Shown here: one piece after another, positions 1 through 64,000 of the stretch
Position numbering within the stretch: position 1 is the stretch's first letter
Layout: the number at the start of each line of letters is the position of its first letter
Assembly (NCBI GenBank): GCA_041674405.1
Contig: JBAYVT010000005.1
Location: 77,047-141,046, forward strand
Reading direction: 5' to 3'
Origin: Patescibacteria group bacterium
GTDB lineage: Bacteria > Patescibacteriota > UBA1384 > XYA2-FULL-43-10
Length of the DNA: 64,000 nucleotides
Notes under the pieces: model-generated
What the model saw: the letters and a program-made list of their open reading frames with translations, nothing else
What the model was told of the DNA's origin: nothing
The model's database searches: none
Program-made: the position numbers and the translations under genes

Positions 1-366
1 AGAAACATCATTTGCATTTAGATCAGCCATTTTTTCTTCAGCAATCTGCTTCAATTTTTCTTGTGAGATTTTCGCGACTTTGTCCTTTTTCGAGTTCGCA
101 GCCCCACTCTGAATATTACAAGCTTTTTTAAGGAGGATTGCCGCTGGGGGGGTTTTCAAAATAAAGGTAAAGGTTCGATCTTCGTAAATCGTAATTTCAA
201 CCGGAATAATAGTGTCACCTTTTTCTCGAGTTTGCTCATTAAAAGCTTGGCAAAATTCCATGATGTTTACACCATGTTGGCCAAGGGCTGGTCCAACCGG
301 GGGGGCAGGATTTGCTTTTCCGGCAGGGCATTGCAGTTTTACAATTGTTTTTACTTTTTTTGCCAT
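1..366 (-). CDS. rplK: 50S ribosomal protein L11 (5' part; 3' end lies beyond the window start)
   Basis: Reverse complement from the ATG at 364-366 reads [39 protein letters not shown]..., the canonical L11 N-terminus. It lies downstream of nusG as in the conserved secE-nusG-rplK order. Confidence 0.9.
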
Positions 367-407
367 AACATTTACCTAAGATATTAGTTTTAAGTTATTA
401 GTTAATA

Positions 408-1085
408 TTACACTTTTTTAACTTGCAAGAAGTCTAAGTTTACAGGTGTTTCACGACCAAACATATTAACAAGCACTTTGACAGAACCTTTGTCTTGGTT
501 AATTTCTTCAACCTTACCTTCAAATCCCTTGAGTGCCCCATCGGTAATACGAACCAATTCGCCTTCTTTGAAATCGACTTTATACTTTGGTTCTTCAACA
601 CCCATTCGTTTCTTGATTCTGCCAATTTCATCCTTCGACATCGGGGTTGGGCGAACGCCGAATCCAATAAATCCGGTAACATTCGGAGTGTTTCGAACAA
701 CATACCAAGAATCATCAGTTACAATCATGTCAACAAGGACATATCCTGGGAAAATTCTTTTTTCAACGGTTCGTCTTTTACCATTTCTGATTTCGATTTG
801 CTTTTCTTTTGGAACAATGACATCAAAAATTTTATCAGCCATGCCAAGAGATTCGATTCTCTGTTTAAGGGAATCAGCAACTTGTTCCTCGTATCCAGAA
901 TAAGTGTGAATTACATACCAGTTACGCTCGCCAGACTGCTTTAAGGTTAGAAAGCTTTTCTTTTCTTCGTCGGCTTGTGGTGATGGCTCTTCTTCCTTGA
1001 GAATCATCTCTTCGGTTTCACTCTCGCCCGAAACCTTATCGACAGAAACAGGCTCTTCAATTTTTTCAATTTTTTCTTCTGCCAT
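408..1085 (-). CDS. nusG: Transcription termination/antitermination factor NusG with an acidic N-terminal extension
   Basis: 225 aa. The NGN domain starts at NWYVIHTYSGYE and there is a C-terminal KOW motif (GELVRITDGALKGFEGKV). About 50 aa of E/K-rich leader precede the NGN domain. Confidence 0.9.
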   Translation of the reverse strand: MAEEKIEKIEEPVSVDKVSGESETEEMILKEEEPSPQADEEKKSFLTLKQSGERNWYVIHTYSGYEEQVADSLKQRIESLGMADKIFDVIVPKEKQIEIRNGKRRTVEKRIFPGYVLVDMIVTDDSWYVVRNTPNVTGFIGFGVRPTPMSKDEIGRIKKRMGVEEPKYKVDFKEGELVRITDGALKGFEGKVEEINQDKGSVKVLVNMFGRETPVNLDFLQVKKV

Positions 1086-1092
1086 AAATCCC

Positions 1093-1293
1093 CTATTGTT
1101 TTAAGGAAATTATATATGAAATTAAACTTGACAATCCCTGATCTATCGCCGTAACTATCAGCACCGCAACTATCGAGGAAACAATGACAATCAAAGTATG
1201 ATTAATTACATCCTTACGGCTAGGCCAAGTAACCTTATTAAGCTCCTTCCATACTTCTGAAAAATATTTCGGGATCCTATTTATAAATGTCAT
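1093..1293 (-). CDS. secE: Preprotein translocase subunit SecE
   Basis: 66 aa with a single C-terminal TM helix. It sits immediately upstream of nusG, the conserved synteny. Confidence 0.8.
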   Translation of the reverse strand: MTFINRIPKYFSEVWKELNKVTWPSRKDVINHTLIVIVSSIVAVLIVTAIDQGLSSLISYIISLKQ

Positions 1294-1607
1294 TTGGACT
1301 CTATTTTATTAATTTGAACCTTTAAATACGAACTTCTTGACCCGGCAGTTCGCTTGTATCTCTTCTTTGCTCGGAACTTCAAGATGCGAACTTTGTCCGT
1401 TCTGCCAGTTTCTAGAATTTCTCCTTCGACTTTGGCATTTTTTATCTCCGGTTTACCGATTTCCGTTTTTTTATCATCAGAAACAAGCAAAACCGAATCA
1501 AAAATGATTTTCTTGTTCTTGTCATCGTAATCAGACATCGGTAGATTGATAGTTGTCCCTTCGGACACCTTGTACTGATTGTTTTTGTAAGAAATTATTG
1601 CAAACAT
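1290..1607 (-). CDS. rplU: 50S ribosomal protein L21
   Basis: 105 aa. MFAIISYKNNQYKVSEGTTI... and the basic tail ...KFRAKKRYKRTAGSR match the L21 family pattern. Confidence 0.8.
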   Translation of the reverse strand: MFAIISYKNNQYKVSEGTTINLPMSDYDDKNKKIIFDSVLLVSDDKKTEIGKPEIKNAKVEGEILETGRTDKVRILKFRAKKRYKRTAGSRSSYLKVQINKIESK

Positions 1608-1699
1608 CGGTACTCCAAATTAAAAAAGACCTGCGGTCCACTTGGTAAAAGTGTATCATAAGGCCCTAATAAAAGTCAAGTGAATTAACACCCATACCC

Positions 1700-2818
1700 C
1701 TATTTGAAGAATTTTTGTTTTTCTTTCTGATATATACTCTGTATTAAACCAAGTGCACTAAAACTAATAACTAGAGATGTTCCCCCGTAACTCATAAATG
1801 GCAAAGGTATTCCTGTAACTGGTAAAAGGCCCAAATTCATTCCGATATTAACTGCTGTTTGAAAAAGAAACATTGCACCAATCCCACATGCCAAAAAAAG
1901 TCCGTAATAATCTTTTGAATATGAGGCGATCGAAAAAATCCTAATTATCATAAACAAAAATATTGCCACTATCAAAACTGAACCCAAAAAACCCAGGGCC
2001 TCTGAAGTACCAGCAAAAATAAAATCAGTATGTGGCTCTGGTAAAAATTTAAGTTGGCTTTGCGATCCTTGGCCCAATCCTTGCCCCAGAAGGCCACCTG
2101 AGCCAATGGAAATTTCTGCTTGTTTTACATTGTATCCATTCCCGTACGGATCGTTCTGGGGATTAATGAAAGTCATCACCCTATTCCGCTGATAAGTTTT
2201 AAGTAGTTTTCCGAAGGGAGCAACATTATTTACGGATAAAATAAAGGATCCTAAAAATAAGGCTAGAATTATAAATATTACGGCATACTGCTTGACAGTC
2301 GGTTTTGAAATAACCAACAAAATTGTATAAATAAATGCTACAACAAGCGCAGTGCCAAGATCGGGCTCTTTTAAAATCAGAAGTAGAGGTGGAACCATTA
2401 GAACAAGTGACCATAAATAATCTTTTATATTGAGTTTTCCCACGCGTTTATAAAAAAAGGAGGAAAGAGCGAATATCAAAGAAATCTTGGCAACTTCAGA
2501 GGGCTGAAGCCGAAAGAAGCCAAGATCAATCCACCTGGTAGCCCCCTTTGCCGTTGCACCCATCATGTCTACAATAATAAGAAGCAAAAGCGCCACGAAA
2601 TAAAAAATCCACCACACATTCTTGAAGCTTCTATAATCCGAAAAAGCAAGCACGAACATCGCCCCAAGACCAAGTAAAGCACATAGACCCTGTTTAAATG
2701 CCAAGGTGGCATCTCCGCCAGCATATACTAAACTATAAATTACCGATACGCCAATCGCACACAGAATGATTGGCCCGATAAACAAACCCAGATCAAAATT
2801 TTTGAGCTTTGTTAACAT
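1700..2818 (-). CDS. SEDS-family peptidoglycan glycosyltransferase (RodA/FtsW-like); second copy besides the dcw ftsW
   Basis: 372 aa, about 10 TM helices, conserved FtsW/RodA C-terminal motifs (GGTSL..., PLPFMSYGG). Confidence 0.8.
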   Translation of the reverse strand: MLTKLKNFDLGLFIGPIILCAIGVSVIYSLVYAGGDATLAFKQGLCALLGLGAMFVLAFSDYRSFKNVWWIFYFVALLLLIIVDMMGATAKGATRWIDLGFFRLQPSEVAKISLIFALSSFFYKRVGKLNIKDYLWSLVLMVPPLLLILKEPDLGTALVVAFIYTILLVISKPTVKQYAVIFIILALFLGSFILSVNNVAPFGKLLKTYQRNRVMTFINPQNDPYGNGYNVKQAEISIGSGGLLGQGLGQGSQSQLKFLPEPHTDFIFAGTSEALGFLGSVLIVAIFLFMIIRIFSIASYSKDYYGLFLACGIGAMFLFQTAVNIGMNLGLLPVTGIPLPFMSYGGTSLVISFSALGLIQSIYQKEKQKFFK

Positions 2819-2824
2819 GTTGGC

Positions 2825-3079
2825 CTAAATCATTATTTCAATTAACTTTTGGGCTGTTTTCTCGCCTTTAACGATCCTTATAGCGGACGGATTAGTGTTG
2901 AAATATTCAGCAATCGATCTAATCACCGCCTTATTCGCTTTGCCTTCAACTGGTTTTTCGTTGATCCAAATTTTAAAAATGCCGTCATTCTCGAGAATCT
3001 TCGGTTTTTTTGAATTAGTAATTACTTTAACTGAAATTATTTTAGTGTTATTTTTTACATTTTTCATCGAGTGCTTCAT
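2825..3079 (-). CDS. DUF167/YggU-family small protein
   Basis: 84 aa. The ...ISVKVITNSKKPKI...NEKPVEGKANKAV...RIVKGEKTAQK pattern is typical of UPF0235/DUF167. Confidence 0.55.
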   Translation of the reverse strand: MKHSMKNVKNNTKIISVKVITNSKKPKILENDGIFKIWINEKPVEGKANKAVIRSIAEYFNTNPSAIRIVKGEKTAQKLIEIMI

Positions 3080-3488
3080 TTACTAGCCTATCAGCCCTCT
3101 TGTTTTGTTCGCGTGGCACGTATGTAAAAATTAATTTTATGTGAAACTTGCACTTGATCTTATTCAACGAATCCAAAAGAATACTTATGCCCTCATTTTT
3201 TACCTTGTAATTTCCGTTGATTTGTTCAACTACCAGCTGGCTATCTAGCCGGCAAACAACTTCTGAATCAGGATTGTTGTTGTTTTTTAGCCACTTGCTT
3301 TTCTCGAGAATTAGAAGTGCTTTGAGAATCGCACGATATTCAGCCTGATTATTGGTAGTATTGCCGATAAATTCTTTATAAGAATGGATTTCAACTTCAT
3401 TTTCATCATAAAAAACCACTCCGATGCCTGCCGGACCCGGATTTCCTCTTGCCCCGCCGTCGGTATTTATATAGATCTTCGGCATCAA
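3048..3488 (-). CDS. rnhA: Ribonuclease H (RNase HI-like)
   Basis: 146 aa. DGGARGNPGPAGIGVV... carries the DEDD catalytic residues (D..E..D..N/D) of RNase H-like proteins. The 4-nt ATGA overlap with trpS suggests translational coupling. Confidence 0.75.
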   Translation of the reverse strand: MMPKIYINTDGGARGNPGPAGIGVVFYDENEVEIHSYKEFIGNTTNNQAEYRAILKALLILEKSKWLKNNNNPDSEVVCRLDSQLVVEQINGNYKVKNEGISILLDSLNKIKCKFHIKLIFTYVPREQNKRADRLVNEALDEKCKK

Positions 3489-4465
3489 ATTCCCAATCCA
3501 ACAGCCTTATGCACCCTTCCAAGGGTTTCTGTGGCAATAGGCCAAACTTTATTGGCTCCTTCGTTCAATAATTCCTTGATTTCAGATTCACTTGATATTA
3601 TTTTGTTGTATTTTTCCTGTATTGGGCGCAAATATTCAATAATGACTTCAGTCAAAGATTCCTTGAATTCCTTGTACCCTTTGCCGACAAACTCCCCTTC
3701 GATTGAGCTAATTTCTTTTCCGGTGACCTCGTGATAAATGTTCAATAAATTGGTGATCGCAGGCCTTTCTGTTCCAGATTTAACTTCCGATCCAGAATCG
3801 GTAACCGCGCGCATTATTTTTTGCTTGACAATGTCCGCTGTGTCAAACATTGAGATATAGTTGTTTGGGGTTGAAGATGATTTACTCATTTTCTTTTCCG
3901 GGTTATCAAGACCCATAATTCGGGCGGATGTTTTTTTAATTAGTGGCTCAGGTATAGTAAATATTTGGCCAAATTTGCTATTGAATCGAATGGCAATGTC
4001 ACGGGTTAGCTCAACATGCTGTTTTTGATCATCACCAACAGGCACATGGGTTGTCCCATAAAGAAGAATATCGGCCGCCATAAGGACGGGGTAATCGAAC
4101 AAACCGGCAGAAACCGAGTCAGAATCGCCTCCTTTATCTTTAAATTGGGTCATTCGTTTAAGTTCGCCAATATTTGTAAAACAATTCAAGATCCAGGCAA
4201 GTTCGGAATGTTCCGGTCTTTGAGACTGGACAAATAGAGATGATTTTTTAGGATCAATTCCTGCTGCCAAATAAAGCGCAGCCAAAGATATGATATTTTT
4301 CTGAAGCTCCTCGGGGTCTTTTGGTACAGTTATGGCATGAAGATCAACAATACAAAAAATAGATTGCTCGGCATCATTTTGAAGATCAATCCATTGTTTA
4401 ATTGCACCCAAATAATTTCCGATGTGTATTTGCCCTGTTGGCTGTATACCAGAAAAGATCTTCAT
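3485..4465 (-). CDS. trpS: Tryptophan--tRNA ligase
   Basis: 326 aa. Class I motifs: HIGH-like GQIHIGNYLG and KMSKS (KMSKSS), the TrpRS signature. Confidence 0.9.
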   Translation of the reverse strand: MKIFSGIQPTGQIHIGNYLGAIKQWIDLQNDAEQSIFCIVDLHAITVPKDPEELQKNIISLAALYLAAGIDPKKSSLFVQSQRPEHSELAWILNCFTNIGELKRMTQFKDKGGDSDSVSAGLFDYPVLMAADILLYGTTHVPVGDDQKQHVELTRDIAIRFNSKFGQIFTIPEPLIKKTSARIMGLDNPEKKMSKSSSTPNNYISMFDTADIVKQKIMRAVTDSGSEVKSGTERPAITNLLNIYHEVTGKEISSIEGEFVGKGYKEFKESLTEVIIEYLRPIQEKYNKIISSESEIKELLNEGANKVWPIATETLGRVHKAVGLGI

Positions 4466-4537
4466 TTTGATCCTAAAATTAATGTTAAAAAAATAGAATT
4501 TAACTTTATACTATACAAGTTCGTATGAAAATTCAAA

Positions 4538-5266
4538 CTATGGGTTATAGTCTCGGCTCTCAACACTCGTTTTGATTTCAGCCTGAGCACGATAATTGGG
4601 CAGTAAATTGTCATAATCTTTTGATTGTGCAAAGATCCCTATCCTTACAAATGGCTGCTGAATTCCAGACGAAGCCATAAACCCCCAAAATCTGGCATTG
4701 AGGCTTACTTCATTATTTACTATTTCCTCTCTAAAATTTTGGTTTGTGTTCAAATTTATCGTGCCTTTCCATTCATTACTAGAAACTTCATCAGAAATCG
4801 TATATTCGCGACGATAAAGGTCATGATCGCCACTTGCAGTCACCAGCGTTCTGTAGAGTATTATTTTACTATCAGTTTTTTTAAGTACTCCAAGAGAATA
4901 ATAGTTATTTGAATTGTAGTTGATTGTCTCATCTGGGTTTGTTCCGCCTGGCCTAACAATATTTCCAGAAGTCGTGGAAAAACTGCCAGACTGATCGGTT
5001 TGGACCAAAAACACATCCCTAACAAGCACATCTGCGGTAGTACCCGCCGTGATTTTTACGCTGCCGTTTGAAAGCCTCACGTCATCTGAAATTTTCATCA
5101 TAGTACCCCTAGCCTCGGACAGAGAATTTCTGGTTTCCCTAATTTTTGCATTATATGAGGAAGTCATAGAAAAAACAGCTGTTGCCATGATCATAATAAT
5201 GGCAAAAATTGTCGATGCAATCAGTATTTCTATGAGTGTAAAACCTTTTTTGTGTGAATTTGTCAT
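4538..5266 (-). CDS. Prepilin-type N-terminal domain protein (minor pilin-like)
   Basis: 242 aa. The N-terminus KKGFTLIEILIASTIFAIIM is a class III signal (G-F-T-L-I-E). It is the last in a run of pilin genes. Confidence 0.7.
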   Translation of the reverse strand: MTNSHKKGFTLIEILIASTIFAIIMIMATAVFSMTSSYNAKIRETRNSLSEARGTMMKISDDVRLSNGSVKITAGTTADVLVRDVFLVQTDQSGSFSTTSGNIVRPGGTNPDETINYNSNNYYSLGVLKKTDSKIILYRTLVTASGDHDLYRREYTISDEVSSNEWKGTINLNTNQNFREEIVNNEVSLNARFWGFMASSGIQQPFVRIGIFAQSKDYDNLLPNYRAQAEIKTSVESRDYNP

Positions 5267-5269
5267 ATG

Positions 5270-5866
5270 CTAAAAATTAGGATGTGAATTAGTAATAAGC
5301 TCGTCAATCAAAACAGACTTGCTATTATTATCGCCCCAGGTTATCGTGCAAGTTGCAATTATGGCATTGTTATTATCGACGGTGATATTATTTCCTAAAC
5401 CATCTGTAACATTGTCGATATCCTCTGCAGCCTTGAAAATAATGGTTCGCGTAAATTTGTTTCCATCTAGCGGTACTTCTCCAGTGATTCCGGATCCATC
5501 TTTTTCAACTAATTTTGAACGATTTGGATAATTGGGAGCCGGAGTAGAACTCGCGGCCTTAAAGTCAAAAACATATTCGGTATTTAGTTTTGGCTTATTG
5601 TCAGCAATATTTTCCAATACGAAGGAATTCCATTTTGTAGAGGGGTCATTGTCAATGTAATTGGTATCGCGAATCTGCCTTAACATTTCAATCCCCTGTT
5701 GTGCTAAAAATGTGGCTTGAGCTCTTTGCTTAGTCAAACTCAAGTTGTTTAGAACCGTCTTGCCAAGCACAACAAGAGCACCAAGCATGGTGATAATAAT
5801 AACTCCAGCCAGTAATACTTCTAGCAAACCAAAGCCTTTAGTTTTTGTGACGAGCATTTTTTTCAT
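5270..5866 (-). CDS. Prepilin-type N-terminal domain protein (minor pilin-like)
   Basis: 198 aa. The N-terminus KGFGLLEVLLAGVIIITMLGAL is a divergent prepilin signal. Confidence 0.6.
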   Translation of the reverse strand: MKKMLVTKTKGFGLLEVLLAGVIIITMLGALVVLGKTVLNNLSLTKQRAQATFLAQQGIEMLRQIRDTNYIDNDPSTKWNSFVLENIADNKPKLNTEYVFDFKAASSTPAPNYPNRSKLVEKDGSGITGEVPLDGNKFTRTIIFKAAEDIDNVTDGLGNNITVDNNNAIIATCTITWGDNNSKSVLIDELITNSHPNF

Positions 5867-6390
5867 TGCATAATGGTATTATTTTTTGCCGAATAAGGCT
5901 CTGCGGTGACTACGACCCGTTGTTCGCGCGTTGTTCTGTTTGAACCTATAGTAATGCTTGTACTTGGTAAATTATTATTGATTTTAAAATTTCCGGGGTA
6001 ATAAGAGTATGTAAAACCCAAATCCGATCCGGTACCGAAAACTACATTCATTCCAGTAAAGTCTACAATGTCTTTGGAGTCAGTTATAGAAGTAGGCGCA
6101 AGATCACAATCCTCTTTTGTGCTATTGATCTGCCCGTACTGAATATTCATACTTGTTCCATCGGGGTTTTGAGTAAATATAATCCTGGCACAATTTTGGT
6201 TTTGTTGGGGATTTTGTGAATATGCATAGGCGCGATCCAGCAGCGCTTTCACCTCGTCTGCCTTTAATACGACTTCCTGCCTGGCCCCAAAATTTTGATA
6301 TGCCGGAATAGCTGCCGCAGCCATTAACAAAATAATCGCAATCACTATCAATATTTCAATTAATGTAAAGGCTCTTTTTTTAAAACTCAT
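5863..6390 (-). CDS. Prepilin-type N-terminal domain protein (minor pilin-like)
   Basis: 175 aa. KRAFTLIEILIVIAIILLMAAAAIPAYQNF. Confidence 0.7.
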   Translation of the reverse strand: MSFKKRAFTLIEILIVIAIILLMAAAAIPAYQNFGARQEVVLKADEVKALLDRAYAYSQNPQQNQNCARIIFTQNPDGTSMNIQYGQINSTKEDCDLAPTSITDSKDIVDFTGMNVVFGTGSDLGFTYSYYPGNFKINNNLPSTSITIGSNRTTREQRVVVTAEPYSAKNNTIMQ

Positions 6391-6414
6391 TTTTAACCAA
6401 AATTAACAATATTG

Positions 6415-7062
6415 TCATGGCGCACTAACAAGATTTGAACCGACGAAAAATATTTCTGGATATTCCGGTGATGTATAGGCGCTGGAAAAATCTTTGAGCG
6501 ATTCAGATGCGGACAGTGCCATCGCTTGCCCTTGTGTATCGCGGAGTGTTTGGCTGAAAAATTTCCTACCATTCCCATCATTTGCGATTTCAAGGTGAGC
6601 GGCTAATACATAAGAATATTTCGATGTAAGATAGGTGTAAAAATATTCATTCGGATCCGCATGCCAAGTTACATGGTTTTGGGTATTATCTTTTTGTTTA
6701 GGATCTTCCGCCATAGGAAGGGGAATATATCCGTTGAGAAGCCCATTGAGACCGCTAGACCAGCGATTAGTATTGGGTCCACCATCCGGGTTTGACAATG
6801 AATTACAGCTTCTTACCCGATACCAATTTTGGCCGGCTGGAACATTTACTGCATCATATGGATATACCCTTCTATCGGCATGAAATGCTTCAATTGCCGC
6901 AGCAATTGCCTGAATATCAGCCTTTCTCTTGTTGTCCCGCGCTTTTGCCTGGGCATTGGTATATGAAATGATAATAATTGTTGCAAGAATCCCAATAATT
7001 GCAACTACGACAAGCAGCTCAATTAATGTAAATGCCCTTGATTTTGCTAAATGCCGTCTCAT
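6415..7062 (-). CDS. Type IV pilin (paralog of 7059-7625)
   Basis: 215 aa. [42 protein letters not shown]. The first ~45 aa are nearly identical to the neighbouring gene. Confidence 0.8.
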   Translation of the reverse strand: MRRHLAKSRAFTLIELLVVVAIIGILATIIIISYTNAQAKARDNKRKADIQAIAAAIEAFHADRRVYPYDAVNVPAGQNWYRVRSCNSLSNPDGGPNTNRWSSGLNGLLNGYIPLPMAEDPKQKDNTQNHVTWHADPNEYFYTYLTSKYSYVLAAHLEIANDGNGRKFFSQTLRDTQGQAMALSASESLKDFSSAYTSPEYPEIFFVGSNLVSAP

Positions 7063-7625
7063 CTATTTGTGTGTTTATCTATAAAATAGGCCTTGTTATT
7101 GTCATGATCTTGTTGGTTGTAAGAAAAATTTGGCGGATCAGTGGTTGCGGGACCATATCCCCCGCAAATCCCGCCCACAGGGTAAAAAGCGGTGTTTCCG
7201 GAAGAAGTCTCAAGACGGGTAGTCAAACAATACTGATTTGGCCACAATATAACCCCGTAAGAATAAATCTCACTTTGATTCCACGATTCAAGTCCATTGT
7301 ATGAGCTGAGTGCAACCTTTGGATCTTGCGGTAGAGAACTAAGATAGCCCGAAAGCCAATTGCCCAACTTGGGCCAATAGCGAGGGTCTGCAGAATCGTT
7401 GACATATGAGGCGAAGGTATCATGATCTGTGTTGGAATACCTATGCTTATCGGCATATCTCATTTCCAACGCACTGGCGATGGACTCGAGATCGACCTTT
7501 CTTTTATTATCTCTGGCTTTGGCTTGTGCATTATTATAAGAAATGATAATTATTGTTGCCAAAATTCCGATTATTGCAATAACAACCAATAACTCAATTA
7601 ATGTGAAACCTCTTTTTCTGTCCAT
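7059..7625 (-). CDS. Type IV pilin
   Basis: 188 aa. [42 protein letters not shown], a prepilin cleavage/methylation signal. Confidence 0.8.
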   Translation of the reverse strand: MDRKRGFTLIELLVVIAIIGILATIIIISYNNAQAKARDNKRKVDLESIASALEMRYADKHRYSNTDHDTFASYVNDSADPRYWPKLGNWLSGYLSSLPQDPKVALSSYNGLESWNQSEIYSYGVILWPNQYCLTTRLETSSGNTAFYPVGGICGGYGPATTDPPNFSYNQQDHDNNKAYFIDKHTNR

Positions 7626-7633
7626 ATCCCCTC

Positions 7634-8392
7634 CTAAATCCTAAAATATCCAAAATACCAATCAATAAAATATTGTCCCCAAATAAGGGCAATCAGCGCC
7701 GAGGCAATCAAAAACGGGGCAAATGGCAAACTATCTTTCATTTGTTTCTTTTTAGTAGCTAAATATATTACACCCACTATTGAACCGAGAACAAAGGCAG
7801 CGAAAATCAGAAACATCGCTCGCGGATAGCCAACCATGGCACCAACCAGAAAACCAAGTTTGATATCGCCTGCCCCCATCCATTTTTCCCTAGATACAAG
7901 CACGAGTATAAGCGGGATCGCTCCACAGATTAATGAACCAATGAGCATATTAGATAATCCAAAATTTCCAAAATACCATGATCCCAAAAGGGCGATTACA
8001 AGCCCTGTCCAGACAAATTCTTCCGGAATCAGTTCGGTTTTAAAATCATATACAAAAACGACGGTGAGTATAGAAAACAAAATCGCATAAAAAGCAAATT
8101 GCCACCCCAGCCCAAAAATATAATATAAAACTAAAAATAATAGGGCTATCCCCACCTCAACGATTGGATATTGGATTGATATTGTTTTTTTGCAATATCT
8201 GCATTTTCCGCGCAAAATAACATAGCTTAAAAATGGGATAAGATCATACCATCTCAGCACCTCTTTGCAATGTGGACAATGTGACCTAGTATAAAGAACG
8301 CTTTTCAAATCATCAATACGGAAAATTATAACATTCAAAAAACTGCCAATCGCCAGTCCCACAAGAATCGCTATGATTGGATAAATATACAT
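7634..8392 (-). CDS. pilD: Prepilin peptidase (A24 family, PilD-like)
   Basis: 252 aa polytopic membrane protein. The N-terminal Zn-binding tetracysteine CPHCK...CRYCKK and the conserved ...MGAGDIKL... aspartyl motif are present. Confidence 0.85.
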   Translation of the reverse strand: MYIYPIIAILVGLAIGSFLNVIIFRIDDLKSVLYTRSHCPHCKEVLRWYDLIPFLSYVILRGKCRYCKKTISIQYPIVEVGIALLFLVLYYIFGLGWQFAFYAILFSILTVVFVYDFKTELIPEEFVWTGLVIALLGSWYFGNFGLSNMLIGSLICGAIPLILVLVSREKWMGAGDIKLGFLVGAMVGYPRAMFLIFAAFVLGSIVGVIYLATKKKQMKDSLPFAPFLIASALIALIWGQYFIDWYFGYFRI

Positions 8393-8424
8393 TAAAAATA
8401 CTCCTTATTCAATTTTTAAATTAA

Positions 8425-8450
8425 TACCCACAGGGTCCCCCTAAGGGGAC
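8425..8450 (-). terminator. GC hairpin between the pilin gene and pilD (terminator/attenuator)
   Basis: GGGTCCCC-taa-GGGGACC immediately after the pilin stop. Confidence 0.45.
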
Positions 8451-8461
8451 CTTTGTAGAAA

Positions 8462-8974
8462 CTAATCTGTTAGCGCATAATTGTAGTTTGCGGGCAACCC
8501 AACTGTTGAGGTTGGTGCTGTTGCATTCACTATTTGATATGTGCCCTCAGTGGCTCCCGGAGTAGCCTCACCTTTATCCGAATCTGCTGTATTTTCAAGC
8601 TCTGCGGCTAGAGCAAAATCAGCCGGGGTGCCAGCAGTGCCATTGTGGGATAAATACATATACGGATTTGTTCCCTGTGGATCTGCAGGCATTGTCTTAA
8701 GATAAAGCCCTCCCGCAATAAGAGCGGCTGTAACCGTGTTTCCAGAAGCTGCCAAAGATTCAAAAGTATCATCAGCGGTAGCAGCCGGGAATTGATCCTT
8801 GTCCGTGTTATATTGGGCGAGAGCGGACTTGATCGTACGAAGATCATTTTTTCTTCTCGCATCGCGAGCCTTGGCTCTGGCACCATTAAGCGCTACAAGC
8901 ACCATAGCTGCCAAAATGCCAATGATGGCGATAACTACAAGAAGCTCAATTAATGTAAAACCTCTTTTTTTCAT
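8462..8974 (-). CDS. Type IV pilin (probable major pilin, paralog of 9005-9427)
   Basis: 170 aa. [45 protein letters not shown]. Strong SD (AGGAG) upstream. Confidence 0.85.
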
Positions 8975-9004
8975 AAAAACTCCTAATGATTTATTAGTAT
9001 TGTA

Positions 9005-9427
9005 CTAATCGCAGTTTGATGTTGAGCCAACAGTACAAGTAATAGATGGATACCCCGTAGCAGGAGTTACAGCCATTGCTGTTAACGTCGTTCCATTTAA
9101 AGCATTGGTTACCGTGTAGGAGTAACCGTCACTGGCAGCTGTTAATGTTGGCCAAACAACATTTGCCGCATCTGATGATACGCCTGCGGGGATATTGCTG
9201 CAGATATTACCAGAGGGGGTTGTATTTGCGTGAGCTGCACCAAGATTTCCACCATCTACCACACAAATAGAAATCGTCTTTAGGGCCTGGTTAAGATTTG
9301 AAACTGCTGCAGCTTTTTTGGCGGCCGGCCTTGCATTAGATAATGCAATAATAATGATCGTCGCCAAAATGCCAATGATTGCGATAACCACCAAAAGCTC
9401 GATAAGTGTAAAACCTCTTTTTTTCAT
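9005..9427 (-). CDS. Type IV pilin (probable major pilin)
   Basis: 140 aa. Its N-terminus [22 protein letters not shown] is identical to that of the neighbouring gene. Strong SD (AAAGGAGGAAT-ATG). Confidence 0.85.
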
Positions 9428-9497
9428 ATTCCTCCTTTAACGCTTATTACAGTCTTGATCGACCCCTCCTAGGACAAGACAGTTTTTTATATTAAAA

Positions 9498-10700
9498 CTA
9501 CTGAATTTGCGCAATATTATAAATCGGCACCAAGATTGCAAAAATGAGAAATGCCACGCCAAAGCCAATAACCAAAAGCACGGCTGGTTCAACCAGAGTG
9601 GAAATGCCCTTAATTTTTTCGGATGTTTCAGATTCATAATATGTTGCAACCTTATCCAGCACCTTATCCAGTTTGCCAGTCTGCTCACCAACAGCTACCA
9701 TCTGCCCCATAAGTCCGGGAAAAGAAACGTCCTTGGAGAGTGGAACGGAAAGCGGAACACCTTTTTCTACTTCTAAAGCCATCTGCGCGATACTTTCTTC
9801 GTAAATTTGATTATTCATTGTGGCACCAGCAATTTTTAATGAATCAAGTATTGGCACGCCAGACGAAATTAGCATTTCGAGCGTACGCGAAAATCTGCTC
9901 ATGTAAATCCCTTCGGATAATCCTTTAATACCGGGAATTTTCAATTGCCATATGTTTAGTGTTCTGGCTCCCACGTCAGAAACGAGCCAAAAACGAATTC
10001 CCAAAACCAACAAGATCAAGATTATCAAAGCTAGCCACCACATATTTGTGAAAAATCCTGAAAGGGCTATCAAAACCCGCGTGGCCACCGGCAATGTAAC
10101 ACCATTCGCCTTAAAAATTACATCTAATTTTGGAATAACCGCAACAAGCATATATACACCAATACCAAGCAGGGCAACAAGTATAAATATCGGATAATAA
10201 AGTGCGCTTTTGATCTTGCCCACAAAATTGTTATCATTTTCATATTTATCAGCCAGTTGCGATAATACCACCTCGAGATTACCCGTTGTTTCTCCTGATC
10301 GTGCAACAGACACGAAGATTCGGTCAAAAACGTTCGGATGTTTTGCCAGTGCTGTTGAAAAAGCGTAACCTTCTTCGATATCCTTGAAGATTTCATAATA
10401 AGCAGCCTTTAATTGTTCATTCCGCGCTTGCTTCGCGACGATACTCAATGCTTTTGACAATGTAAGCCCAGCACCAATCATTGTGGCGAGTTGGCGGGCA
10501 AAAACAGCTTTGTCTTTTAGGGTTGCTTTGGAAACAAACAGATTATTAAAATTTAGTTGTTTCCTTTCTGCGATAATTTCACTAGGAAACAACTTGTTTG
10601 AAAGGAGCATTTTTTCAGCCGCAAATTCATTCGCCGCTTCTACCGAGCCGGTTACATTTGCCCCTTTGTCGTTTTTTGCTTTAAATAGAAATTTCGCCAT
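9498..10700 (-). CDS. pilC: Type IV pilus assembly platform protein PilC (GspF family)
   Basis: 400 aa with duplicated GspF domains and 3 TM segments. Confidence 0.85.
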   Translation of the reverse strand: MAKFLFKAKNDKGANVTGSVEAANEFAAEKMLLSNKLFPSEIIAERKQLNFNNLFVSKATLKDKAVFARQLATMIGAGLTLSKALSIVAKQARNEQLKAAYYEIFKDIEEGYAFSTALAKHPNVFDRIFVSVARSGETTGNLEVVLSQLADKYENDNNFVGKIKSALYYPIFILVALLGIGVYMLVAVIPKLDVIFKANGVTLPVATRVLIALSGFFTNMWWLALIILILLVLGIRFWLVSDVGARTLNIWQLKIPGIKGLSEGIYMSRFSRTLEMLISSGVPILDSLKIAGATMNNQIYEESIAQMALEVEKGVPLSVPLSKDVSFPGLMGQMVAVGEQTGKLDKVLDKVATYYESETSEKIKGISTLVEPAVLLVIGFGVAFLIFAILVPIYNIAQIQ

Positions 10701-10782
10701 ATATCAGTTTGTTGTTATTGGTCCGTAGTTTTTAGTTAATTTCAACTGGCTTTTAGTTTTTATATTTAAGTTATTAACTAGC

Positions 10783-11853
10783 TTAATAAACCATCATCTT
10801 AAAGCTCTTCGGATCAAGCGACCATGAAAGCGCATCCTCGAGCGTAATTTCGCCCCTTGATACCAATTCAGCCAACACTTTATCAAGGCTGATCATGCCT
10901 TCAGACGCAGAAGTCTGAATCACATTTGGAATTTGATGAATTTTACCTTCACGAATCAAGCTGCGAATTGCAGAGTTCGCAATCATAATCTCTGCGGCCA
11001 TGACGCGACCACCATTGACTTTTGGAATCAATCTTTGTGACACCACCCCAAGAAGCACTGAGGCTAATTGCGATCTTACCTGTTGTTGCTGGTGTGGCGG
11101 AAAAACAGAAACAATACGATCCGCGGTTTGAGCAGCGGAATTTGTATGAAGTGTGGTAAACACTAAGTGGCCAGTCTCAGCCATCGTAAGAGCCGCATCT
11201 ATGGTCTCCAGATCTCGCATTTCACCCACCAGAACAACATCCGGGTCTTCACGAAGGGCTGATCGCAGTGCACGAGCAAAAGTATTGGTATCCTGCCCGA
11301 CCTCTCTTTGTGAAATGAGTGATTTTTTGTGTTCAAAAACATATTCAATTGGGTCTTCAATCGTAATGATATGATTGCGTTTTTCGGAATTTATCCGGTC
11401 TATCATTGCAGCCAATGTGGTAGATTTTCCTGAACCAGTCGGTCCGGTAATAATTACAAAACCCTGGCTTGGCTCGGTAAATTTCTCTAAAATCGGCGGC
11501 ATGCCCAGCTCTTCAAATCCCCTAATTTTGCTCGGAATTAAACGAAGCGAAGCAGCTTCGTAGCCCTTTTGGTAGTAAATATTGACACGAAAACGCATTT
11601 CTTTGTAACCAAAAGAGAAATCAATCTCCTTTTTCTGTTTCAAAAGAAGAAGAACATCTTCAGATACGATACCCGAAATCAACTCTTTGGCTTTTGCCTG
11701 AGTGACTGCTGGCACTTCTGGAATCGAGAACAATTTACCATCTACGCGTAATGTGACCGGAACACCCACGCTAATGTGAATATCAGAAGCATTCTTGGAT
11801 ATCGCATATTCAAGATATTTGCTCATTTCCGGACTTAATTTCCCCTCCGTCAT
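10783..11853 (-). CDS. pilT: Twitching-motility retraction ATPase PilT
   Basis: 356 aa. Walker A GPTGSGKST, Asp box and His box (TLHTNSAAQTADRI), with a PilT-length C-terminus lacking an N-terminal extension. Confidence 0.85.
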   Translation of the reverse strand: MTEGKLSPEMSKYLEYAISKNASDIHISVGVPVTLRVDGKLFSIPEVPAVTQAKAKELISGIVSEDVLLLLKQKKEIDFSFGYKEMRFRVNIYYQKGYEAASLRLIPSKIRGFEELGMPPILEKFTEPSQGFVIITGPTGSGKSTTLAAMIDRINSEKRNHIITIEDPIEYVFEHKKSLISQREVGQDTNTFARALRSALREDPDVVLVGEMRDLETIDAALTMAETGHLVFTTLHTNSAAQTADRIVSVFPPHQQQQVRSQLASVLLGVVSQRLIPKVNGGRVMAAEIMIANSAIRSLIREGKIHQIPNVIQTSASEGMISLDKVLAELVSRGEITLEDALSWSLDPKSFKMMVY

Positions 11854-11950
11854 ATACCCTCCAAAATAGTACTAAAGAGCACCTATAACCATTATAAATA
11901 TACGCTTAATTGTAGTCAACTGCTTTTAAGATTTTGAGGTTAACGCTTTA

Positions 11951-14470
11951 TTAGCTGCTTGTTGCACGGAATACTTCATCAATAGTGGTCAAACCCTCAA
12001 GTGCTTTAAGTATTCCATCTTGTTTCATCGTAATCATCCCGTCTTTTAAGGCCGCTTCTCTGATTTCGTTCGCCGGCCTTTTCTCAACAGTAAGGGCCTC
12101 AATTTCATCTGTCATGCGCAAAACTTCAAATATGCCGATTCTTCCCACATAACCTTGTGAACAATTACTGCATCCCACGCCATGGTAGAATTTAAATTCT
12201 GATGGAATTCTTTTTTTGTCTTGTTCGTTTTGGGCTGATATGGCGGATAATTCTTTTTTAACCTCTTCGATAAACGCTTGCGGAACTTTCATTTCCTCTT
12301 TGCACTTTGGGCAGATTCTACGGACTAGTCTCTGTGCAATAATGATGTTGATTGAAGAGGTGATCAAAAACGGTTCAATTCCCATATTTGTAAATCTGGG
12401 CAAAGCGCCCGAAGCATCATTCGTGTGAAGAGTAGAAAGTACGAGGTGGCCAGTAAGCGCGGCGTGAGTTGCCATCTCAGCAGTTTCCCCATCCCTAATT
12501 TCACCAACCATCACCACATTTGGGTCTTGGCGCAGTACACTGCGCAATCCTTCTGCAAAGGAAAATCCGATACCTGGTTTTACCTGGCACTGGTTAACTC
12601 CATTAATTTCATATTCAACAGGATCTTCGAGGGTAACAATATTCACCGATGGTTTACTGATTCGATTAATAATTGCGTATAAAGTTGTGGATTTTCCAGA
12701 ACCAGTGGGGCCTGTGGACAGAATAATTCCGAATGGTTTTCCGATCGCCTCAATAGTTAAATCAAAACCACGGCCGATCATCCCCAGGTCTTCAAGGGAA
12801 AGAATGCCCTGATCTTTGTCTAGGATTCTCATCACAATCTTTTCGCCATGCACCGTAGGCAGTGAAGAAACTCGAACATCCACCTCTCGATTCTTAAATG
12901 TAACGTCAAACCTTCCATCCTGCGGAACTCTTGTTTCATCAATTTTCAGTTTTGACAAAATCTTCACACGGCTCGTAATCGGAGGATGCAAAGACAACGG
13001 CAATCTGATAATATCTCTCAAAATTCCATCAATTCTATATCTGACGCGCAGATCCTTTTGTTCTGGTTCAATATGAATGTCAGATGCGCGCTCAAACAAA
13101 GCGAAATTTATTAAAGCAGCAACTATCTTGGGTGCCGAAGAATTCTTGATATTGCTTTTTAGGCCCTCGACATCAACAATATCTCCTTTAAGATAGGCCC
13201 CGATGTTTTTTTCGCTTTCTTCCACGCTTTCATCAGTTTTTGGATTTTTTTCAAGCTCTTCCGTTGCAATTTCGCTGATATCAGTCTTTGATTCGAGATC
13301 AGGATTATCACTTGGCTGCTCACCATTTTGCCCTGCAGTCTTATCTTCAACGCCATCGCCAGTTTTTGATTCAGTCTTTGTGGGTGATTTTATATCTTCC
13401 GGGGCAGTAATATTGCCAACCGCAGCTGTTTCTCCGCCTGGCTGAGCCCCAAATGGGGCAACGATTGTCTCTTTTTCATCCCCACTCTCTTCGCTGTCAA
13501 TTCTAATTACTGGCGTTACCTGAGAAACGGGCTCCTTTTTTCCAAGAAAAGAGCCAAACAAGCTCGAAAGTGTAATAATTTCATCACCAGATGATTGCTT
13601 TTTTTCAATAACTTTTTCTTTGGTTTTTTCTTCTTCCACCTCTACTTTGACAGAATTTTCTTTTTTATTCTCAAGCTTTTTCTTGTATGCCTCGATCGCA
13701 TAGTCGATATCTTCGCGAGAAGTGGCAAAAATTTGAAAATTAATTTTGTTAGCATTCTCCAAAGATTTGATGGCCTTGTGCAAAGCAGTATCATCTGGGT
13801 TCTCTGCTGCCAGAGCGAATGAATTATCCGTTTTTTTGTAAAAAACAACTACCCGATACTGCTCAATAAATGAAAGCGGAAGCTTGCCCAGATATTCCGA
13901 CCTTATGTCCTGATTTCGCAAAAAGACCGTCGGATAACTTCCGGTAGACAATAAATCCTCAAACTTTCCCTTTTGGTCGTATTGTTTTAACGCCTCCAAA
14001 AAATCTGATTTTGCGGTTATATATAAATCTAAATTCAAATGCCTATCTTCGATAATTTTTTGAAGGCCCTTGTTGAAATTTAGAGACAATTCCGTGGGAT
14101 TGGCAACAGCAAGCTGCAATGATCCCTCCTTAAGCCCAAATGGGATCACAGAAAATTTTTCTGCAACTGATTTCGGTATAATACCAAAAACATCGTGTGG
14201 AATTTCAAAATTCTTTAGGCTGACATATGGGATTTTCAAAAGAATACTATACGCTTTGTTTATGGTGTCCGAACTGACAATACGATTTTTCAAAAGAAAA
14301 TTTTCCACATCTCTATTGGTTCGGTATTTTTTCTTGAGTTTGGTTGCGTCAGGTGCGGTTAGTAATCCCTGCATTACAAACACATCCAAAACAGACTGGG
14401 TAATAGAATTATAATCCAATCCATTCAAAAAATAAGAGTTTTTTGAAACTGTTTGTGACATTGTATTCAT
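11951..14470 (-). CDS. pilB: Type IV pilus extension ATPase PilB/GspE with N-terminal GspE_N domains and a long acidic low-complexity linker
   Basis: 839 aa. The C-terminal core has GPTGSGKSTT and the tetracysteine CPKC...CSNC motif. About 175 aa of K/E/S/D-rich linker separate it from the N-terminal domains. Confidence 0.85.
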   Translation of the reverse strand: MNTMSQTVSKNSYFLNGLDYNSITQSVLDVFVMQGLLTAPDATKLKKKYRTNRDVENFLLKNRIVSSDTINKAYSILLKIPYVSLKNFEIPHDVFGIIPKSVAEKFSVIPFGLKEGSLQLAVANPTELSLNFNKGLQKIIEDRHLNLDLYITAKSDFLEALKQYDQKGKFEDLLSTGSYPTVFLRNQDIRSEYLGKLPLSFIEQYRVVVFYKKTDNSFALAAENPDDTALHKAIKSLENANKINFQIFATSREDIDYAIEAYKKKLENKKENSVKVEVEEEKTKEKVIEKKQSSGDEIITLSSLFGSFLGKKEPVSQVTPVIRIDSEESGDEKETIVAPFGAQPGGETAAVGNITAPEDIKSPTKTESKTGDGVEDKTAGQNGEQPSDNPDLESKTDISEIATEELEKNPKTDESVEESEKNIGAYLKGDIVDVEGLKSNIKNSSAPKIVAALINFALFERASDIHIEPEQKDLRVRYRIDGILRDIIRLPLSLHPPITSRVKILSKLKIDETRVPQDGRFDVTFKNREVDVRVSSLPTVHGEKIVMRILDKDQGILSLEDLGMIGRGFDLTIEAIGKPFGIILSTGPTGSGKSTTLYAIINRISKPSVNIVTLEDPVEYEINGVNQCQVKPGIGFSFAEGLRSVLRQDPNVVMVGEIRDGETAEMATHAALTGHLVLSTLHTNDASGALPRFTNMGIEPFLITSSINIIIAQRLVRRICPKCKEEMKVPQAFIEEVKKELSAISAQNEQDKKRIPSEFKFYHGVGCSNCSQGYVGRIGIFEVLRMTDEIEALTVEKRPANEIREAALKDGMITMKQDGILKALEGLTTIDEVFRATSS

Positions 14471-14475
14471 TTCTC

Positions 14476-14730
14476 TTATTCCGGATTAGCAAATGGGTTT
14501 GCTTTGCCCATTTTTGTAGTTGGGTCAGGAAGCGGTATTCCGGCATTGTTCTCACGACCCTGAACAAGCGTCTCAGCTTCATCCTTAACCCCGGAGATGT
14601 CAAGAGTAATATAAGATGCCGTATTTTGTACCGAGATGCTTGAATTATTTTTCCAGATCATGTAAAAACCAACGATAGCGATCGTGAGAAATATTAGGCT
14701 TAAAATTAAATTGAATGTTCTTTTCTTCAT
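14476..14730 (-). CDS. Small single-pass membrane protein in the T4P operon (unknown; possibly a pilus assembly accessory protein)
   Basis: 84 aa with an N-terminal TM helix. It is operonic with the pilO-like and pilB genes. Confidence 0.4.
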   Translation of the reverse strand: MKKRTFNLILSLIFLTIAIVGFYMIWKNNSSISVQNTASYITLDISGVKDEAETLVQGRENNAGIPLPDPTTKMGKANPFANPE

Positions 14731-15299
14731 TGTGTCTCCCCCGCACTAACACTTCCTCTGGTATAAACCTCCAGGGTATAAGATGCCGATATGATATTTT
14801 CTTCCGGAGAAGTCATTGATAGCGCCTTTATGCGCATAAATTTAATGCTTTTTTCGATCGTGTCGGTAAATGCGCTTATGTTTTCAAAAGAACCGGAAAC
14901 TGAAAAACTTACATTCAATAGATTTCCTGCTGTTACAGTTTCCGCCCCCTCGCCCTCTGTGGTGGAGATTGCAGGAGCAATGTCTATGGATGGAACAGCC
15001 AATGAATTTTTTGTAGCCATTGCCTCAATTTCAGAAATTAAATTCGGCTCATCATTGTCGGATGGAACCGCGATCAAAAGCTCATTAATGGTATCCGATA
15101 TAGAAGATAAGCTGCTCTTTGCCTCTTCGATCGAAGCAATTTCATTTTTTGCATCCGAGACTTCTGCCGATAATTTCTCTGCTTCAGCCTTGTTGTTAGA
15201 ATACGATGGAAGAATAATCTTCCACGATATCAAGAAAACAATAATTGTAAGAATTACTGCGATTGAATTTGAAGCCATTTTGCTGTTTGTTTGTTTCAT
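14727..15299 (-). CDS. PilO-like pilus assembly protein (bitopic, coiled-coil)
   Basis: 190 aa: N-terminal TM helix, coiled-coil (AEAEKLSAEVSDAKNEIASIEEAK), periplasmic domain. Positioned between the pilN-like gene and pilB. Confidence 0.5.
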   Translation of the reverse strand: MKQTNSKMASNSIAVILTIIVFLISWKIILPSYSNNKAEAEKLSAEVSDAKNEIASIEEAKSSLSSISDTINELLIAVPSDNDEPNLISEIEAMATKNSLAVPSIDIAPAISTTEGEGAETVTAGNLLNVSFSVSGSFENISAFTDTIEKSIKFMRIKALSMTSPEENIISASYTLEVYTRGSVSAGETQ

Positions 15300-15312
15300 G
15301 ATAAATCCAATT

Positions 15313-16080
15313 TTATGGCGCTACTTCCGGAGTTATGTTTTCTGTGTTCACACTATCTCCGTAACCATAGGTTGAGCTGCTATCAGTCCCGGAACTATCC
15401 GTTGTGACACTGCTTGATGTTGAAGCAGGTGTTGATTCGCTGGTTTCAGTTTCAGCATTTGATGACGTAGTAGTAGAAGAAGATGTGCTGCTCTCGGTTG
15501 TGACTTCCTTTGTCGTATCTAGCTTGAAGGAAACAGAAAATGTTACTTTTTCGTTTGGCGGCGCATCCTCTGCCGTCGACATGGAAACGCTCTTTAGCTG
15601 AAGATCAGAAACTTTGTCGTATGATTTAAGCGCAAGCATAAAATCTGCAACGGTGCGATATGATGCGGTAGCGCCATCTAGGCTAGCTGTTCCATCGGAA
15701 GTGAGAGCGATCGTTGAAATATGAACATCCTTCGTAAAATGCAAATACAAGTTATCTAGAACCTTTTTCTTGCTTTCCTGCTGAGTGGAAACTTGAGATA
15801 GGATTGAAATTACATTTTTAAGTCCAGTAACGTCATTGATAACTTTTTGATTTTCCACTAAAGCTAGGGTTGCATCCGCGGATTTTTTTTCGCTTTGCTT
15901 TTCGGAAATTGTAGTCTTAAGCGATGCGTCCGAAAACCAGATAAAACCCAAAAATAAAACCGCTACAACAAAAGATAACCAGACAATCAGAGACGAAAAA
16001 TCCGTTTCTTTTCTGTCGGCAAATTCGACTATTTCTTTACCACTTTGGTTATCGTGTACACCCGGTTTTTCTTCCGGCAT
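15313..16080 (-). CDS. PilN-like pilus assembly protein with a Ser/Thr-rich C-terminal tail
   Basis: 255 aa: short cytoplasmic N-terminus, TM helix, coiled-coil. The last ~60 aa are almost pure S/T/D/E. Confidence 0.5.
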   Translation of the reverse strand: MPEEKPGVHDNQSGKEIVEFADRKETDFSSLIVWLSFVVAVLFLGFIWFSDASLKTTISEKQSEKKSADATLALVENQKVINDVTGLKNVISILSQVSTQQESKKKVLDNLYLHFTKDVHISTIALTSDGTASLDGATASYRTVADFMLALKSYDKVSDLQLKSVSMSTAEDAPPNEKVTFSVSFKLDTTKEVTTESSTSSSTTTSSNAETETSESTPASTSSSVTTDSSGTDSSSTYGYGDSVNTENITPEVAP

Positions 16081-16183
16081 CTCCCCTCCGAGGGCAATGT
16101 TATATCATCAAAGATAATTGTAACACAACTTTCTGTCTATACAAATTTTATATCACATAAAATCTCAATGCAATACCTAAAAG

Positions 16184-17356
16184 TTATCTTTCGGACGCAA
16201 CCGGCATATTGAAATACCTGAATCCGGGCGGCCAATTGCCCGAAAGATTATAATCATATGCAAATCTGATATTTACAATATTAATACCTCGGCCTGATGA
16301 ATCCAAAACAATAAAGTCTCTCGCAACATACGAACCGTTCATCGTTACATTTTGAGTAAAACCAGTGGTGTTTTGAATTCTGATAGCTCCCAGGGCAAAC
16401 ATCGCAGCCGTTATTTTGCTGTTGCTATAAAGGCGAACATTTCCAGTGCCATTAACAATGATTCCGAGCGAATTTGACGGATTCTGAGAATCCTCAGGAC
16501 TAATATTCACTCCATCTTGGATAGTCAAAGTGCCATTAATAATGATTGTTCCACGCCCGCTATATGTAATCGATTGACCAAGGTTAACATTGCCGTTTAC
16601 AACCCATATTTTCCCTTCGGGATATTTTTCAGTGTTATTTCCGCCTACTCCCCCGGTGTAAAAAGAGCTGTAATCATCCGCCTGCAGATGCCAACGCAGA
16701 CCCCCGGCCAAATCTGCCGGAGCATTTATCACTTCTGCTTCTCCCGCAAGATCATTTATCCGATTTGTATATGAAGATCTCTGGCTTTCAGCATAGGATG
16801 CTTGCGCCTCAGAATTTAGCGTGTAATTTCGGATATTCCAACTGGCGTTTCTGTTTGAGTTTAAATTCAAATTTTTACCATACACTTGAAAATTATTCAG
16901 AACATCTGCACTACTATAGATATCTCCCTGGACAGATAACACTGGATAAAAAAGCGTCGAAATTTCAAGCCCCGTTGAACCTCCAATTTTTGTGCGACTA
17001 ACCATATTCCGAATCGATGAATTTGCAGGATCAAGGCGATAGCAATATGGGTTGGTCGTGATTTTATCCCAACAATATGCCGCGCCCGGAGAGACTAACA
17101 TCGATTGATTAAACCCGAGTAGATAATTCTGGTCAAAATTAATTACTGCTTCGTTGCCGTTCATTCCGGAATAATAAACTTGGCCACTATCTTTTGTGAC
17201 TGTTAAATTTCCAACCAAAACTTGCGGAAGCTGATATGATTCAGCAAAAGCATTTGCCGGTATAAGCGCAAATACCACTAATAACGATAGAAACAAATAT
17301 ATTCTAACTAATCTGGTCATGATCGCTCTGTTAATTAGTATGTTCGAACCTGGCAA
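16184..17356 (-). CDS. Secreted protein with N-terminal signal/anchor and beta-helix-like repeats (possible pilus-associated protein)
   Basis: 390 aa with a hydrophobic N-terminus ...LLVVFALIPANAFA. Repetitive N/G/T-rich segments (NGNVNLGQSITYSGRGTIIINGTLTIQDG) follow. Confidence 0.5.
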   Translation of the reverse strand: MPGSNILINRAIMTRLVRIYLFLSLLVVFALIPANAFAESYQLPQVLVGNLTVTKDSGQVYYSGMNGNEAVINFDQNYLLGFNQSMLVSPGAAYCWDKITTNPYCYRLDPANSSIRNMVSRTKIGGSTGLEISTLFYPVLSVQGDIYSSADVLNNFQVYGKNLNLNSNRNASWNIRNYTLNSEAQASYAESQRSSYTNRINDLAGEAEVINAPADLAGGLRWHLQADDYSSFYTGGVGGNNTEKYPEGKIWVVNGNVNLGQSITYSGRGTIIINGTLTIQDGVNISPEDSQNPSNSLGIIVNGTGNVRLYSNSKITAAMFALGAIRIQNTTGFTQNVTMNGSYVARDFIVLDSSGRGINIVNIRFAYDYNLSGNWPPGFRYFNMPVASER

Positions 17357-19899
17357 TAATATGTGATTGGGGAAGTAAGTGGGTTCTGGCCATTATTCGC
17401 CCATTCTACAAAATCTCCAGAATTTGGGTCGGCGCTTGCAACAAATGTTCCGCCATTTAAATAAGCATCAAACCCAAGGCTACTGCTCCCTGTTATATCC
17501 GACGGCTCGCATCTGTATCGGTAGGTATCACTTGGAATTCGCAAAAGTTCATCATCTACCGTTGCAACGCCCGTCATATCGCCAATTTCAATGGACACTT
17601 GAATTACATCCCCTAGCTGCAGCGCATAGGGATTAAAAGCAGCCCCAGACCCCTGCCTATTTATCGGAACCAGTTTTTTGCGAATATTAAATTGCGGCCC
17701 ACCTGTTACAACTATTAATCTGCCATCTTGCCCATCATAAACTTTATCCCCATCGCTATTATTGATTGACCAAGCCCCATTCTTGCTGCCCCTGGCTCCA
17801 CTCACTCTCGAAGCTGTTCTAATAGCACTTGAATCAAGATTGGAGTTTGTATATTGAATAAATATGTAACCCCCGCCTCCCCCAGACGATCCATCAATGT
17901 TATACAAAGGCACAGAAATCAAATTACGGTTGCCAGTGATTGGAATCTCTTGGGCAGATGCTGAAAATACTCCGGACAAACCAACGCCCACATTCAAAGT
18001 TGAGACCCTAATATTAATACTTCCCCCAGCTCCTCCGGCATAACCAGAGTCATTGTCATAAGGCTGCTGCATAGAACTGGTCCATCTTCCCTCAGCAAAA
18101 ATTGCTCTTGAAGATTGAATGGCTAAAACTGATGAATTTATTTCTAATAAACCACCACCGTCACCACCACCATTCCAGCTTCCAGTATATCCGCCCCCAG
18201 AACCAAGACTACTTGGATTATCAGCTGGTCCCCCGTATGTGTTATTTGGCCAATCTGGCGGTTTGCGCCACGTATTACCTCCACAATTTAACCCACTATC
18301 ACCGGCCCCACCTTCTCCTGCATGCGACCCAGCACTAGCAATTGCGGTACACCCACCATTCATTGAAATACCTCCGCCTGGCGCTCCATCAAACGAAACG
18401 CTACCTCCCCTAAGGCGAGTTGAACCATAATTCGGTTGAGTCCCAACACCCCAAGCACCCGCATACCCAGATCCGGTTGCATCAATTTTTCCACCGCTTC
18501 GTATTAAAATTGTGTTGGCCACATTGAGATGTAGGCCCGCTGGATTGTTATTATAATTATCCGCATATGCTTGATCCAACGCATTCCAATTAATAGTTCC
18601 CCCATCATAATGCGAGCCTAAAATATTGTAGCTTGGAATCGCGCCACCTTTGTCATCCCAAGTACCAAGTGGATCGGCTACTGGGGTAGAGTTTTGCCCC
18701 CATCCTTGCCACTCAAATTTGAAGGTATCATCGTTGTGGTATGCATCCCATTTGCCATAAGACTCGCCGGTTCCTCCATTGGAACCAACAGGACTATCGA
18801 GCATTCTTAAATCTTGCCTTAAATTCATGTTACGCTTGTGTCCAGCCAGAACCGCATTAGAAAAGCCAGATCCCATATTAAGGTCATATTGTGGAATAGT
18901 CTTTTCGGTATAGGCAGAAATATAATAGTCGAAATCCATTCTTCTCACCAAAGATGTATTTACAGTTCCATCTTCATTGGAGCCATAGAAATTACTCAGA
19001 GGCATAGCTACAGCAGCCACAGCAACGCCATATGGGGACGAGGGATTGAGCTCGATATAATTCAACCAGAGTTGTGATGATCCACTGACTTCACCAAAAT
19101 AAATTTTAACCGGCACATAAGTAGTGGACCCAGTTCCGGTCATTAAGGTTCTTGTGCACGCATCAAGGCCATAGTATCGATTCGCTGGTGATCCATTGCC
19201 AGCATTATCGCCATATATTGGCCAACTAGCCGATAATGAGTCACTATAAATAGTATGCCAGTAAGTAGTATCAACTGTTGTAGCGGGTGCGCTACACGAA
19301 GCGTCGGTTCCGACTTCGATTGCCATCGCATCATCAAGTTTTCCTCCGGCCGCTTGAGGAAATATAAGATTTGTACCTGTTAATTTTATGAAACCTGTCC
19401 AAACCACTCCCCAATAATCAGATGAATATGTGGGGCGATTCAAATGCCCCGTTCTATCTGCATATGCTTGGGTTAATGTACCATTATTTGTAACTGTCAA
19501 GTTATTTAAATTTACCGATCCCTCTGCCATCAATGTTGCGAGTCCAGATGTACTGCCTACCGTAAGGTTTGTGTTTGAATCCACTGCAAAACCGGTATCA
19601 ACATTGTAGAATGTGCTTAAAAATCGCTGGTCGAGCTGAGCATCATTCATTGCCGGCAAAAAAGGAGATTGGTATGTATAAATATGTCCGTCAGTTTTCA
19701 ATAGGTACGAACCAGTTTGAATTGTAACGTCATTACCGGTTTGCACTATCGCTGCCCGCGTCTTGCTCGCGCCGTTCATCATATTGGTCACAATGGCAAG
19801 CCCAGAAAATATCACAAGCAAAATAAGCGCCACATACGTGAAAATTCGCCTGCGATTTATACGATCAATTATCGAGATCTCTCTCATATCCCCTCGCAA
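17335..19899 (-). CDS. Large Gly-rich cell-surface protein (possible pilus-tip adhesin/PilY1-like analogue)
   Basis: 854 aa with an N-terminal TM anchor and GGGGGY, GGGDGGG and SGGGGG tracts. Confidence 0.55.
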   Translation of the reverse strand: MRGDMREISIIDRINRRRIFTYVALILLVIFSGLAIVTNMMNGASKTRAAIVQTGNDVTIQTGSYLLKTDGHIYTYQSPFLPAMNDAQLDQRFLSTFYNVDTGFAVDSNTNLTVGSTSGLATLMAEGSVNLNNLTVTNNGTLTQAYADRTGHLNRPTYSSDYWGVVWTGFIKLTGTNLIFPQAAGGKLDDAMAIEVGTDASCSAPATTVDTTYWHTIYSDSLSASWPIYGDNAGNGSPANRYYGLDACTRTLMTGTGSTTYVPVKIYFGEVSGSSQLWLNYIELNPSSPYGVAVAAVAMPLSNFYGSNEDGTVNTSLVRRMDFDYYISAYTEKTIPQYDLNMGSGFSNAVLAGHKRNMNLRQDLRMLDSPVGSNGGTGESYGKWDAYHNDDTFKFEWQGWGQNSTPVADPLGTWDDKGGAIPSYNILGSHYDGGTINWNALDQAYADNYNNNPAGLHLNVANTILIRSGGKIDATGSGYAGAWGVGTQPNYGSTRLRGGSVSFDGAPGGGISMNGGCTAIASAGSHAGEGGAGDSGLNCGGNTWRKPPDWPNNTYGGPADNPSSLGSGGGYTGSWNGGGDGGGLLEINSSVLAIQSSRAIFAEGRWTSSMQQPYDNDSGYAGGAGGSINIRVSTLNVGVGLSGVFSASAQEIPITGNRNLISVPLYNIDGSSGGGGGYIFIQYTNSNLDSSAIRTASRVSGARGSKNGAWSINNSDGDKVYDGQDGRLIVVTGGPQFNIRKKLVPINRQGSGAAFNPYALQLGDVIQVSIEIGDMTGVATVDDELLRIPSDTYRYRCEPSDITGSSSLGFDAYLNGGTFVASADPNSGDFVEWANNGQNPLTSPITYYCQVRTY

Positions 19900-19954
19900 T
19901 AAATATATCTTATGAAATTTTGATTACAACGATATTATAAACACTACGGAAAAA

Positions 19955-20635
19955 CTATACAACTCTTTTTAATTTCTTCTTTGCCTGTTCTATTTGAATT
20001 ATTGCCTTGACGATGTCCTCATACATTTTATATCGGCTTTTTATCCCGGCCCAGATATCATCATTCTTTTCTTCCTTAATTACCTGGGTTAAACCGTGCA
20101 AAACCACAATCTCACGCCGCTCCTTTGGAACAGCCGCCGTAATCAATGCATCAACGCCGAATCTGGAATGTTTAATTTTTGCAAGTGGAGGCAAATTCTT
20201 CCGCCAAATCACACGTTGGCCGGAGATTGCAGGAAATGCCCTATTGGCGATTTTTGTGGTTGTAAGCTTATCAATATTGAATACACCAAGCGAAAGATCA
20301 GCCGTTTTCATAAATGCCACCGGTCCCAAAAGCTCCAAAATATGCCCCTCTGTTAAACCAATCAAGTCGGCATCCAAAAACAACAAAAGCGGATGGTGCG
20401 AATGTTTAATGCCATTATATAAAGCCATTCCCTTGCCGCCATTTTGTTTGTTTTTAAGAAGGCGTACATTTGAATATTTTTTAACAATTTCGCATGTTTT
20501 ATCCTTTGAGCAATCATCCACAACAATTTTTTCATCAATAAAATCAAGCGGAGCGACTACGTCGAGAACTTTGCGAATATTTTTTGCTTCGTTGTATGCA
20601 CAGATAATCAGTGAAATTTTTTGTTCAAATTTCAT
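19955..20635 (-). CDS. Family 2 glycosyltransferase
   Basis: 226 aa. N-terminal ISLIICAYNEAKNI...VVDDCSKDKT (DxD-type GT-A). Confidence 0.75.
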   Translation of the reverse strand: MKFEQKISLIICAYNEAKNIRKVLDVVAPLDFIDEKIVVDDCSKDKTCEIVKKYSNVRLLKNKQNGGKGMALYNGIKHSHHPLLLFLDADLIGLTEGHILELLGPVAFMKTADLSLGVFNIDKLTTTKIANRAFPAISGQRVIWRKNLPPLAKIKHSRFGVDALITAAVPKERREIVVLHGLTQVIKEEKNDDIWAGIKSRYKMYEDIVKAIIQIEQAKKKLKRVV

Positions 20636-20749
20636 CGCAGACTAATTATACCAAACTATAAAATAAAAATCAGTTTTTGTCGTATAAACGCAGCAACTCC
20701 CACAGACTGGCTGCGGGAGTTGGAGATCTGCCGTTCCCCGGAGGGAACA

Positions 20750-21277
20750 TTACGGCGCGTAGCTGGGGGGAGTGAGATGGCCAGCAATGGTCGTCCCGTT
20801 GTTCGTAGTGACGATGTCACCCTCCGCGGCGAAGTTGGCGGCGAGGCACGCCGCCGCGCCGTCTACCGAGATGTGGTTGCCGTCCATGGCGACCACCTCC
20901 ATCCACCAGGAGCCCTCCTCGTACTGCATCAGAAGATAGGGCTGGGTGCCCTGGCCCAGGTCCAGACTCCGAAGAGCCAGAGACAGGATCTCCTGGCTAG
21001 GCCGGATAGGGACCGACCCGACCTCGACATCGGCAGTGTTGTAGACCTTGATCTGGCCGTTGCCGGTCCCGTCGCGGGACATGGTCAAGTACGTGATGCC
21101 ATCGCCGCTGTCGAGGCGAGCGATGTTGCCCAAGCCGTCTGTGGCCCACTTCACACCCGCCGTCGGGAAGGCCGGGTCCACGCTTCCGCCTCCGCCACCA
21201 CCACAACCAGTCGAGATGAGGATCGCCACCAACATGGCGACCAGTCCGACCAACAACATCCATTTGCGCATGTTCAT
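20750..21277 (-). CDS. High-GC orphan lipoprotein-like protein (start ambiguous: Met at 21304, 21277 or 21271)
   Basis: Signal peptide MRKWMLLVGLVAMLVAILISTGCGGGGGG followed by a G/T/D-rich domain. GC is far above the flanks. The antisense 247-aa ORF is Arg-rich and looks spurious. Confidence 0.5.
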   Translation of the reverse strand: MNMRKWMLLVGLVAMLVAILISTGCGGGGGGSVDPAFPTAGVKWATDGLGNIARLDSGDGITYLTMSRDGTGNGQIKVYNTADVEVGSVPIRPSQEILSLALRSLDLGQGTQPYLLMQYEEGSWWMEVVAMDGNHISVDGAAACLAANFAAEGDIVTTNNGTTIAGHLTPPSYAP

Positions 21278-21540
21278 CACCTGTTCCAGGAGTTCGTACA
21301 CCATGTGGCGGCATACGTATTACAGCGCCATCAAACTAGCATATATTCAGCAATTTGTCAATAATAGATAATTATTTTCTGCCGTTATGCTACCGGCCAC
21401 AAAAAATTCTTCAGCCAAGCCAATCAAAAAATTTCCAACCATCTGGCTGGAAATTTTTTGTCAGACTTGCATACCTTTGTATATCCGAAACACAATGGAT
21501 AAGCATTGTGAAGTTGTTTTTAAAGCTACTTTATCCTAAT

Positions 21541-21572
21541 AAAAATAATCAGCTCTAAACTGATTATTTTTT
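21541..21572 (-). terminator. Intrinsic terminator downstream of rdgB; a near-identical copy lies at 23272-23304
   Basis: AAAAATAATCAG-ctctaaa-CTGATTATTTTTT. Confidence 0.65.
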
Positions 21573-21639
21573 GCAGAAAACATTGGAAGATACTGGAGAT
21601 TGTCTAGCGGTAAAACATTTTTAACGACAATACGGTACT

Positions 21640-22257
21640 TTAAAGACTAAAGTACTTGTCAAGTTCCTTGATCGCTGACCTAAAAGCTTTTCCCCTATGA
21701 TTTATTTCTATTAAATCATTTGGGTCGAACTCAGCATTTGTTTTTTTATAATTAGCATTTTTTGATAAAAATATGGGTGCGTATCCAAAACTTTTTGTTC
21801 CTTTTGGCTCGAGTGCGATGCGACCATCCCACCTTCCTTCGGTTGTCTTAACAAATTTGGTTGAAGGATCATATATAGCAACATTGCAGTTATAATGACA
21901 ACCCCGCATACTCATCGGAATCTCATTCATCTTTGACAGAACTTTTCTGTTATTTGCCTCGTCTGTTCCTTCTTCCGAATAACGGGACGAGCATATTCCC
22001 GGTTCTCCACCAAGAGCATCAATGCAAATTCCACTATCATCAGCAAGCGTAGTCATTTGCAAATTGTCGCCAATTACAATTGCTTTAATTAGCGCATTTC
22101 CTTCAAAACTTTCTGCATTTTCCTGAACCTTAAGATCAGCAATCTTGTCTTTATAATCATAAAGGAATTTCAAGTCATAATTTGAGTTCTTAAAAATCTC
22201 CCGAATTTCCCTTGCCTTACCTTGATTCGCAGTGGCGATTAAAATTGTTTTTTTCAT
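21640..22257 (-). CDS. rdgB: dITP/XTP pyrophosphatase (Ham1/RdgB family)
   Basis: 205 aa. ILIATANQGKAREIREIF... matches the Ham1 signature. Confidence 0.8.
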   Translation of the reverse strand: MKKTILIATANQGKAREIREIFKNSNYDLKFLYDYKDKIADLKVQENAESFEGNALIKAIVIGDNLQMTTLADDSGICIDALGGEPGICSSRYSEEGTDEANNRKVLSKMNEIPMSMRGCHYNCNVAIYDPSTKFVKTTEGRWDGRIALEPKGTKSFGYAPIFLSKNANYKKTNAEFDPNDLIEINHRGKAFRSAIKELDKYFSL

Positions 22258-22474
22258 AAATTATTATTTAGGATATTGTTGGCTAATATAGTATCAGAAA
22301 CACAAGTTCAATTCCAGCCATTTTTTAATGACAAAATATCCAATCTGTAGGTGGATATCTTTGGCAATGTAAATATGCAAAGTTAGAACTTGTTATAATG
22401 CCGCATAATCAAAACGGCCGCCCCCGAAGAGGCGACCGTCTGATAATACACCGGAAACGCTCCGGCGCGACTCA

Positions 22475-23149
22475 CTAGCGAAGGCTGAGGTAGCCTTGCT
22501 TCAGTTGCTCGTGAGAGATGGTGATGGTGGCGTACAGCACCCGGTTCTCGTCGATCAGGCTTCCGGGATTCTCGAAGTTCCAGGACGGCAGCCAGAGCAA
22601 GTTGTCCACGTAGTACTTGAAGCGAACCACAGGGGGGCCTTGCTCGCTGGTCAGGACCTTCACCCTCTCCATCGGAAGAGAGCTAACGAAGGTTGGCACA
22701 TCTCCCCCGCTTTGGTTTTGGGGAAGCGACCAGCAGAAGACATAGCTGACTCCTGGCCGAGACTTTCCCTCGACGCTGCCCTCGACGTAGCCTCCGAGGA
22801 AATTGCCTCCCCCGCTTAGGCTTCCACTGAGGTCAGACTTCTGGCCTTTGCTCACCAGCGGGTTGAAGACCAGTGGATGGGGCCCGAGCAGATGGTATCT
22901 CTCCAACTGCCCAATGTTCCACTTCACCCATCCAGTATCTCTGGCAGACTTCTCTCTGGCCCGCTTGATGGCAGAGTCATAGAGTTCGAAGTTACCTATC
23001 CGTGGGTTAAAGCTTCGTTCCCAGAAGTAGTCGGGCGTGTCGAGCCTGACTTTCAGCCAAGACTTGTCCGCGGGAGTCAGCCCCTTGGAGCAGCCTACAA
23101 CTGACACACCTACCAACAGAACCAACAACACGACAGCGATCTTTCGCAT
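22475..23149 (-). CDS. High-GC orphan lipoprotein
   Basis: 224 aa. MRKIAVVLLVLLVGVSVVGCSKG is a signal peptide plus lipobox (VVGC). SD AGGAAGG upstream. A GC-rich hairpin plus T-tract follows at 22411-22440. Confidence 0.55.
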   Translation of the reverse strand: MRKIAVVLLVLLVGVSVVGCSKGLTPADKSWLKVRLDTPDYFWERSFNPRIGNFELYDSAIKRAREKSARDTGWVKWNIGQLERYHLLGPHPLVFNPLVSKGQKSDLSGSLSGGGNFLGGYVEGSVEGKSRPGVSYVFCWSLPQNQSGGDVPTFVSSLPMERVKVLTSEQGPPVVRFKYYVDNLLWLPSWNFENPGSLIDENRVLYATITISHEQLKQGYLSLR

Positions 23150-23271
23150 CTTGATCGTCCCTTCCTGGATATCGGTCTAGATTTGTGTTTCAGAGCTTAA
23201 ACACAATAACACAATATTACAAATATGTCAATTATTAACTTCATTGAAGTTATATAAATATAGAACTCAAC

Positions 23272-23304
23272 AAAAAATAACCAGCACTAAACTGATTATT
23301 TATT
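23272..23304 (-). terminator. Intrinsic terminator downstream of the NUDIX gene (paralogous copy of 21541-21572)
   Basis: AAAAAATAACCAG-cactaaa-CTGATTATTTATT. Confidence 0.55.
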
Positions 23305-23354
23305 GGCAGGATATAGCAACTGAAATCAGAAACTTTTATTTGAGTGCAAATGTT

Positions 23355-23891
23355 CTATATTAGTTTCTTTTCTTTTAAATATCTTAAACCAACGAGACCC
23401 GTTGCCATGTCTGTCAGCTCTCCGGAAAGCAAGTGTTTCTCAAATTCATTTAAACTTAGTAATACTACTTCGACAAACTCAGTTTTTTCATTTTCTGGTT
23501 CTTTCACTTGTTTGCAATTTAGTGCTATAAAATTATGAAGTTCGGTATCCGAATAAGCACACTTATAAGCCTTATTAACAAGGTAAAATTCTCCTGTATA
23601 ACCAGTTTCTTCCAGTAACTCTCTTTTTATCCCATCAACCGGATATTCATTATTATCGATGCCTCCACCAGGTAGCTCAAGCAATATTTTCTCGCACCCA
23701 GGTCTAAATTGTCTCGCTAGAATTATTTTTTTATCTTCAGTAATCGCCAGCACTGCAGCAACAGGGCCCTCTTTCTTTATATGATAATTCTCAACTTCTC
23801 CATCAGGCATGCGAAAAGTTTTTTTGATAATTTTTCTAAAACCAACCTTAATCGGCTCTTCCTCTTTTATTTTTTTCCACCTTATACTCAT
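23355..23891 (-). CDS. NUDIX hydrolase
   Basis: 178 aa. Nudix box GGGIDNNEYPVDGIKRELLEETGY. Confidence 0.8.
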   Translation of the reverse strand: MSIRWKKIKEEEPIKVGFRKIIKKTFRMPDGEVENYHIKKEGPVAAVLAITEDKKIILARQFRPGCEKILLELPGGGIDNNEYPVDGIKRELLEETGYTGEFYLVNKAYKCAYSDTELHNFIALNCKQVKEPENEKTEFVEVVLLSLNEFEKHLLSGELTDMATGLVGLRYLKEKKLI

Positions 23892-24038
23892 TATTCTTTC
23901 TCCTTTTTATCATTTACCAATATCACTCTAGCAAATTCACGCCAATTGTTCTAACAATGTATTACCTATACAAAAATAACCACTCATAGAGTGGATATTT
24001 TTTGGCGAAGAACAGCGAAAGAAGTTAGAACTTGTAAA

Positions 24039-24677
24039 TTAGTGCCCCGTGATAATAATTGATGGAAATGCTGTTTTAAACAGCTCCAAACGCTCTTTGG
24101 ATTTTTCGATACTTTCGTCGGCGTACTGCTTAATTTTTTTCGATATCTCATTGCCCTTAATGCCATTCACTTTATAATCCGATAATTGCACCTCTGTTAT
24201 ATGATCCCAAATTGGGAAACTTACTTTCTTATTGATAACATCATCGGAAAATCGCTTAGAAATACTCTGATAATAAAATCCCCTGTCAAATGGATGAAAA
24301 TAAACTAGGCAGATTTCATCGGCATGCTTGCCAAGAATTCGTTGCAAAACCGTAGGATCGGCAATGGCCGAATCTAAAGCGATGTTTGAAACGGCTAGCA
24401 TATTATCAATAAACCCTTTGGCTGTAGTTTCAAAAGATTCTTGCCATTCCTTTGGGGCAATCCCGCCATAAACAGTAAAAGCTTCTTTGTCTTTTGCCCC
24501 AAATTTATTCCTCACGCTTTCCCGAACGATCAGATCAAATTCAATATGCTTATAGTTTAGACTTTCTAGCTCCCTGGCAAATGTTGATTTGCCCGTACAG
24601 GTTTTGCCACACAGGACAACTATTTGTGGTTTTTCGCAAATTATTCTTTCTTTCACTTGATTTGTAGTCAATTTCAT
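24039..24677 (-). CDS. P-loop NTPase / kinase-like protein
   Basis: 212 aa. Walker A VVLCGKTCTGKST near the N-terminus; otherwise unassigned. Confidence 0.55.
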   Translation of the reverse strand: MKLTTNQVKERIICEKPQIVVLCGKTCTGKSTFARELESLNYKHIEFDLIVRESVRNKFGAKDKEAFTVYGGIAPKEWQESFETTAKGFIDNMLAVSNIALDSAIADPTVLQRILGKHADEICLVYFHPFDRGFYYQSISKRFSDDVINKKVSFPIWDHITEVQLSDYKVNGIKGNEISKKIKQYADESIEKSKERLELFKTAFPSIIITGH

Positions 24678-24744
24678 TCTTCTAGTTTAGCACTTTTTTA
24701 TTTTCTTCTATCAATTGGGTTATATTCCCGAGTGCCATATACAA

Positions 24745-24946
24745 AAAATCACTAGTCCCAGACTAGCAATCTTTTGGCATGGGCTAGAGGAGGATCTCAC
24801 GTCGGCTATTCGCCTCCCTGGATACCCTCGGTTTCCGGCTCCTTCCGACATCGGGAGACCAAATGTTCTCCCGACCCCACTTTGTTCGACTCCTCTAAAA
24901 ACCAAAAGCCATCCCGCATAGTCAATCTTTGATTGGCGACGTGGGA
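24745..24946 (-). ncRNA. Candidate structured ncRNA, or long structured 3' extension of tRNA-Trp, ending in an intrinsic terminator
   Basis: GC-rich relative to the flanks. Nested hairpins: TAGAGGAG/CTCCTCTA closing stem, GTCGGGAGA-acatttgg-TCTCCCGA, GTCGG...CCGAC. Terminator CTAGTC-tggg-GACTAG plus T6 at 24745-24770. Only Arg/Pro-rich short ORFs overlap it. Confidence 0.4.
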
Positions 24947-25019
24947 TGGCAGGGGCTAGAGGAGTCGAACCTCTGACTAGGGTTTTGGAGACCCCTATTA
25001 TACCGTTTAACTAAGCCCC
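24947..25019 (-). tRNA. tRNA-Trp (anticodon CCA)
   Basis: Sense GGGGCTTAG...GGGGT-CTCCAAA-ACCCT...AGAGG-TTCGACT-CCTCT-AGCCCC-T-GCCA. Anticodon loop CUCCAAA; encoded CCA end. Confidence 0.85.
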
Positions 25020-25104
25020 TAAATGAGTCGTAAGCCCATAAAGTTGAGAGTCTATAAAGTAATTCAACAACTTTATGGACTTTAAAAACTTTACAGACTT
25101 TTGA

Positions 25105-25272
25105 CTACTTTGTTTCTTTATGTAACGTTGATTTTTTGCACTTTTTGCAATATTTTTTAAGCTCGATCCTTTTGATCACATCTTGGCCTTTTAGCCTTTT
25201 TTCAGTGTGATGGCCGCGCTCTTTGCAGACTTCACATTCAAGCGTTACAATTGTTCTTGCATCTTTTGCCAT
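25105..25272 (-). CDS. rpmG: 50S ribosomal protein L33
   Basis: 55 aa from an internal Met: MAKDARTIVTLECEVCKERGHHTEKRLKGQDVIKRIELKKYCKKCKKSTLHKETK (CxxC...CxxC zinc ribbon). SD AAAGGAAAT upstream. The 95-aa track ORF is an upstream extension through tRNA trailer sequence. Confidence 0.85.
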   Translation of the reverse strand: MAKDARTIVTLECEVCKERGHHTEKRLKGQDVIKRIELKKYCKKCKKSTLHKETK

Positions 25273-25383
25273 AATTTCCTTTCGAATATTTCGATTGATT
25301 TTATTATTGAGGCTCCTCGACAGGCTCGGAGTCATTCGACTCATCTGGTTTACCATGAGCGAACAGCTTTGTTGTGAGTCGAA

Positions 25384-25458
25384 TGGAGCCACCTGTCGGA
25401 TTTGGACCGACGACCTACTGTTTACAAAACAGTTGCTCTACCACTGAGCTAAGGTGGC
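25384..25458 (-). tRNA. tRNA-Thr (anticodon UGU)
   Basis: Sense GCCACCT-TA-GCTC-AGTGGTA-GAGC-A-ACTGT-TTTGTAA-ACAGT-AGGTC-GTCGG-TCCAAAT-CCGAC-AGGTGGC-T-CCA. Confidence 0.8.
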
Positions 25459-25459
25459 A

Positions 25460-25546
25460 TGGTGCTGAGAGCAGGATTCGAACCTGCGAAGGCCGGAGGC
25501 CGACAGATTTACAGTCTGTTGCGTTTGACCGCTTCGCTATCTCAGC
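25460..25546 (-). tRNA. tRNA-Tyr (anticodon GUA), class II with long variable arm
   Basis: Sense GCTGAGA...ACAGA-CTGTAAA-TCTGT; variable arm CGGCC-TCC-GGCC; GCAGG-TTCGAAT-CCTGC-TCTCAGC-A-CCA. Confidence 0.85.
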
Positions 25547-25702
25547 AAGATATTAATTTGTAGGCTCCTCGACAAGACCCAACGGGTAGCCATTGGCTCC
25601 TTCGGCTCGGGTCTCGGAGTCATTCGACTCATATGTTTTACTGTGAGCATGTCGCTTTATTGAATGGTTTACCATGAGCGAGGAAAGGAATGACGGGTCG
25701 AA

Positions 25703-25780
25703 TGGAGCCGTTGAGCGGACTTATTCCCTCGACCTACTCCTTACCATGCCTGTCCGCCTCTGGCGGAGAGTTGCCCCCAC
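25703..25780 (-). pseudogene. Degenerate tRNA-Thr(GGU)-like copy (pseudo-tRNA) fused to a structured trailer
   Basis: The sense strand retains ...CATGGTAAGG...AGGTCGAGGG...GGCTCCA, colinear with the adjacent tRNA-Thr(GGU), but the acceptor, anticodon and T stems no longer pair. Confidence 0.45.
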
Positions 25781-25783
25781 CGA

Positions 25784-25859
25784 TGGAGCCGACATCGGGA
25801 ATCGGACCCGAGACCTCATCCTTACCATGGATGCGCTCTACCAACTGAGCTATATCGGC
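25784..25859 (-). tRNA. tRNA-Thr (anticodon GGU)
   Basis: Sense GCCGATA-TA-GCTC-AGTTGGTA-GAGC-G-CATCC-ATGGTAA-GGATG-AGGTC-TCGGG-TCCGATT-CCCGA-TGTCGGC-T-CCA. Confidence 0.8.
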
Positions 25860-25980
25860 ATACATCGGCCGGGGTAAATCTACCAAACCCTAAGGGTCCC
25901 CTTTGGGGCTGAGCCACAACGGCACAATAAATACAAAAATAACATTGAAATTATACCGCAAAATCCTCTCTTTGGCAACC

Positions 25981-26733
25981 TTACACTCCCCTGTACGCCT
26001 GAGAGTGAGCTCTCTGCTTTTCCTCCGCCTCCATGGCAAGTTTTTTATACTCTAAATTGTCAATGTCAAGCGACGCAGCACGCTTCAGCGCTTTTGCTGC
26101 TTTCGCAAATTGCCTCACTTCCATATAGGCCTTGCCAAGGCCAGCTTGCCATTCGGCATTATTACGATCGTAATTGACCGCTTTTTGAAAATTTTCTATT
26201 GCATCAGTATATTTTTCATCTTTATAATAAATTTCGCCCAAGATCGCGTAAGCAAATCCGTTATCGGCATTGCATTTAAGCGCGGTTGTGGCAGCTTCTT
26301 TTGCCTCTTCATAATTTTGTTTTAATAATGCAACCTTGCCCACAAAAACATATGCTTGGTCACATTTTTTATCTTTGCCGATCGCATCGATCGCCTTTTC
26401 TTCGGCTAATTTAAGGTCGCCTGCCCTAAAGGCATCATCTGATTCATGGAGCATTTGCGCAACCTCAGGGTCTTCCACAAAATACGTGGCTTGCGCATCC
26501 TCGATTTCTTTTGGTGAGATGATATCACGCTGGCCAGAAATAATTGCTTCTTCAATACCTTTTTCAGCCTTCTCGCGCCTTTTTGACAAGATTTTTTTTA
26601 AAAAATTCATATTAATTCCTTTTGTCGAGTTATCTTTGGCAATATAAATAGATTCATTTCCTGTTTTTGAATAATTTCTAAGAACAAGAATTAATACTAT
26701 GGTAACGCAAATTATTATGCCCAACTCTAACAA
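25981..26733 (-). CDS. TPR-repeat membrane-anchored protein
   Basis: 250 aa with an N-terminal TM helix and several TPR-like repeats (AEWQAGLGKAYMEVRQFAKAAKALKRA...). Confidence 0.6.
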   Translation of the reverse strand: MLELGIIICVTIVLILVLRNYSKTGNESIYIAKDNSTKGINMNFLKKILSKRREKAEKGIEEAIISGQRDIISPKEIEDAQATYFVEDPEVAQMLHESDDAFRAGDLKLAEEKAIDAIGKDKKCDQAYVFVGKVALLKQNYEEAKEAATTALKCNADNGFAYAILGEIYYKDEKYTDAIENFQKAVNYDRNNAEWQAGLGKAYMEVRQFAKAAKALKRAASLDIDNLEYKKLAMEAEEKQRAHSQAYRGV

Positions 26734-27536
26734 CTTACCTCCACAATTCCCCCATCCTCATCAAGTTTAACTGAAACACAATTTTTGAAAATATTTTGGC
26801 TAATCACCTTCCCTTTACCCTTTGATGTTTTTAATTCATCGCCGATAGCCGGCATCTTCGCTTTTATTTTTTTGTATTCTGGTAGTTCATATTTAAGGCA
26901 ACACATTAGCTTACCACAATTTCCAGTTACTCTATTTGATCCCATTTGTGCCAAACTCTGTTCGTAAGCCATGTCTAGTGTCACACTTTCCAAATTGCCT
27001 TTAAGAAAACGTTTACAGCAAAGCTGTTGGCCACATCTGCCAACTCCGCCAATATGCCTCGCTTCATCCCTGGCACCCACCTGCTGAAGGCGAATGATTT
27101 TTTTGAAAGTATGCGCAAGATCAGAAACTAGCATTCGAAAATCTACTCGGCTTGGTGCAGAAAAATAAAAGGTAAGCTTTTTCTCGTCATACGAAAGGTC
27201 AGCATCCAAAAGAACCATTGGCAATTTGAATTTGTCAATTTTGTCTTGGCATTCAACAATATATGATTTTGCTTCCTTGGAAAGTGCAGTAATTTTCTCT
27301 CTATCAGCATCGCTTAATTTCCGTATAAAGATCAGCTCGCCCAGATTATCCTTTTTTGTCCCGGTCTCATCCCCGGACTCGTTTTCCAAACTAATTTCCG
27401 AAGGAATAATAAATCCTAGTTCCGTGCACTGGTCAGACTCGACCAATATATTGTCGCCAATTTTTAGTTTATGTGCTCCGGCATCTACTTGATAGAACTG
27501 CCCGTCGCTTTTAAGCTTAACCGAATATTTTGCCAT
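26727..27536 (-). CDS. ricT: PSP1 C-terminal domain protein (RicT/YaaT-like)
   Basis: 269 aa. PSP1 signature GGVGRCGQQLCCKRFL...CGKLMCCLKYE. Immediately downstream of holB as in the Firmicutes holB-yaaT synteny. Confidence 0.7.
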   Translation of the reverse strand: MAKYSVKLKSDGQFYQVDAGAHKLKIGDNILVESDQCTELGFIIPSEISLENESGDETGTKKDNLGELIFIRKLSDADREKITALSKEAKSYIVECQDKIDKFKLPMVLLDADLSYDEKKLTFYFSAPSRVDFRMLVSDLAHTFKKIIRLQQVGARDEARHIGGVGRCGQQLCCKRFLKGNLESVTLDMAYEQSLAQMGSNRVTGNCGKLMCCLKYELPEYKKIKAKMPAIGDELKTSKGKGKVISQNIFKNCVSVKLDEDGGIVEVSC

Positions 27537-27537
27537 T

Positions 27538-28254
27538 TTATTTCCTTATCAATTTGCGGTTTTTTAAAACCAATGTTTCGATTGCCAATTTCGGATTAGC
27601 ATTGCTTTTTATCTGACTTTTCACCTTCTCTGTTTCTTTCAATAATCTGGCAGCATCAGCAGTTTTTAAAGACAGAAGTTTCTCTCTTGCAAAGTATTCT
27701 AAAGTATATATCAATTCATCAATTTTTTCATCCTTGATATATAATTCAATTGTATCCGAAACATCTTTGAAATTCCCTTTCAGTTTTTGGGCCAACTCGC
27801 CATCATAGCTTGAACTGCCGCCCCCGGAAACTTGAAAGTTTTTAACCATGCAGCGAGAGACGATTGTCGGGAGCAAAGCTCGCAAGAAGGCAAATAATAT
27901 TATTACAGCGTCTTTCGGCGGCTCTTCAAGCGTTTTTAAAAACGCATTTGCTGATTCTTTGTTGAAAGTTTCAGCGCAAATAACCGCCGCAATTTTTGCC
28001 TTGCCCTCAGGTGAAAGATTCAAAAAATGAATTAATTCTCTAACCTGTTTGATCGAAATAATATTTTTTTTACCAAGTGACTCTTCTGGCCGGATAAGTA
28101 GAATATCAGAAATTCCCGGCCTAAGAGTATCTGAAAAATATTTCAATATATCTTCAATTTGGCCTTGCGATGTAACATAAAATAGATAGGAAGACGCTTT
28201 TTTGGGCTTACCGATCCCCGCAGCAATTTTTTCAATAAAATTTACACCTTCCAT
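27538..28254 (-). CDS. holB: DNA polymerase III delta' subunit
   Basis: 238 aa. AAA+-like N-terminus and the diagnostic LKTLEEPP motif. Confidence 0.75.
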   Translation of the reverse strand: MEGVNFIEKIAAGIGKPKKASSYLFYVTSQGQIEDILKYFSDTLRPGISDILLIRPEESLGKKNIISIKQVRELIHFLNLSPEGKAKIAAVICAETFNKESANAFLKTLEEPPKDAVIILFAFLRALLPTIVSRCMVKNFQVSGGGSSSYDGELAQKLKGNFKDVSDTIELYIKDEKIDELIYTLEYFAREKLLSLKTADAARLLKETEKVKSQIKSNANPKLAIETLVLKNRKLIRK

Positions 28255-28446
28255 TAATTTTTACACTAGCAAATTAAGGCAGGTTTCGCAATGGACAAGA
28301 GATCGTTATCTTGATAATATCGAGATAACATAAATTACGAATTTCAAATTTTCAAATTCTAAAATTTTTGGGAAATTGATCATTGATGTTCGAAAATAAT
28401 TCAGGATGATGAGTTTAGAATTTAGGATTTTTCTCAGAAGGAGAAT

Positions 28447-28788
28447 ATGTCTGGCTCAAAAGTGAAAGAATCAGATCTTTCCGATCGCACACTGATGTGT
28501 AAAGATTGCGGAGATAAATTTATTTGGACTGCTGGCGAGCAGAAATTTTTTCTTGATAAGGGCTTGCAGAACATACCAAAGCGCTGTAAACCATGCACTG
28601 CGTTATACAAAGCGAAACTTCGGGAAAAGAAACCGATGTTCTGGATTCAGTGCAAAGATTGCCGGAAAAAATCCGAGGTTCCTTTCGAACCTCAAACTGA
28701 AGATGTATTGTGTGAAAAATGCTTTGAAAAAGAAATAGAGAAGCGCAACGAAGCCATAACCGCTCTTGGTGAGCAAATTCCAGAATAA
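28447..28788 (+). CDS. Zinc-ribbon protein of the zf-trcl type (probable nucleic-acid binding)
   Basis: 113 aa. CKDCGDKFIWTAGEQKFFLDKGLQNIPKRCKPC matches the Cx2C...EQxFF...PKRCx2C pattern; a second, partial copy follows. Strong SD AGAAGGAGAAT. Confidence 0.55.
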   Translation: MSGSKVKESDLSDRTLMCKDCGDKFIWTAGEQKFFLDKGLQNIPKRCKPCTALYKAKLREKKPMFWIQCKDCRKKSEVPFEPQTEDVLCEKCFEKEIEKRNEAITALGEQIPE

Positions 28789-28974
28789 AAGCAAAATTAA
28801 TTATACAATTAAATTTATAATATTTAATGAGAGATAATCCAAAAAATTATTTCTCGTTTTTTTCATTCTTATTATCAATCAAAACGTAACAATTTTACCG
28901 CGACCGCGAATAAAGTGTTACAATTTCATTTGAAAAAAATATTAAAATATAATTTCAAATTTAAAAAAATAGCA

Positions 28975-29012
28975 AAAAAATCACCTTGAATTTCATGGTG
29001 ATTTTTTTATAT
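28975..29012. terminator. Bidirectional intrinsic terminator downstream of rpmB
   Basis: AAAAAAATCACC-ttgaatttca-GGTGATTTTTTTAT. Confidence 0.7.
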
Positions 29013-29041
29013 AAATTCTCACTTGTCTTAAAATAAACCTG

Positions 29042-29224
29042 CTAATCCTGCTTTTTACCTTTCGATTTCTCCGGTTTATCCATTGTTCGCAAACAGGAGG
29101 TGCACAGAACCACGCCATTGACTTTTTGCAAGTTTGGCTTGAATTTTCTTTTGGTATGAACTTGTGAGTGTGAGACATTGGAGCCAGAGACAGCGCCTTT
29201 GCCGCAAATTGAACACTTAGCCAT
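29042..29224 (-). CDS. rpmB: 50S ribosomal protein L28
   Basis: 60 aa. [35 protein letters not shown] fits the L28 consensus (MAKxCxxCGKxxxxGNNVSHS..K..FxPNLQ). SD AGAGGA. Confidence 0.85.
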
Positions 29225-29232
29225 TTGAAATC

Positions 29233-29267
29233 CTCTTATCTTGAACGAACATATTTTGTTCGCTATA
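29233..29267 (+). promoter_or_regulatory. Sigma70-type promoter for the site-2 protease gene
   Basis: TTGAAC, 17 nt, TATAAT. It overlaps the CGAACA/TGTTCG inverted repeat. Confidence 0.5.
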
Positions 29268-29432
29268 ATTTTAACTACTAGATATTAGCATAATCTTGAA
29301 AGCATTTCAAGATTATGAAACTAATAACTAAAAGCTTTGAACGAAAAATCTAAAGGAAAATTTCAATTGGTTATTAGTTATTAGATATTAGCCCCAACGG
29401 GGCCCCTTCGGGGTTATTAGTTATTTAAAAAT

Positions 29433-30080
29433 ATGCTCATCATAAATCTTCTACAGAACCCCTTTGCTTTTATAGCCTTCATCGTCGGGCTAATTTTTGC
29501 AATTACGGTCCATGAATACGCTCACGCATGGATTGCCTACAGAAACGGCGATCCAACTGCCCAAATGAATGGCCGCTTAACATTAAATCCATTTGCCCAC
29601 CTGGACCCACTTGGTACTTTGTTTCTTTTTCTTGTTGGATTTGGCTGGGGTAAACCGGTCCCAATCAATCCGACTTTTTTTCACCACAAATCAGATGAGC
29701 TCAAGGTTGCAATCGCAGGAATTGCAGCCAATATTATTCTAGCGTTTATATTAGGAATCCCCATCCGCATAGCCCTTCTTGCCGGACACTCGATCGACTC
29801 AAATATTGTTCTCTCGTTTTTAAGTATTTTAGTGCAAATCAATTTGATTCTGGCCGCATTTAACATTTTGCCGATTTTTCCACTCGATGGCTCTCATTTT
29901 GTCGAATATTTTCTTGATAATTACAGCAGAGTGAAATTTCAGCAATACGGGCCGTTTATTCTTCTGTTTCTTTTGATTCTTGATAGGGTATCTAGCTTTT
30001 CAATCATCACAGCTGTTATGGAGCCGATTATTCGGGTTCTCTCATCACTTGTGATTGGCACATACTCAATATTTTTATAA
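29433..30080 (+). CDS. Site-2 protease family zinc metalloprotease (peptidase M50)
   Basis: 215 aa polytopic membrane protein. The HExxH motif (HEYAHAW) lies in the first TM region. Confidence 0.7.
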   Translation: MLIINLLQNPFAFIAFIVGLIFAITVHEYAHAWIAYRNGDPTAQMNGRLTLNPFAHLDPLGTLFLFLVGFGWGKPVPINPTFFHHKSDELKVAIAGIAANIILAFILGIPIRIALLAGHSIDSNIVLSFLSILVQINLILAAFNILPIFPLDGSHFVEYFLDNYSRVKFQQYGPFILLFLLILDRVSSFSIITAVMEPIIRVLSSLVIGTYSIFL

Positions 30081-30298
30081 TGAACTTAACAATACCCCTA
30101 GCATCTGGTAGAATCAGATTGGTTCTGTCGAATCTTAAAATTGGCTAACAATTTACACATTGGAATCCCGATCAGTCGGGATTACTCTGCTTTCGCGGAG
30201 TAAGATCAAAATTTGATTCGGCCGTGGCCGAAGCGTGAGATCATCCACATACTCATTCCAACCAATTTATAAGTATCGACAGAACTTTATTAATTTTC

Positions 30299-30374
30299 GG
30301 GGTATAGCGTAGTTGGTAGCGCGCAGGGCTGGGGGTCCTGAGGTCGCCGGTTCGAGTCCGGCTACCCCGACCAA
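30299..30374 (+). tRNA. tRNA-Pro (anticodon GGG)
   Basis: CGGGGTA-TA-GCGT-AGTTGGTA-GCGC-G-CAGGG-CTGGGGG-TCCTG-AGGTC-GCCGG-TTCGAGT-CCGGC-TACCCCG-A-CCA. Confidence 0.8.
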
Positions 30375-30377
30375 AAA

Positions 30378-30737
30378 ATGAACGAGAATTTCAATAAAAC
30401 CAGAAATGTAATCCCGATGTCTCCTGAGTTAGTAGACCTTATTTTGTCAGGCGAAAAAATCAAAACGTATAGATTTGGCCACAAGTATGATCATCTGAAG
30501 GTTGGAGATAGGGTTAAAATTACGAATTCACAATCAAATGAGCTCATCACAAATGCAATAATCATAGATAAATTTTATCAAGACTTTAAAGACCTACCGA
30601 TTGATATTCCTGGCCATGAACCTTATCAAAACAAAGAACATCAGAGACAGATATTCAATGGGTATTATAAATATTTAGACAGACCGATACGCGACGATGA
30701 TAAATTCATTGTGTTTGAATTTAAATTGTTAAATTAA
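30378..30737 (+). CDS. ASCH (PUA-like) domain protein; the real start may be the internal Met at about 30417
   Basis: 119 aa. MSPELVDLILSGEKIKTYRFGHKY... is typical of ASCH. The first ATG lies only 3 nt after the tRNA-Pro CCA. Confidence 0.6.
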   Translation: MNENFNKTRNVIPMSPELVDLILSGEKIKTYRFGHKYDHLKVGDRVKITNSQSNELITNAIIIDKFYQDFKDLPIDIPGHEPYQNKEHQRQIFNGYYKYLDRPIRDDDKFIVFEFKLLN

Positions 30738-30803
30738 GATCAATTTGTCTTTTTTTTCTGATATTTGCTAAAATGTAGCCATACAATTTAAAAGTGAATC
30801 TTT

Positions 30804-32975
30804 ATGTCTAAGAATCCTGTTTGGATTAGGCCGGCATTTTTGGCCACAAGAGAAAAACTTGAGGATAGGTTTGTTTACGTTGGAAAAATCGCTAAAGAAG
30901 GGCAACCTTCCGTTTTTATGTTCTATTTGATAGAGATTCTGTCCCCCTGGCATCCATCTACGAAAGTTGAAGAAGTCATCACGAAAGCTTTGGCTAACGA
31001 GTATTCTCGAAAAGATGCGTACACACTTGAAGATTTTGAAGAAACCCTAAAAGTGGTCAATGAAAAACTCGGCGCCCTTTCACAAGATGGAGACAATGAC
31101 TGGATCGGAAACTTAAACTCAATTGTCGGTCTCGTGGAAGCAGGTAATCTTCACATTTCTGTTTGCGGAAACATTCTAGGTTATCTCCTGCGAAAAGGAA
31201 AAATATCGTCTGTGACAGAGGGTTTATCCGCAGAAGAAGATCACCCTTTGAAAACCTTTGTGAACATAACATCCGGAGCAATGGGAGAGAATGACAGAGT
31301 AATCATCGGCAATATTAATTTTTTTGATGTACTTTCAATTGATCGCCTCAAAAAACTGACATGCGAAACTAGCGCAAAAGAGGCGATGTTTGAAATACAT
31401 CGCACCCTTCGCCGCTCCAAGATCGATAAAACTAGTTGTATTATTTTAGATTGTGTCGAAGCCGAATTTAAAGAAACAGACAAAGAAAAAGAGCTGCCTG
31501 AAATGTTTTTTCTAGACCAATCTTCCGATACCGGGTTCTCAAAATTCATGAAAAAGGCTTCTCCGGTCGCCAAATCTGGAGCAAACTCAGCCAAAAAGGG
31601 ATTGGTTAAATTTTTTCACTTTTCAAAAAAGGCTGCGGCAGGCGCCCACAAAAAATGGAAGGAGAGTTATGGGCCCAAAACTAAGGAAATATTTGCAAAA
31701 GGCAAGAATAGCGCCGGTGCCGGAATTGCAAAAATTTCAAGCAGAATAAGAGACAATCAACAAGTTAAATATATGGGCGTTAAAGTAAGGCCTTATTCCA
31801 AACGGCCCAAGGGAACATTATCTAGAATTATGGGTTCTGTCTTGAGTGCAATTTATATGATCTCTGAAAAGAAAAACCGCCGATATTTATACGTTGGTCT
31901 CGCAATCATCCTTGTACTTATCGGCTATATGAAAATTCGGGCAAATAATGCAAACCGTGTGGCATTAAATACAGAAAGAGAAATTACCGAGAGTTATACC
32001 CAAGCTGTTGATTTATTCAATCAAGCAAAAGATGATCTTTCGCTTGGCAAACCCAATGCCAAAGATGAGTTCGCATCGGCACTTGATTTAGCAATCAAGG
32101 CCCAAGGAAGCGAAGCCACGAAAAACGAGGCGATCGTTCTTGCAAACGAAATTACCGATAAACTCGATGGGCTTATCTCTGCTACCCGATTTAGAAATTT
32201 AAGTCCCCTATTTTCAGTCAATGGCAATGTTGCCCATAGCGCTTTAGTCGGTACAACCATATATTCCATTACCGACACTGGCCGAATTTATGCGACAGAT
32301 ACCAAAGACCAATCACCAAAATTAGTGGCTTCTGTTCCATCAGATGCGGGAAATATAATTTCTAGTACCTTTGCTGATTCCCAGAATATACTTTTCTTTT
32401 TAACGGATAAGGACAAAATTCTTTCCTTGGACATCGATAATAATACCATTGGCTCTCCATCTCTTGCTTCAGGCGCCTCCTGGGAAACATCGGCGGCAAT
32501 CGGTGCATATGTTTCAAATCTTTATTTGTTGGATGCAGAGAGTGGCACAATATGGAAGCATATCGAAAGCAACAATGCTTTTGGAAAAGGCTCTTCTTAC
32601 GCCCCAACCAAAGATATTGACCTCAAGGGGGCAATCGATATCACAATTGATGGTAACATTTATATCCTAAAATCTGATTCAAGCATTGCAAAATTTGTTA
32701 AAGGTTCATATGACAGCTCTTTTTCAGTAAAAGCTTTGCCCTCGCCTTTTGATAAGATTGAAAAACCCGCAGGTATTTTTACTGATTCAGATACTAACTA
32801 CATCTATGTTCTAGACAAAGGACAAAACAGGATTATCCGATTTGATAAAACAGGCACTTTTGTAAATCAATATTTCTTCGATGGTGCAACAATAGATCAG
32901 TTTTTTATAAATCCACGAATCCAAAAAATGTGGGTTTTCTCAGGCAATAGTGTTTATGAGATAAATGTTCAATAG
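30804..32975 (+). CDS. Large bitopic protein: possible degenerate PP2C-like cytoplasmic N-terminus, one TM helix, C-terminal beta-propeller-like (NHL-type) repeats
   Basis: 723 aa with a TM helix at about aa 360 (YLYVGLAIILVLIGYM). The C-terminus has repeated ...YIYVLDKGQNRIIRFDKTG... units. Confidence 0.4.
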   Translation: MSKNPVWIRPAFLATREKLEDRFVYVGKIAKEGQPSVFMFYLIEILSPWHPSTKVEEVITKALANEYSRKDAYTLEDFEETLKVVNEKLGALSQDGDNDWIGNLNSIVGLVEAGNLHISVCGNILGYLLRKGKISSVTEGLSAEEDHPLKTFVNITSGAMGENDRVIIGNINFFDVLSIDRLKKLTCETSAKEAMFEIHRTLRRSKIDKTSCIILDCVEAEFKETDKEKELPEMFFLDQSSDTGFSKFMKKASPVAKSGANSAKKGLVKFFHFSKKAAAGAHKKWKESYGPKTKEIFAKGKNSAGAGIAKISSRIRDNQQVKYMGVKVRPYSKRPKGTLSRIMGSVLSAIYMISEKKNRRYLYVGLAIILVLIGYMKIRANNANRVALNTEREITESYTQAVDLFNQAKDDLSLGKPNAKDEFASALDLAIKAQGSEATKNEAIVLANEITDKLDGLISATRFRNLSPLFSVNGNVAHSALVGTTIYSITDTGRIYATDTKDQSPKLVASVPSDAGNIISSTFADSQNILFFLTDKDKILSLDIDNNTIGSPSLASGASWETSAAIGAYVSNLYLLDAESGTIWKHIESNNAFGKGSSYAPTKDIDLKGAIDITIDGNIYILKSDSSIAKFVKGSYDSSFSVKALPSPFDKIEKPAGIFTDSDTNYIYVLDKGQNRIIRFDKTGTFVNQYFFDGATIDQFFINPRIQKMWVFSGNSVYEINVQ

Positions 32976-33033
32976 TTTTTAGTTATTCGAAATTATTTTT
33001 TAGTTAACAAGGCACCGCAAGGTGCTTTTTACA

Positions 33034-34734
33034 TCACATTTTCTCCGGTGCTTCAATGTCACAGATTCTAAGGGAATTAGCGATGATTGTTCTTGCTGCA
33101 CGTACAAGTGAGAGCCGGGCAAGGGTTAATTTTTTATCATCGGACAGAACCTGGCAATTGGTATAAAATTCATGAAATAGCCCTGCAATTTTATAGGCAT
33201 AGTGGGGGAGCAACTGAATTTGAAAATCAGATATGATATTTGAAAGAATGTCCGGATATTTTACAAGCTCTTTTATGAGTTGGATTTCACTTTCGTCTTT
33301 TAATAAGGAAAAATCAAAGTCTCCATCACCGATCCCCTCTTCCTCTGCCTTTCTTAAAATGCTGGCAGTTCTGGCATGTGCATATTCAATATAAAATACT
33401 GGGTTTTTTTCTGAACGCTCTTTCGCAAGCTCAATATCAAAATCGATGGGGGTATTTGAATTCTGTGAAACAACGAAATATTTAAATGCATCAGCAGAAA
33501 CTCCAGCTTCAATCACTTGCCGCAAAGTAACAAAATTACCGAATCGCTTTCCCATTTTTACAATCTCGTCTCCGTTTTTAAGCCTGACATATTGGTATAA
33601 AATTACTTTTATTTTATCCTCGTCAATTCCAATCGCAGCCATCGCAGCCAAAAGGCGCGGGATATGTCCATGATGGTTCGACCCCCAGACATCAACTACA
33701 AGCCCGTTCCCCCGTTCAATCTTTTCCTTGTGATAGGCAATATCATCAGCAAAATATGTCAATGTCCCAGCTTCATCACTCTTTTTCAAAACCGATTCCC
33801 TGTCAGAAAGATCGGGATCAGCAGGATTTTTAAACCAAAGAGCTCCCTCTTTTTTGGCCGTAAAACCTTTTTCATTTAGTTCTTCGATTATTTTGTCTGA
33901 TTCTCCATTTTTTTCAATTTCACTCTGATAAAACCAGTGATCAAATTTGATGCCGAGTAGCTCGATATCAGCCTGAATCATTTCAATAATTTTTTTCAAA
34001 CCCTCTTTCTTGAAAAATTCAACAAATTCTTCCCTGTTTTGCATTTTAGCTAATTTTTCTTTTCGCTCTTCAAAAATATTTTTAGAAATTTCTTCGAGAT
34101 ATGCACCTGGATACCCTTTTTCTGGAAAATCTGCAGGAAATCCATTCGCTTTTTCATACCAATAATATATCGTCTCCGCGAGGCGGTTCACTTGGCCACC
34201 AATATCGTTTACATAAAATTCACGCTCAACTTTGTAACCAAAATTCTCAAAAATATTAGCAATCATTTCGCCAATAGGACCAGATCTTGCATTCCCAACA
34301 TGTAGAGGACCAGTCGGATTTGCGGAAATATATTCTACATTTACAGATTTGCCGCTGCCCTTTGTGCTCTTGCCATACCCACTTCCCTTGTTAAGTATTG
34401 CCTTAAATTCTGAAAGATAAAACTCTTTACTTAAATTGATATTTATAAATCCAGGGCCAGCAACTAAGGCATCCAAAATTAAATCATCGGGTTTAATACG
34501 ATCAGCGATTTCCTGTGCAACCTCCCGTGGATTTATCTTTCTCTGGTTGGCAATAATCATTGCAACATTACTGGCATAATCAGCGTTGGTCGCTGGCGGT
34601 GGTTCAGTAATATCAAAAGAAATTAGCTCTTTATAACCCGCAGCTTCCACAGCCTCAAAAATTTTTGATTTAAGCTTTTCAACAATCATAAAAATATCTT
34701 TCCCATCATTGCGAACCCCAAAGGGGCGCGACAA
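33034..34734 (-). CDS. argS: Arginine--tRNA ligase
   Basis: 566 aa. Class I HIGH-type motif (NPTGPLHVGNARSG) and a DALK-type anticodon-binding C-terminus. Confidence 0.85.
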   Translation of the reverse strand: MSRPFGVRNDGKDIFMIVEKLKSKIFEAVEAAGYKELISFDITEPPPATNADYASNVAMIIANQRKINPREVAQEIADRIKPDDLILDALVAGPGFININLSKEFYLSEFKAILNKGSGYGKSTKGSGKSVNVEYISANPTGPLHVGNARSGPIGEMIANIFENFGYKVEREFYVNDIGGQVNRLAETIYYWYEKANGFPADFPEKGYPGAYLEEISKNIFEERKEKLAKMQNREEFVEFFKKEGLKKIIEMIQADIELLGIKFDHWFYQSEIEKNGESDKIIEELNEKGFTAKKEGALWFKNPADPDLSDRESVLKKSDEAGTLTYFADDIAYHKEKIERGNGLVVDVWGSNHHGHIPRLLAAMAAIGIDEDKIKVILYQYVRLKNGDEIVKMGKRFGNFVTLRQVIEAGVSADAFKYFVVSQNSNTPIDFDIELAKERSEKNPVFYIEYAHARTASILRKAEEEGIGDGDFDFSLLKDESEIQLIKELVKYPDILSNIISDFQIQLLPHYAYKIAGLFHEFYTNCQVLSDDKKLTLARLSLVRAARTIIANSLRICDIEAPEKM

Positions 34735-34823
34735 TCTTTATTATAGAAATTGCTTCGTCCTCGCATTACTCGCAATAACTGATTTATGTAAATATGCGTA
34801 ACAGACTGTGTAATATTCTCCAA

Positions 34824-35993
34824 TTATTTTATGCGCCAATATTTTAATTTTCCGACCTGGATAACCATACCCTTATAAGCTGAAATTGTTGACTTGGGAT
34901 CAGAAATCTTTGCCCCGTCAACCCTGATTGCACCTTGTTGAATCAATCTGCGAGCCTCTGAATTGGAATTTGCTGCTCCGATTTCTACGATTAAAAGCGG
35001 AAGTTCATAATTGCCCGTGAGTTTAATTTCAGGCATTTTGTCTGGCATTTTTTTCTCACGAAATTGGGCAGAAAATGACGCGGCAGCCTTTTTGGATTCT
35101 TCCTCTCCGTGATAGAGCTTTACAATTTCAAGCGCTAACTTTTCTTTTATATCGCGAGGATTTTTACCAGATTTCAACTCGTCATCAATTTTTTTTATGT
35201 TTTTTTCATCATACAAAGCACAAAGTTCAAAATAGGTCAAAATCAGCGAATCAGGAATCGACATAATTTTTCCAAACATTATTGGCGCAGGCTCAGTAAT
35301 CCCAATATAATTGCCTTCGCTCTTGCTCATTTTTTTCTTACCATCAGTGCCAACCAAGAGCTTAAAAAGAACAATTTCTTGTGGAATTTGGCCAATTTTT
35401 TTCTGCAATTCTCTTCCAGCTAAAATATTGAACTTCTGATCTGAGCCGCCAAATTCAATATCTGCGTTTAATGCGACTGAATCATACGCTTGCATTAGGG
35501 GATAAAGCAGCTCGTGTAAGCCAACCTCTACACGATCTTTGATCCGTTTCGAAAAATCATCACGTTCAATGATTGAGGCTACAGTAAACTTTCCAGCAAG
35601 AGAAAGTATGTCACTAAAAGTCATGTTTTTGAACCACTCAGAATTGTATCTGACTTCAGTTTTTTTAAGGTCCAAAATTTTTGAAACCTGATCAAAATAT
35701 GTCTTGGCATTACACTTAATTTCTTCATCAGAGAGAACAGGGCGTGTTGTATTTCTGCCCGATGGATCGCCAATTTTGGTAGTGTAGTCGCCTATCAGAA
35801 AAATAACAGTGTGTCCCATTTCCTGTAATTCTTTAAGCTTCCACATCGCCACCGCATGGCCCAGATGGATGTCTGGCCTTGTCGGATCTACCCCGTATTT
35901 AATGCGAAGTTTTTTGCCTGTTTTCAATCTTTTTTGAAGCGAATCACTGCTGATAATTTCTTCAACTCCAGATTTCCACAAATTATTTTTCAT
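34824..35993 (-). CDS. tyrS: Tyrosine--tRNA ligase
   Basis: 389 aa. HIGH-type motif (DIHLGH), KMSKS, and a C-terminal S4-like domain. Confidence 0.85.
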   Translation of the reverse strand: MKNNLWKSGVEEIISSDSLQKRLKTGKKLRIKYGVDPTRPDIHLGHAVAMWKLKELQEMGHTVIFLIGDYTTKIGDPSGRNTTRPVLSDEEIKCNAKTYFDQVSKILDLKKTEVRYNSEWFKNMTFSDILSLAGKFTVASIIERDDFSKRIKDRVEVGLHELLYPLMQAYDSVALNADIEFGGSDQKFNILAGRELQKKIGQIPQEIVLFKLLVGTDGKKKMSKSEGNYIGITEPAPIMFGKIMSIPDSLILTYFELCALYDEKNIKKIDDELKSGKNPRDIKEKLALEIVKLYHGEEESKKAAASFSAQFREKKMPDKMPEIKLTGNYELPLLIVEIGAANSNSEARRLIQQGAIRVDGAKISDPKSTISAYKGMVIQVGKLKYWRIK

Positions 35994-36075
35994 GTTTTCC
36001 TCTTTTTATGCTTCTATACTTACTAAATTTCGACTGGGGAAAAGTGCCTGGAAATTTAGTAGTGTTAAGAATCTT

Positions 36076-36104
36076 TCCATCATTCTTGACACTTCAACCT
36101 CATC
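36076..36104 (+). promoter_or_regulatory. Consensus sigma70 promoter upstream of the PBP1A gene
   Basis: TTGACA, 17 nt, TATAAT, an exact consensus. Confidence 0.55.
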
Positions 36105-36161
36105 TCCGTATAATTGTGTCGTTTCAAGTTAATGTAAATTTTTTCGACTAAAAATTGACTC

Positions 36162-36190
36162 GTATATTCTGTTTACAGAATATCAATCTG
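36162..36190 (+). promoter_or_regulatory. Second sigma70-type promoter (proximal) for the PBP1A gene
   Basis: TTTACA, 17 nt, TATAAT. It overlaps the small palindrome TTCTG-ttta-CAGAA. Confidence 0.45.
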
Positions 36191-36247
36191 ATTCTATAAT
36201 GTAAAGCATAGAACTTCGAGAAGAAGGGTAATCGAAGAAAGGTTTAA

Positions 36248-39028
36248 ATGTCAAAAAAGCATGATCTTTTTGGAAAACTGAGAAATCCGCTCAATATCAA
36301 AAAACTCTTAACCCCACATCGCAAAAAAAAGTTTACGTGGAAAACATTAGGGAAATACGCACTTTACGCATTGGGCGCATTTGTTGTTTTTATTATCATT
36401 CTCTTTGTTTGGTATGCTAAAGATCTTCCCACCCCATCGAAGATTGCAAGCCAAACCATGTCTCAATCCACAAAATTGTACGATCGAACCGGCAACACCT
36501 TGCTGTACGAAACCGGTAATGAAAAACGAACAATTGTAAAAAGTGATCAATTTTCCGATAACTTGAAAAAAGCAACTGTCGCAGTCGAGGATTCGGATTT
36601 TTATTCAAATCACGGATTTTCGATCCGCGGTATCATGTCCGCAGTGTGGCAAAAGGTTTCTGGAAAAACAGTGGTAATGCGCGGAGGATCAACCATTACC
36701 CAACAATATGTCAAAAATGCACTCCTAACATCTGATCGATCTTTTTCAAGAAAAGTAAAAGAACTAATCCTGTCGATCGAACTTGAATTTATGTACAACA
36801 AAGATGAAATTTTGACAATGTATTTAAATGAAATTCCCTATGGCAATTCAACCGCAGGCGCCGAAGCTGCGTCGGCAATGTACTATGGAATTCCGGCCAA
36901 AGATCTGGACTTGTCACAGGCAGCCACTATCGCCGCAATTCCCCAAGCACCAACTTATTATTCCCCTTATGGCACGCATACTAATTCTCTAATCAATCGC
37001 AAAAATTATGTTCTCGACCGAATGGTTGATACTAAGGTAATCACCAAGGAGCAAGCGGATGCCGCCAAAGCCCAAGACACGACCACCGTTGGAACGATAA
37101 TCAAACCGCGAAAAGACAATTTGATCGCACCTCACTTTGCAATGTATGTTTTGCAAGAAGCTGTTGATGAATATGGTGAACAGGCTATTCAAAATGAAGG
37201 ATTAAGCATTACCACCACCCTTGATTATGACAAGCAAAAAATCGCCGAGGACGCAATAACAGCTGGCATGCCAAAAGTTGAAAAATATGGAGGATCAAAC
37301 GGCGCTTTGGTCTCTGTGGACACCAAAACCGGACAAATTCTCACAATGGTAGGATCAAAGGATTATTATGATACTTCAATTGACGGTAATGTTAATGTTA
37401 CTGATTCACTACGCCAGCCAGGATCATCCTTTAAGCCCTATGTCTACGCGACAGCTCTTAAATCGAAAGAGTTTTCTCCTGCTCGAACGCTATTTGATTT
37501 AACGACAGATTTTGGCGGAGGATATGTTCCCCATGATTATGACGGATCCACGCGCGGGCCAGTGACCCTTCGCCAAGCTCTTGATAATTCACTTAACATT
37601 CCAGCAGTCAAAACGCTTTCTCTCGCAGGCATTGATAATGTGATTGAAACAGCAAAAAGCATGGGGGTTACTTCCTTAAATGATCGAGATAAATATGGTT
37701 TATCATTCGCCCTCGGAACTGCGGAGATCCGGCCGGTCGAGATGGCGGGAGCATTCGCAACATTTGCTACAAATGGCATACATCATGACGTAAAAAGTAT
37801 ATTAAAAGTAACCGATTCACATGGAAAGTTACTATATGAATATAAACAGGAAAAAGACAAAGGAAACCAGGCGCTTGACCCACAAATTGCTTATGAGATG
37901 AGCAATATACTTTCCGATAATCAGGCGCGATCACTAGTGTTCGGCACACGCTCTCCATTGGCATTCTCCGGAAAAACAATCGGTGCCAAAACCGGCACCA
38001 CTTCAGATTTCAAAGATGCATGGACGGTTGGTTTTTCAAAATCCATTGCCACTGCTGTTTGGGTGGGTAACAACAATAATACAAAGATGAGCAGCGGAGC
38101 AGATGGTGTTGTGGTCGCTGCCCCGATTTTTCATACATACATGGACAAGGTGGTTACAGCCGATGAGCCATTTGATAAGCCAGAAGGAATTCAAACTGTT
38201 ACTGTTGATCGTTTTTCAATGAAATTACCGACCGATCAAACAACCGAGACCATTACTGACATTTTTGCATCATGGCAAGTTCCCACAGAAAAAGACGCGA
38301 CCAGCGTTAGCGTTAAAGTCTGCAAATCAAACGGACTCTTGGCTGGTGATGATGTAAATGAAGCCCTTACCGAATACAGGTCATATCGCGCAGTACATTC
38401 AGAGCGTCCTGACAATCCAAATTGGGAAGGGCCAGTTCGATCTTGGGCAGAGGCCCATGGCTACGCCAATTTTCCACCGACAGAAAAATGCAATCCTGGC
38501 GACGCATCATTACAAGTGACGATCAATACCCCGGGTAATGGTGATAGCGTTTCGGGCAGCAGTTCAATATCAGCTTCAGTAAACGGGACCTTTAACATAA
38601 AAGACGTAACTTTTTATATCGATGACATATCTATTGGCAGTGACGATTCTACCCCATACGCAGTGAATTTTGATTTCGACAACCTATCTGAAGGAAATCA
38701 CACCATTTCTGCCATTGCCACGGATGTAACAGGCACTACTTCGAAAGATACGATTTCAATCATAAGCTCAAAATCTCCGCCAACAATTTCCGCAATTGAT
38801 GCCCAGGTTTCCGGAACCAGTGTCACTATAACCTGGACTACCAACAAAGAATCAAGTTCTCAGGTACTATACGGACTTACGAATGCATTGGGGTCGTCAT
38901 CCTCACTTGATCCTAATAACAAAACTTCACATTCGGTTAAAATTAATGGATTATCTCCAGGAAAAAAATATTATTTTCAAGTGAAATCGGGATCAGCCAC
39001 ATCAGACATTAAAAATTTTCAAACTTAA
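36248..39028 (+). CDS. Class A penicillin-binding protein (PBP1A: glycosyltransferase + transpeptidase) with a C-terminal Ig/FN3-like extension
   Basis: 926 aa with an N-terminal TM anchor. GT51 motifs (EDSDFYSNHG, RGGSTITQQ) and transpeptidase SxxK (SSFK), SxN and KTGT motifs are present. Confidence 0.85.
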   Translation: MSKKHDLFGKLRNPLNIKKLLTPHRKKKFTWKTLGKYALYALGAFVVFIIILFVWYAKDLPTPSKIASQTMSQSTKLYDRTGNTLLYETGNEKRTIVKSDQFSDNLKKATVAVEDSDFYSNHGFSIRGIMSAVWQKVSGKTVVMRGGSTITQQYVKNALLTSDRSFSRKVKELILSIELEFMYNKDEILTMYLNEIPYGNSTAGAEAASAMYYGIPAKDLDLSQAATIAAIPQAPTYYSPYGTHTNSLINRKNYVLDRMVDTKVITKEQADAAKAQDTTTVGTIIKPRKDNLIAPHFAMYVLQEAVDEYGEQAIQNEGLSITTTLDYDKQKIAEDAITAGMPKVEKYGGSNGALVSVDTKTGQILTMVGSKDYYDTSIDGNVNVTDSLRQPGSSFKPYVYATALKSKEFSPARTLFDLTTDFGGGYVPHDYDGSTRGPVTLRQALDNSLNIPAVKTLSLAGIDNVIETAKSMGVTSLNDRDKYGLSFALGTAEIRPVEMAGAFATFATNGIHHDVKSILKVTDSHGKLLYEYKQEKDKGNQALDPQIAYEMSNILSDNQARSLVFGTRSPLAFSGKTIGAKTGTTSDFKDAWTVGFSKSIATAVWVGNNNNTKMSSGADGVVVAAPIFHTYMDKVVTADEPFDKPEGIQTVTVDRFSMKLPTDQTTETITDIFASWQVPTEKDATSVSVKVCKSNGLLAGDDVNEALTEYRSYRAVHSERPDNPNWEGPVRSWAEAHGYANFPPTEKCNPGDASLQVTINTPGNGDSVSGSSSISASVNGTFNIKDVTFYIDDISIGSDDSTPYAVNFDFDNLSEGNHTISAIATDVTGTTSKDTISIISSKSPPTISAIDAQVSGTSVTITWTTNKESSSQVLYGLTNALGSSSSLDPNNKTSHSVKINGLSPGKKYYFQVKSGSATSDIKNFQT

Positions 39029-39060
39029 AGAACTCAAATTAAATTTGTGTTTAATCTGAC

Positions 39061-39085
39061 AAAAGCGGCAAAAAGCCGCTTTTGT
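39061..39085. terminator. Bidirectional intrinsic terminator between the convergent PBP1A and radA genes
   Basis: AAAAGCGGC-aaaaa-GCCGCTTTT, a perfect stem flanked by A and T runs. Confidence 0.75.
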
Positions 39086-39104
39086 CTTTTGTTTAGAACT
39101 TATT

Positions 39105-40382
39105 CTAGCTTAACAAATCGTTAATTTTTACAAGTTTAGGCAAAAATTTATATCCCAATTTTTCCGCTTCCTTTTTTCTATCCACCGCCTTTGGCACAGG
39201 CCGGATTTCGCCCATAAGGCCAACTTCACCGAAGAAACATAAATCTTTCGGTATTGGCTTATTTAAGTATGAAGAAATTATTGCGGCACAGATCGCAAGA
39301 TCAACTGCCGGCTCTCGTAATTTCAAGCCGCCAATAACATTGATGTAAATATCCTGATTGGAGAGATTGATTTTTGTTGACTTTGATATAACCGCAGCAA
39401 GAAGATTTAAACGATTTAGGTCAAAACCGGATGAGGTCCTTTTTGGGTAACCAAAATTTGTTGTAATAGTTAAAGCTTGAATTTCTACAAGAATCGGTCT
39501 TGTTCCTTCAAGCGTTACAGCCACAACACTACCAGGTGATTTGTCTGGACGTTCGGCTAAAAACAACTCGGATGGATTTTCGATCGGAATCATTCCACTC
39601 TCAGACATCGAGAATATTCCCGCCTCATTCGTTGCGCCAAATCTGTTTTTAATTCCGCGCAAAATTCTGGCATCATGAAATCGTTCGCCCTCAAGATAAA
39701 GAACGACATCAACCAAGTGTTCAAGGATCCTTGGCCCGGCGATTGACCCTTCTTTGGTGACATGGCCGATCAAAATTACCGGAATTTTTGTTGTTTTAGC
39801 CAACCTCTGGAGAAATATTCCACACTCTCTGACCTGGACTAAGCTGCCAGGGGTCGAGGGTAAATCATTCAAAAATACCGTTTGTATTGAGTCAACTATA
39901 ATAAGCTCCGGCTTGTTTTTTTTAACTTCTCGCTCAAAGGCGTTAAGGTCTCCTCCGGAATATAAAGTGATGTTCTTTGATTTTAGGCCCAACCTATCGG
40001 CCCGGAGTTTTATTTGCTCCAGAGATTCCTCAGCTGAAAGATAAAGGCAATTTTTAATTTTATCGGCAACCTCCAAAATCAAGGTTGATTTTCCGATTCC
40101 CGGTTCCCCGCCCAGAAGAATTATGGAACCCCTTACAATTCCTCCGCCTAGTACTCTATCAAATTCAGAAATTCCGGTTTTTTCCCTACCAAAATTACCA
40201 ACTTTTATATCAGATAAATTGGATTTTTCAATTGAGTCAGGTGCAATATTTTGATGTGAATCAGTAAAACTCATTTCCTTTAGGCTATTCCATTCACCGC
40301 AAGCATCACATTTTCCCGACCAGGCCGAAAATTCATTGCCACAGGAGGAGCATATAAATATCGTTTTATTCTTTTTGGCCAT
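39105..40382 (-). CDS. radA: DNA repair protein RadA/Sms
   Basis: 425 aa. N-terminal CxxC zinc finger, Walker A GGEPGIGKST, the KNRFG motif and a Lon-like C-terminus. Confidence 0.85.
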   Translation of the reverse strand: MAKKNKTIFICSSCGNEFSAWSGKCDACGEWNSLKEMSFTDSHQNIAPDSIEKSNLSDIKVGNFGREKTGISEFDRVLGGGIVRGSIILLGGEPGIGKSTLILEVADKIKNCLYLSAEESLEQIKLRADRLGLKSKNITLYSGGDLNAFEREVKKNKPELIIVDSIQTVFLNDLPSTPGSLVQVRECGIFLQRLAKTTKIPVILIGHVTKEGSIAGPRILEHLVDVVLYLEGERFHDARILRGIKNRFGATNEAGIFSMSESGMIPIENPSELFLAERPDKSPGSVVAVTLEGTRPILVEIQALTITTNFGYPKRTSSGFDLNRLNLLAAVISKSTKINLSNQDIYINVIGGLKLREPAVDLAICAAIISSYLNKPIPKDLCFFGEVGLMGEIRPVPKAVDRKKEAEKLGYKFLPKLVKINDLLS

Positions 40383-42036
40383 TTTCCCTCATATCAATAA
40401 TATTAGCTGAAACATAATTTTTACCATTCCAAAAATCTTCATCAAGTGTAAATATCATATCATAACGTTTGTTTTCACTAAATTTCTGATTACAATTAAA
40501 AAATATGGACTTGATTTTCTTTTCACCAGAAACAATTCGAAACGATTGATGGGTATTATTTTTTCCCACACAGCGGATATCGGATATTTTTACATTATTA
40601 AGCTCAAAAACAGGCCTCGGATTCCCCATACCAAATGGCTCCAATTGTTTTAATCTTGAAGTTAACGATAACGAAAGTGATGCGAAATTTATCAGAGTAT
40701 CAACTTTTGCAACTTTTTCAAAAAGTTTTTTATCTAAATTATTACACAGTTGTATGAATTCCTCATAAAATTTCTGGAACTTCGATTTTTTAACAGCTAG
40801 GCCCGCTGCCCCCTTATGTCCACCAAATCTTTCAATTTTACTACTACATTTTTCTAATAGCACTATCAGATTCACACCCGAAACACTTCTTGCGCTACCA
40901 ACATATGGATCGGAGCGATCAGAAAAAATAATGGCTGGACGCGAAAATTTCTCAACTAGATGGCTAGCCGAGGGACCAAGCACACCCTTATGCCAATCCC
41001 CAAGAACGACCAATGTATTATTTTTAAGTAAATTTTCTTTTTCAATCCTTTCAGCTACTTTTTTTTCAAGTGCCGCCATTTCTTCTTGGCGCTTTTCGTT
41101 TGTCTGATTCAAAGAAAAGGCCAACTCTGCCGCTTCTTTTTTATCTTTAGTCACAAGAAGCATAAAAGACTTTGTTGCATGATCAAGGCGGCCAGGGGCG
41201 TTAATTCTTGGACCAATCTGAAAACCAATGGAATATGAATTGATTTTCTCTTTATCGATATTTGCTACTTTATATAGTTCCAAAAGCCCAACATTTTTTG
41301 TTTTTTTAAGTACCATCAAACCAAATCTTGCAATAATTCGATTCTCATCTACAAGAGGAACAACATCAGAAATTGTCGATATTGCCACAAGATCCATATT
41401 CCATTTAACAAAAGACTCACTGATTTTTTGGGGGTATTTTTTAGACAAGCCCTGTATTAGTTTAAAAATTACCCCTGCTCCAGAAAGCTCACGAAATGGA
41501 TATTTTGAACCTTTAATTTTCGGATTCATAATTGCATACACATCAGGCAAATTATCACCTGGCTCGTGATGGTCGGTAATAATCAGGCAAATGTCTTTTA
41601 ATTTTGCATAATTAGCTTCTTCAACATTTCTAATACCAAGGTCAACGGTAATGATTATGCTGCAATCTCTTTGTAATAAATAATCGATCCCTTCAGTGCT
41701 TAGGCCGTAGCCTGATTCCCTGTTGGGAATATAAATTTCTGATCGGATATTTAGTACTTCTAGCATTTTGTGCAGCAATGCCGAGCCCGGAATTCCATCA
41801 GCATCATAGTCGGCAAATATTCCGATTTTCATGTCATGTTCTATCGCTTCACGAATTTTATTTTCAATCTTTTTATAACTTGGCAATAATTCTGGGTTAT
41901 GAAAATCTTTTTCAAAATCTGGATTCAAAAATCTTTCAACAGATTTCGAATCATATCGTTCGCCAAGAATTCCCCTATTAAATAAAATTTGAAGCATGAT
42001 ATCGTCATACTTTTTTTTAGCAATTTTCCATTTCAT
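40366..42036 (-). CDS. recJ: Single-stranded-DNA-specific exonuclease RecJ (DHH family)
   Basis: 556 aa with DHH and DHHA1 motifs (ITDHHEPGD). Confidence 0.8.
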   Translation of the reverse strand: MKWKIAKKKYDDIMLQILFNRGILGERYDSKSVERFLNPDFEKDFHNPELLPSYKKIENKIREAIEHDMKIGIFADYDADGIPGSALLHKMLEVLNIRSEIYIPNRESGYGLSTEGIDYLLQRDCSIIITVDLGIRNVEEANYAKLKDICLIITDHHEPGDNLPDVYAIMNPKIKGSKYPFRELSGAGVIFKLIQGLSKKYPQKISESFVKWNMDLVAISTISDVVPLVDENRIIARFGLMVLKKTKNVGLLELYKVANIDKEKINSYSIGFQIGPRINAPGRLDHATKSFMLLVTKDKKEAAELAFSLNQTNEKRQEEMAALEKKVAERIEKENLLKNNTLVVLGDWHKGVLGPSASHLVEKFSRPAIIFSDRSDPYVGSARSVSGVNLIVLLEKCSSKIERFGGHKGAAGLAVKKSKFQKFYEEFIQLCNNLDKKLFEKVAKVDTLINFASLSLSLTSRLKQLEPFGMGNPRPVFELNNVKISDIRCVGKNNTHQSFRIVSGEKKIKSIFFNCNQKFSENKRYDMIFTLDEDFWNGKNYVSANIIDMRENGQKE

Positions 42037-42072
42037 GTGGTTTTTAAACTTTCCACTTTATCTTCTTTGGGT

Positions 42073-42879
42073 TCATTTGTAGTATGCCCAACCATCCACT
42101 CTAAGGTCAACATATTCGTTTATATTTCCAGCCCCCTGAATCATCACAGCCTTTAAATCGTTTAGTTGTTTATTACTGGATCTCGTTGAATCGAACTTGA
42201 TCATTGCCCCTTCTTTGGTGTACAAATTAAGATCAAAGGTTGTCTCTGAGATTACAAAACGATCCGGATGCAAATTAGCCATTTCGGCAATATTTTTGTA
42301 AATATTTAAAGAAAAGGCAACAAAGCTTGGGCTAACAATTTGTTTTTGCAGATCAACTGGTAACTTTTGTGCATCCTCAATAATCGGAAGGTTGGAAAAA
42401 CTTGATATGTCCGCAGTGACATCCTTGTAAGCCCTTCCTTGAGAATCAAGTAAATAAAATTTATCGCCCGTTTTCCAGACAATCGCCTGATCGAATTCCA
42501 CGACTACTATCTTTAGGGCATCTGGAAAACCTTTGTATATCTGTACGTCATTTATTTCTGGAATATTTTGTTTTATTTTCTTTTCTATATTGCCCGTGTT
42601 TACTATAAAAATATTTTTATCCTTTGGAACAATCGAGGATATTTTTTCAGTGGTAACAAGATTATTCCCTTCAATAATAATATCTCGAACCACGAAACTA
42701 CTGGATAAAAATAGCCACCACAAAAATACAATCAGTGCTGCCACAATTAAAATATTCCCCATCGATAAAAATGAAGATATTCGAAGTTCAGTTCTTTTCC
42801 GCTCTTTTCTTTCTAAATAAATTTTCGGTTGCCGAAAATTTTGAGTACGTTCTCTTTTTATCAGCCTCCTTCTTACCAT
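42073..42879 (-). CDS. ftsQ: Cell division protein FtsQ/DivIB-like (POTRA)
   Basis: 268 aa with an N-terminal TM helix. It lies directly downstream of murB in the dcw cluster. Confidence 0.6.
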   Translation of the reverse strand: MVRRRLIKRERTQNFRQPKIYLERKERKRTELRISSFLSMGNILIVAALIVFLWWLFLSSSFVVRDIIIEGNNLVTTEKISSIVPKDKNIFIVNTGNIEKKIKQNIPEINDVQIYKGFPDALKIVVVEFDQAIVWKTGDKFYLLDSQGRAYKDVTADISSFSNLPIIEDAQKLPVDLQKQIVSPSFVAFSLNIYKNIAEMANLHPDRFVISETTFDLNLYTKEGAMIKFDSTRSSNKQLNDLKAVMIQGAGNINEYVDLRVDGWAYYK

Positions 42880-43814
42880 TTGCCCAGATACTCAACTTCT
42901 TCCTCAAGCGTAATATGAAAATTTCTCTTTACCGCTTCTCTCATCTCGTCAGCTAAAATACGGACATCCTTTGCAGATGCGTTTTTTCTGTTTATTACAA
43001 AGTTTGCATGCTTAGATGAGACCGAGGCCCCACCAACTCTCAATTTTTTTGCACCCGAATTTTCTAGAAGGTAACCCGCAGATTGTTCTCTGACTCGGCC
43101 GGGATTTTTGAAAAAACTGCCGGCGCTTTTATCGGATAATGGTTGCGTCAATTTTTTTTGTTCTAAATTCTCGATTATAGTACGAAGGATCTCATCTTTC
43201 CTTTTCTGGGCTAACTGAATTTTTACAGTTAATATTACCGGCTTAAATTCTTTATTTTTGTTTCCATTTTTTAGTTTACTTCCTCGATATTTAAAATCCA
43301 TCCATTCGTGGCTGTGGCGAACGACGGCAAGCTTGCCCATCCGCTCTTCAAGAACAGTAACACTTTTTACATAGTCGCCAATTCCAAGGCTTTTGGAGCC
43401 TGCATTGTTATAAACCGCACCACCCAAAGTCCCAGGGACCCCTGCGAGAAATTCTAATCCTCCAAGATCATACGAAGCAGCCAAATTTAATATTTTTCCC
43501 AACACCAGGCCAGAATCAGCAATAATTTCACCCGTTTCTTTGTTCACTACAACATTGGAACTTTCATTCTTTATTATCAAACCAGAAAAACCGTAATCAG
43601 AAAAAACCACATTATAGCCGCCCCCAAGAACAATAAAGGGAATTTTTAATTTGTATGCAGCATTTGTTGCAGCAACCAAGTCTTCAATATTTTTTGCAAC
43701 ATAAAAAAGATCAGCGATTCCCCCCACTCCAATGCTCGTATGTTCCCGAAGCAAAACATTGGTTTTTAACTCATCTCCCAGAACTACCCTGAGTTCTTGC
43801 TCCAAAGTATCCAT
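42873..43814 (-). CDS. murB: UDP-N-acetylenolpyruvoylglucosamine reductase
   Basis: 313 aa with an FAD-binding PCMH domain and the MurB C-terminus. Confidence 0.8.
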   Translation of the reverse strand: MDTLEQELRVVLGDELKTNVLLREHTSIGVGGIADLFYVAKNIEDLVAATNAAYKLKIPFIVLGGGYNVVFSDYGFSGLIIKNESSNVVVNKETGEIIADSGLVLGKILNLAASYDLGGLEFLAGVPGTLGGAVYNNAGSKSLGIGDYVKSVTVLEERMGKLAVVRHSHEWMDFKYRGSKLKNGNKNKEFKPVILTVKIQLAQKRKDEILRTIIENLEQKKLTQPLSDKSAGSFFKNPGRVREQSAGYLLENSGAKKLRVGGASVSSKHANFVINRKNASAKDVRILADEMREAVKRNFHITLEEEVEYLGKW

Positions 43815-45058
43815 TATTTCTCCTTGACAATTTTTTCTGCCACCTTATAAATCGGTGGAATTCCAATAGTCAAAATTATACTTGAAGAATCGGTATTATT
43901 TATCAAATAATCACAAATTTCATCATCGTTATCAAACACTTTGGCCTTTTTACCCTTTGTGTTGATAATTTCTACAATCTTTTCAGAAGAAACATCGAGC
44001 TCCTCGTCCCGACCAGGCACAAAATAAATTGGTTTTAATATAACATCATCTGCGAGTTTAAAAGCATCGGCAAATTCTGATAAAAGCGGCAAAATTCTTT
44101 TATACTGATGCGGCCAAAAAACTACAACTAATTTTTTATCAGGAAACTGATCAGAAAGAGCCTTGATAGTTGCCCGAATTTCTGTGGGATGATGGCCATA
44201 ATCGTCATAAACCTGGGCGCCGTTTATGCTTCCTTTGTACTCTAGCCTGCGATGCGCTCCTTTGAATTTTTTTAACACGCTTCTTGCAATATCCAATTTG
44301 ATGCCGAGTTCTTTCCCCACAGAAATAGCGGCCTCAGAATTTAATTTATTATGTTCTCCCAGAAGGCCAATTTCGAATTCATTGCCAGAAATTTTGTACG
44401 GGACTTTCTTGGCATTTTCGTACTTATTTACAAGTTGAGATAGGTTTTGATCTTCTGCGCAATACACCAAAATCCCACCGCTTTTAATATTTTTGATAAA
44501 TTCGCCAAAAGCGTCCAAAATTTCAGGTACCCCTCCCGGATATGTGTCCAGGTGCTCTTTATCAATATTCGTGATCACTGCAATATCTGGTTTAAAATCC
44601 AAAAAACTTCTGTCATATTCACAAGCCTCCATCACAAAATATTTTGATTTACCTATCCGAACCACATCCCCAAACTCCCTCACTTCTTCCCCTACCAAAA
44701 CTGTCGGATCAAAGCCAGCTTCAATCATAATCAGGCCAATCAACGAAGTCACAGTTGTCTTTCCATGCATCCCGGAAATTGTTATTAAATATTTCTTCTT
44801 CGTAATATCCGCCAAGATTTCGGAGCGCTTTACTATCTTAATTCCCAATTTCTCCCCCTCTAAAACCTCAACCCATCCTGGAGATCCTGGGCTTACGGCA
44901 GAAGTTCTAACAATCACATCGATATCCGAAGATATATTTTTAGCATCATGCCCCTTGAGCTTTAAATCAGATCCGGTCACAACATGCCCTTCATGTTCCA
45001 AAATTTTTTGTATTCCACGCATTGATACGCCCATTGACCCGATCAGATGATAATGCAT
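43814..45058 (-). CDS. murC: UDP-N-acetylmuramate--L-alanine ligase
   Basis: 414 aa Mur ligase (GMHGKTT P-loop) in dcw context. Confidence 0.8.
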   Translation of the reverse strand: MHYHLIGSMGVSMRGIQKILEHEGHVVTGSDLKLKGHDAKNISSDIDVIVRTSAVSPGSPGWVEVLEGEKLGIKIVKRSEILADITKKKYLITISGMHGKTTVTSLIGLIMIEAGFDPTVLVGEEVREFGDVVRIGKSKYFVMEACEYDRSFLDFKPDIAVITNIDKEHLDTYPGGVPEILDAFGEFIKNIKSGGILVYCAEDQNLSQLVNKYENAKKVPYKISGNEFEIGLLGEHNKLNSEAAISVGKELGIKLDIARSVLKKFKGAHRRLEYKGSINGAQVYDDYGHHPTEIRATIKALSDQFPDKKLVVVFWPHQYKRILPLLSEFADAFKLADDVILKPIYFVPGRDEELDVSSEKIVEIINTKGKKAKVFDNDDEICDYLINNTDSSSIILTIGIPPIYKVAEKIVKEK

Positions 45059-45059
45059 A

Positions 45060-46139
45060 TTAGTCCTTCATATCTTTTAATAGGAATTGAGAAATTTCAC
45101 AAAGCCCATCGTGTTTTATTGCTTTGCTACAATTTTGGCCAAGCGTTTGTAAATTTTTGTTATCTGACAATAAATATTCTATTCTATCCATCAAGGTTTT
45201 GCCATTTAAATTCTCTTCGCGCAGAAGAATAGCTGCATTTGCCCTTTCAAAAAATTTCGCATTTTTAAGCTGATGGTCAGCCGATGCATAGCGATATGGA
45301 ATCAAAATCGCTGCCTTAGATAGAGCAGCCAATTCACCAATCGTATTCGCTCCTGCTCGGCAAATTATAAGATCAGAAGAAATCATTGCTTTCTCTCCCT
45401 TTTGCATCGAGAAATCAAAAAAATAATACTCACCATCCCGGTTTTCCAATGTTTCATTAATTTTGACTGCTTTTTCGTAGCTATGTCTCCCGACCTGATG
45501 AACAATATCATACTTCTTAAGAAGACTCGGCAAAATTTCAAAAATTAAGTTATTCATGCTCACTGCACCCTGGCTTCCACCAGTAATAAAAATTTGCGGT
45601 TTAGCATTGTAGGAAGTCTTGCGTTTCGTGTTCGAAATAGACTTGCGAACTATTAAACCGGAATAAATCGCATTAGGGGGAAGTTTTTCAGAATATATCG
45701 AGAGTGGAAAACTTAAAAAAACTTTTGAGGCCCTGTTTAAAAACAGTTTATTGGTTAGGCCAATAATTGAATCTGATTCATGTAAAGAAAAGGGAATTCG
45801 AAGCAAATTTGCGTTTGACAACACTGGTAAGGCACAGAATCCACCCTTGGAAAATATACTTCTTGGCCTGAAATAAACGAGCAAAATAAAAGATTGAATA
45901 AAACCGACGATAAGCTTCAGCCCTTCCCAAAAGTTAATTAGCGAGAAACGTCGGTGCAATTTTCCCGATAAGATTTTAATACTTTTAGTGTTTTTAAAAA
46001 GTTCCAATTCGATTTTTGAACCAGAATGAAAAATTATTGGTTCCGCGCCATTCTCTCTCAACTCATCATATATTTCCAAAACTGGCAAGGCATGGCCTCC
46101 AGTACTTGAAGATATTAAAATTATTCGTTTTTTTCGCAT
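45060..46139 (-). CDS. murG: Undecaprenyldiphospho-muramoylpentapeptide beta-N-acetylglucosaminyltransferase
   Basis: 359 aa with the GT28 N-terminal G-loop (SSSTGGHALP). Confidence 0.8.
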   Translation of the reverse strand: MRKKRIILISSSTGGHALPVLEIYDELRENGAEPIIFHSGSKIELELFKNTKSIKILSGKLHRRFSLINFWEGLKLIVGFIQSFILLVYFRPRSIFSKGGFCALPVLSNANLLRIPFSLHESDSIIGLTNKLFLNRASKVFLSFPLSIYSEKLPPNAIYSGLIVRKSISNTKRKTSYNAKPQIFITGGSQGAVSMNNLIFEILPSLLKKYDIVHQVGRHSYEKAVKINETLENRDGEYYFFDFSMQKGEKAMISSDLIICRAGANTIGELAALSKAAILIPYRYASADHQLKNAKFFERANAAILLREENLNGKTLMDRIEYLLSDNKNLQTLGQNCSKAIKHDGLCEISQFLLKDMKD

Positions 46140-46141
46140 GC

Positions 46142-47245
46142 TTAAGCCTCTTTAGAGATGTTAACCAGTATACCTGTTGCCGCCATTAAAAACAATAAGG
46201 ACGAGCCTCCATAACTGATAAACGGAAGAGGAATTCCAGTAAGCGGAAGAATCGAAAGCATGGCACCGATATTGATGAATGCCTGCCAGAAAAACCATGT
46301 GGTAATTCCGATCGCCATTAAAGACGAAAATTTATCTGGAGCATTTTTAGCTATTTTATATCCGCGAAGTGCAACAAAACCAAAAATCAAAACAAATAAG
46401 GCACTGCGAAAAAAACCCAACTCCTCGGAAATGATTGCAAAAATAGAATCGGTATGGGCCTCGGGTAAATATAAATATTTCTGCCGGCTTTGCCCAAATC
46501 CCAAGCCAAACAATCCCCCAGATCCAACAGCAATTAGGGCGTTTCGAATGTGGTACCCAGCACCAGAAGCATCAGAGTTAGGATTGATAAATGCAGTCAG
46601 TCGTTCTAGCCGATATGGCTCAAGCTTAATTGCCAGATAGACCAACAAGGCTCCTATTCCACCGCCAAATGCAATATTTTGCAACGAAACACCAGACATA
46701 AAAAACATTGCAGCGGCAATTCCCAACATAACCGTAAGAGTTCCAAGATCCTTCTGGACCAACATGATTAAAGAAATTACAATCATCACAATAAAAAATG
46801 GAATAGTCAAAGAATCAATTTCAGAATCCTTCTTTTTGGAAAACCAGCTTGCCAAATAAATTATTAATGTTATTTTTGCCATTTCAGCCGGCTGGAAAGA
46901 AGCTGTACCCAAACCTATCCAACGCTGCGCAGTATTTCCTTCTGAAAATCCTACAAAAATCGGTAATAACAGAAGCCCAATGGTAACATACAACATATAT
47001 TTGCTATATTTTTCCCATACCCGGTAATCAATCGCCTGAAAAATTGTCCAGGTAATAAGGCCGAGTATAACAAACAGCACTTGCCTTGAAAGCCAATATT
47101 TGTCAGTAATGCCATTTGTGACCTGGAGAGAATAATATTTGGAAACAGAATAAATCATGATAAGCCCAAATAAAACCAAGGCAAAAATCACGATTGATAA
47201 CACATAATCAGATCTTTTTTTTCTGAAATTTACTCTGCTTTTCAT
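46142..47245 (-). CDS. ftsW: Cell division SEDS protein FtsW
   Basis: 367 aa polytopic protein lying between murD and murG. Confidence 0.8.
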   Translation of the reverse strand: MKSRVNFRKKRSDYVLSIVIFALVLFGLIMIYSVSKYYSLQVTNGITDKYWLSRQVLFVILGLITWTIFQAIDYRVWEKYSKYMLYVTIGLLLLPIFVGFSEGNTAQRWIGLGTASFQPAEMAKITLIIYLASWFSKKKDSEIDSLTIPFFIVMIVISLIMLVQKDLGTLTVMLGIAAAMFFMSGVSLQNIAFGGGIGALLVYLAIKLEPYRLERLTAFINPNSDASGAGYHIRNALIAVGSGGLFGLGFGQSRQKYLYLPEAHTDSIFAIISEELGFFRSALFVLIFGFVALRGYKIAKNAPDKFSSLMAIGITTWFFWQAFINIGAMLSILPLTGIPLPFISYGGSSLLFLMAATGILVNISKEA

Positions 47246-48720
47246 TTGGCTTGAGCTATCATTTCTTTAAATTTATTCCCTCGATCTTTATAGTTTTTGA
47301 ACATATCAAATGATGCGCATGCTGGTGAAAAAATGATTATGCTACCCGGTTTTGCGATTCTCAAAGATTCAAAAATTGCTTTTTTAAAATCATGATTCGC
47401 GCAAACAATTTCACCAGGAAAATTATATTTTTCAAGGCTATTTTTGATTTTTTTAGCTTCGTCTCCAATAAGTACAACCCCGGCAACGTTGCCATGAACA
47501 ATTTTTTCCGCAAGTTCATCAAAATTTGCTCCCTTGCTGCTGCCGCCTAAAATCAAAATTTTTTCTGAAGAAAAAGAATTTATGGCAGCCATTGTTGGAT
47601 CCGGATTAGTAGCAAAAGAGTCATTGTATATTTTTACACCATTGATTTCCCGAACAAATTCGAGTCTGTGGGGCAAAGGATCAAAATTTTTTACACCATC
47701 TCTTATTTCGTCAATGCTAGCGCCGGCAAGCATAGATGTAATAGAGGCAGCAGCCACATTTTCTAAATTGTGCCGACCGACTAATTTTATTTCATCAGAT
47801 CCGCAAATAATCTCTTCTTTGTCATCGATTCGTAATACAACCTCATACACATCATTTTGATCTTCTTTTGTTCGTAGTTTGGCATTTGGATTTTGCAGTT
47901 TTCTAATAAATGCGCCCTCATCCACCGAATTTTCACCTGAAAAATAGTACGTTTTTCCAGAAGTTAAGCTTGCAAACTCAAACGAAGTTAAATAATCCTG
48001 ATTAATAACAGCAAAGTCATTTTTGTTTTGAAATTTTACTATAGACTCTTTTGCTTCGTGATATTCATTTTCATCTTTGTGATAATCCAGATGGTCGATA
48101 GAAATATTTGTGATTACAGCTATATGTGGACTTAAATTTAAGTCTTGAAGCTGGAAACTTGAAAGCTCTAAAATTGCTGTATCTACTTCGGAAATTTCAT
48201 CAATTAATGAAATTGCCGGATGCCCAATATTTCCGGCAAAAAAAACTTTATTTATGTTTCCGGATTTTTGATCCCAAAGGGACTCCTTCGGGGTTTTCTT
48301 CTTTAATATATCGTATATCAAGGAAGCAGTGGTCCCCTTTCCCTTTGTCCCAGTTACTCCAATTATACTTGCCGGGCACAATTCAAAGAAAAGTTTAATC
48401 TGACTGGATATCTCGACGCCATTTGCTTTGGCTTCTTGAATTTCTGGGCTCAAATATGGAATCCCGGGAGAGCGGAATATGACATCAAAGCGTTTTAAAT
48501 TAAATAAATATTCTTTACCAAAAATTTTCGAAAAAGTTGGATTGTCAAGAATTTCAGAAATTCCAGGAAGGTCCTGATTCTTCCGAAGATCATCTTCTTC
48601 CTTCTGGTCAAGCAGGGTTACACTTTCACACTTATTGACAAGAAAAGCTGACAGGGCGACGCCCTCAATGCCCAAACCCAACACTGCCACCTTTTTGTCT
48701 TTAAAACGGAAGTTTTTCAT
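47242..48720 (-). CDS. murD: UDP-N-acetylmuramoylalanine--D-glutamate ligase
   Basis: 492 aa Mur ligase lying between mraY and ftsW. Confidence 0.8.
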   Translation of the reverse strand: MKNFRFKDKKVAVLGLGIEGVALSAFLVNKCESVTLLDQKEEDDLRKNQDLPGISEILDNPTFSKIFGKEYLFNLKRFDVIFRSPGIPYLSPEIQEAKANGVEISSQIKLFFELCPASIIGVTGTKGKGTTASLIYDILKKKTPKESLWDQKSGNINKVFFAGNIGHPAISLIDEISEVDTAILELSSFQLQDLNLSPHIAVITNISIDHLDYHKDENEYHEAKESIVKFQNKNDFAVINQDYLTSFEFASLTSGKTYYFSGENSVDEGAFIRKLQNPNAKLRTKEDQNDVYEVVLRIDDKEEIICGSDEIKLVGRHNLENVAAASITSMLAGASIDEIRDGVKNFDPLPHRLEFVREINGVKIYNDSFATNPDPTMAAINSFSSEKILILGGSSKGANFDELAEKIVHGNVAGVVLIGDEAKKIKNSLEKYNFPGEIVCANHDFKKAIFESLRIAKPGSIIIFSPACASFDMFKNYKDRGNKFKEMIAQAK

Positions 48721-48764
48721 AGTTCTATTTTATCTCAAATTCACTTTATATTTAAGAGTAAACG

Positions 48765-49781
48765 CTATTTTCCAGTTCCAAGAAGGGCAATGACCAAGCC
48801 GGCAATCGTTGAGACAGCTCCAATAATCCAAAAACGCATTGTGATCTTATATTCGGGCCACCCAATTGCTTCAAAATGATGGTGAATTGGCGATGATAAA
48901 AATATTTTTTTGCCATTGCGAAGCTTCTTCGATAAAAATTGGACAATAAAACTTAAGCCCTCAATTGTAAAAATGAGCGTAATAATGGGAAGAACTATGA
49001 CGGAATTAGTCAGAAAAGCAATTACGCCAAGGGTTAATCCTAGTGCCATCGAACCCGTGTCTCCCATAAAAAACCTCGCTGGTGGAATATTGAACCACAA
49101 GAATGCCAAGAGTGCACCCATCACTGTGCCGCAAAAGGCAGCCAACTCTACCTTACCTTGTGTTAGGGCAATGACAGCATAGGCAAAATACGCTAAAGCG
49201 AAAATGCCACCAGCCAGCCCATCCAGGCCGTCAGTTTCATTTGATGAAAATGCCATCCACACCAACGCAATGATAAAGAGAGGAATGTACCAGGCCCCAA
49301 TCACATAATCACCAAAACCGGGCACATGAATGCTGTCCCAGCCCAATTTTACATAAAACCACCAAGCGCCCGTTGCTGCAATTACCGCATATAATAAAAA
49401 TTTGTCTCTAAATCGCATACCACCACCATTTGGTCCTTGTCCTCGAATGTTCATAAGGTCATCAACAGCCCCCACTATTCCGGTAGCAACAAGACAAAAA
49501 AGTGGTAACCAGGTTGCCGATCTTTCAAGATTAAAAATTAGGGTAAGAAGTGCCGTAGTTACCCAAATCAAAATTCCTCCCATTGTAGGAGTTCCGGCCT
49601 TTTTGGCGTGGAGCGAAGCCATAATTGGCGCATTCTTACTTTCTCGAATTCTTTTTCCGAGGTTATTTTTATACAAAAAATTTGTAAAAACCGGTGTCCA
49701 GGCTACCGCAATCAAAAAAGAGATCACCGATAACCATAGAAGACGAGTGAGGTCCGGAATAAAAATTTTGATAATTTCCAT
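48765..49781 (-). CDS. mraY: Phospho-N-acetylmuramoyl-pentapeptide transferase
   Basis: 338 aa polytopic protein with the MraY/WecA family motifs. Confidence 0.85.
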   Translation of the reverse strand: MEIIKIFIPDLTRLLWLSVISFLIAVAWTPVFTNFLYKNNLGKRIRESKNAPIMASLHAKKAGTPTMGGILIWVTTALLTLIFNLERSATWLPLFCLVATGIVGAVDDLMNIRGQGPNGGGMRFRDKFLLYAVIAATGAWWFYVKLGWDSIHVPGFGDYVIGAWYIPLFIIALVWMAFSSNETDGLDGLAGGIFALAYFAYAVIALTQGKVELAAFCGTVMGALLAFLWFNIPPARFFMGDTGSMALGLTLGVIAFLTNSVIVLPIITLIFTIEGLSFIVQFLSKKLRNGKKIFLSSPIHHHFEAIGWPEYKITMRFWIIGAVSTIAGLVIALLGTGK

Positions 49782-49837
49782 ATGTGATTCTCCTTTACCG
49801 ATCCAATATATCAGAGGAACTAATCTTATGGAAGGGG

Positions 49838-51562
49838 TTAGTTCGAAGGTTTATTGGGCACTAGTTTATAATAATAATTTACTAAAAAATTTCCAATTTG
49901 CCCCCAAACCGGTGCCGAGGTTGACTCTGCATATGTCGCGGCTTTGGGTTTATCTAGCTTAACCAACATTACAAATCTCGGATCGTTTGCAGGAGCAAAA
50001 CCCATGAATGAATGGTTGAAAATTCCCTCTTCATACCCCCCTTCTGGCTTAGGAACTTGGGCAGTTCCTGTTTTGACAGCAATTTCAACCCCGGGAATAG
50101 CTGCCTTTTGATCATGCCCTGTGGCAAAAACCGATTTTAACATTTCCGTCACTTGTGCTGCGGTTTCAGTTTTTACAACCTGCTTTCCTTCTGTTTTCTG
50201 AATCTGAGTTTCAGTGCCATCAGAATTAAGTATTTTATCAACAACATGCGGGTAAATATATTTGCCCTTGTTGGCAATCGCAGTGTAGGCACAAACCATT
50301 TCAAGCGGAGTTACAGAAACACCCTGGCCAAATGCAATAGTTGCCCGGTTAATATCCTGCCATTGCTTGAAAGGCGGGACAGAGCCTTCAACTTCCCCGT
50401 CAAGGTCTATGTTTGTTTTATTCAAAATATTAAATTCATTTAAATATTTATAAATATTATCTTTACCTTCTTTTTCAGAAACCCACGCCATACCAATGTT
50501 ATCTGAATTTTGAATGATCTGAGACATATTTTCTGTACCAAACGCTTTCCCCTCCGCTGTATGAATTGTATATCCGCCAATCTCGACCTCGGATCCAAAA
50601 GTTTCTGTTGTGTCGGGAGTAACCGCACCGCTATCAAGCGCGCCTGCCATCGTGATCGGTTTCATAATGCTGCCAGGTTCATAGAGCCCGGAAATTGCCG
50701 GGTTCATAAAAATATTTGAATTGTCTTTTGCTACTATTCGATATTGGTTCGGATCATAACCGGGTTCATTTGCCATGGCCACAATCCCGCCCGTCTTAAC
50801 ATCCATTATTATAATTGTTCCTGAATCGGCTTGATATTTAGTGAGTGACTCTCTGAGCGTCCGCTCAACATAATACTGCACAGACCGATCTATAGTAAGG
50901 ACATAACTGGTTCCATCCTTCGGATCCTTTTGTTCAAGAAGATTAATCACTCTCCCTAACGTGTCTTTTTCTCCAATGGTCTGCCCTGATGTTCCTTGCA
51001 GCTCTTTATCATAATGCCCCTCAAACCCATAATTTCCTTTTCCCTCAGCATTCACAAAACCAAGAAGCTGAGACGCCAAGGTTAATTCAGGATAATAACG
51101 GCTATATTCCGGCATAATAAAGACTCCGGAAAATTTTTTAGCCTTTATCTGATCCGAAAGTTCGTAACTCATACCCTTTTTAATTGGAGGAACGTACAAT
51201 TTATCGTTATTGATCTCATCAAAAATTGTTTTACTATCCACCCCGACCAGAGCACTGAGCTCATCCGCAGTTTTTTCCTTATCTATCACTTGTTTAGGCA
51301 CAACCCAAAGGGAAAAAGATTTTACATCAAAAGCCAGCGGATAAAGAGAATCCTCTCCTCCGATTGAGTCGTGAACATAGATTCTTCCGCGTTGTGCGAT
51401 ATCAGTCGTCTCAAAACGTTGTTGGCCTTCTGCGAGTGCAATATATTCGCTGTGTTGCAAAATTTGTTTTTCAAACATCCGCCACAAAATCACCGCTACC
51501 ATAATTACCGCGAGTACGCTAATAACTTTAAAGCGGTTTATCAATTTATTTTGTGAATTCAT
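49838..51562 (-). CDS. ftsI: Class B penicillin-binding protein (FtsI/PBP2-like transpeptidase)
   Basis: 574 aa with an N-terminal TM helix and a dimerisation domain, plus the transpeptidase SxxK, SxN and KTG motifs. Confidence 0.85.
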   Translation of the reverse strand: MNSQNKLINRFKVISVLAVIMVAVILWRMFEKQILQHSEYIALAEGQQRFETTDIAQRGRIYVHDSIGGEDSLYPLAFDVKSFSLWVVPKQVIDKEKTADELSALVGVDSKTIFDEINNDKLYVPPIKKGMSYELSDQIKAKKFSGVFIMPEYSRYYPELTLASQLLGFVNAEGKGNYGFEGHYDKELQGTSGQTIGEKDTLGRVINLLEQKDPKDGTSYVLTIDRSVQYYVERTLRESLTKYQADSGTIIIMDVKTGGIVAMANEPGYDPNQYRIVAKDNSNIFMNPAISGLYEPGSIMKPITMAGALDSGAVTPDTTETFGSEVEIGGYTIHTAEGKAFGTENMSQIIQNSDNIGMAWVSEKEGKDNIYKYLNEFNILNKTNIDLDGEVEGSVPPFKQWQDINRATIAFGQGVSVTPLEMVCAYTAIANKGKYIYPHVVDKILNSDGTETQIQKTEGKQVVKTETAAQVTEMLKSVFATGHDQKAAIPGVEIAVKTGTAQVPKPEGGYEEGIFNHSFMGFAPANDPRFVMLVKLDKPKAATYAESTSAPVWGQIGNFLVNYYYKLVPNKPSN

Positions 51563-51563
51563 A

Positions 51564-52028
51564 TTATCTAAGAGCCACTGCCCTGTTTGCTTCGTTCAAA
51601 TAATCAACACTGGTTACCGGGGTCATTGGCTGTTTTTCAATATTCGCATCGATTTGATTCAATGAATTCAGCCTGGCTTTTTCAACCTCCAGCTGTTCTT
51701 TTTGGAGTTCTAGGTCAGTTGATTTGCTAGTAAGATCACGAATCTCAATACTCCTGTTTGCCCCAGCCGTTGATTGGGTCAAATATACTATTGCAAGGAT
51801 GGCAAAAATAGCAATACTGATAAATTTTATAGCTGTAGAACCGATTTTTATTTCTTTTTTAATCGCTCTCTTTTTGACACCAACACTGGTCTCACGGCTA
51901 CCTGTGATAGTTAAAATTCTGCCCACGAAATCTCCTTTTGTTTTGGATTTTAATTTTTTAGTCAGCAGCCAAATTTTTGTTTTTGATAGTATCGCTTTTG
52001 AAATTTCGCTGTTTGTTTGAAAATCCAC
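51564..52028 (-). CDS. FtsL-like bitopic cell-division protein
   Basis: 154 aa with a TM helix followed by a coiled-coil, in the position between mraZ and ftsI. Confidence 0.45.
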   Translation of the reverse strand: MDFQTNSEISKAILSKTKIWLLTKKLKSKTKGDFVGRILTITGSRETSVGVKKRAIKKEIKIGSTAIKFISIAIFAILAIVYLTQSTAGANRSIEIRDLTSKSTDLELQKEQLEVEKARLNSLNQIDANIEKQPMTPVTSVDYLNEANRAVALR

Positions 52029-52127
52029 TTTAGATCGTGGAGATCATGCCTTTGCCCCTCCTTTGTCCTCCTCCGTATCCCAAACGAGAACGGGCGTAAG
52101 CTTTTTTGGTGGCTGCTGACTAAAAAC

Positions 52128-52559
52128 TTAAAATCCAATTTCGGAAAGATTTTCGGCAATATCATCCGAATTATCTTCCATTTCTTTTTTAAAGTTCTTC
52201 CAAGTATCTTCTGGCCATACTTCGATTCTGTTAAACACTCCCGCAACAACGGCTTTAGTCTTGATCCCAGCATATTCCTTGAGGTATCCCGGGAGAATAA
52301 TTCTGCCGGCGCGATCCAGTTTTGAATCTGTAGCTCCGGAAAGCATGAGCCTTGAAAAGCTTCGGGCATTTTTTTGTGTGAGCGGTAATTCTGCGATCTT
52401 ACCCGCCAACTTTTCCCACTCGGCGATGGAATATATCCACAGGCAATGATCTAAGCCACGAGTAACCACGCACCCCTCCGAAAGCGATGCACGAAATTTG
52501 GCCGGTATTGAGAGCCTGCCTTTTTCATCAATCGAGTGTGTGAATTCGCCAATGAACAT
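52128..52559 (-). CDS. mraZ: Transcriptional regulator MraZ
   Basis: 143 aa. MFIGEFTHSIDEKGRLSIPAKFR... shows the duplicated MraZ fold, and it is the first gene of the dcw cluster. Confidence 0.85.
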   Translation of the reverse strand: MFIGEFTHSIDEKGRLSIPAKFRASLSEGCVVTRGLDHCLWIYSIAEWEKLAGKIAELPLTQKNARSFSRLMLSGATDSKLDRAGRIILPGYLKEYAGIKTKAVVAGVFNRIEVWPEDTWKNFKKEMEDNSDDIAENLSEIGF

Positions 52560-52762
52560 GTTAGAAAATTTCCAATGATTAAAAGCTGAAAGCTACAAGC
52601 TGACAGCTGATTTTCGTTGACACGAAAACCAAGGCCCTCTCTTTGCCTGTAGGTTGTGAAGTTGCATTTTTGTTTACCTCGAGAGACTTTGTCTCGAGAG
52701 GTTGAATTTTTGTTTTTTGATATTTTCTGTGAGCTTTTGTGGAATGCTTCTGTGATCGATTA

Positions 52763-52791
52763 CTCCCACTTTTTCCCACTTGTTCCCATTT
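52763..52791 (-). promoter_or_regulatory. Putative MraZ operator: three direct GTGGGA/TGGGA repeats with 10-11 nt periodicity
   Basis: Minus sense: aTGGGAacaaGTGGGAaaaaGTGGGAgta, about 205-230 nt upstream of the mraZ ATG. Confidence 0.5.
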
Positions 52792-52982
52792 TAGTCCGAT
52801 ATATATTGCTGGTCAATATAAAAAGCCCACAAATTTCCAAAAATCTGTGGATAATATATGCTACGAGCTAATTCATTAGTCTGGATTTATATTTTTAAAA
52901 AAGATTCTATTACCGGAATATTATCTTCAATTAAAAAATTATCAAATTTTTACTTACAATTTTGACTTTTGAGTTTGAGAAA

Positions 52983-54341
52983 CTATTTTAATTTTCCGCA
53001 AATATGTTCTGTAACTTTATCAATGGCGACCCGCTCCTGTTTCATTGTGTCGCGATCGCGAATTGTGACTGAATTGTCTTTTAAGGAATCAAAATCAACC
53101 GTCACGCACCAAGGGGTCCCGATCTCATCCTGCCTTCTATACCTTCGACCAACCGAGCCTGATTCGTCATAAAACACATTGAGCCCTGCGGCCTTAAGCT
53201 CATCCGATATCTTCTTGGCAACCTCTGGAAGCCCCTCTTTCTTCATGAGTGGGAAAACGGCAACTTTCACCGGTGCTAGCTTGGGGTGCAAACGTAGGGT
53301 CACCTCGCCGGATTCGCGGCCATCCGATCCATCGGATTCATCATAGGCATCACAAAGGAAGGCGAGCAGTGCCCGGTCAATTCCCATCGAAGGCTCAACT
53401 ACATACGGAATGAAGCGTTTGCCGCCTTGTTCATCGAAATACGAAAGATCTGTGCCTGAGAACTTTGTGTGTTGTGAAAGATCGAAATCAGTTCGCTGGG
53501 CAATCCCGGCAAGCTCAGATTGGCCAAACGGATATTTATATTCGATATCAGACGTGCCGATCGAGTAATGCGACAGCTTCTCCTTCGGGTGTTCGTATAT
53601 AGCTAAATTGTCCTCTTTGATGCCGAGATCGGTGTAGAAATGTTTTACCGCATCGATCCAGGTAGTGTACCACTTTTTAGATTCCTCTTTGTCAGGCGTG
53701 ATGAAATACTCTATTTCAGCCTGCTCGAACTCACGCGTACGGAAAATATAGTTGCCAGGCGTGATTTCGTTCCTAAAAGCCTTTCCGATCTGGGCGATAC
53801 CGAATGGGATTTTTTTTCTCGACGATTCAGTCACGTTTTTGAAGTTGACGAATATACCCTGGGCAGTCTCACCACGCAGATATGTGAGGGTAGAGCTGTC
53901 TTCTACAGGACCCAGGAATGTCTTTACGAGAATATTGAAACTCTTCTCCTCTGTAAGCTCGCCGCCGCAATCCGGGCAAACGTCTTTCTCGAGCTGATCG
54001 GCTCGGAATCTGTGATGGCACTTTTTGCACTCACGAAGAGGATCGGTGAAGCCTGATCCTGTGTGACCAGAAGCCTCCCAAACCTTCGCATTCATGATTA
54101 TACCTGCATCGAGACCGACCATATCTTCGCGTGAAGTGACAAATTTCCTCCACCATTCGTCTTTCAGATTCCGCTTCATCTCCACGCCCAAGGGGCCAAA
54201 GTCGTACACTCCGCCGATTCCGCCATATATCTCGGAAGATTGGAATATAAATCCCCTTCTCTTGCAGAGCGAAATGATCTTATCCATTTTATCTCGAGAA
54301 GCGTCAGCGACGAGAGACGATTCCATATTTTCTTTGGCCAT
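52983..54341 (-). CDS. glyQS: Glycine--tRNA ligase (alpha2 type)
   Basis: 452 aa. The N-terminus ...IISLCKRRGFIFQSSEIYGGIGGVYDFGPLG is the GlyQS signature. Confidence 0.85.
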   Translation of the reverse strand: MAKENMESSLVADASRDKMDKIISLCKRRGFIFQSSEIYGGIGGVYDFGPLGVEMKRNLKDEWWRKFVTSREDMVGLDAGIIMNAKVWEASGHTGSGFTDPLRECKKCHHRFRADQLEKDVCPDCGGELTEEKSFNILVKTFLGPVEDSSTLTYLRGETAQGIFVNFKNVTESSRKKIPFGIAQIGKAFRNEITPGNYIFRTREFEQAEIEYFITPDKEESKKWYTTWIDAVKHFYTDLGIKEDNLAIYEHPKEKLSHYSIGTSDIEYKYPFGQSELAGIAQRTDFDLSQHTKFSGTDLSYFDEQGGKRFIPYVVEPSMGIDRALLAFLCDAYDESDGSDGRESGEVTLRLHPKLAPVKVAVFPLMKKEGLPEVAKKISDELKAAGLNVFYDESGSVGRRYRRQDEIGTPWCVTVDFDSLKDNSVTIRDRDTMKQERVAIDKVTEHICGKLK

Positions 54342-54493
54342 TTTAGGTCCTTTTGCTATTTCTAGATTCAGAATATCATTTTATTGCCAAATTCACAATC
54401 TATAGCTATTTACCTTGACTATTTGCCGGTTTTATGATATCGTGCTTACGCACCCATAGGGTGACTACTGAATTGCCAAGGAGGCAAACCGCT

Positions 54494-55378
54494 ATGCCAG
54501 TTAAAACGTCGCACCTCAGAACCCCGTACGTCAGGCAGTTTCTCCAAGCGTTCGACATGGACCTCGGGTTACTAGATGACCTCGAGGCACTCGTCGAAGC
54601 CTGCTCGAGCCGCAACAAGCGCTTCGAGAGGGGCATGGACAAGGTCCGCTTCGAGTTCGAGCGGGACCAGTCCAAGTGGAATCAGTCCCAGTTGGATGCT
54701 ATCTTCACGCTCTCCGAGCGTTGGAGAATGCGCCATGGGGAGACTCCCTTCAAGGAAGGGTCTTCCTACGACTTGATCGTTACTATGGGCGGAGCCAGAC
54801 TCTCTCCGTGGCAGCGCGGTGCCTATGCCGCCTTGGCAATGTCCGAGGGTCGTGTGAAGGCTAGTACCTTGGTCATCGGCGGATCCAAACGGCACCTGCC
54901 GATGGCAGAGCTTCCGTTCATCACCGACTACGTCGATGTTGAGCGGCTGGTGTCCGAACGCAACCACCAGACCTTCTTGGTCGGCGGCGAAGAGAAATCG
55001 TGCATCACTGAGCATGACCTCTGCCTGGCCGCAGAAGCCAAGCTCGTGAAGGCTCATCCCGATCTCCACATCGTCACGATCTGCGTAGACATGGAGAGGG
55101 CGGGCAACCACGATGTCATCGCTGAGGTCATGAACCACAAGGAGCTCTTCCACTCCGACCGCGCACTATCCGTGGCTGGTGTGTCCACTCAGCTCTACGC
55201 GACCGGCCTGGACGCTGACCTCTGGCTGGACGCCGACACGCATGACTGGCGATACTACTCCGCAATCGGCCACCCGGTCGACCCGATCTACTCCGACCGC
55301 CGCACTCCGACCGTGTACTTCAACGAAATTCAGACGACCATGTGCAAGAAGGCACTGGCCGAGCTCAAGGGCTACTAG
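54494..55378 (+). CDS. High-GC orphan DUF218/YdcF(SanA)-like protein
   Basis: Start preferred at MPVKTSHL, preceded by CCAAGGAGGCaaaccgctATG. The ...DLIVTMGGARLSPWQRGAYAALAMSEGRVKASTLVIGGS...EEKSCITEHDLC... pattern resembles the DUF218 core. GC is far above the flanks. Confidence 0.5.
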   Translation: MPVKTSHLRTPYVRQFLQAFDMDLGLLDDLEALVEACSSRNKRFERGMDKVRFEFERDQSKWNQSQLDAIFTLSERWRMRHGETPFKEGSSYDLIVTMGGARLSPWQRGAYAALAMSEGRVKASTLVIGGSKRHLPMAELPFITDYVDVERLVSERNHQTFLVGGEEKSCITEHDLCLAAEAKLVKAHPDLHIVTICVDMERAGNHDVIAEVMNHKELFHSDRALSVAGVSTQLYATGLDADLWLDADTHDWRYYSAIGHPVDPIYSDRRTPTVYFNEIQTTMCKKALAELKGY

Positions 55379-55430
55379 CCCACAACTTACTGAGATCCGC
55401 CTAGTGGCGGATAATGACTCTACCGCCGCA

Positions 55431-55465
55431 GGCGAGTCCCACTCCGGGGCTCGCCTGTTGCATTT
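55431..55465 (+). terminator. GC-rich hairpin terminator after the high-GC DUF218-like gene
   Basis: GGCGAGTCCC-actcc-GGGGCTCGCC followed by TGTTGCATTTTAT. It is preceded by a second hairpin TCCGCC-tagt-GGCGGA (55396-55411). Confidence 0.5.
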
Positions 55466-55520
55466 TATCGTCGAACAATCGACGATCGTTCATTTTTCGA
55501 CGATGATCAAATATAAAAAA

Positions 55521-56258
55521 TTATTTCACATTATTCAAAAATTTTTTGCTTTTTAAATTCTTTTCCAAAATAGTTCGTATATACTCATCCAAAATTTGGT
55601 CTATTTCTTGCTCGATACTCTTGTCGAGCTTTAGTTTGCCAATGGTTTCAAAATCATTTTTCTCGATAAACCGCAGCGCTTTTATAAATTCGTTCGATAT
55701 TTTTGTACCCCGACTGGTCGGGGCACAATTCTTGCAGATTACTCCGCCCTCTAAATTGTCCCAATAGTTCTCCCCTTCGGTGATTTTTTCTTTGCAGTTT
55801 ACACACTCATAAAACTCCGGCTGAAATCCTGCTGTTTCAATAAGTTTAAGGGCAAAGGCATTGATCAAAAAGTTCTTTTCATTTTTCTCGATAAGATCGA
55901 GAATTTGCGCGAGAATTTTGTAAGTTTGCTCTGATTTTTCGTTTTCATGCAGAAAATTATCGACAAGTTCGCCGGCTACATAGGCCTTCGCCATTTTGGG
56001 AAGATCGCAGTGCAATTTTGAAAATTCAGAAATAATTTCCGCGCCGGTGATTGTATAAAAAGTTTTGCCCTCATAAAGCTGAAAATCGACAACCATAAAT
56101 GGCTCCAGGTGGCCGCCAAGCCTGGATGTGGATTTTCGGACTCCGCGCGAAATCGCCTTCACCTTACCAAATCGCTCCGTTAAAATCGTCAAAATACGAT
56201 CGGCTTCGCCAAAATTCATACGTTTTATTACGATTCCATTTGTTCTATATGAGTTCAT
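55521..56258 (-). CDS. recO: DNA repair protein RecO
   Basis: Start preferred at MNSYRTNGIVIKRMNFGEADRILT..., overlapping the upstream stop (ATGA). C-terminal zinc-binding Cys pairs are present. Confidence 0.8.
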   Translation of the reverse strand: MNSYRTNGIVIKRMNFGEADRILTILTERFGKVKAISRGVRKSTSRLGGHLEPFMVVDFQLYEGKTFYTITGAEIISEFSKLHCDLPKMAKAYVAGELVDNFLHENEKSEQTYKILAQILDLIEKNEKNFLINAFALKLIETAGFQPEFYECVNCKEKITEGENYWDNLEGGVICKNCAPTSRGTKISNEFIKALRFIEKNDFETIGKLKLDKSIEQEIDQILDEYIRTILEKNLKSKKFLNNVK

Positions 56259-57031
56259 TTTTGAATCGAAATATTTGAATATACAGCATAGGGCTTGTGG
56301 GATAACGTAGCCCACATCTGATCACCGAAAGAATAGTGCCACCACTCGGTAGGGTTATTTACAAACCCTTCTCCAAGCATCACCCAATACAAAAGCCGGC
56401 GATTTTCTCTGAATTCTATTTGTTCAGAATCTTCAATTTCTAATTTTTCCAAGAAATCAGTGAAAACCGACTCTTCCATTTCATCAAATTTTGCTCCCAT
56501 ATTGAGAAATTCTTTCGAGCCGATTTTACATAAAGTTAGATCAACAGCAGCACCAGTGGTATGCGGCGGCGGCGATTTCGGGTCAACTTCCCATGTTCCA
56601 TTCTTGTTCACGTAAGCCCAAAAATTATTAACTTCGTTTTTAATTTTTTCTTCTGACCAATCCTGATGTAATTTTTTGAAATGATGCGGTGCCCACTCAT
56701 CGTGCATAAATTTCTGCACCTCCGGCGGCCGGTATGTGTCGCGAACAAAAAGCTCGACTCCGGCTGGTTTTAATTCCTGATTTATTTTGACTAATTTATC
56801 CGCAACAGTTTTTCGAGCAAAAAGATTTGGTATCGCACCTAAGACCCTGCCGCCATCATCAAGTTTGAAATTGAAGTAATAATTTTCACCGGCGATGCCA
56901 AGTGTTAGAAGATCAACCACATCATCATCTTCTGGCTTGATAGGCAAATCTCTATAACCAAACTTTTGATTTCGAATATCATCAAGATTTGGTATCGGCG
57001 TATTTTTGAATTTTTCAATTTTTTGATTCAT
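56255..57031 (-). CDS. ddpX: D-alanyl-D-alanine dipeptidase (VanX/DdpX, peptidase M15D)
   Basis: 258 aa. Zn-binding and catalytic motifs ...PPHTTGAAVDLTL... and EWWHY. Confidence 0.75.
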   Translation of the reverse strand: MNQKIEKFKNTPIPNLDDIRNQKFGYRDLPIKPEDDDVVDLLTLGIAGENYYFNFKLDDGGRVLGAIPNLFARKTVADKLVKINQELKPAGVELFVRDTYRPPEVQKFMHDEWAPHHFKKLHQDWSEEKIKNEVNNFWAYVNKNGTWEVDPKSPPPHTTGAAVDLTLCKIGSKEFLNMGAKFDEMEESVFTDFLEKLEIEDSEQIEFRENRRLLYWVMLGEGFVNNPTEWWHYSFGDQMWATLSHKPYAVYSNISIQK

Positions 57032-57036
57032 GTGCC

Positions 57037-57786
57037 TTAGTTCTTAATTCTGGATGTTAAAACATTTTCCACTTGTTGTAGTTGTTCTGGTGTGTTTATG
57101 CCGAGAACTTCGGTTTCGTCGGCAATTTTTACCGCACTGATTTTTTTGCCCTGATCTTTAGCCATTTTTATGACATCCGTAAGGTAATATTCACCTTGCG
57201 TATTGTTGGTTTTAATATTTGCTAGATTTTTCCAAAGCCAGAGAGAGTCGAAAACATAAAAAGCCGGATTGCATTCTGTGGTTTTTAGCTGTTCTTCATC
57301 GCAATCTTTGTGTTCAATAATTGCATCAACGTTACCTTCAGTGTTTCGAATTATCCTGCCGTAGCCTGTCGGGTCAGAGTATTCCACGGTAAGCATTGCG
57401 ATCGTTGGTTTTTCATTTGTGTATAGATCGATGAGATTTTTGATCGTTTCGGGTTTGAATAATGGGGCATCGCCGCAACAAACTATGACCGCATCCGATT
57501 TGCCTTCCAGATTTACTCGCGCAGACATTGTCGCATGGCCAGTGCCGAGCTGTTCTTCCTGTACTGCATACTCAACCTGGTCTTTAAAATAATCGCGGAC
57601 AATTTCTTGTTTATATCCCACAACAAGAACAATTTTCTTAAGGCCAGCATCGCATAACGATTGAATCAAATAACTTACTACCGGTTTACCATTCGCCTTA
57701 AACATGACTTTTGGGATTTCTGATCCATTTTCGCTACCCATGCGTTTCCCCTTCCCTGCCGCGAGCACAACTGCTGCAATTTCCAT
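57037..57786 (-). CDS. Sugar-phosphate nucleotidyltransferase (GlmU N-terminal-like NTP transferase)
   Basis: 249 aa. AAVVLAAGKGKRM glycine-rich loop. There is no left-handed beta-helix domain. Confidence 0.65.
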   Translation of the reverse strand: MEIAAVVLAAGKGKRMGSENGSEIPKVMFKANGKPVVSYLIQSLCDAGLKKIVLVVGYKQEIVRDYFKDQVEYAVQEEQLGTGHATMSARVNLEGKSDAVIVCCGDAPLFKPETIKNLIDLYTNEKPTIAMLTVEYSDPTGYGRIIRNTEGNVDAIIEHKDCDEEQLKTTECNPAFYVFDSLWLWKNLANIKTNNTQGEYYLTDVIKMAKDQGKKISAVKIADETEVLGINTPEQLQQVENVLTSRIKN

Positions 57787-57814
57787 TTTGATTTCCTTTC
57801 AATTATTCATGCCC

Positions 57815-57823
57815 ATTATATCA
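57815..57823 (-). promoter_or_regulatory. Extended -10 element (TGATATAAT) for the nucleotidyltransferase gene
   Basis: Minus sense: GGGCCCaattcTGATATAATgggcatgaataattgaaaggaaatcaaaATG. It lies immediately downstream of the palindrome GGGCCCCGAC-tatt-GTCGGGGCCC (57829-57852). Confidence 0.4.
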
Positions 57824-57989
57824 GAATTGGGCCCCGACTATTGTCGGGGCCCTGTGCTCTCCTCCTCTCTCGGCGGAGGATCACCGAGCCAATACGCGAA
57901 TGGCGGCTCGGCCAGTGGGTCATCTTTGAGTATCTCGGCCCAGGTTGTCTTCTCTTCGTTTGTCATCGCTCTCATGATTTCGACACTCC

Positions 57990-58220
57990 TTAGCAAGACA
58001 GATGTTGCCAGCGGCCAGTGCCGTCAGCGTACGAACGCATGCACTTTCCATGGCCACAGCCGATTTCTCCGCATGCAACGCACCTTTTGAGGCTATTGCG
58101 CTCTCTGCCAGTTTTCTTGGACGGAGCATGTAAACCCGCGTCACAGTGGGGGCATTTTCCCCCGTTCGCGGTGATTCTCCAGCTGCGGTTCCTTCTGTTC
58201 TGACGCTTGCTTGTCGCCAT
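57990..58220 (-). CDS. High-GC orphan zinc-ribbon miniprotein
   Basis: 76 aa with CPHC-x18-CVAC and a further ...CGHGKC. SD AAGGAGGccaggATG. Alternative-frame ORFs are low-complexity and treated as spurious. Confidence 0.45.
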   Translation of the reverse strand: MATSKRQNRRNRSWRITANGGKCPHCDAGLHAPSKKTGRERNSLKRCVACGEIGCGHGKCMRSYADGTGRWQHLSC

Positions 58221-58284
58221 CCTGGCCTCCTTGGCTGTTTGGTTTCGAAAAGCTTAACCGGTTTAAGCCCTTCGAGCCAAAAAC

Positions 58285-58312
58285 AAAAAACCGCCCTAGT
58301 GGCGGCCTTTTG
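58285..58312 (-). terminator. Intrinsic terminator of the CYTH-domain gene
   Basis: Minus sense: AAAAGGCCGCC-acta-GGGCGGTTTTTTGTTTTT. The stem sequence is near-identical to the hairpin at 55396-55411. Confidence 0.6.
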
Positions 58313-58410
58313 AAAAATATTTTTAAATCAAATTAAATAAGCCGCCGAGTAGTCGGAATAAGTAGATTGACTTGAATTGCGCGGCATTTGATATTCATAT
58401 TGAGTTGATA

Positions 58411-58902
58411 TTACCCTTTATTCATATAGTTTGCAATATCGGCAAACTTCTTGCCGGCTAGCGATTGGTTGGTTGCCCAGTCCTCTTCGGTAACTTCTCT
58501 CCCAAACCATTTTGGTTTTTCAAACGACTTGGCAGTTTCTTCGTCTGTAGTCGACACCTCGATCAGTGCCAAACCGTCAAGATCGCCTTCAAACTCATCA
58601 ATCATTATCTCAAGGCTGGGATCATCTTTGTATGCATATCTTTTCTTTTTAATGGTTTTCGTCACCACTTTCCAGATTCGGTCAAACTCTTCCTTGTTGA
58701 TTTCAACTTCAAATTCTTCCCTGTATCGCTTATCGCCAGGGATCGCCATCAATTTTCTGGTGATAAAAAACTTGTCTCCAATTTTTCGGACACGTGTGGC
58801 ATCCTCAGCATTTGAAAGGTAGCCCTGCTCTATCTCTGATGATTTTAGTTTGCCAAGTTCCGGTAATTCCGTTGCCAAATAGGTCGATTCGATGTTAATC
58901 AT
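58411..58902 (-). CDS. CYTH-domain protein (triphosphate tunnel metalloenzyme-like)
   Basis: 163 aa. The N-terminal IESTYLATELPE resembles the ExExK motif of CYTH, and acidic residues alternate through the beta strands. Confidence 0.45.
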   Translation of the reverse strand: MINIESTYLATELPELGKLKSSEIEQGYLSNAEDATRVRKIGDKFFITRKLMAIPGDKRYREEFEVEINKEEFDRIWKVVTKTIKKKRYAYKDDPSLEIMIDEFEGDLDGLALIEVSTTDEETAKSFEKPKWFGREVTEEDWATNQSLAGKKFADIANYMNKG

Positions 58903-58909
58903 GTTCCTC

Positions 58910-59644
58910 CTAATTTGTATTCTTAAAATTCAATCTCTTTGAAGTAGCTTCAAACTCGCCTGCAATATCATCGGTTAGTAATCTTGCATTAATCATATCT
59001 CGCACAGCATGCAAATAGTGATCAAAAACATCCGCGTCGTAAAGTCTAACTTCATGATCGCCGAGATTTTTGATTTTCCAGCCGCTGTTGGCGTAGTGGC
59101 TTAGCTCCAATGTTCTTACTTGGAGTAAAGATAAGTTTCTGACCAGCCCCTGGATTGCCTGCTCGCAAAGTTCGGCGAGTACGATTTTCGGTTTGATAAT
59201 CTGTTCCGTTTTTACCGACAAAAGTTTCTCGTACCGTTCCACAAATCCGGCGATATCCGATTTTTTTAATTTGCCGTCCCTGAGAAGAAATTTAATTCTC
59301 TTCAATAAATCATGCTGACCCTGGGTTAGGGTAAATGCTCCAACAAGTAATTCACGGGGAACTTCTGTTTCGGAATTGATAGGGTAGTAACCATGTTGCT
59401 CGTTCTTATAACGATTTATCCAACCGACTATCTCTCGTTTTTGCTCATCAAATTTGATGTCGCTGTCTTTTGCTACCCGGAAGCAACCGTCATCCTTATA
59501 AACAAAGATCCCACCACCGATCCCTGAATAGGGCAAGGTCATTTCCGGATTGGTCGAGAAGGTTGCTCGACCGTCGATAATTGAAAGGCCGTCATTGACT
59601 ATTCGTTCAATAGCAGCCTTTTTTGTTCCGTGAAAATAAAGCAT
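58910..59644 (-). CDS. Hypothetical protein
   Basis: 244 aa, long intact ORF with no motif recognised by eye. Confidence 0.4.
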   Translation of the reverse strand: MLYFHGTKKAAIERIVNDGLSIIDGRATFSTNPEMTLPYSGIGGGIFVYKDDGCFRVAKDSDIKFDEQKREIVGWINRYKNEQHGYYPINSETEVPRELLVGAFTLTQGQHDLLKRIKFLLRDGKLKKSDIAGFVERYEKLLSVKTEQIIKPKIVLAELCEQAIQGLVRNLSLLQVRTLELSHYANSGWKIKNLGDHEVRLYDADVFDHYLHAVRDMINARLLTDDIAGEFEATSKRLNFKNTN

Positions 59645-59686
59645 AAGAAATCATTTCTTGCATACAAATTGTCCGAAAATCTAGTC

Positions 59687-60574
59687 TTAGCGCTGGCAGG
59701 CAGGACAAAAGTGCGTTCCGCGCCCCCCCAAAGTTATTCTTTTAATTTTTCCGCCACATTTTTTGGGGCAATTCTCACCCGTTTTCCTGTACACCTTCAG
59801 ATGTTTGTGAGCCTCGCCAGGGGTTCCGTCGGCTTTAACATATGTATCAGCAGAAGATCCGCCGTATTTCAATCCAAGCTTTAATGATTTTATTATACCA
59901 GAAATAATTTTTTTCCATTCTGCGTCTTTGATATCTTTTACTTTCCGTGTAGGAATTATCCCGGCACAAAACAACGATTCGTCAGCATAAATATTCCCAA
60001 TCCCTGCAATAATTGATTGATCCATCAGAAATAATTTGATTGGTCTATTGGGGATTTTTTTCGCTCGGTTTTTTAAATATTCTACTGAAAATTCACTCGA
60101 AAACGGATCGATACCGATATTCGCAAGTTCTTTAGTTTTTAGATTCTTTAGTTCTTCAGTTGAATACGACCTAACGTAACCAAACCGGCGCAGATCATTG
60201 AAATACAAAACACTTTCATCGTCGAAATGAAAAATTGCTCGCGTATATTTACCCGGCATTTTTTCATGCCAATCTTTCGATGGATGGCCGCCAGCCGTGC
60301 GATTGCGCAGGCAAAATTCTTTCTCTCCGGCACATTTTTCCCAAATAAGCTGACCGGTCATTTTCATATGAATTAGGATTGATTTTTTCGAATCCAATTT
60401 AAAAAGAAGCATTTTCGCGATTCGATCCACATTCAAAATCTTTGCTCCAATGACATCTTCTGGCTTAAGCTGTACGACTTTAGAATCGCGCGATTCGAAA
60501 TCAGATATCGTTTTTCCCTTGATCTTGGCAACCAGCCCTTTTCTGATTGTCTCTACTTCTGGTAGCTCTGGCAT
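59687..60574 (-). CDS. mutM: Formamidopyrimidine-DNA glycosylase (Fpg/Nei family)
   Basis: 295 aa. N-terminal MPELPEVE (catalytic Pro2, Glu3) and a C-terminal zinc finger [25 protein letters not shown]. Confidence 0.85.
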   Translation of the reverse strand: [295 protein letters not shown]

Positions 60575-60582
60575 AAAAATTC

Positions 60583-61578
60583 CTAATTTTCCAAATAAGT
60601 AATCACGGGCATTTTCTTAACTTTTTTAACGACTGCTCCCAATTTTTGACTCGCAGCTTTCATAATCCTTGCAACAGATTCCTGCTCTTCAGTATCGAGC
60701 TCTTCCCAGAAAACAGAGTTTCCCGTTTCAAGTGACAACAATTCTATCACATCATTCGCCGTTAATGGACCAGACTGCAACTCTTCTCTTGGCCTCGTTT
60801 CGAGTGATACTACTAGAGCATCTGTCATATCTTCTTCTGCTATCTTACGTTCTGCTAATTTTATTCCACCCAAGAGGGTTTGCCCATCCGGAGTCGAAGC
60901 ATATTCTTCCTTCCATTCGGCAGGAACAAAGAATCCACTCTCGTGCAACATTCTCATCGCTTGCTGCGGGTCAAGGACACCTGCCCCATTAGCGCGAACA
61001 AATTCGGCAAATCGAGTCGTTAGCTTAGGCAAATTGTATCTGTAAGCTTCGAAATCGCGATCGTAAATTGTAAATAACTTATCCAAATCTCCGAAGTTGA
61101 TTTCTTGCTCCTCGTTTTCTCTATTATAATTTTCCGCCCATTCGGACAATGAATGGCCGGTAGCCTTCGCATAAAATTTCTTCATTTCATCAGCAAGAAA
61201 GGCAACGCTAGCAAGATCAACATCCGCCTCTTTGGCTGTGCCTTGCCACAGATAATGCCGTAGCACTCGGAGAGAAGTCTCTCCTAGAGAATATTTGGTT
61301 TTTCCAACTGAATTAATTTGGTCCAGAACTGATTGTGCCTCTCGTAAAAATCCTAGATTGACATCTAACTCTTCTTTCTCAACTTCGGCAAAAATTCTGC
61401 GCGTTACATGTGACATAGCATTCTCATGAGATTCACCAAAAACGATCTCACCTTCCGGGTAGAAACGCCCTATTATTGGTTCGCAAACTTCAGCAAATTC
61501 TTGTGTTTCTCTCTCCCTTTGCTCAGGAGTTTTCATTTCTTCGCGCTTGATACCTCTCTCATCATTTGGATCAATCAT
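60583..61578 (-). CDS. Hypothetical acidic protein
   Basis: 331 aa ORF operonic with mutM. No recognised motif. Confidence 0.4.
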   Translation of the reverse strand: MIDPNDERGIKREEMKTPEQRERETQEFAEVCEPIIGRFYPEGEIVFGESHENAMSHVTRRIFAEVEKEELDVNLGFLREAQSVLDQINSVGKTKYSLGETSLRVLRHYLWQGTAKEADVDLASVAFLADEMKKFYAKATGHSLSEWAENYNRENEEQEINFGDLDKLFTIYDRDFEAYRYNLPKLTTRFAEFVRANGAGVLDPQQAMRMLHESGFFVPAEWKEEYASTPDGQTLLGGIKLAERKIAEEDMTDALVVSLETRPREELQSGPLTANDVIELLSLETGNSVFWEELDTEEQESVARIMKAASQKLGAVVKKVKKMPVITYLEN

Positions 61579-61782
61579 ATTGTTCCTTTCTGTTCAAATT
61601 ATACCAGATTGTTTATGCTTCGCCGGATTTGACAAATTTTGCGCTTTGATATACGCTAAAAATACCAAGCATCGCATAGCAAAACAAAAATCAATCAAAA
61701 CCAAAGGCACATCAAATGGCCTTTTTATGTTCCAATTTTTTGATTTTTGAATTTTGATTTTTGAATCTGAACGGAGTGAAAT

Positions 61783-62127
61783 ATGGATTTAGAAAATCCC
61801 GGATACTGGAGAAAACTTATCAACCAAGGGATGATTCGATTTTTTCTTTTAAAAGTTCTCTACAAAGACAAAGAAAGTTACGGATATAAGCTAGTCAAAA
61901 GAATTGAAGAATTGTCCGAAGGGATTTGCCGACCGACTGAATCCACCATTTATCCCGCCCTTGATCAGCTTATGAAAGGTGGATATGTGACGATACAAGA
62001 AGTCTCCGCTGGGATGAGGACAAGAAAAGTATATTCTCTAAACGAGCAAGGCAGGAGCGCTTATCGCACTGCCGCCAAAGCATACGGAGAAATAATTCCC
62101 CTACTCCGCGAAGCAATAATGCTCTAA
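61783..62127 (+). CDS. padR: PadR-family transcriptional regulator
   Basis: 114 aa. Winged HTH with GYKLVKRIEELSEGICRPTESTIYPALDQLMKGGYV. Confidence 0.75.
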   Translation: MDLENPGYWRKLINQGMIRFFLLKVLYKDKESYGYKLVKRIEELSEGICRPTESTIYPALDQLMKGGYVTIQEVSAGMRTRKVYSLNEQGRSAYRTAAKAYGEIIPLLREAIML

Positions 62128-62170
62128 AATTGGTTATATTTAAAAATAACAAAATCTTGGTCTAAGATAA

Positions 62171-62214
62171 AAACGTAACAATTCTTCCGCGGTCGCGGAA
62201 GAATTGTTACGTTT
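62171..62214. repeat. Perfect 20-bp-arm palindrome (REP-like element, copy B); a degenerate copy lies at 28882-28925
   Basis: AAACGTAACAATTCTTCCGC-ggtc-GCGGAAGAATTGTTACGTTT. Copy A reads AAACGTAACAATTTTACCGCG-acc-GCGAATAAAGTGTTACAATTT. Confidence 0.6.
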
Positions 62215-62274
62215 CAGGGCTTGATAAGTGCCTAGAAGAAGTAAGATATTTTAAATTCTTGAGTTATAAAAAGT

Positions 62275-62305
62275 TAACAGCGATAAAAAGCAAGAGCGGA
62301 CAGCT
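62275..62305 (-). terminator. Intrinsic terminator of the 106-aa higher-GC gene
   Basis: Minus sense: GCAAGAGC-agctgtcc-GCTCTTGC-TTTTTAT. An alternative GCGGAC/GTCCGC pairing overlaps it. Confidence 0.55.
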
Positions 62306-62323
62306 GCTCTTGCCGTCCGCCGG

Positions 62324-62644
62324 TCACCCGAGAAGCTCGTTATGCCTCACCGGGTTGAAACTCATTACTTCCCATCCATGCTGGGCCTCTTCTAGGAGCA
62401 CGTTTGGGTCATGTTCAACTTCGGTGTACTCGTGCATGAGCATTCCGTCCTCCACTAGCGTGTATGCTTCATTGCCGCTACTGCCACCGTAGTTATACAC
62501 CCTGATCGTCGCAATCCAGGGATCGAGAAGCCCAACCTCCAGCATCCATAAGAATGGCGCACTACCCTCGAACCTGGCAAACCCATTCTGCTCGCGCTGC
62601 CTTTGCAGCTCAAGGAGGATCAACCGCTTTTCTTTTTCGGTCAT
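62324..62644 (-). CDS. Higher-GC orphan hypothetical protein
   Basis: 106 aa. SD GAGGTGA 6 nt from the ATG. A hairpin CAGTATA-gata-TATACTG lies in its upstream region. Confidence 0.45.
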   Translation of the reverse strand: MTEKEKRLILLELQRQREQNGFARFEGSAPFLWMLEVGLLDPWIATIRVYNYGGSSGNEAYTLVEDGMLMHEYTEVEHDPNVLLEEAQHGWEVMSFNPVRHNELLG

Positions 62645-62706
62645 GCTTCGTCACCTCAAAAATCAGTATAGATATATACTGAAAATAAATCAAAAGAGAA
62701 CAAAAA

Positions 62707-63174
62707 TTATTTTGTCGCCGGCGGTTTGGCTCGTTTGCCAAGTAAATTTAGATCAAGATTTTCAATATCGGATAAAATTTTATTAGCATCGGCCGATATT
62801 TTTTGTTGTATATTTTTGTCAGTAATTTTTTGAGAAAAAATGAATTCTATCGTTTTATCAAAATCATTTTTGAATTTAGTGTTAATCTTCTTCCACTCAA
62901 TATCCCTGAACGCTTCCGCTTCAGTTTCATCATACTTTATCACACTGCTTAGCATTAAAAATGCAATTGAAGGATATCCTAAATAACCCTGCCAATACGA
63001 TCCATTGTCATTTGACATAATAGAATGTGAATCGGGGTTGTACACAACATCATAGTATTTCAAACCGTCAGATGAATAAACCTTAGCACTATTTCCATTT
63101 ATATGAACCCTATTGTCAGCAATAGACCCCAAAGCTTCATATATCTTAATCTTTGGTGGCAATTTCCACTTCAT
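62707..63174 (-). CDS. Hypothetical protein
   Basis: 155 aa ORF; the stop/start is contiguous with the pspC-domain gene. Confidence 0.4.
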   Translation of the reverse strand: MKWKLPPKIKIYEALGSIADNRVHINGNSAKVYSSDGLKYYDVVYNPDSHSIMSNDNGSYWQGYLGYPSIAFLMLSSVIKYDETEAEAFRDIEWKKINTKFKNDFDKTIEFIFSQKITDKNIQQKISADANKILSDIENLDLNLLGKRAKPPATK

Positions 63175-63639
63175 TTACTGGTCCATCCTGGAAAAAATTA
63201 CTGCTAATCCAACAATGATAAGGATGAGGGGCCAAAGTTTGATGATGTGGGCAAAGGAAACAAAATTATTAGTCAAAAAAATTAAGCCGATGAAAATTAG
63301 AATGATTGCAAAGATGATTGTACCATCGCGGCGGCCTTTTGTTTTGGCAACATCTTTAACCTCGGATTTAAATTCTCGGGCAGCTCTTTTCATATTTTCT
63401 TTTGGGTCCGACTTGCCCCTTTTTGAACCGGCCAGATCTTCAAAATATGATATTTCCCCTTCTTTTGGTACAACAAGCCACATAATTATATAAACTAAAA
63501 CACCCGACCCACCCAAAAGAGTGAAGGCAACAAAAATAATCCTGACAATGTTTGGGTCAATGTCGAAATATTCTCCTAAACCGCCACAGACTCCGGCAAC
63601 CATTTTGTCTTTTTTTGAGCGCATTAGATTTTTTGCCAT
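63175..63639 (-). CDS. PspC-domain membrane protein
   Basis: 154 aa. MVAGVCGGLGEYFDIDPNIVRIIFV is the PspC domain signature. Two TM regions. Confidence 0.65.
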   Translation of the reverse strand: MAKNLMRSKKDKMVAGVCGGLGEYFDIDPNIVRIIFVAFTLLGGSGVLVYIIMWLVVPKEGEISYFEDLAGSKRGKSDPKENMKRAAREFKSEVKDVAKTKGRRDGTIIFAIILIFIGLIFLTNNFVSFAHIIKLWPLILIIVGLAVIFSRMDQ

Positions 63640-63670
63640 GATGCTCCTATAAAAAATTATGGATAAACCA

Positions 63671-63699
63671 TTGACCTAATTTAATCTATATTCTATACT
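63671..63699 (+). promoter_or_regulatory. Sigma70-type promoter of the Cys-rich micro-ORF
   Basis: TTGACC, 17 nt, TATACT; about 36 nt upstream of the micro-ORF ATG. Confidence 0.45.
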
Positions 63700-63735
63700 A
63701 TTAATACTAAATTAGTAACCTTTTGAAAGGCAAAT

Positions 63736-63792
63736 ATGACAGATCCAAAAGATGAGGGATGCGGAAACTGCGGCGGATGCTGCGGTTGCTAA
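63736..63792 (+). CDS. 18-aa cysteine-rich micro-protein MTDPKDEGCGNCGGCCGC (candidate small protein or coding sRNA)
   Basis: ATG preceded by gaaaggcaaat (weak SD). Six Cys in the last ten residues. An intrinsic terminator follows immediately. Not in the ORF track (under 60 aa). Confidence 0.4.
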   Translation: MTDPKDEGCGNCGGCCGC

Positions 63793-63822
63793 AAAATGCC
63801 CCCTAGGGGGCATTTTTTTATC
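63793..63822. terminator. Bidirectional intrinsic terminator
   Basis: AAAAAATGCCCCC-ta-GGGGGCATTTTTTTAT. It serves the micro-ORF (plus) and the convergent minus-strand membrane-protein gene. Confidence 0.75.
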
Positions 63823-64000
63823 CGCGCTCTTTTTTGTCATCGATTATCGTGAGAACTAGGAGAACAATCCCCAAAAGTGCAATTATTATTGATGCGATTA
63901 AGAAAATTCCGTAGTTGCTTTCATTGCCAGGCGATACTGAATCGGCACTGATATTAAAATAACGGCTGGAAAACAAAATCACTAGCCCGCCGCCAATACA
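63818..64000 (-). CDS. Membrane protein, C-terminal part (5' end beyond the window)
   Basis: The minus-strand frame reads ...FLIASIIIALLGIVLLVLTIIDDKKERG* with its stop inside the terminator T-run. Confidence 0.5.
   Translation of the reverse strand, partial: CIGGGLVILFSSRYFNISADSVSPGNESNYGIFLIASIIIALLGIVLLVLTIIDDKKERG

Follow-up and report, generated by a model that had tools for sequence, protein, structure and literature searches.

An old, probably foreign gene for a predicted surface lipoprotein in a GC-rich block of a Patescibacteria genome

The GC-rich block at positions 20689-21312 of the DNA studied here holds a genuine gene, complete in itself, whose product is a small lipoprotein anchored in the membrane. 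The gene lies on the minus strand of a stretch of 64,000 nucleotides from the AT-rich, reduced genome of an uncultured Patescibacteria bacterium, and this whole stretch is referred to as the window throughout. With moderate confidence, we regard it as a surface lipoprotein gene that is old, lineage-restricted and probably foreign, and whose composition has not adapted to that of the host. The ancestor of a small clade would have acquired it horizontally from a GC-rich source, and subsequently the gene would have been inherited vertically or have moved within these genomes.

Composition and integrity of the GC-rich block

Log-odds segmentation delimited the block with a G+C content of 63.3% in comparison to a window mean of 40.4%. 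Its borders nearly agree with those of the island at 20690-21320 that was proposed in a preliminary description of this DNA. The break in composition is abrupt on both sides, as had been stated there. In 200-bp windows the G+C content rises from 32-34% (windows starting at 20400 and 20500) to 65.5% (start at 20700), remains at 62-67% inside the block, and drops from 62% (start at 21100) to 38% (start at 21300) and then down to 32%. The Karlin dinucleotide delta*, a composition-normalised distance to the bulk, amounts to 248 (x1000) for the block, which is above the maximum of 204 found among 582 background windows of equal size. The tetranucleotide correlation between block and bulk is -0.37 as compared to a background mean of +0.77.

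The codon choice of the lipoprotein gene is inverted relative to that of the bulk genes. ATC makes up 90% of the Ile codons versus 22% in the bulk genes, the share of GAC is 80% versus 27%, and that of GTC and GTG taken together is 93% versus 34%. GC3 of the lipoprotein ORF is 0.82, about 13 robust SD away from the median of 0.36 over the 63 ORF-genes of the window; the neighboring genes encoding a GT2 glycosyltransferase, Ham1, and a NUDIX protein have values of 0.38, 0.31, and 0.28, respectively. G+C and tetranucleotide composition and codon usage had been named beforehand as checks on the island, and all of them speak for it.

An assembly chimera had also been considered as the source of the break, i.e. 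DNA of a GC-rich organism joined into a Patescibacteria contig during assembly or binning. This explanation is refuted, and its probability is practically nil. Nothing speaks for it except the composition break itself, whereas identical junctions were found in four assemblies, some of which may share raw data. A 395,669-bp contig with a MEGAHIT-style name from the ENA assembly ERZ27247358 is 100% identical over 8.6 kb including the junctions, and the same identity, again with the junctions included, extends over 9,248 bp of a Logan contig from SRR6484325. A JGI contig (3300037067; 2,486 bp, 99.96% identity) has the same junctions and differs by one SNP at 20327 in the GT2 gene. The NCBI MAG contains the protein under the accession MFA7244448.1 (locus tag WC080_04125). 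Moreover, related organisms carry the same junction between the GC-rich gene and the GT2 gene, and promoter and terminator fall exactly at the block borders.

Transcription unit and reading frame

The block coincides with the inferred transcribed unit, which comprises a 5' leader, the coding sequence, and terminator hairpins. Pattern matching and an alignment of upstream regions point to a promoter at 21333-21361 on the minus strand (TTGACA-N14-TGC-TAGTTT, -35 element and extended -10 element). It lies about 20 nt beyond the edge of the GC block, in AT-rich flanking DNA. No differences in TTGACA and TATGCTA..TT were seen between the window and L015 and L017, two contigs carrying relatives of the gene, and GTGAT is likewise invariant in these three upstream regions. 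A Shine-Dalgarno sequence, AGGTGA, can be read at 21277-21282 (minus strand), 5 nt upstream of an ATG.

At the downstream edge of the block, folding and conservation support a terminator-type hairpin (20694-20722, minus strand) with a 12-position stem and a 5-nt loop, followed by UUGCUGCGUUUAU. Its arms (20694-20705 and 20711-20722) form 11 Watson-Crick pairs and one G-U pair. The hairpin is kept in L015 with two compensatory changes in the stem, one from C-G to U-A and the other from U-A to C-G. A hairpin had already been noted in this region; it is real, but its arms are longer than described and its loop has 5 nt instead of 13 nt. Directly after the stop codon there is another small hairpin, GUUCCC-UCCG-GGGAAC (20733-20748, minus strand), which is partly kept in L015. 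The 3' region of the lipoprotein unit folds better than 200 out of 200 shuffled sequences (z = -3.6).

The GT2 gene has an extended -10 element of its own, TGGTATAAT, at 20645-20653 (minus strand), 9 nt before its ATG and also kept in L015. Since the lipoprotein gene possesses its own promoter and terminator and the GT2 gene a separate promoter, the GC block closely matches one independently transcribed unit. This unit is complete and chromosomal, and it is composed of a sigma-70-type promoter, a short leader with a Shine-Dalgarno sequence, a coding sequence of 173 aa, and a hairpin terminator.

The minus-strand ORF 20750-21304 encodes 184 aa, including LISTGCGGGGGG, and shows GC1, GC2, and GC3 values of 0.60, 0.46, and 0.82. 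The order GC3 > GC1 > GC2 was found solely in this minus-strand frame. The length of 184 aa, also given in the preliminary description, results from an in-frame upstream ATG at 21304 and is the version called by annotators. The ORF of this length exists, but the product is probably shorter. Because the starts of the homologues P0005 and P0006 align with Met12 of the 184-aa ORF and AGGTGA is located 5 nt upstream, translation likely begins at ATG 21271 and yields a precursor of 173 aa (MRKWMLLVGL..., coding sequence with stop codon at 20750-21271, minus strand). GC phase, homologue starts, and dN/dS support this coding sequence. In the comparison of the sense frame with the closest homologue, on L015, dN is 0.35 and dS at least 1.3; the resulting dN/dS of about 0.26 indicates purifying selection on a protein. 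About 45 invariant positions, the start codon, and the lipobox are common to the homologues in a three-member alignment. Judged from these sequence features, the minus-strand ORF is a real gene.

GC-rich intergenic blocks in AT-rich genomes are often structured RNAs, and the ENA assembly annotation calls an antisense ORF of 195 aa and not the lipoprotein. Both facts would fit a block that is not this protein gene, encoding instead a structured non-coding RNA or an Arg-rich protein on the opposite strand. We consider this highly improbable in view of the strong three-base periodicity of the sense frame and its dN/dS value. No RNA family was detected in the block with Rfam at gathering and at permissive thresholds (E up to 1), and the folding of the whole unit is not more stable than that of dinucleotide-shuffled sequences (z = -0.75). 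The Arg-rich antisense ORF, which had been pointed out before, does exist (20621-21364, plus strand). Its GC1 of 0.82 is as expected opposite a gene with high GC3, so that it is best regarded as a shadow frame. It was rejected as a gene on account of the wrong GC phase, a stop in the L015 orthologue, and a conservation below that of the sense frame. At least one public record has this shadow ORF in place of the lipoprotein, which is a pitfall of public annotation.

Lipoprotein product and gene neighborhood

The predicted signal peptide (21203-21271, minus strand) was read from the sequence and consists of an n-region with MRK, a hydrophobic core, and the lipobox I-S-T-G-C. The N-terminus reads MRKW followed by MLLVGLVAMLVAIL, and a basic n-region and a hydrophobic h-region are also present in P0005 and P0006. 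The codon of Cys23, the residue predicted to be lipidated, is at 21203-21205, and straight after it six Gly residues form a putative tether (21185-21202, minus strand), a region with low pLDDT in the AF2 model. G22-C23-G24-G25 is invariant in the alignment of the three family members. Residues 20-23 are S-T-G-C in the window protein, L-V-G-C in P0005, and T-T-G-C in P0006. With the pattern [LVI][ASTVI][GAS]C within about 15-35 residues of the start as criterion, the window protein was rated as carrying a lipobox. The -3 position is usually occupied by L, V, or I, and in this respect the protein, with Ser, is atypical among bacterial lipoproteins, the substrates of Lgt and signal peptidase II. 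Basic N-terminus, hydrophobic core, lipobox Cys, and flexible tether are shared with them. These elements classify the product as a lipoprotein precursor, with lipidation predicted, and correspond to the signal peptide, lipobox Cys, and Gly linker of the preliminary description: n-region, h-region, Cys23, and the six Gly were all recovered.

In the AF2 model, residues 1-43 have pLDDT values below 50, and the core (residues 45-135) is all-beta with block-mean pLDDT values of 63-90. In this core, antiparallel beta-meanders follow one another in a way that recalls two or three blades of a propeller, and the beta-propeller-like Listeria protein Lmo1340 (PDB 4nlm) is among its best structural neighbors. 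Small surface lipoproteins typically have such a size and a globular all-beta domain of the kind predicted here. In contrast to known bacterial lipoproteins, the mature domain could not be placed in any Pfam, NCBIfam, or PDB family. No family was assigned to the product above the cut-offs of Pfam, NCBIfam, and PHROGs, and the sole match of the family searches was a sub-threshold one to 'invert_tail' over the signal-peptide region. A profile search of PDB sequences gave nothing with E <0.5. Its sequence features suggest that the precursor would use the Sec route for export, receive a lipid on Cys23, and then be cleaved by signal peptidase II. The mature form may then be an all-beta domain of about 150 aa, held at the outside of the membrane by the flexible Gly6 tether. 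No convincing signature of Lgt or LspA came up in a motif scan of the 64-kb window.

The lipoprotein gene is located just upstream of the GT2 glycosyltransferase gene (19955-20635, minus strand; Pfam PF00535, E = 3e-21), and this placement, stated earlier, holds. Further downstream on the same strand, the GT2 gene is followed by genes for an 854-aa Gly-rich protein that has no family match, a 390-aa protein with a weak, sub-threshold match to DUF7305, PilN, PilO, PilB-type and PilT-type ATPases, and PilC. Upstream of the lipoprotein gene are Ham1, a second GC-rich lipoprotein gene, and NUDIX. Pairing with GT2 recurs in each of three genomes, and together with the surface-machinery neighborhood it suggests from context a role in the cell envelope or in host contact. 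Patescibacteria are dependent on other cells, with which they probably make contact through surface proteins. Thus, a lineage-restricted lipoprotein whose gene is next to a glycosyltransferase gene and a type IV pilus cluster is a reasonable candidate for studies of host contact.

Relatives, origin, and persistence of the high G+C content

A homologue search had been recommended and was run exhaustively with HMMER against 1.84 billion cluster representatives, which stand for about 15 billion proteins. Besides the query, it returned three matches, namely the two clear relatives P0005 (56% identity) and P0006 (37% identity) and the marginal P0007 (E = 7e-4). A word-indexed search of 5.8 billion entries returned the query alone. 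The product had been called an orphan, and this is nearly borne out, given the two clear relatives and the lack of a Pfam, NCBIfam, or PHROG family: the protein family is new but tiny. P0005 is encoded on two short Logan contigs, L015 and L016, and P0006 on L017; the relatives are known solely from contigs of 1.4-2.5 kb. The P0005 gene is directly upstream of a GT2 gene whose product is 75% identical to that of the window, followed by a homologue of the 854-aa protein, so that the gene order is as in the window. The P0006 gene is directly downstream of a GT2 gene (70% identity), i.e. on the opposite side from the window arrangement. Both genes have 60-61% G+C and a GC3 of 0.75, in contrast to 41-42% G+C and a GC3 of 0.38-0.46 in their neighbors.

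At four-fold sites, the identity between the lipoprotein genes is 0.39 with 0.31 expected by chance (n = 61), which is near saturation, and that between the GT2 genes is 0.25 with 0.25 expected by chance, which is saturated. The evolutionary rate of the lipoprotein gene is about double that of the GT2 gene, and the lipoprotein distances among the lineages are not proportional to the GT2 distances. In a scan of genome contigs based on Ham1, loci from Moraniibacteriota and Parcubacteria with 58-65% identity had neither the lipoprotein gene nor synteny; the nearest Ham1 relatives are Moraniibacteriota MAGs. A scan of metagenome contigs with a GT2 alignment found distant GT2 genes, the best with 39% identity among the matches listed.

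A recent acquisition, as put forward in the preliminary description, is contradicted by these data. The abrupt composition break, the inverted codon usage, and the near-orphan product would all be in line with a horizontal acquisition in the window genome alone, which we nevertheless judge to be very improbable. Homologues with 56% and 37% identity are found next to orthologous GT2 genes (L015, L016, and L017) in two other low-GC genomes; their silent sites are saturated, and the promoter is common to all copies. It follows from this location that the lipoprotein gene was not acquired recently by the window genome alone. As the homologues are likewise GC-rich, an older foreign origin is the simplest reading left. 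In this case a sharp island turned out to be no chimera and not to have arrived recently; G+C breaks alone therefore do not date a transfer.

Each lineage might instead have received its copy separately and fairly recently, from separate GC-rich donors or a common GC-rich mobile pool, with each copy landing beside GT2. The position of the gene upstream of GT2 in the window and L015 and downstream in L017 would fit such a course of events, and so would the disproportionate distances of lipoprotein and GT2 and a composition that is still strongly foreign. We hold it to be improbable. A GC-rich copy next to the same GT2 gene has been retained in three diverged lineages, all with the same AT-rich promoter and leader and two also with the terminator hairpin. 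Even in L017 the AT-rich promoter accompanies the gene. The simplest explanation is therefore that the gene was acquired once, long ago, and was then inherited and locally rearranged; repeated import from outside is less likely than this. The gene may also have spread somewhat later than the split of the species.

No donor was found among the approximately 15 billion proteins searched, and the single match from GC-rich DNA is the marginal P0007, encoded on a contig with 66.5% G+C. The hhalign probability of this match is 92%, but the aligned similarity comes mainly from the signal peptide and GCGGG; P0007 was rejected as a homologue from a donor lineage and is a lead at most. Relatives were found neither in a scan of viral contigs nor in a plasmid collection (tblastn) or in PHROGs. 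The island borders have no integrase or transposase genes, the search for border repeats gave short AT-rich chance matches at most, and no tRNA is present within about 3.6 kb, the nearest being at 24947. Both findings on relatives and on mobility genes and repeats also speak against separate acquisitions. An integron cassette was considered and rejected. An attC site, taken as R''/L''...L'/R' of at least about 57 nt with an integron integrase nearby, contrasts with a hairpin of 29 nt that has AAC/GTT on the outer and not the inner side of the stem, and with a gene that has its own promoter; no integron integrase was found among the neighboring genes.

The gene resembles the islets and individually transferred genes described for Patescibacteria (PMC12455944) in its atypical G+C content, codon usage, and signature and in its narrow distribution. 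It differs from them in that it deviates to higher GC in an AT-rich genome and has neither mobility genes nor a donor. Ancient transfers are expected to lose their compositional signal (PMC12455944), whereas the atypical composition of the window gene persists in diverged orthologues with saturated silent sites.

According to the amelioration model (Lawrence and Ochman 1997, as presented in PMC12455944), foreign genes drift toward the composition of the host. The observed silent-site GC of about 0.75 fits this model marginally. A relaxation model, crude and resting on 35-61 four-fold sites, predicts values of no more than 0.55-0.67 if the GT2 clock is used and the gene dates back to the split of the lineages. 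With the clock of the gene itself, the model arrives at the observed value only if the upper confidence limit is taken and GC3 of the ancestor was 0.95 or more. In view of this shortfall, passive incomplete amelioration of a very GC-rich ancestor is possible but strained.

An alternative is that the high GC is actively maintained at a GC3 of about 0.75-0.8 within an AT-rich genome, in the lipoprotein unit as well as in the other GC-rich units. The window genome and its close relatives would then retain, against AT pressure, a set of small units that each combine an AT-rich promoter with a GC-rich transcript and a GC-rich hairpin. Maintenance could be brought about by selection on the transcript or on a dialect of GC-ending codons, or by locally strong GC-biased gene conversion. 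We rate this as unlikely, although several observations agree with it. Three lineages with saturated silent sites hold GC3 at 0.75-0.82, above the prediction from the neighbor clock, and the GC block equals the inferred transcribed region, whereas the adjacent conserved promoter is AT-rich. Moreover, segmentation revealed further GC-rich islands at 22415-23095, 54507-55455, 57829-58235, and 62296-62627, so that at least four other GC-rich units of one or two genes with a layout as in the lipoprotein unit are present in the window, and a preference for C-ending codons is common to islands 1-3. The lipoprotein island itself is present once in the window. No paralogy was found among the island proteins of the window, and the other island proteins gave nothing above the cut-offs in Pfam, NCBIfam, and PHROGs.

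On the other side, the decay from a GC3 of at least 0.95 that the gene's own clock permits, the few four-fold sites, and the crude model weaken the case for maintenance, as does the whole transcript, which folds like shuffled sequence. No mechanism is known to maintain GC at such a magnitude. A homologue of the island-2 lipoprotein on L014 (50% identical, next to greA) has a silent-site GC of 0.50 as compared to 0.76 in the window, and this drop is what passive decay would give. For these reasons an old foreign gene that slowly ameliorates was ranked first and a maintained composition second. If maintenance were true, it could mean, for example, a composition-based gating of translation or a stabilisation of the mRNA for genes of the surface and of host interaction. 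If the persistence of a GC3 of about 0.8 over saturated divergence is borne out in complete genomes, these units would provide a compact natural test of amelioration theory and of gene-by-gene selection on composition.

GC-rich islands and lipobox genes

At least four further GC-rich segments lie in the window. Island 2 (22415-23095, minus strand; 58% G+C) carries a gene (CDS 22475-23149, GC3 0.72) whose 224-aa product has a clean lipobox, VVGC. This gene has its own promoter, with TTGACA and an extended -10, and a terminator of the classic type, in which a GC-hairpin is followed by a T-run. The sole homologue of its product is P0003 (about 50% identity), encoded next to greA on a contig of 1.1 kb by a gene lower in GC than that of island 2 (GC3 0.61, GC4 0.50). 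A regular-expression scan for lipoboxes over ORFs of at least 80 aa in the whole 64 kb resulted in only two plausible genes, the lipoprotein genes of GC-rich islands 1 and 2. The third match, a 90-aa ORF at 7032-7304 (plus strand) overlapping longer ORFs at 6415-7062 and 7059-7625 (both minus strand), is probably spurious.

Island 3 (54507-55455, plus strand; 60% G+C) is flanked by glyS and recO. Its CDS (54494-55378, GC3 0.77; a longer alternative ORF starts at 54434 on the same strand) encodes a 294-aa protein with neither a signal peptide nor a family match, and a word-indexed search with this protein returned only the self-match and no other homologue. A hairpin is located 3' of the stop codon. 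The adjoining glycyl-tRNA synthetase gene (52983-54341, minus strand) has a moderately elevated GC3: at 0.53 it exceeds the median by about 4.7 robust SD.

Block 4 (57829-58235, minus strand; 58% G+C) did not match Rfam, and its folding gave a z of -3.0. It appears to contain two small ORFs on the minus strand, both with strong AAGGAG sites: one encodes a 76-aa Cys-rich protein with a CxxC...CxxC pattern (57990-58220), the other roughly 46 aa (about 57835-57975). The block terminates with a perfect hairpin with the arms GGGCCCCGAC and GUCGGGGCCC. Unit 5 (62296-62627, minus strand; 56% G+C, GC3 0.64) is weaker; its CDS (62324-62644) encodes 106 aa with a sub-threshold match to DUF4177 and is followed on the 3' side by a hairpin terminator.

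Pilus cluster and start of the GT2 gene

A type IV pilus cluster (9498-19899, minus strand) encodes PilC, a PilT-like ATPase, PilB with an MshEN domain, PilO and PilN. Two further products of this region are a protein of 390 aa, which matches DUF7305 weakly and below threshold, and a Gly-rich protein of 854 aa that matches no family; the N-terminus of the 854-aa protein is kept in L015, a short Logan contig. Ahead of the glycosyltransferase gene GT2 (at 20636-20653, minus strand) a perfect extended -10, TGGTATAAT, is located just 9 nt upstream of the ATG, and no Shine-Dalgarno sequence was found ahead of this ATG. This arrangement, which L015 keeps, points to a transcript that is leaderless or nearly so.

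Public gene call and binning

On the ENA contig k141_1464549 (ERZ27247358), the gene annotated at the equivalent of 20750-21304 is an opposite-strand 195-aa ORF, i.e. the shadow frame, and the island-1 lipoprotein gene itself is not the public gene call. Contig L004 (JALOQQ010000015.1) is labelled as part of a Planctomycetota MAG, yet has 31% G+C and a Ham1 65% identical to that of the window; it looks like a misbinned Patescibacteria contig.

Follow-up and report, generated by a model that had tools for sequence, protein, structure and literature searches.

We propose that island 2, a short GC-rich block in the genome of this patescibacterium, is probably a horizontally acquired single-gene unit of ~750 bp that came from a GC-rich donor. 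The block occupies the intergenic region between a NUDIX hydrolase gene and rdgB, within the 64,000-nucleotide stretch of contig that was analysed (the window, ~40% GC), and its sole open reading frame (ORF), LP2, encodes a predicted lipoprotein. The locus comprises the following features.

22415–23168, minus strand: island 2, the GC-rich block with ribosome-binding site, ORF and terminator hairpins (GC segmentation)
22475–23149, minus strand: LP2, ORF for a 224-aa lipoprotein, NCBI tag WC080_04135, annotated hypothetical (ORF list; codon-position GC; a 48% homologue conserved along its full length)
23090–23149, minus strand: signal peptide and lipobox, MRKIAVVLLVLLVGVSVVGC, with predicted lipidated Cys20 (translation; lipobox in most family members)
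23203–23231, minus strand: putative sigma-70-like promoter of LP2, TTGACA, 17 nt, TATTGT with an upstream TG (consensus match only)
23158–23166, minus strand: Shine-Dalgarno sequence AGGAAGGGA, 8 nt before the ATG of LP2 (read from the sequence)
22450–22466, minus strand: first short GC-rich hairpin after the LP2 stop (RNA fold)
22408–22444, minus strand: LP2 intrinsic terminator, with a long GC stem (GGUCGCCUC/GGGGCGGCC) and UUUU after it (RNA fold)
22258–22400, minus strand: Module B, AT-rich intergenic region upstream of rdgB, with a palindromic 14-mer, a weak hairpin and T-run, and rdgB promoter-like boxes (alignments, RNA fold)
21640–22257, minus strand: rdgB, native gene for a Ham1-family NTP pyrophosphatase, between islands 1 and 2 (Pfam PF01725, E = 7.6e-49; GC3 = 0.31)
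21541–21573, minus strand: Terminator A, the rdgB hairpin terminator, twin of A' (likeness to A'; RNA fold)
23273–23305, minus strand: Terminator A', the hairpin terminator of the NUDIX gene itself, upstream of island 2 (RNA fold z = -3.0; likeness to A)
23355–23891, minus strand: NUDIX hydrolase, native gene upstream of island 2 (Pfam PF00293, E = 3.2e-13; GC3 = 0.28)
23892–24041, minus strand: Module B', the paralogous spacer between a kinase-like gene and NUDIX, with the same 14-mer, a hairpin and NUDIX promoter-like boxes (collinear alignment of ~150 nt; terminator-like hairpin)

The most telling aspect of island 2 is its base composition. Maximum-sum GC segmentation, with which the composition profile agrees, delimits a block of 754 bp and 57.4% GC between 200-nt flanks of 30% and 26.5% GC. 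Composition changes abruptly at both edges, over no more than tens of bases, and the untranslated terminator lies inside the block. The GC3 of the LP2 ORF is 0.72, compared with 0.27–0.46 for 51 of the about 52–53 other non-islet ORFs of the window that were scored; the highest non-islet value, 0.53, belongs to one tRNA synthetase. Most of the shift falls on synonymous third positions (0.72 vs ~0.35), and the reading frame is confirmed by the order GC3 > GC1 > GC2. Relative codon usage in LP2 is anti-correlated with that of native genes (r = -0.34) and correlates with that of island 1 (r = 0.60) and island 3 (r = 0.41), two other GC-rich blocks of the window. Atypical composition and sharp edges are properties of a genomic islet, but mobility signatures are lacking: no integrase, transposase, terminal inverted repeat, target-site duplication or adjacent tRNA was found at island 2, and an Rfam scan of 20600–25100 (E <= 1) returned tRNA-Trp and noise, nothing else. 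Two flanking repeats, the 8-mer TGGATATC and a direct repeat of 15/21, were discarded, both being at the level expected by chance in AT-rich DNA according to a rough hand estimate.

In the pattern PROSITE PS51257, bacterial lipoprotein signals combine a Lys or Arg among residues 1–7 with a hydrophobic core, followed by the motif [LVI][ASTVI][GAS]C, whose Cys lies at position 15–35. The N-terminus of LP2 (MRK...) begins with a charged n-region, continues into a hydrophobic core and reaches the lipobox VVGC, whose Cys is residue 20. It agrees with a PS51257-type pattern applied by hand, and fits a canonical bacterial lipoprotein signal of the kind carried by Lgt/LspA substrates, as do those of most family members. 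The protein would be exported and tethered to the external side of the cell membrane by a lipid attached to Cys20, and is most likely a cell-surface accessory protein. It had no match in Pfam, NCBIfam, PHROG, PADLOC or PDB sequences, nor among PDB folds; its first AlphaFold model was poor (pLDDT 64).

The candidate promoter of LP2 is the best promoter-like match in 19500–25500, agreeing at 10 of 12 positions, and sits beyond the edge of the GC block, in the adjoining AT-rich DNA. We infer that transcription of LP2 would start from this sigma-70-type site at the 5' edge of island 2, that the strong Shine-Dalgarno site would drive translation, and that transcription would end at the GC-rich intrinsic terminator belonging to the island itself; the transcript is predicted to begin near 23196 and to have its 3' end near 22410. 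The 75 nt past the stop codon fold into two hairpins (-38.5 kcal/mol, z = -4.4, none of 200 shuffles as stable), the second of which has the attributes of an intrinsic terminator, with 9–10 GC-rich pairs, a UUCG-type loop and then GUUUUG. Its U-run is short (4), and it is not listed by a simple consensus scan that requires 5 T in 8. An initial annotation of this DNA had described the ORF with its VVGC lipobox, the GC-rich hairpin with four T after it and a foreign origin, all of which are supported here; the GC-rich block is equally real, although it had been placed at 22395–23165.

The AT-rich DNA between island 2 and rdgB calls for a different reading from the one originally given. The initial annotation had recognised there a module of 14-mer, ATATCCA/TGGATAT hairpin and T-run, with a near-copy 3' of the kinase gene, and had taken the island to be stacked on a pre-existing gene 3' end. 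The elements are present: the 14-mer ACAAGTTCTAACTT lies at 22380–22393, and the hairpin at 22333–22361, followed by the T-run, has little stability by itself (-9.6 kcal/mol, z = -1.0). An exact copy of the 14-mer is found in Module B' at 24022–24035, next to a similar hairpin (~23972–24004). The 14-mer occurs twice in the 64 kb with up to two mismatches allowed, a count that is not significant alone because two or more such matches arose in 17 of 100 shuffles. The modules as a whole are clearly related, with a local alignment score of 38 vs 17.3 +/- 2.5 (2000 shuffles, maximum 29), the best non-self match in the window; with 46 of 76 aligned columns identical, however, "near-copy" was an overstatement. 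Within the 64-kb window, the 143-nt module matches only the kinase-NUDIX spacer above noise, which sets it apart from REP/MITE-like repeats with many dispersed copies and supports the view that it is no window-wide repeat.

The likeness between B and B' extends through the -35/-10-like boxes up to the start codons of rdgB and NUDIX, and NUDIX already possesses its own terminator A', which is 91% identical to A (alignment 33/37, score 52 vs 18.3 +/- 2.7 in shuffles). For these two reasons, Module B appears better read as the 5' intergenic region of rdgB itself, with an insulating hairpin and a putative promoter, than as an orphaned 3' end, and the proposal of stacking on a gene end is not supported in that form. 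Island 2 sits between terminator A' of NUDIX and the rdgB 5' region, whose AT-rich hairpin could form a second insulating element ahead of the rdgB promoter. The neighbours of island 2 that were scanned against Pfam (NUDIX, Ham1 and GT2 genes) are of housekeeping type, and rdgB is, as had been noted, the sole gene between islands 1 and 2.

The family to which LP2 belongs is very rare, with 15 matches among 1.8 billion representatives. A search of 5.8 billion proteins returned LP2 itself and one homologue at 48% identity (P0002), with no ortholog above that value, and a family profile search recovered only a handful of proteins again. The term "orphan" used for LP2 was thus nearly right, the family being real but extremely rare. 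A lipobox is also present in P0002, P0003, P0006, P0008, P0010, P0014 and P0016. Some of the relatives are incongruent with LP2 in position or in composition. The P0002 gene follows the end of a GreA-like gene, identified by reading of the sequence, and the gene of P0003 (37% identity to LP2) is one gene downstream of greA, which is absent from the 64-kb window. Composition relative to the contig could be checked for three relatives only: the genes of P0003 (43% GC in a 44% contig) and P0027 (35% in 37%) match their own contigs, and that of P0002 (52% GC) is mildly enriched compared with its flanks (GC3 0.61 vs 0.48).

Since the named family members belong to Berkelbacteria and Gribaldobacteria, i.e. 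Patescibacteria, the donor was probably another member of the candidate phyla radiation. The copy described here would be a xenolog from an unsampled GC-rich donor of roughly 55–65% GC; the 5.8 billion proteins contain no donor sequence, their best match being the 48%-identical protein. Every recovered copy of this strain carries island 2, and exact-protein look-ups (rdgB, NUDIX, LP1, LP2 and the proteins of islands 3–5) led to the same strain only. No empty site was found via rdgB in GTDB species genomes and JGI metagenomes. The nearest relatives by rdgB are at 58–65% identity (Moraniibacteriota and similar), and none of ten neighbouring window proteins was found within +/-10 kb of their rdgB. 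As neither a donor nor an empty site was identified, transfer is deduced from composition and context only; these two gaps, the lack of mobility signatures and the position of the promoter in AT-rich DNA all count against it.

Island 2 is accompanied by four further GC-rich mini-islands with the same layout and one or two genes each, which makes at least five in 64 kb.

20689–21312, minus strand: island 1, a 63% GC block with a second lipoprotein ORF, LP1 (20750–21274 or 21304), and two GC hairpins (GC segmentation, ORF list, RNA fold, GC3)
54441–55461, plus strand: island 3, a 59% GC block with a 294-aa ORF (54494–55378) and GC hairpins (GC segmentation, RNA fold, GC3)
57826–58310, minus strand: island 4 (approximate edges), with ORFs 57990–58220 (76 aa, Cys-rich) and 57838–57996 (52 aa) and a hairpin at 57829–57852
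62290–62650, minus strand: island 5 (approximate edges), with a 106-aa ORF (62324–62644) and a terminator-like stem with TTTTT just past the stop (~62290–62320)

The islands measure 0.36–1.0 kb, and the three examined closely (1–3) consist of ribosome-binding site, ORF and terminator with hardly any extra sequence. The GC shift of islands 1 and 3 starts directly after the -10-like box. The ORFs of islands 1, 3, 4 and 5 are unrelated to LP2 and show the same GC3 anomaly; the island-3 protein matched only itself among 5.8 billion proteins, and database searches with the proteins of three islands gave no close match of the kind expected from a donor. By comparison, ~62 kb of Moraniibacteriota-type loci contained no comparable coding GC islands, and a lone GC-rich patch there had no ORF of at least 40 aa inside, no tRNA and no Rfam match. 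The presence of five mini-islands in 64 kb suggests that the gain of genes as short fragments is frequent in this lineage. Such small inserts might easily be missed by island-detection methods aimed at larger regions. Island 2 offers a tidy and sharply bounded case of how a streamlined, ultra-small bacterium of symbiont type gains accessory genes singly, two of which encode predicted surface lipoproteins, and LP2 draws attention to a very rare lipoprotein family without a recognisable fold. We take it to be a clear but fairly ordinary single-gene horizontal transfer, and current understanding is unchanged by it.

A dedicated element that mobilised the islands as cassettes (an integron-like or an integrase- or tRNA-targeted one, or a small transposon of the non-autonomous type) is an unlikely alternative to plain uptake and illegitimate recombination. 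Five units of similar design (ribosome-binding site, ORF, GC hairpins) within 64 kb would be consistent with such an element, as would the occurrence of island 5 on a short contig from a sibling sample (ERZ27247363 k141_1212697), which is 100% identical over 393 nt and differs from the window in the upstream 134 nt; this contig is, however, only 527 bp long. A GC-rich segment beside tRNA-Trp has at its end a direct repeat (17/18) of the tRNA 3' end, an arrangement resembling integrase att sites, 1.6 kb from island 2 and not flanking it. Against a dedicated element, no recognised mobility signature was seen at any island edge, with no terminal inverted repeats or target duplications at the five junction pairs, and the window regions inspected showed no evident integrase or transposase ORF, the immediate neighbours that were scanned having only Pfam matches of housekeeping type. 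Islands 1–3 share no 5' motif beyond the promoter-like boxes, and no sequence common to their 3' ends or hairpins was seen by eye. Like integron gene cassettes, the islands are short, mostly single-ORF units, one per site, that end in an imperfect inverted repeat. Unlike such cassettes, they lie dispersed and form no array, each carries a promoter-like site of its own, and their 3' hairpins end in T-runs as terminators do, with no attC-like core sites by eye and no IntI-type integrase ORF in the inspected parts of the window.

It can also be imagined, though we regard it as very improbable, that the five GC-rich blocks reflect one recurrent capture process, which would deliver transcript-sized units into terminator-promoter junctions with a GC-rich partner or host as their source. 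Each unit of islands 1–3 spans approximately from the presumed transcription start to the T-run of the terminator, and the route could be competence-driven uptake of short DNA or be RNA-mediated. Such a process, if real, would supply new surface proteins.

Vertical inheritance of a native LP2, made GC-rich by local processes such as selection on the mRNA or protein or biased gene conversion, is very improbable. The occurrence of the family in Patescibacteria and the slight GC enrichment of P0002, the closest homologue, are in its favour. Local processes of this kind are difficult to reconcile with a shift at synonymous third positions that reaches into the untranslated terminator and stops within tens of bases, with the more distant relatives that match their own contigs, with the two relatives at a different locus, or with the same anomaly in the unrelated ORFs of islands 1, 3, 4 and 5.

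Phage morons are autonomous promoter-gene-terminator units inserted between genes, and lipoproteins are common among them. Island 2 resembles a moron in its single ORF, its own promoter-like site and terminator, its intergenic position and its atypical composition. An origin as a phage-derived moron, or as a prophage or plasmid remnant, is nonetheless highly unlikely, as island 2 differs in being flanked by chromosomal housekeeping genes and in lacking phage relatives. LP1, LP2 and the island-3 protein have neither a PHROG match nor an IMG/VR relative, LP2 has no match in INPHARED phages, and LP1 and the island-3 protein have none in PLSDB plasmids; PADLOC was likewise negative for the latter two.

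Assemblies from ENA, Logan and JGI, based on several runs (ERZ27247358, SRR6484325, JGI 3300037067, SRR18595300), reproduce the junctions of island 2 at 99.8–100% identity. An assembly chimera or contamination, with GC-rich reads of another organism joined into an AT-rich contig, is extremely unlikely: the assembly is metagenomic and two contigs from other samples end inside island 2 (L026/L024 at 22747–22754, L028 at 23083), yet a 395-kb MEGAHIT-style contig (ENA ERZ27247358 k141_1464549, with the name prefix k141_) and, independently, a Logan contig both contain the whole of island 2 and its two junctions in identical form. Each junction is also covered on its own by JGI and by two more runs, and LP2 has an intact ORF, ribosome-binding site and terminator in the same orientation as the genes around it.

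The horizontal acquisition that we propose for island 2 can be compared with the individually transferred genes reported in aquifer genomes, mostly between Patescibacteria, for which natural competence was proposed as one route (PMC12455944, mSystems 2025). Both cases concern compositionally atypical, accessory and often unannotated genes in a streamlined AT-rich genome of the candidate phyla radiation. The units described here differ in being unusually small and dense, and in that their transfer is deduced from composition and context. Type IV pilus-type genes (PilN, PilO and a T2SSE-type ATPase) are present in the window a few kb away.

Island 2 stands in a window whose mean GC is 40%: the composition profile climbs abruptly from ~30% to 55-60% and then drops back, and maximum-sum segmentation delimits a 754-bp block of 57.4% GC (22415-23168) with 200-nt flanks of 30% and 26.5%. 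The block holds one long ORF, LP2 (22475-23149, minus strand, 224 aa), whose N-terminus MRKIAVVLLVLLVGVSVVGC has lipoprotein signal features with the lipobox Cys as residue 20, and whose ATG is preceded by AGGAAGGGA at a spacing of 8 nt. The GC of LP2 by codon position (0.56/0.42/0.72) fits a genuine coding frame from a GC-rich genome; among the 53 other window ORFs scored, GC3 is 0.27-0.46 in 51 and 0.53 in one tRNA synthetase. The 75 nt 3' of the LP2 stop contain two hairpins, the second with a long GC stem and then UUUU, and this tail folds at -38.5 kcal/mol (z = -4.4, none of 200 shuffles being equally stable). The initial description of a GC-rich island with a lipoprotein ORF and its own GC-rich terminator is confirmed. 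At least five GC-rich blocks of this type are found in the window.

Islands of the window and promoter-like match at island 2
20689-21312: island 1, 63% GC, with the second lipoprotein (LP1), GC3 0.82
22415-23168: island 2, 57% GC, with LP2, 224 aa
23231-23203: sigma-70-like match (TTGACA, 17 nt, TATTGT, TG before), the best in the 6-kb neighbourhood, by consensus match
54441-55461, plus strand: island 3, 59% GC, 294-aa ORF 54494-55378, GC3 0.78
about 57826-58310: island 4, peak 57% GC, two small ORFs (76-aa Cys-rich and 52-aa)
about 62290-62650: island 5, peak 54% GC, 106-aa ORF with a sub-threshold DUF4177 match

The sigma-70-like match sits in AT-rich DNA just outside the GC block, and may have arrived with LP2 or been recruited on the spot. 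An inverted repeat with 11-nt arms (TTGTGTTTAAG / CTGAAACACAA, coding strand; 23183-23206) overlaps its -10 box and the predicted LP2 transcript start and could be an operator; with a chance expectation of ~0.5 repeats of this kind for the region (a rough hand estimate), it is not significant alone. A chimeric origin of the island is very unlikely; the complete island and both junctions are identical in a 395-kb ENA contig and an independent Logan contig, JGI sample 3300037067 covers it across two contigs, SRR18595300 covers the promoter-side junction, and all copies in other assemblies are 99.8-100% identical.

The stacking of the GC-rich hairpin with an AT-rich one is real, the latter (ATATCCA/TGGATAT, 22333-22361) being weak on its own (z = -1.0). 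Together with the 14-mer ACAAGTTCTAACTT (22380-22393) it lies in the AT-rich spacer upstream of rdgB, and this module had been proposed to have a near-copy 3' of the kinase gene. The 14-mer does have an exact second copy, at 24022-24035, and no further match in the window with two mismatches allowed, a count that alone is not significant since at least two matches arose in 17 of 100 shuffles at this tolerance. The two modules are significantly related (local score 38 vs 17.3 +/- 2.5 in 2000 shuffles, the window's best non-self match), but with 46 of 76 aligned columns identical between the two 14-mer regions they are not near-copies. On the coding strand the whole spacers align collinearly, from the 14-mer through the hairpin and -35/-10-like boxes as far as the rdgB and NUDIX start codons, and NUDIX ends in a hairpin terminator of its own, at 23273-23305, across island 2 from the rdgB spacer. 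The AT-rich hairpin therefore belongs to the upstream region of rdgB, and the module is better read as that gene's own 5' spacer than as the 3' end of a pre-existing gene, as the initial annotation had it. The NUDIX terminator is in turn identical to that of rdgB (21541-21573) at 33 of 37 positions (score 52 vs 18.3 +/- 2.7), so that each gene is framed by the same types of 5' spacer and terminator, and island 2 is placed exactly between the NUDIX terminator and the rdgB 5' spacer.

NUDIX and rdgB are non-homologous nucleotide-pool sanitising genes, yet they are framed by paralogous elements (21541-21573 / 23273-23305; 22258-22400 / 23892-24041), and ACAAGTTCTAACTT stands 136-144 nt ahead of the ATG in both 5' spacers. 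These paired frames suggest that the two genes are regulated together, or that the frames were duplicated or converted long ago. The AT-rich spacer between the rdgB terminator and island 1 (21313-21540) contains two more hairpins, 21416-21469 (26-nt arms, 81% complementary) and 21491-21510, and three are thus stacked between rdgB and island 1; island-hosting spacers are unusually long even with the islands subtracted. The P-loop kinase-like gene (24039-24677) carries a 1-nt deletion at window position 24470 in the JGI 3300037067 copy (L026), where two shorter ORFs (93 and 120 aa) are called in its place, which may reflect strain-level pseudogenisation or a sequencing error.

LP2 has no match in Pfam, NCBIfam, PHROG or PADLOC. 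The homology search initially proposed for this protein returned two hits from 5.8 billion clustered proteins, LP2 itself (in NCBI a hypothetical protein, WC080_04135, of a Patescibacteria group bacterium) and one 48%-identical homologue, and a profile search of 1.8 billion representatives gave 15 proteins. Most members have a lipobox and share the motifs GxHPL, SGSxSG, FxW and PTIRFKF; the few that are named come from Candidatus Berkelbacteria and Gribaldobacteria. A usable AlphaFold model from a 13-sequence alignment (pLDDT 81, pTM 0.70) predicts a long helix and, after it, a domain rich in beta structure. The only statement supported is that LP2 is a predicted membrane-anchored surface protein of a Patescibacteria-type family. 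The relatives P0027, P0007 and P0012 lack a signal peptide, and P0027 lies within a row of small unannotated genes (L031 138-3950), two of which are mutual paralogues (37% identity). A 65-aa ORF (L030 2614-2811) adjoining another relative, P0003, is GC-rich for its contig (56% vs 44%).

The composition of the relatives, their loci, the extent of the anomaly and codon usage together point to acquisition of island 2 from an unsampled donor of ~55-65% GC. P0003 (43% GC) and P0027 (35%) are close in composition to their contigs (44% and 37%), and P0002, the nearest relative, shows mild enrichment only (52% GC, GC3 0.61). As read from the sequence, P0002 is preceded by the end of a GreA-like gene, and P0003 is encoded one gene past greA; neither is between NUDIX and rdgB, and the 64-kb window has no greA. 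The GC anomaly takes in both the ORF and its untranslated terminator, and LP2 codon usage correlates with LP1 (r = 0.60) and the island-3 ORF (0.41) and anti-correlates with native genes (-0.34). The donor was plausibly another member of the same radiation, in agreement with PMC12455944, where most transfers of individual genes in Patescibacteria are between members of the group. The support for the foreign-cassette reading is compositional and contextual. No empty site was found: the nearest GTDB genomes have rdgB at 58-65% identity and share 0 of 10 neighbouring genes, JGI metagenomes gave nothing closer, and every exact-protein look-up returned the same strain. Island 2 is most likely a single-gene horizontal acquisition in Patescibacteria, of an already known sort; some added interest lies in islands that are small, dense, trimmed near coding and termination signals, and devoid of close matches in the databases searched.

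No recombinase was noticed in the regions inspected, and island 2 has no terminal inverted repeats or target duplications at its edges. Phage and plasmid collections gave no relatives (IMG/VR for LP1, LP2 and the island-3 protein, INPHARED for LP2, PLSDB for LP1 and the island-3 protein), and the 5' regions of islands 1-3 and the P0002 locus have nothing in common beyond promoter-like boxes. Two side observations hint at mobility and prove nothing. A 527-bp sibling-sample contig (L033; ENA ERZ27247363 k141_1212697) matches island 5 together with the 60 nt of its AT-rich leader (window 62312-62704) at 100% identity, and its positions 1-134 diverge completely from the window upstream of 62704; the divergence could reflect another site of insertion, a strain with a rearrangement, or an artefact of so short a contig. 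Directly after tRNA-Trp (24947-25020), a GC-rich stretch of ~170 nt (24775-24964, minus strand) has a fold closed by a long stem (z = -2.3), and its last bases repeat the tRNA 3' end directly at 17 of 18 positions (TGGCAxGGGCTAGAGGAG). It has no Rfam match at E <= 1, and resembles what an integrated element leaves behind at an att site, or else a structured RNA of no known family.

Islands 1-3 each run from RBS through GC-rich hairpins ending in a short T-run, within an intergenic spacer between housekeeping genes, and the shift in GC starts directly 3' of a -10-like box at islands 1 and 3. By inspection of the sequence, islands 4 and 5 are similar in design, with their own RBS and terminator-like hairpins, and a further run (SRR22315508) shows both in an unchanged context. 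Comparable coding islands were not found in ~62 kb from the nearest relatives. Island 3 is flanked by two minus-strand genes, which encode a class II aminoacyl-tRNA synthetase and RecO; three hairpins follow its ORF, and the 294-aa protein has no family match and no homologue but itself in 5.8 billion proteins. The adjacent synthetase gene (52983-54341; 48% GC, GC3 0.53, above all other non-islet ORFs scored) may be an older transfer.

What the first reader, a model, noticed from the sequence alone, without database searches (positions are those of the whole stretch)
24745..24946. GC-rich, multiply folded ~200-nt RNA-like element co-oriented with tRNA-Trp and ending in a terminator
Between the tRNA-Trp 3' end (24947) and a clean intrinsic terminator (CTAGTC-tggg-GACTAG-T6, 24745-24770) lies a segment much more GC-rich than typical intergenic DNA here. 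Read on the minus strand it forms a long closing stem (CTTTTGG...TAGAGGAG / CTCCTCTA...CCAAAAG) around nested hairpins. Part of it is an inverted partial copy of the tRNA-Trp T-arm/acceptor. Only short Arg/Pro-rich ORFs overlap it. It looks like a stable structured ncRNA or an unusual tRNA 3' extension.
Basis: seen in the sequence. Interest (0 to 1): 0.65.

Follow-up and report, generated by a model that had tools for sequence, protein, structure and literature searches.

The report
Conserved structured insert in tRNA relic
The GC-rich stretch after tRNA-Trp is a folded, roughly 100-nt module wedged into the leftover 3' end of an older tRNA-Trp gene; three other Berkelbacteria-like genomes carry it next to a tRNA gene, it matches no catalogued RNA family, and it looks more like the footprint of an insertion aimed at tRNA genes than a free-standing RNA gene.

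Summary
Window 24743-24946 (minus strand) is GC-rich, folds strongly, is co-oriented with tRNA-Trp and ends in a hairpin followed by six T.

It is a composite of four parts:
- A trailer hairpin (H1) that pairs with the tRNA's own GCCA end.
- A ~100-nt four-helix scaffold ("type A").
- An 18-nt second copy of the tRNA-Trp 3' end. It belongs to an older allele whose 5' strand survives as a 12-nt fragment upstream of the resident tRNA (compensatory U2-A71).
- The ancestral tRNA-Trp terminator.

Relatives show bare tRNA followed by the same terminator (L035, 48/56 identical), short scars, or other inserts at this site.

Type A recurs in three other genomes. In each it ends in the 3' end of the neighbouring tRNA type (Trp or Tyr). 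Its hairpins covary, and it is as conserved as rpmG. Rfam, phage and plasmid BLAST and Pfam gave no match, and three exact-pattern collection scans returned nothing or chance hits.

Best reading (about 0.45): the conserved non-coding end of a small insertion that targets tRNA genes and carries no recombinase. Here it would be transcribed as a tRNA trailer. Main rival (about 0.3): a new ncRNA that mimics a tRNA 3' end. Only four members are known and there are no expression data.

The parts
25031..25042 (-). 12-nt fragment TTTATGGGCTTA. It is the leader plus 5' acceptor strand of an older tRNA-Trp allele and an 11/12 copy of the resident tRNA's TTTAGGGGCTTA at 25012-25023. Its U2 is complementary to A71 of the downstream relic.
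   Evidence: repeat D3; coordinates; sequence context.
24947..25020 (-). Resident, functional-looking tRNA-Trp(CCA), 74 nt, with CCA encoded.
   Evidence: ARAGORN; Rfam tRNA model, 63 bits.
24908..24950 (-). Trailer hairpin H1: GCCAUCCCAC...GCGGGAUGGC. Its 5' arm includes the tRNA's own GCCA end. Related hairpins occur in L058 (directly after tRNA-Trp) and inside the L066 insert.
   Evidence: inverted repeat I1: 20-nt arms, 80% complementary; fold; relatives.
24898..24907 (-). U-rich linker TTTTGGTTTT between H1 and the scaffold. Part of it can pair with CCAAAAG at 24771-24777.
24775..24901 (-). The 'type A' unit as matched by covariance model R1: closing helix P1, conserved scaffold, T-loop-like GUGAGAUC, then T-stem 3' strand, acceptor 3' strand, G and CCA.
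   Evidence: cmsearch, 118 bits; nhmmer E = 3.6e-32; alignment A2.
24884..24897 (-). P1 5' strand TAGAGGAG plus the conserved UCGAAC. It is a perfect inverted copy of the resident tRNA's GTTCGACTCCTCTA.
   Evidence: inverted repeat I2, 14/14.
24851..24874 (-). Helix P2: UCGGGAGA-ACAUUUGG-UCUCCCGA. It covaries with UCGGAAAA/UUUUCCG in L039 and UCGGGAAAC/GUUUCCCG in L003. The 12 nt TCCCGATGTCGG spanning its 3' arm and the next segment also occur at the 3' end of tRNA-Thr(GGT); that match is not significant on its own.
   Evidence: helix 2; E = 0.62.
24837..24850 (-). Conserved purine-rich junction UGUCGGAAGGAGCC.
24820..24836 (-). Helix P4: GGAAACC-GAG-GGUAUCC. In the tRNA-Tyr-linked member it is AAAAACC-GUG-GGUUUUU.
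   Evidence: helix 4: two pairs changed on both sides.
24804..24814 (-). Helix P5, a variable hairpin: GGC-GAAUA-GCC here, GCCCCGA/UUGGGGC in L039, GGCAC/GUGCC in L030, GCACCA/UGGUGC in L003.
   Evidence: helix 5: three pairs changed on both sides, none invariant.
24793..24803 (-). Conserved GACGUGAGAUC, a T-loop-like segment. In every member it stands where UUCGAnU would be in a tRNA.
24775..24792 (-). Displaced 3' end of the older tRNA-Trp: CTCCTCT (T-stem 3' strand), AGCCCAT (acceptor 3' strand), G, CCA. It matches the resident tRNA's 3' end at 17 of 18 positions.
   Evidence: repeat D1; tRNA-Trp HMM positions 57-74.
24743..24775 (-). Ancestral tRNA-Trp intrinsic terminator, AAAAGAUUGCUAGUCUGGGACUAGUGAUUUUUU, which can work in both directions. 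In L035, L004, L040 and L049 the homologous terminator follows a ...TGCCA end directly: the tRNA's own end in L035 and L049, the downstream second copy in L004 and L040.
   Evidence: 48/56 identity with L035 across tRNA end, terminator and flank.

Best explanation
The segment is the interior and right end of a small non-coding insertion in an ancestral tRNA-Trp gene.

Shown:
- The ancestral gene (acceptor stem AUGGGCU/AGCCCAU) once sat directly in front of the terminator at 24743-24775.
- Only its first 9 nt (25031-25042, with 3 nt of leader) and its last 18 nt (24775-24792) remain.
- Between them lie an intact tRNA-Trp of a different allele, a trailer hairpin H1, and a ~100-nt conserved four-helix scaffold (type A). 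The scaffold occupies the T-loop position of the relic. It is closed by a helix built from the relic's T-stem 3' strand and an inverted copy of that strand.

Inferred mechanism:
- A family of small structured modules enters tRNA genes at the T-arm or 3' end. The recombination core is the last 17-21 nt of the tRNA (T-stem 3' strand to CCA).
- The entering DNA supplies a new tRNA 3' end, or a whole tRNA, so the essential gene stays functional.
- The old 3' end is pushed downstream, next to the old terminator.
- The scaffold is the conserved end of the module and is kept because the module's own spread or maintenance needs it. It may act as folded single-stranded DNA or as RNA. Which enzyme acts on it is unknown.
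- No recombinase is encoded nearby, so the module would be non-autonomous.

In this genome the whole segment is probably transcribed from the tRNA-cluster promoter as the 3' trailer of tRNA-Trp. It would be cut off during normal tRNA end maturation; this step is inferred, not shown.
For: 1. Repeats and compensatory change. There is an 18-nt direct repeat of the tRNA 3' end and a 12-nt repeat of its 5' end. The single differences, G2>U and C71>A, compensate each other, so the two fragments come from one older tRNA.

2. Ancestral position. The relic 3' end, terminator and flank align 48/56 with the tRNA end, terminator and flank of L035. The same terminator follows a ...TGCCA end in L004, L040 and L049.

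3. Variable site. Downstream of tRNA-Trp, relatives carry:
- nothing but a terminator (L015-19, L026, L028, L032, L035-37, L045, L051, L054);
- short scars that end in a second ...TGCCA (L005-8, L011, L034, L044, L048);
- a large serine recombinase gene that overlaps the tRNA end (L002/L024);
- a DndB/methyltransferase island (L003).
Against the closest genome, synteny breaks exactly at the tRNA-Trp 3' end.

4. Filled and empty site pairs for analogous modules:
- L053 equals L052 plus 122 nt that end in a perfect 21-nt repeat (type B).
- L066 has the L029-type flank, with terminator, scaffold and repeat inserted before it (type D).

5. Type A family. It recurs in L039, L030 and L003. It always ends in the 3' end of the neighbouring tRNA type: Trp in three, and the local tRNA-Tyr's own sequence in L003. 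Its 5' end is always an inverted copy of the local T-loop/T-stem.

6. Constraint on the scaffold:
- 91.7% of cells are paired and 8 pairs changed on both sides. None of 500 shuffles reached this, and slid controls gave 28-51% paired.
- Scaffold identity is 65-81%, against rpmG DNA at 73-79% and spacers at 29-62%.

7. In L039 and L030 the unit lies behind a strong terminator and has no obvious promoter. L004 carries a decayed short version.
Against: - No integrase, recombinase or transposase lies within about 10 kb on either side in the window, nor next to the L039 or L030 copies.
- No copy was found in phage, plasmid or viral collections.
- No genome is known to carry multiple copies. No excised form or empty and filled alleles within one population were seen for type A itself.
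- The pairwise divergence of the scaffold tracks that of rpmG. That fits vertical inheritance of a functional gene as well as it fits a mobile module.
- A circle of 120-230 bp is small for classical site-specific recombination.
- The 5' relic upstream of the resident tRNA is not explained by a simple one-step integration at the 3' end. It needs either replacement of the whole tRNA body or a second event.
- Only four family members are known, so the covariation statistics are thin.
Confidence: 0.45

Rival explanations
1. The type A unit is a real ncRNA gene that mimics a tRNA 3' end. It would be a T-arm, acceptor 3' strand and NCCA carrying a conserved ~95-nt four-helix domain in place of the T-loop. 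It would have arisen by duplication of the 3' part of the adjacent tRNA. It would act in trans or in cis, for example as a decoy or substrate for enzymes that bind tRNA 3' ends or the T-arm, or as a processing or stability element of the tRNA/rpmG operon.
For: - Helices covary and the single-stranded motifs UCGAAC, UGUCGGAAGGARCC and GCGUGAGAUY are conserved.
- Conservation equals that of rpmG and is well above that of spacers.
- The unit is always on the tRNA strand.
- In the window it lies inside the operon and upstream of the terminator. In L003 it lies in the rpmG 5' region.
- No recombinase is nearby.
Against: - In L039 and L030 it sits behind a strong terminator with no promoter-like sequence.
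- It is present in 4 of about 45 related loci and at four different positions relative to the tRNA and terminator.
- Decayed and deleted versions exist (L004).
- The 3' tail copies the neighbouring tRNA, which is the classic DNA-level signature of insertion into a tRNA gene.
- The unit alone is not thermodynamically unusual (z = -1.5).
- G-U against A-C counts give no strand preference (5 against 3).
Confidence: 0.3
2. The segment is purely decayed tRNA pseudogene material. Local duplications and rearrangements of the tRNA cluster left tRNA-Trp and tRNA-Thr fragments that still fold and stay GC-rich because of their ancestry. There would be no present function and no dedicated mobility.
For: - The cluster is full of tRNA relics: a tRNA-Thr(GGT) 3' relic at 25703-25748, a 5' mini-fragment at 25860-25869, and two decayed Thr(GGT)-like modules at 25311-25383 and 25563-25702.
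- tRNA order differs among relatives.
- The 3' half of the type A HMM aligns weakly to tRNA-Trp positions 17-74 (E about 0.1-0.2; L039).
- A 12-nt match to the tRNA-Thr(GGT) 3' end lies inside P2/J.
Against: - Neutral relics should not stay 65-81% identical across lineages whose spacers are unalignable.
- Neutral relics should not keep four helices through compensatory changes.
- The scaffold is the same whether the tail is Trp or Tyr, so it is not simply the decayed body of the local tRNA.
Confidence: 0.15
3. The scaffold is an intron in the T-loop of a second, still functional tRNA-Trp gene. It would be a group I intron or an archaeal-type intron.
For: - Patescibacteria tRNA genes often carry group I introns, including at the unusual position 35/36 (PMC13011429).
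- In relatives L030, L031, L033 and L043 an outer tRNA-Trp is interrupted at 35/36.
Against: - There is no Rfam group I or group II intron hit, even at E <= 10.
- About 100 nt is too short for a group I intron (general knowledge).
- In the window the outer gene lacks positions 10-48 altogether, so no functional tRNA could be spliced together.
- L039 and L030 have no 5' half at all.
Confidence: 0.03

Closest known systems
tRNA-gene fragments (attL/attR repeats) left by integrative elements, including integrase-less remnants flanked by att sites ('cis-mobilizable elements', CIMEs)
   Same: - A direct repeat of the tRNA 3' end lies a short distance downstream of an intact tRNA.
- The old 3' end stays next to the old flank.
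- The site is hypervariable among relatives. One relative has a serine recombinase abutting the tRNA and another has a defence island.
- Partial tRNA genes of this origin are a recognised annotation problem (PMC9897764).
   Different: - The insert is only about 170-240 bp, has no genes, and has no integrase anywhere near.
- Its interior is a conserved, covarying multi-helix scaffold rather than arm-type protein-binding sites.
- It starts with an inverted copy of the target.
- In the window a 5' fragment of the old tRNA is displaced as well, so the whole tRNA body was replaced.
Folded single-stranded attP of CTX phage and other Xer-exploiting elements (from general knowledge: two inverted dif-like half sites about 90 nt apart anneal to form the recombination site)
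   Same: Two copies of the target sequence lie in inverted orientation about 95 nt apart. They can anneal (helix P1) into a duplex that mimics the chromosomal target.
   Different: - The target here is a tRNA T-arm, not dif.
- Nothing shows a single-stranded DNA stage.
- No Xer-type enzyme has been linked to these units.
- The resemblance is structural only.
TnpB reRNA / omega-RNA of IS200/IS605 elements (from general knowledge: a structured scaffold at the transposon right end, followed at its 3' side by flanking target sequence used as guide)
   Same: The geometry matches: a conserved structured scaffold of about 100 nt, followed at its 3' side by 17-21 nt that equal the flanking target (the tRNA 3' end).
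   Different: - No tnpB, iscB or tnpA gene is present in any locus.
- No Rfam hit to IS605-associated RNA motifs was found.
- The left junction carries a duplicate of the target, which peel-and-paste transposition does not make.
tRNA-like structures in non-tRNA RNAs (tmRNA tRNA-like domain, viral 3' tRNA-like structures, mascRNA)
   Same: The unit has a T-arm-like helix, an acceptor 3' strand and an encoded NCCA at its 3' end, with a large non-tRNA domain attached.
   Different: - L039 and L030 have no 5' acceptor strand, and in the window the 5' strand is a split, distant one.
- T-loop positions 55-56 are changed in all members.
- ARAGORN finds no tmRNA.
Group I introns in Patescibacteria tRNA genes (PMC13011429)
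   Same: Both are structured insertions in loops of tRNA genes in the same phylum. The outer tRNA-Trp genes of some relatives are interrupted at position 35/36.
   Different: - The inserts here are too short for a group I intron and give no group I model hit.
- The 5' exon would end in C, not U.
- The inserts in relatives contain a whole tRNA gene.

Membership tests
Any Rfam 15 family | Covariance-model match at or near the family's gathering score | tested here: not met
   - The gathering-threshold scan of the window found only five tRNAs.
- An E <= 10 scan of 24500-25300 gave only chance-level miRNA and lncRNA hits.
- An E <= 5 scan of six related loci gave no hit on any type A, B or D unit.
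tRNA | Complete cloverleaf: acceptor stem with both strands, D-arm, anticodon arm and a 7-nt T-loop | tested here: not met
   - ARAGORN and the Rfam tRNA model call only 24947-25020.
- The tRNA-Trp HMM aligns only positions 57-74 of the relic.
- Positions 10-48 of the outer gene are absent.
Intrinsic terminator | GC-containing hairpin followed directly by a U-run on the transcribed strand | tested here: met
   The hairpin is at 24752-24766, extended to 16 bp by the flanking A-run and T-run, and T6 lies at 24743-24748. A homologous terminator directly follows tRNA-Trp in L035.
Integrative-element att scar at a tRNA gene | Direct repeat of the tRNA 3' end bounding the inserted DNA | tested here: met
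   17/18 repeat, 24775-24792 against 24947-24964. Analogous repeats of 18-21 nt occur in L004, L053 and L066.
Integrative-element att scar at a tRNA gene | Empty site in related genomes | tested here: met
   L035 has the tRNA followed directly by the same terminator and flank. L052/L053 and L029/L066 are empty and filled pairs for types B and D.
Integrative-element att scar at a tRNA gene | Integrase or recombinase gene in or next to the element | tested here: not met
   Pfam on the neighbouring ORFs of the window found none. ORF lists of L030 and L039 show none. Only L002/L024 has a serine recombinase at this site, and it has no type A unit.
TnpB/IscB guide RNA (omega-RNA, reRNA) | Adjacent tnpB or iscB gene and IS200/IS605 ends | tested here: not met
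   No such ORF is present in the window or in the loci. There are no Rfam IS605-related hits.
Group I intron | Group I core (P3-P8) detectable by the Rfam model; size of about 200 nt or more; flanking exons that make a complete tRNA | tested here: not met
   No Intron_gpI hit at E <= 10. The scaffold is about 100 nt. The outer tRNA is incomplete.
Protein-coding gene | Conserved ORF or a protein-family hit | tested here: not met
   The three overlapping ORFs (52-68 aa) have no Pfam hit at E <= 1. The homologues differ by indels of 1, 4 and 5 nt.
Structured functional RNA (generic) | Compensatory base changes that keep helices across homologues | tested here: met
   27 pairs, 91.7% of cells paired, and 8 pairs changed on both sides. 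None of 500 shuffles reached this, and slid controls gave 28-51% paired. There are only 4 sequences, and the same signal would be expected from a DNA hairpin.
Structured functional RNA (generic) | Evidence of a discrete transcript | not testable with these tools
   No expression data are available. The promoter scan finds no promoter between the tRNA cluster promoter (25978-25950) and the unit.

The most novel reading that the evidence does not exclude
Types A, B and D would be members of an undescribed class of protein-less, highly structured mini-elements of 100-230 nt in CPR bacteria.

They would home to the T-arm or 3' end of tRNA genes. Their spread would depend on a folded nucleic-acid scaffold whose closing helix mimics the target. 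Resident tRNA genes would be replaced or repaired in the process, giving 'tRNA inside tRNA relic' arrangements.

Alternatively, the scaffold with its tRNA 3' tail would be a new tRNA-end-mimicking ncRNA family.
Probability: 0.25. Interest if true: 0.8.

Novelty: new variant of a known kind. Interest (0 to 1): 0.6.

Why it matters
If the reading is right, tRNA genes in these very small genomes are being overwritten repeatedly by tiny non-coding structured modules. Each event leaves a layered record of old tRNA ends.

This matters in three ways:
- Annotation. Partial tRNA copies and GC-rich 'ncRNA-like' spacers next to tRNA genes in CPR genomes should not be called new RNA genes without comparative checks.
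- Mobile-element biology. An insertion that keeps a conserved, covarying ~100-nt scaffold but encodes no enzyme needs a helper, or an RNA or single-stranded-DNA based mechanism, that is not yet known.
- A testable question. The work yields a concrete covariance model (type A) and clear empty and filled site pairs, so the question can be tested on metagenomic reads and transcriptomes.

Tried and rejected
Searches that found nothing:
- Rfam at gathering and permissive thresholds, on the window and on six related loci, gave nothing.
- Exact or degenerate pattern scans for interior segments gave nothing real. Metagenome contigs returned two chance hits in high-GC contigs. Genome contigs returned none. 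Viral contigs returned none, or one chance hit in a coding region.
- blastn against phages and plasmids gave nothing beyond a chance 44-nt Streptomyces match.
- A search for further copies in the window found none.
- Covariance model R1 over 375 kb of loci plus the window found only the four members and none in L066-L070.

Readings considered and rejected:
- Protein-coding: rejected.
- SRP RNA, tmRNA, 6S RNA, hammerhead and other small ribozymes, T-box, group I intron. I considered these from sequence motifs. I rejected them because no model matched and, on my own reading of the sequence, the defining motifs are absent.
- A degenerate full tRNA, including the anticodon-loop-like AUCCAGG/GUCUAGA. 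Rejected because no anticodon stem forms and the same scaffold carries a tRNA-Tyr tail in L003.
- Assembly chimera. Rejected because identical architectures recur in independent samples and assemblers (L005-L008; L011/L013/L014/L038).

Left unresolved:
- The structured region upstream of tRNA-Pro (30161-30267) shares only the 'hairpin + GCGTGAGATC' motif. Its L025 counterpart is diverged, so I did not count it as a member.

Full report
**Observation.** The window is a 40% GC, CPR-type genome. The best named rpmG (L33) relatives are 'bacterium ADurb.Bin212' and Candidatus Berkelbacteria.

On the minus strand the gene order is:
- a promoter-like site at 25978-25950
- tRNA-Thr(GGT)
- tRNA-Tyr
- tRNA-Thr(UGU)
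- rpmG
- tRNA-Trp (25020-24947)
- the flagged segment
- a hairpin followed by T6 (24766-24743)
- an unrelated AAA-type ORF

- GC is 0.49-0.55 against about 0.35 around it.
- The 211-nt stretch folds with z = -4.5.
- The closing stem TAGAGGAG/CTCCTCTA appears in the fold.
- There is a perfect 14-nt inverted copy of the tRNA T-loop/T-stem.

Two qualifications apply:
- The inner 123 nt alone are not exceptional (z = -1.5).
- The plus strand folds equally well.

Positions 24775-24792 are a direct 17/18 copy of the last 18 nt of tRNA-Trp, from the T-stem 3' strand to CCA. Positions 25031-25042 are an 11/12 copy of its first 9 nt plus 3 nt of leader.

The single differences are G2>U in the 5' fragment and C71>A in the 3' fragment. 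They restore a base pair with each other. The two fragments are therefore the two ends of one older tRNA-Trp allele. The present tRNA and the flagged segment lie inside that older gene.

The older 3' end, the terminator and the next 20 nt align 48/56 with L035. In L035 an intact tRNA-Trp is followed directly by that terminator. So the relic, not the resident tRNA, occupies the ancestral position.

**Relatives.** I collected about 70 loci through L33 homologues. The DNA just 3' of tRNA-Trp is hypervariable:
- Many loci have tRNA followed directly by a terminator.
- About 15 of about 45 non-identical loci have a second '...TGCCA' within 300 nt, often from a different tRNA-Trp allele than the resident one.
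- L002/L024 has a large serine recombinase gene overlapping the tRNA end.
- L003 has a DndB/methyltransferase island.

Against the closest genome, synteny breaks exactly at the tRNA-Trp 3' end and resumes about 5-7 kb further on.

Two pairs of loci show the site filled and empty:
- L053 equals L052 plus 122 nt that end in a perfect 21-nt repeat.
- L066 keeps the flank that directly follows tRNA-Trp in L029, with a terminator, a ~190-nt GC-rich scaffold and an 18-nt repeat inserted before it.

**The type A family.** An HMM built from the window and its first homologue (L039) found two more members:
- L030, about 750 nt from tRNA-Trp, behind the same terminator as in L039.
- L003, where the unit follows tRNA-Tyr and ends in the tRNA-Tyr 3' end.

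All four share the same plan:
- an inverted copy of the local T-loop/T-stem (helix P1, 5' strand)
- UCGAAC
- hairpin P2
- UGUCGGAAGGARCC
- hairpin P4
- variable hairpin P5
- GCGUGAGAUY, a T-loop-like segment
- the T-stem 3' strand, acceptor 3' strand, one nucleotide and CCA of the neighbouring tRNA type

Support for the helices:
- 91.7% of cells are paired.
- 8 of 27 pairs changed on both sides.
- None of 500 shuffles reached this.
- Controls with the partner slid by 1-3 columns gave 28-51% paired.

P5 has a different sequence in every member.

Scaffold identity is 65-81%. That compares with 73-79% for rpmG DNA, 78-89% for tRNA-Trp and 29-62% for spacers. The scaffold is therefore under constraint.

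A covariance model found only these four in 375 kb. Rfam has nothing on any of them. The overlapping ORFs have no Pfam hit, and the homologues differ by frame-breaking indels.

**Interpretation.** The facts point to DNA-level insertion into tRNA genes:
- The tails copy the neighbouring tRNA.
- The old ends are displaced next to the old flanks.
- Filled and empty sites both exist.
- Different alleles sit inside and outside.
- Distribution is patchy and decayed copies exist (L004).
- Two members lie behind a terminator with no promoter.

The scaffold would be the conserved functional end of a non-autonomous module.

Several facts keep confidence moderate:
- No recombinase was found anywhere near.
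- No phage or plasmid copy was found.
- The 5' relic is unexplained by one-step integration.
- Only four members are known.
- The scaffold's divergence parallels rpmG.

The same conservation and covariation would be expected of a real ncRNA that mimics a tRNA 3' end. That is the main rival. Neutral tRNA-pseudogene debris is unlikely for the scaffold, although the surrounding cluster is full of such debris. An intron reading fails because the outer gene lacks its middle.

**Comparison with known systems.** The nearest known kind is the tRNA-fragment repeat left by integrative elements, including integrase-less att-flanked remnants (PMC9897764 for the annotation problem).

This case differs in four ways:
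- its very small size
- the lack of any gene
- a conserved, covarying scaffold that starts with an inverted copy of the target
- replacement of the whole tRNA body

It only resembles folded single-stranded attP sites and TnpB guide-RNA geometry. Tested defining features of these, adjacent enzyme genes and model hits, are not met. Group I introns, which are common in Patescibacteria tRNA genes (PMC13011429), were excluded.

**Verdict.** The best classification is a new variant of tRNA-gene-targeted insertion carrying an uncatalogued conserved structured module. There is a fair chance, about 0.25, that it represents something new: a protein-less structured homing element or a new tRNA-end-mimic RNA.

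Noticed in passing
L005-L008, L011/L038, L030, L031, L033, L034, L040, L043, L044 (regions around tRNA-Trp): In many relatives the called tRNA-Trp is nested inside a second tRNA-Trp of a different allele. The outer 5' part, up to the anticodon (CTCC or CTCCAA), lies just upstream. The outer 3' part lies just downstream. The two outer acceptor strands pair with each other. The inner tRNA is flanked by inverted repeats that covary between loci and is usually preceded by TGAT. In L034 the inner tRNA is a 76-nt foreign type like that of L047. Between L030 and L043 the inner and outer alleles are swapped.
   Followed up: partly
L030, L031, L011, L040, L005, L043, L033 (outer tRNA-Trp 5' parts): GC-rich tetraloop-type hairpins are inserted in the D-loop region of the outer tRNA-Trp genes. 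Between L030 and L031, and between L011 and L040, they show compensatory changes (for example CAGCC/GGCTG against CCGCC/GGCGG).
   Followed up: no
L031 4568-4643 and L053 4286-4384: A second scaffold family ('type B', about 85 nt: GGAGTCGAAAGyCGGAGGCGCGACTGGCGyCGAGrCGGGGTCGAG...). It has the same plan: an inverted T-loop copy, a scaffold, and the tRNA-Trp 3' end. In L053 it is a 122-nt insertion with a perfect 21-nt repeat relative to L052.
   Followed up: partly
L066 2764-2989: A third insert ('type D'): a terminator, a ~190-nt GC-rich region holding an H1-like hairpin (TCCCACGTGC...GTGGGATGG), and a second copy of the tRNA-Trp 3' end. It is inserted before the TGAACCAyG flank that directly follows tRNA-Trp in L029.
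   Followed up: partly
window 25703-25748, 25860-25869, 25311-25383, 25563-25702 (minus strand): tRNA-Thr(GGT) shows the same pattern. There is a 10-nt 5' mini-fragment just upstream and a 3' relic (anticodon loop to CCA) downstream. There are also two copies of a decayed Thr(GGT)-like module (TTCGACyC...CGCTCATGGTAAACCA...GAGTCGAATGACTCCGAG...TGTCGAGGAGCC), one of them directly upstream of rpmG.
   Followed up: partly
window 30161-30267 (+), 30 nt upstream of tRNA-Pro: A structured GC-rich unit (z = -3.7) with closing helix TTGGAAT/ATTCCAA followed by CCA. It shares the 'hairpin + GCGTGAGATC' motif with type A. The homologous spacer in L025 and L024 is similar in length but diverged.
   Followed up: partly
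window 22475-23149 (-): A 224-aa lipoprotein-like ORF with 54-60% GC in a 40% GC genome and no Pfam hit. It lies in the stretch (about 19900-24700) that has no counterpart in the closest genome, so it is probably horizontally acquired.
   Followed up: no
L002/L024 10287-11894 (-): A large serine recombinase gene (Resolvase, Recombinase and Zn_ribbon_recom domains) whose 3' end overlaps the 3' end of tRNA-Trp. It is followed by more than 9 kb of unannotated genes, so an integrated element sits at the same site in a close relative.
   Followed up: partly
L011 2111-2392; L069 860-1132; L070 1105-1377; L009, L029 and L042 about 130-160 nt after tRNA-Trp: Small GIY-YIG nuclease-domain ORFs (about 90 aa, MYYVY...) recur next to the tRNA/rpmG/tRNA-Trp cluster in several relatives. 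They could be relevant to turnover of the tRNA genes.
   Followed up: no
window 25384-25859 against L001 and L003: The order of tRNA-Thr(UGU), tRNA-Tyr and tRNA-Thr(GGU) upstream of rpmG differs among the window, L001 and L003. The cluster has been rearranged repeatedly.
   Followed up: no
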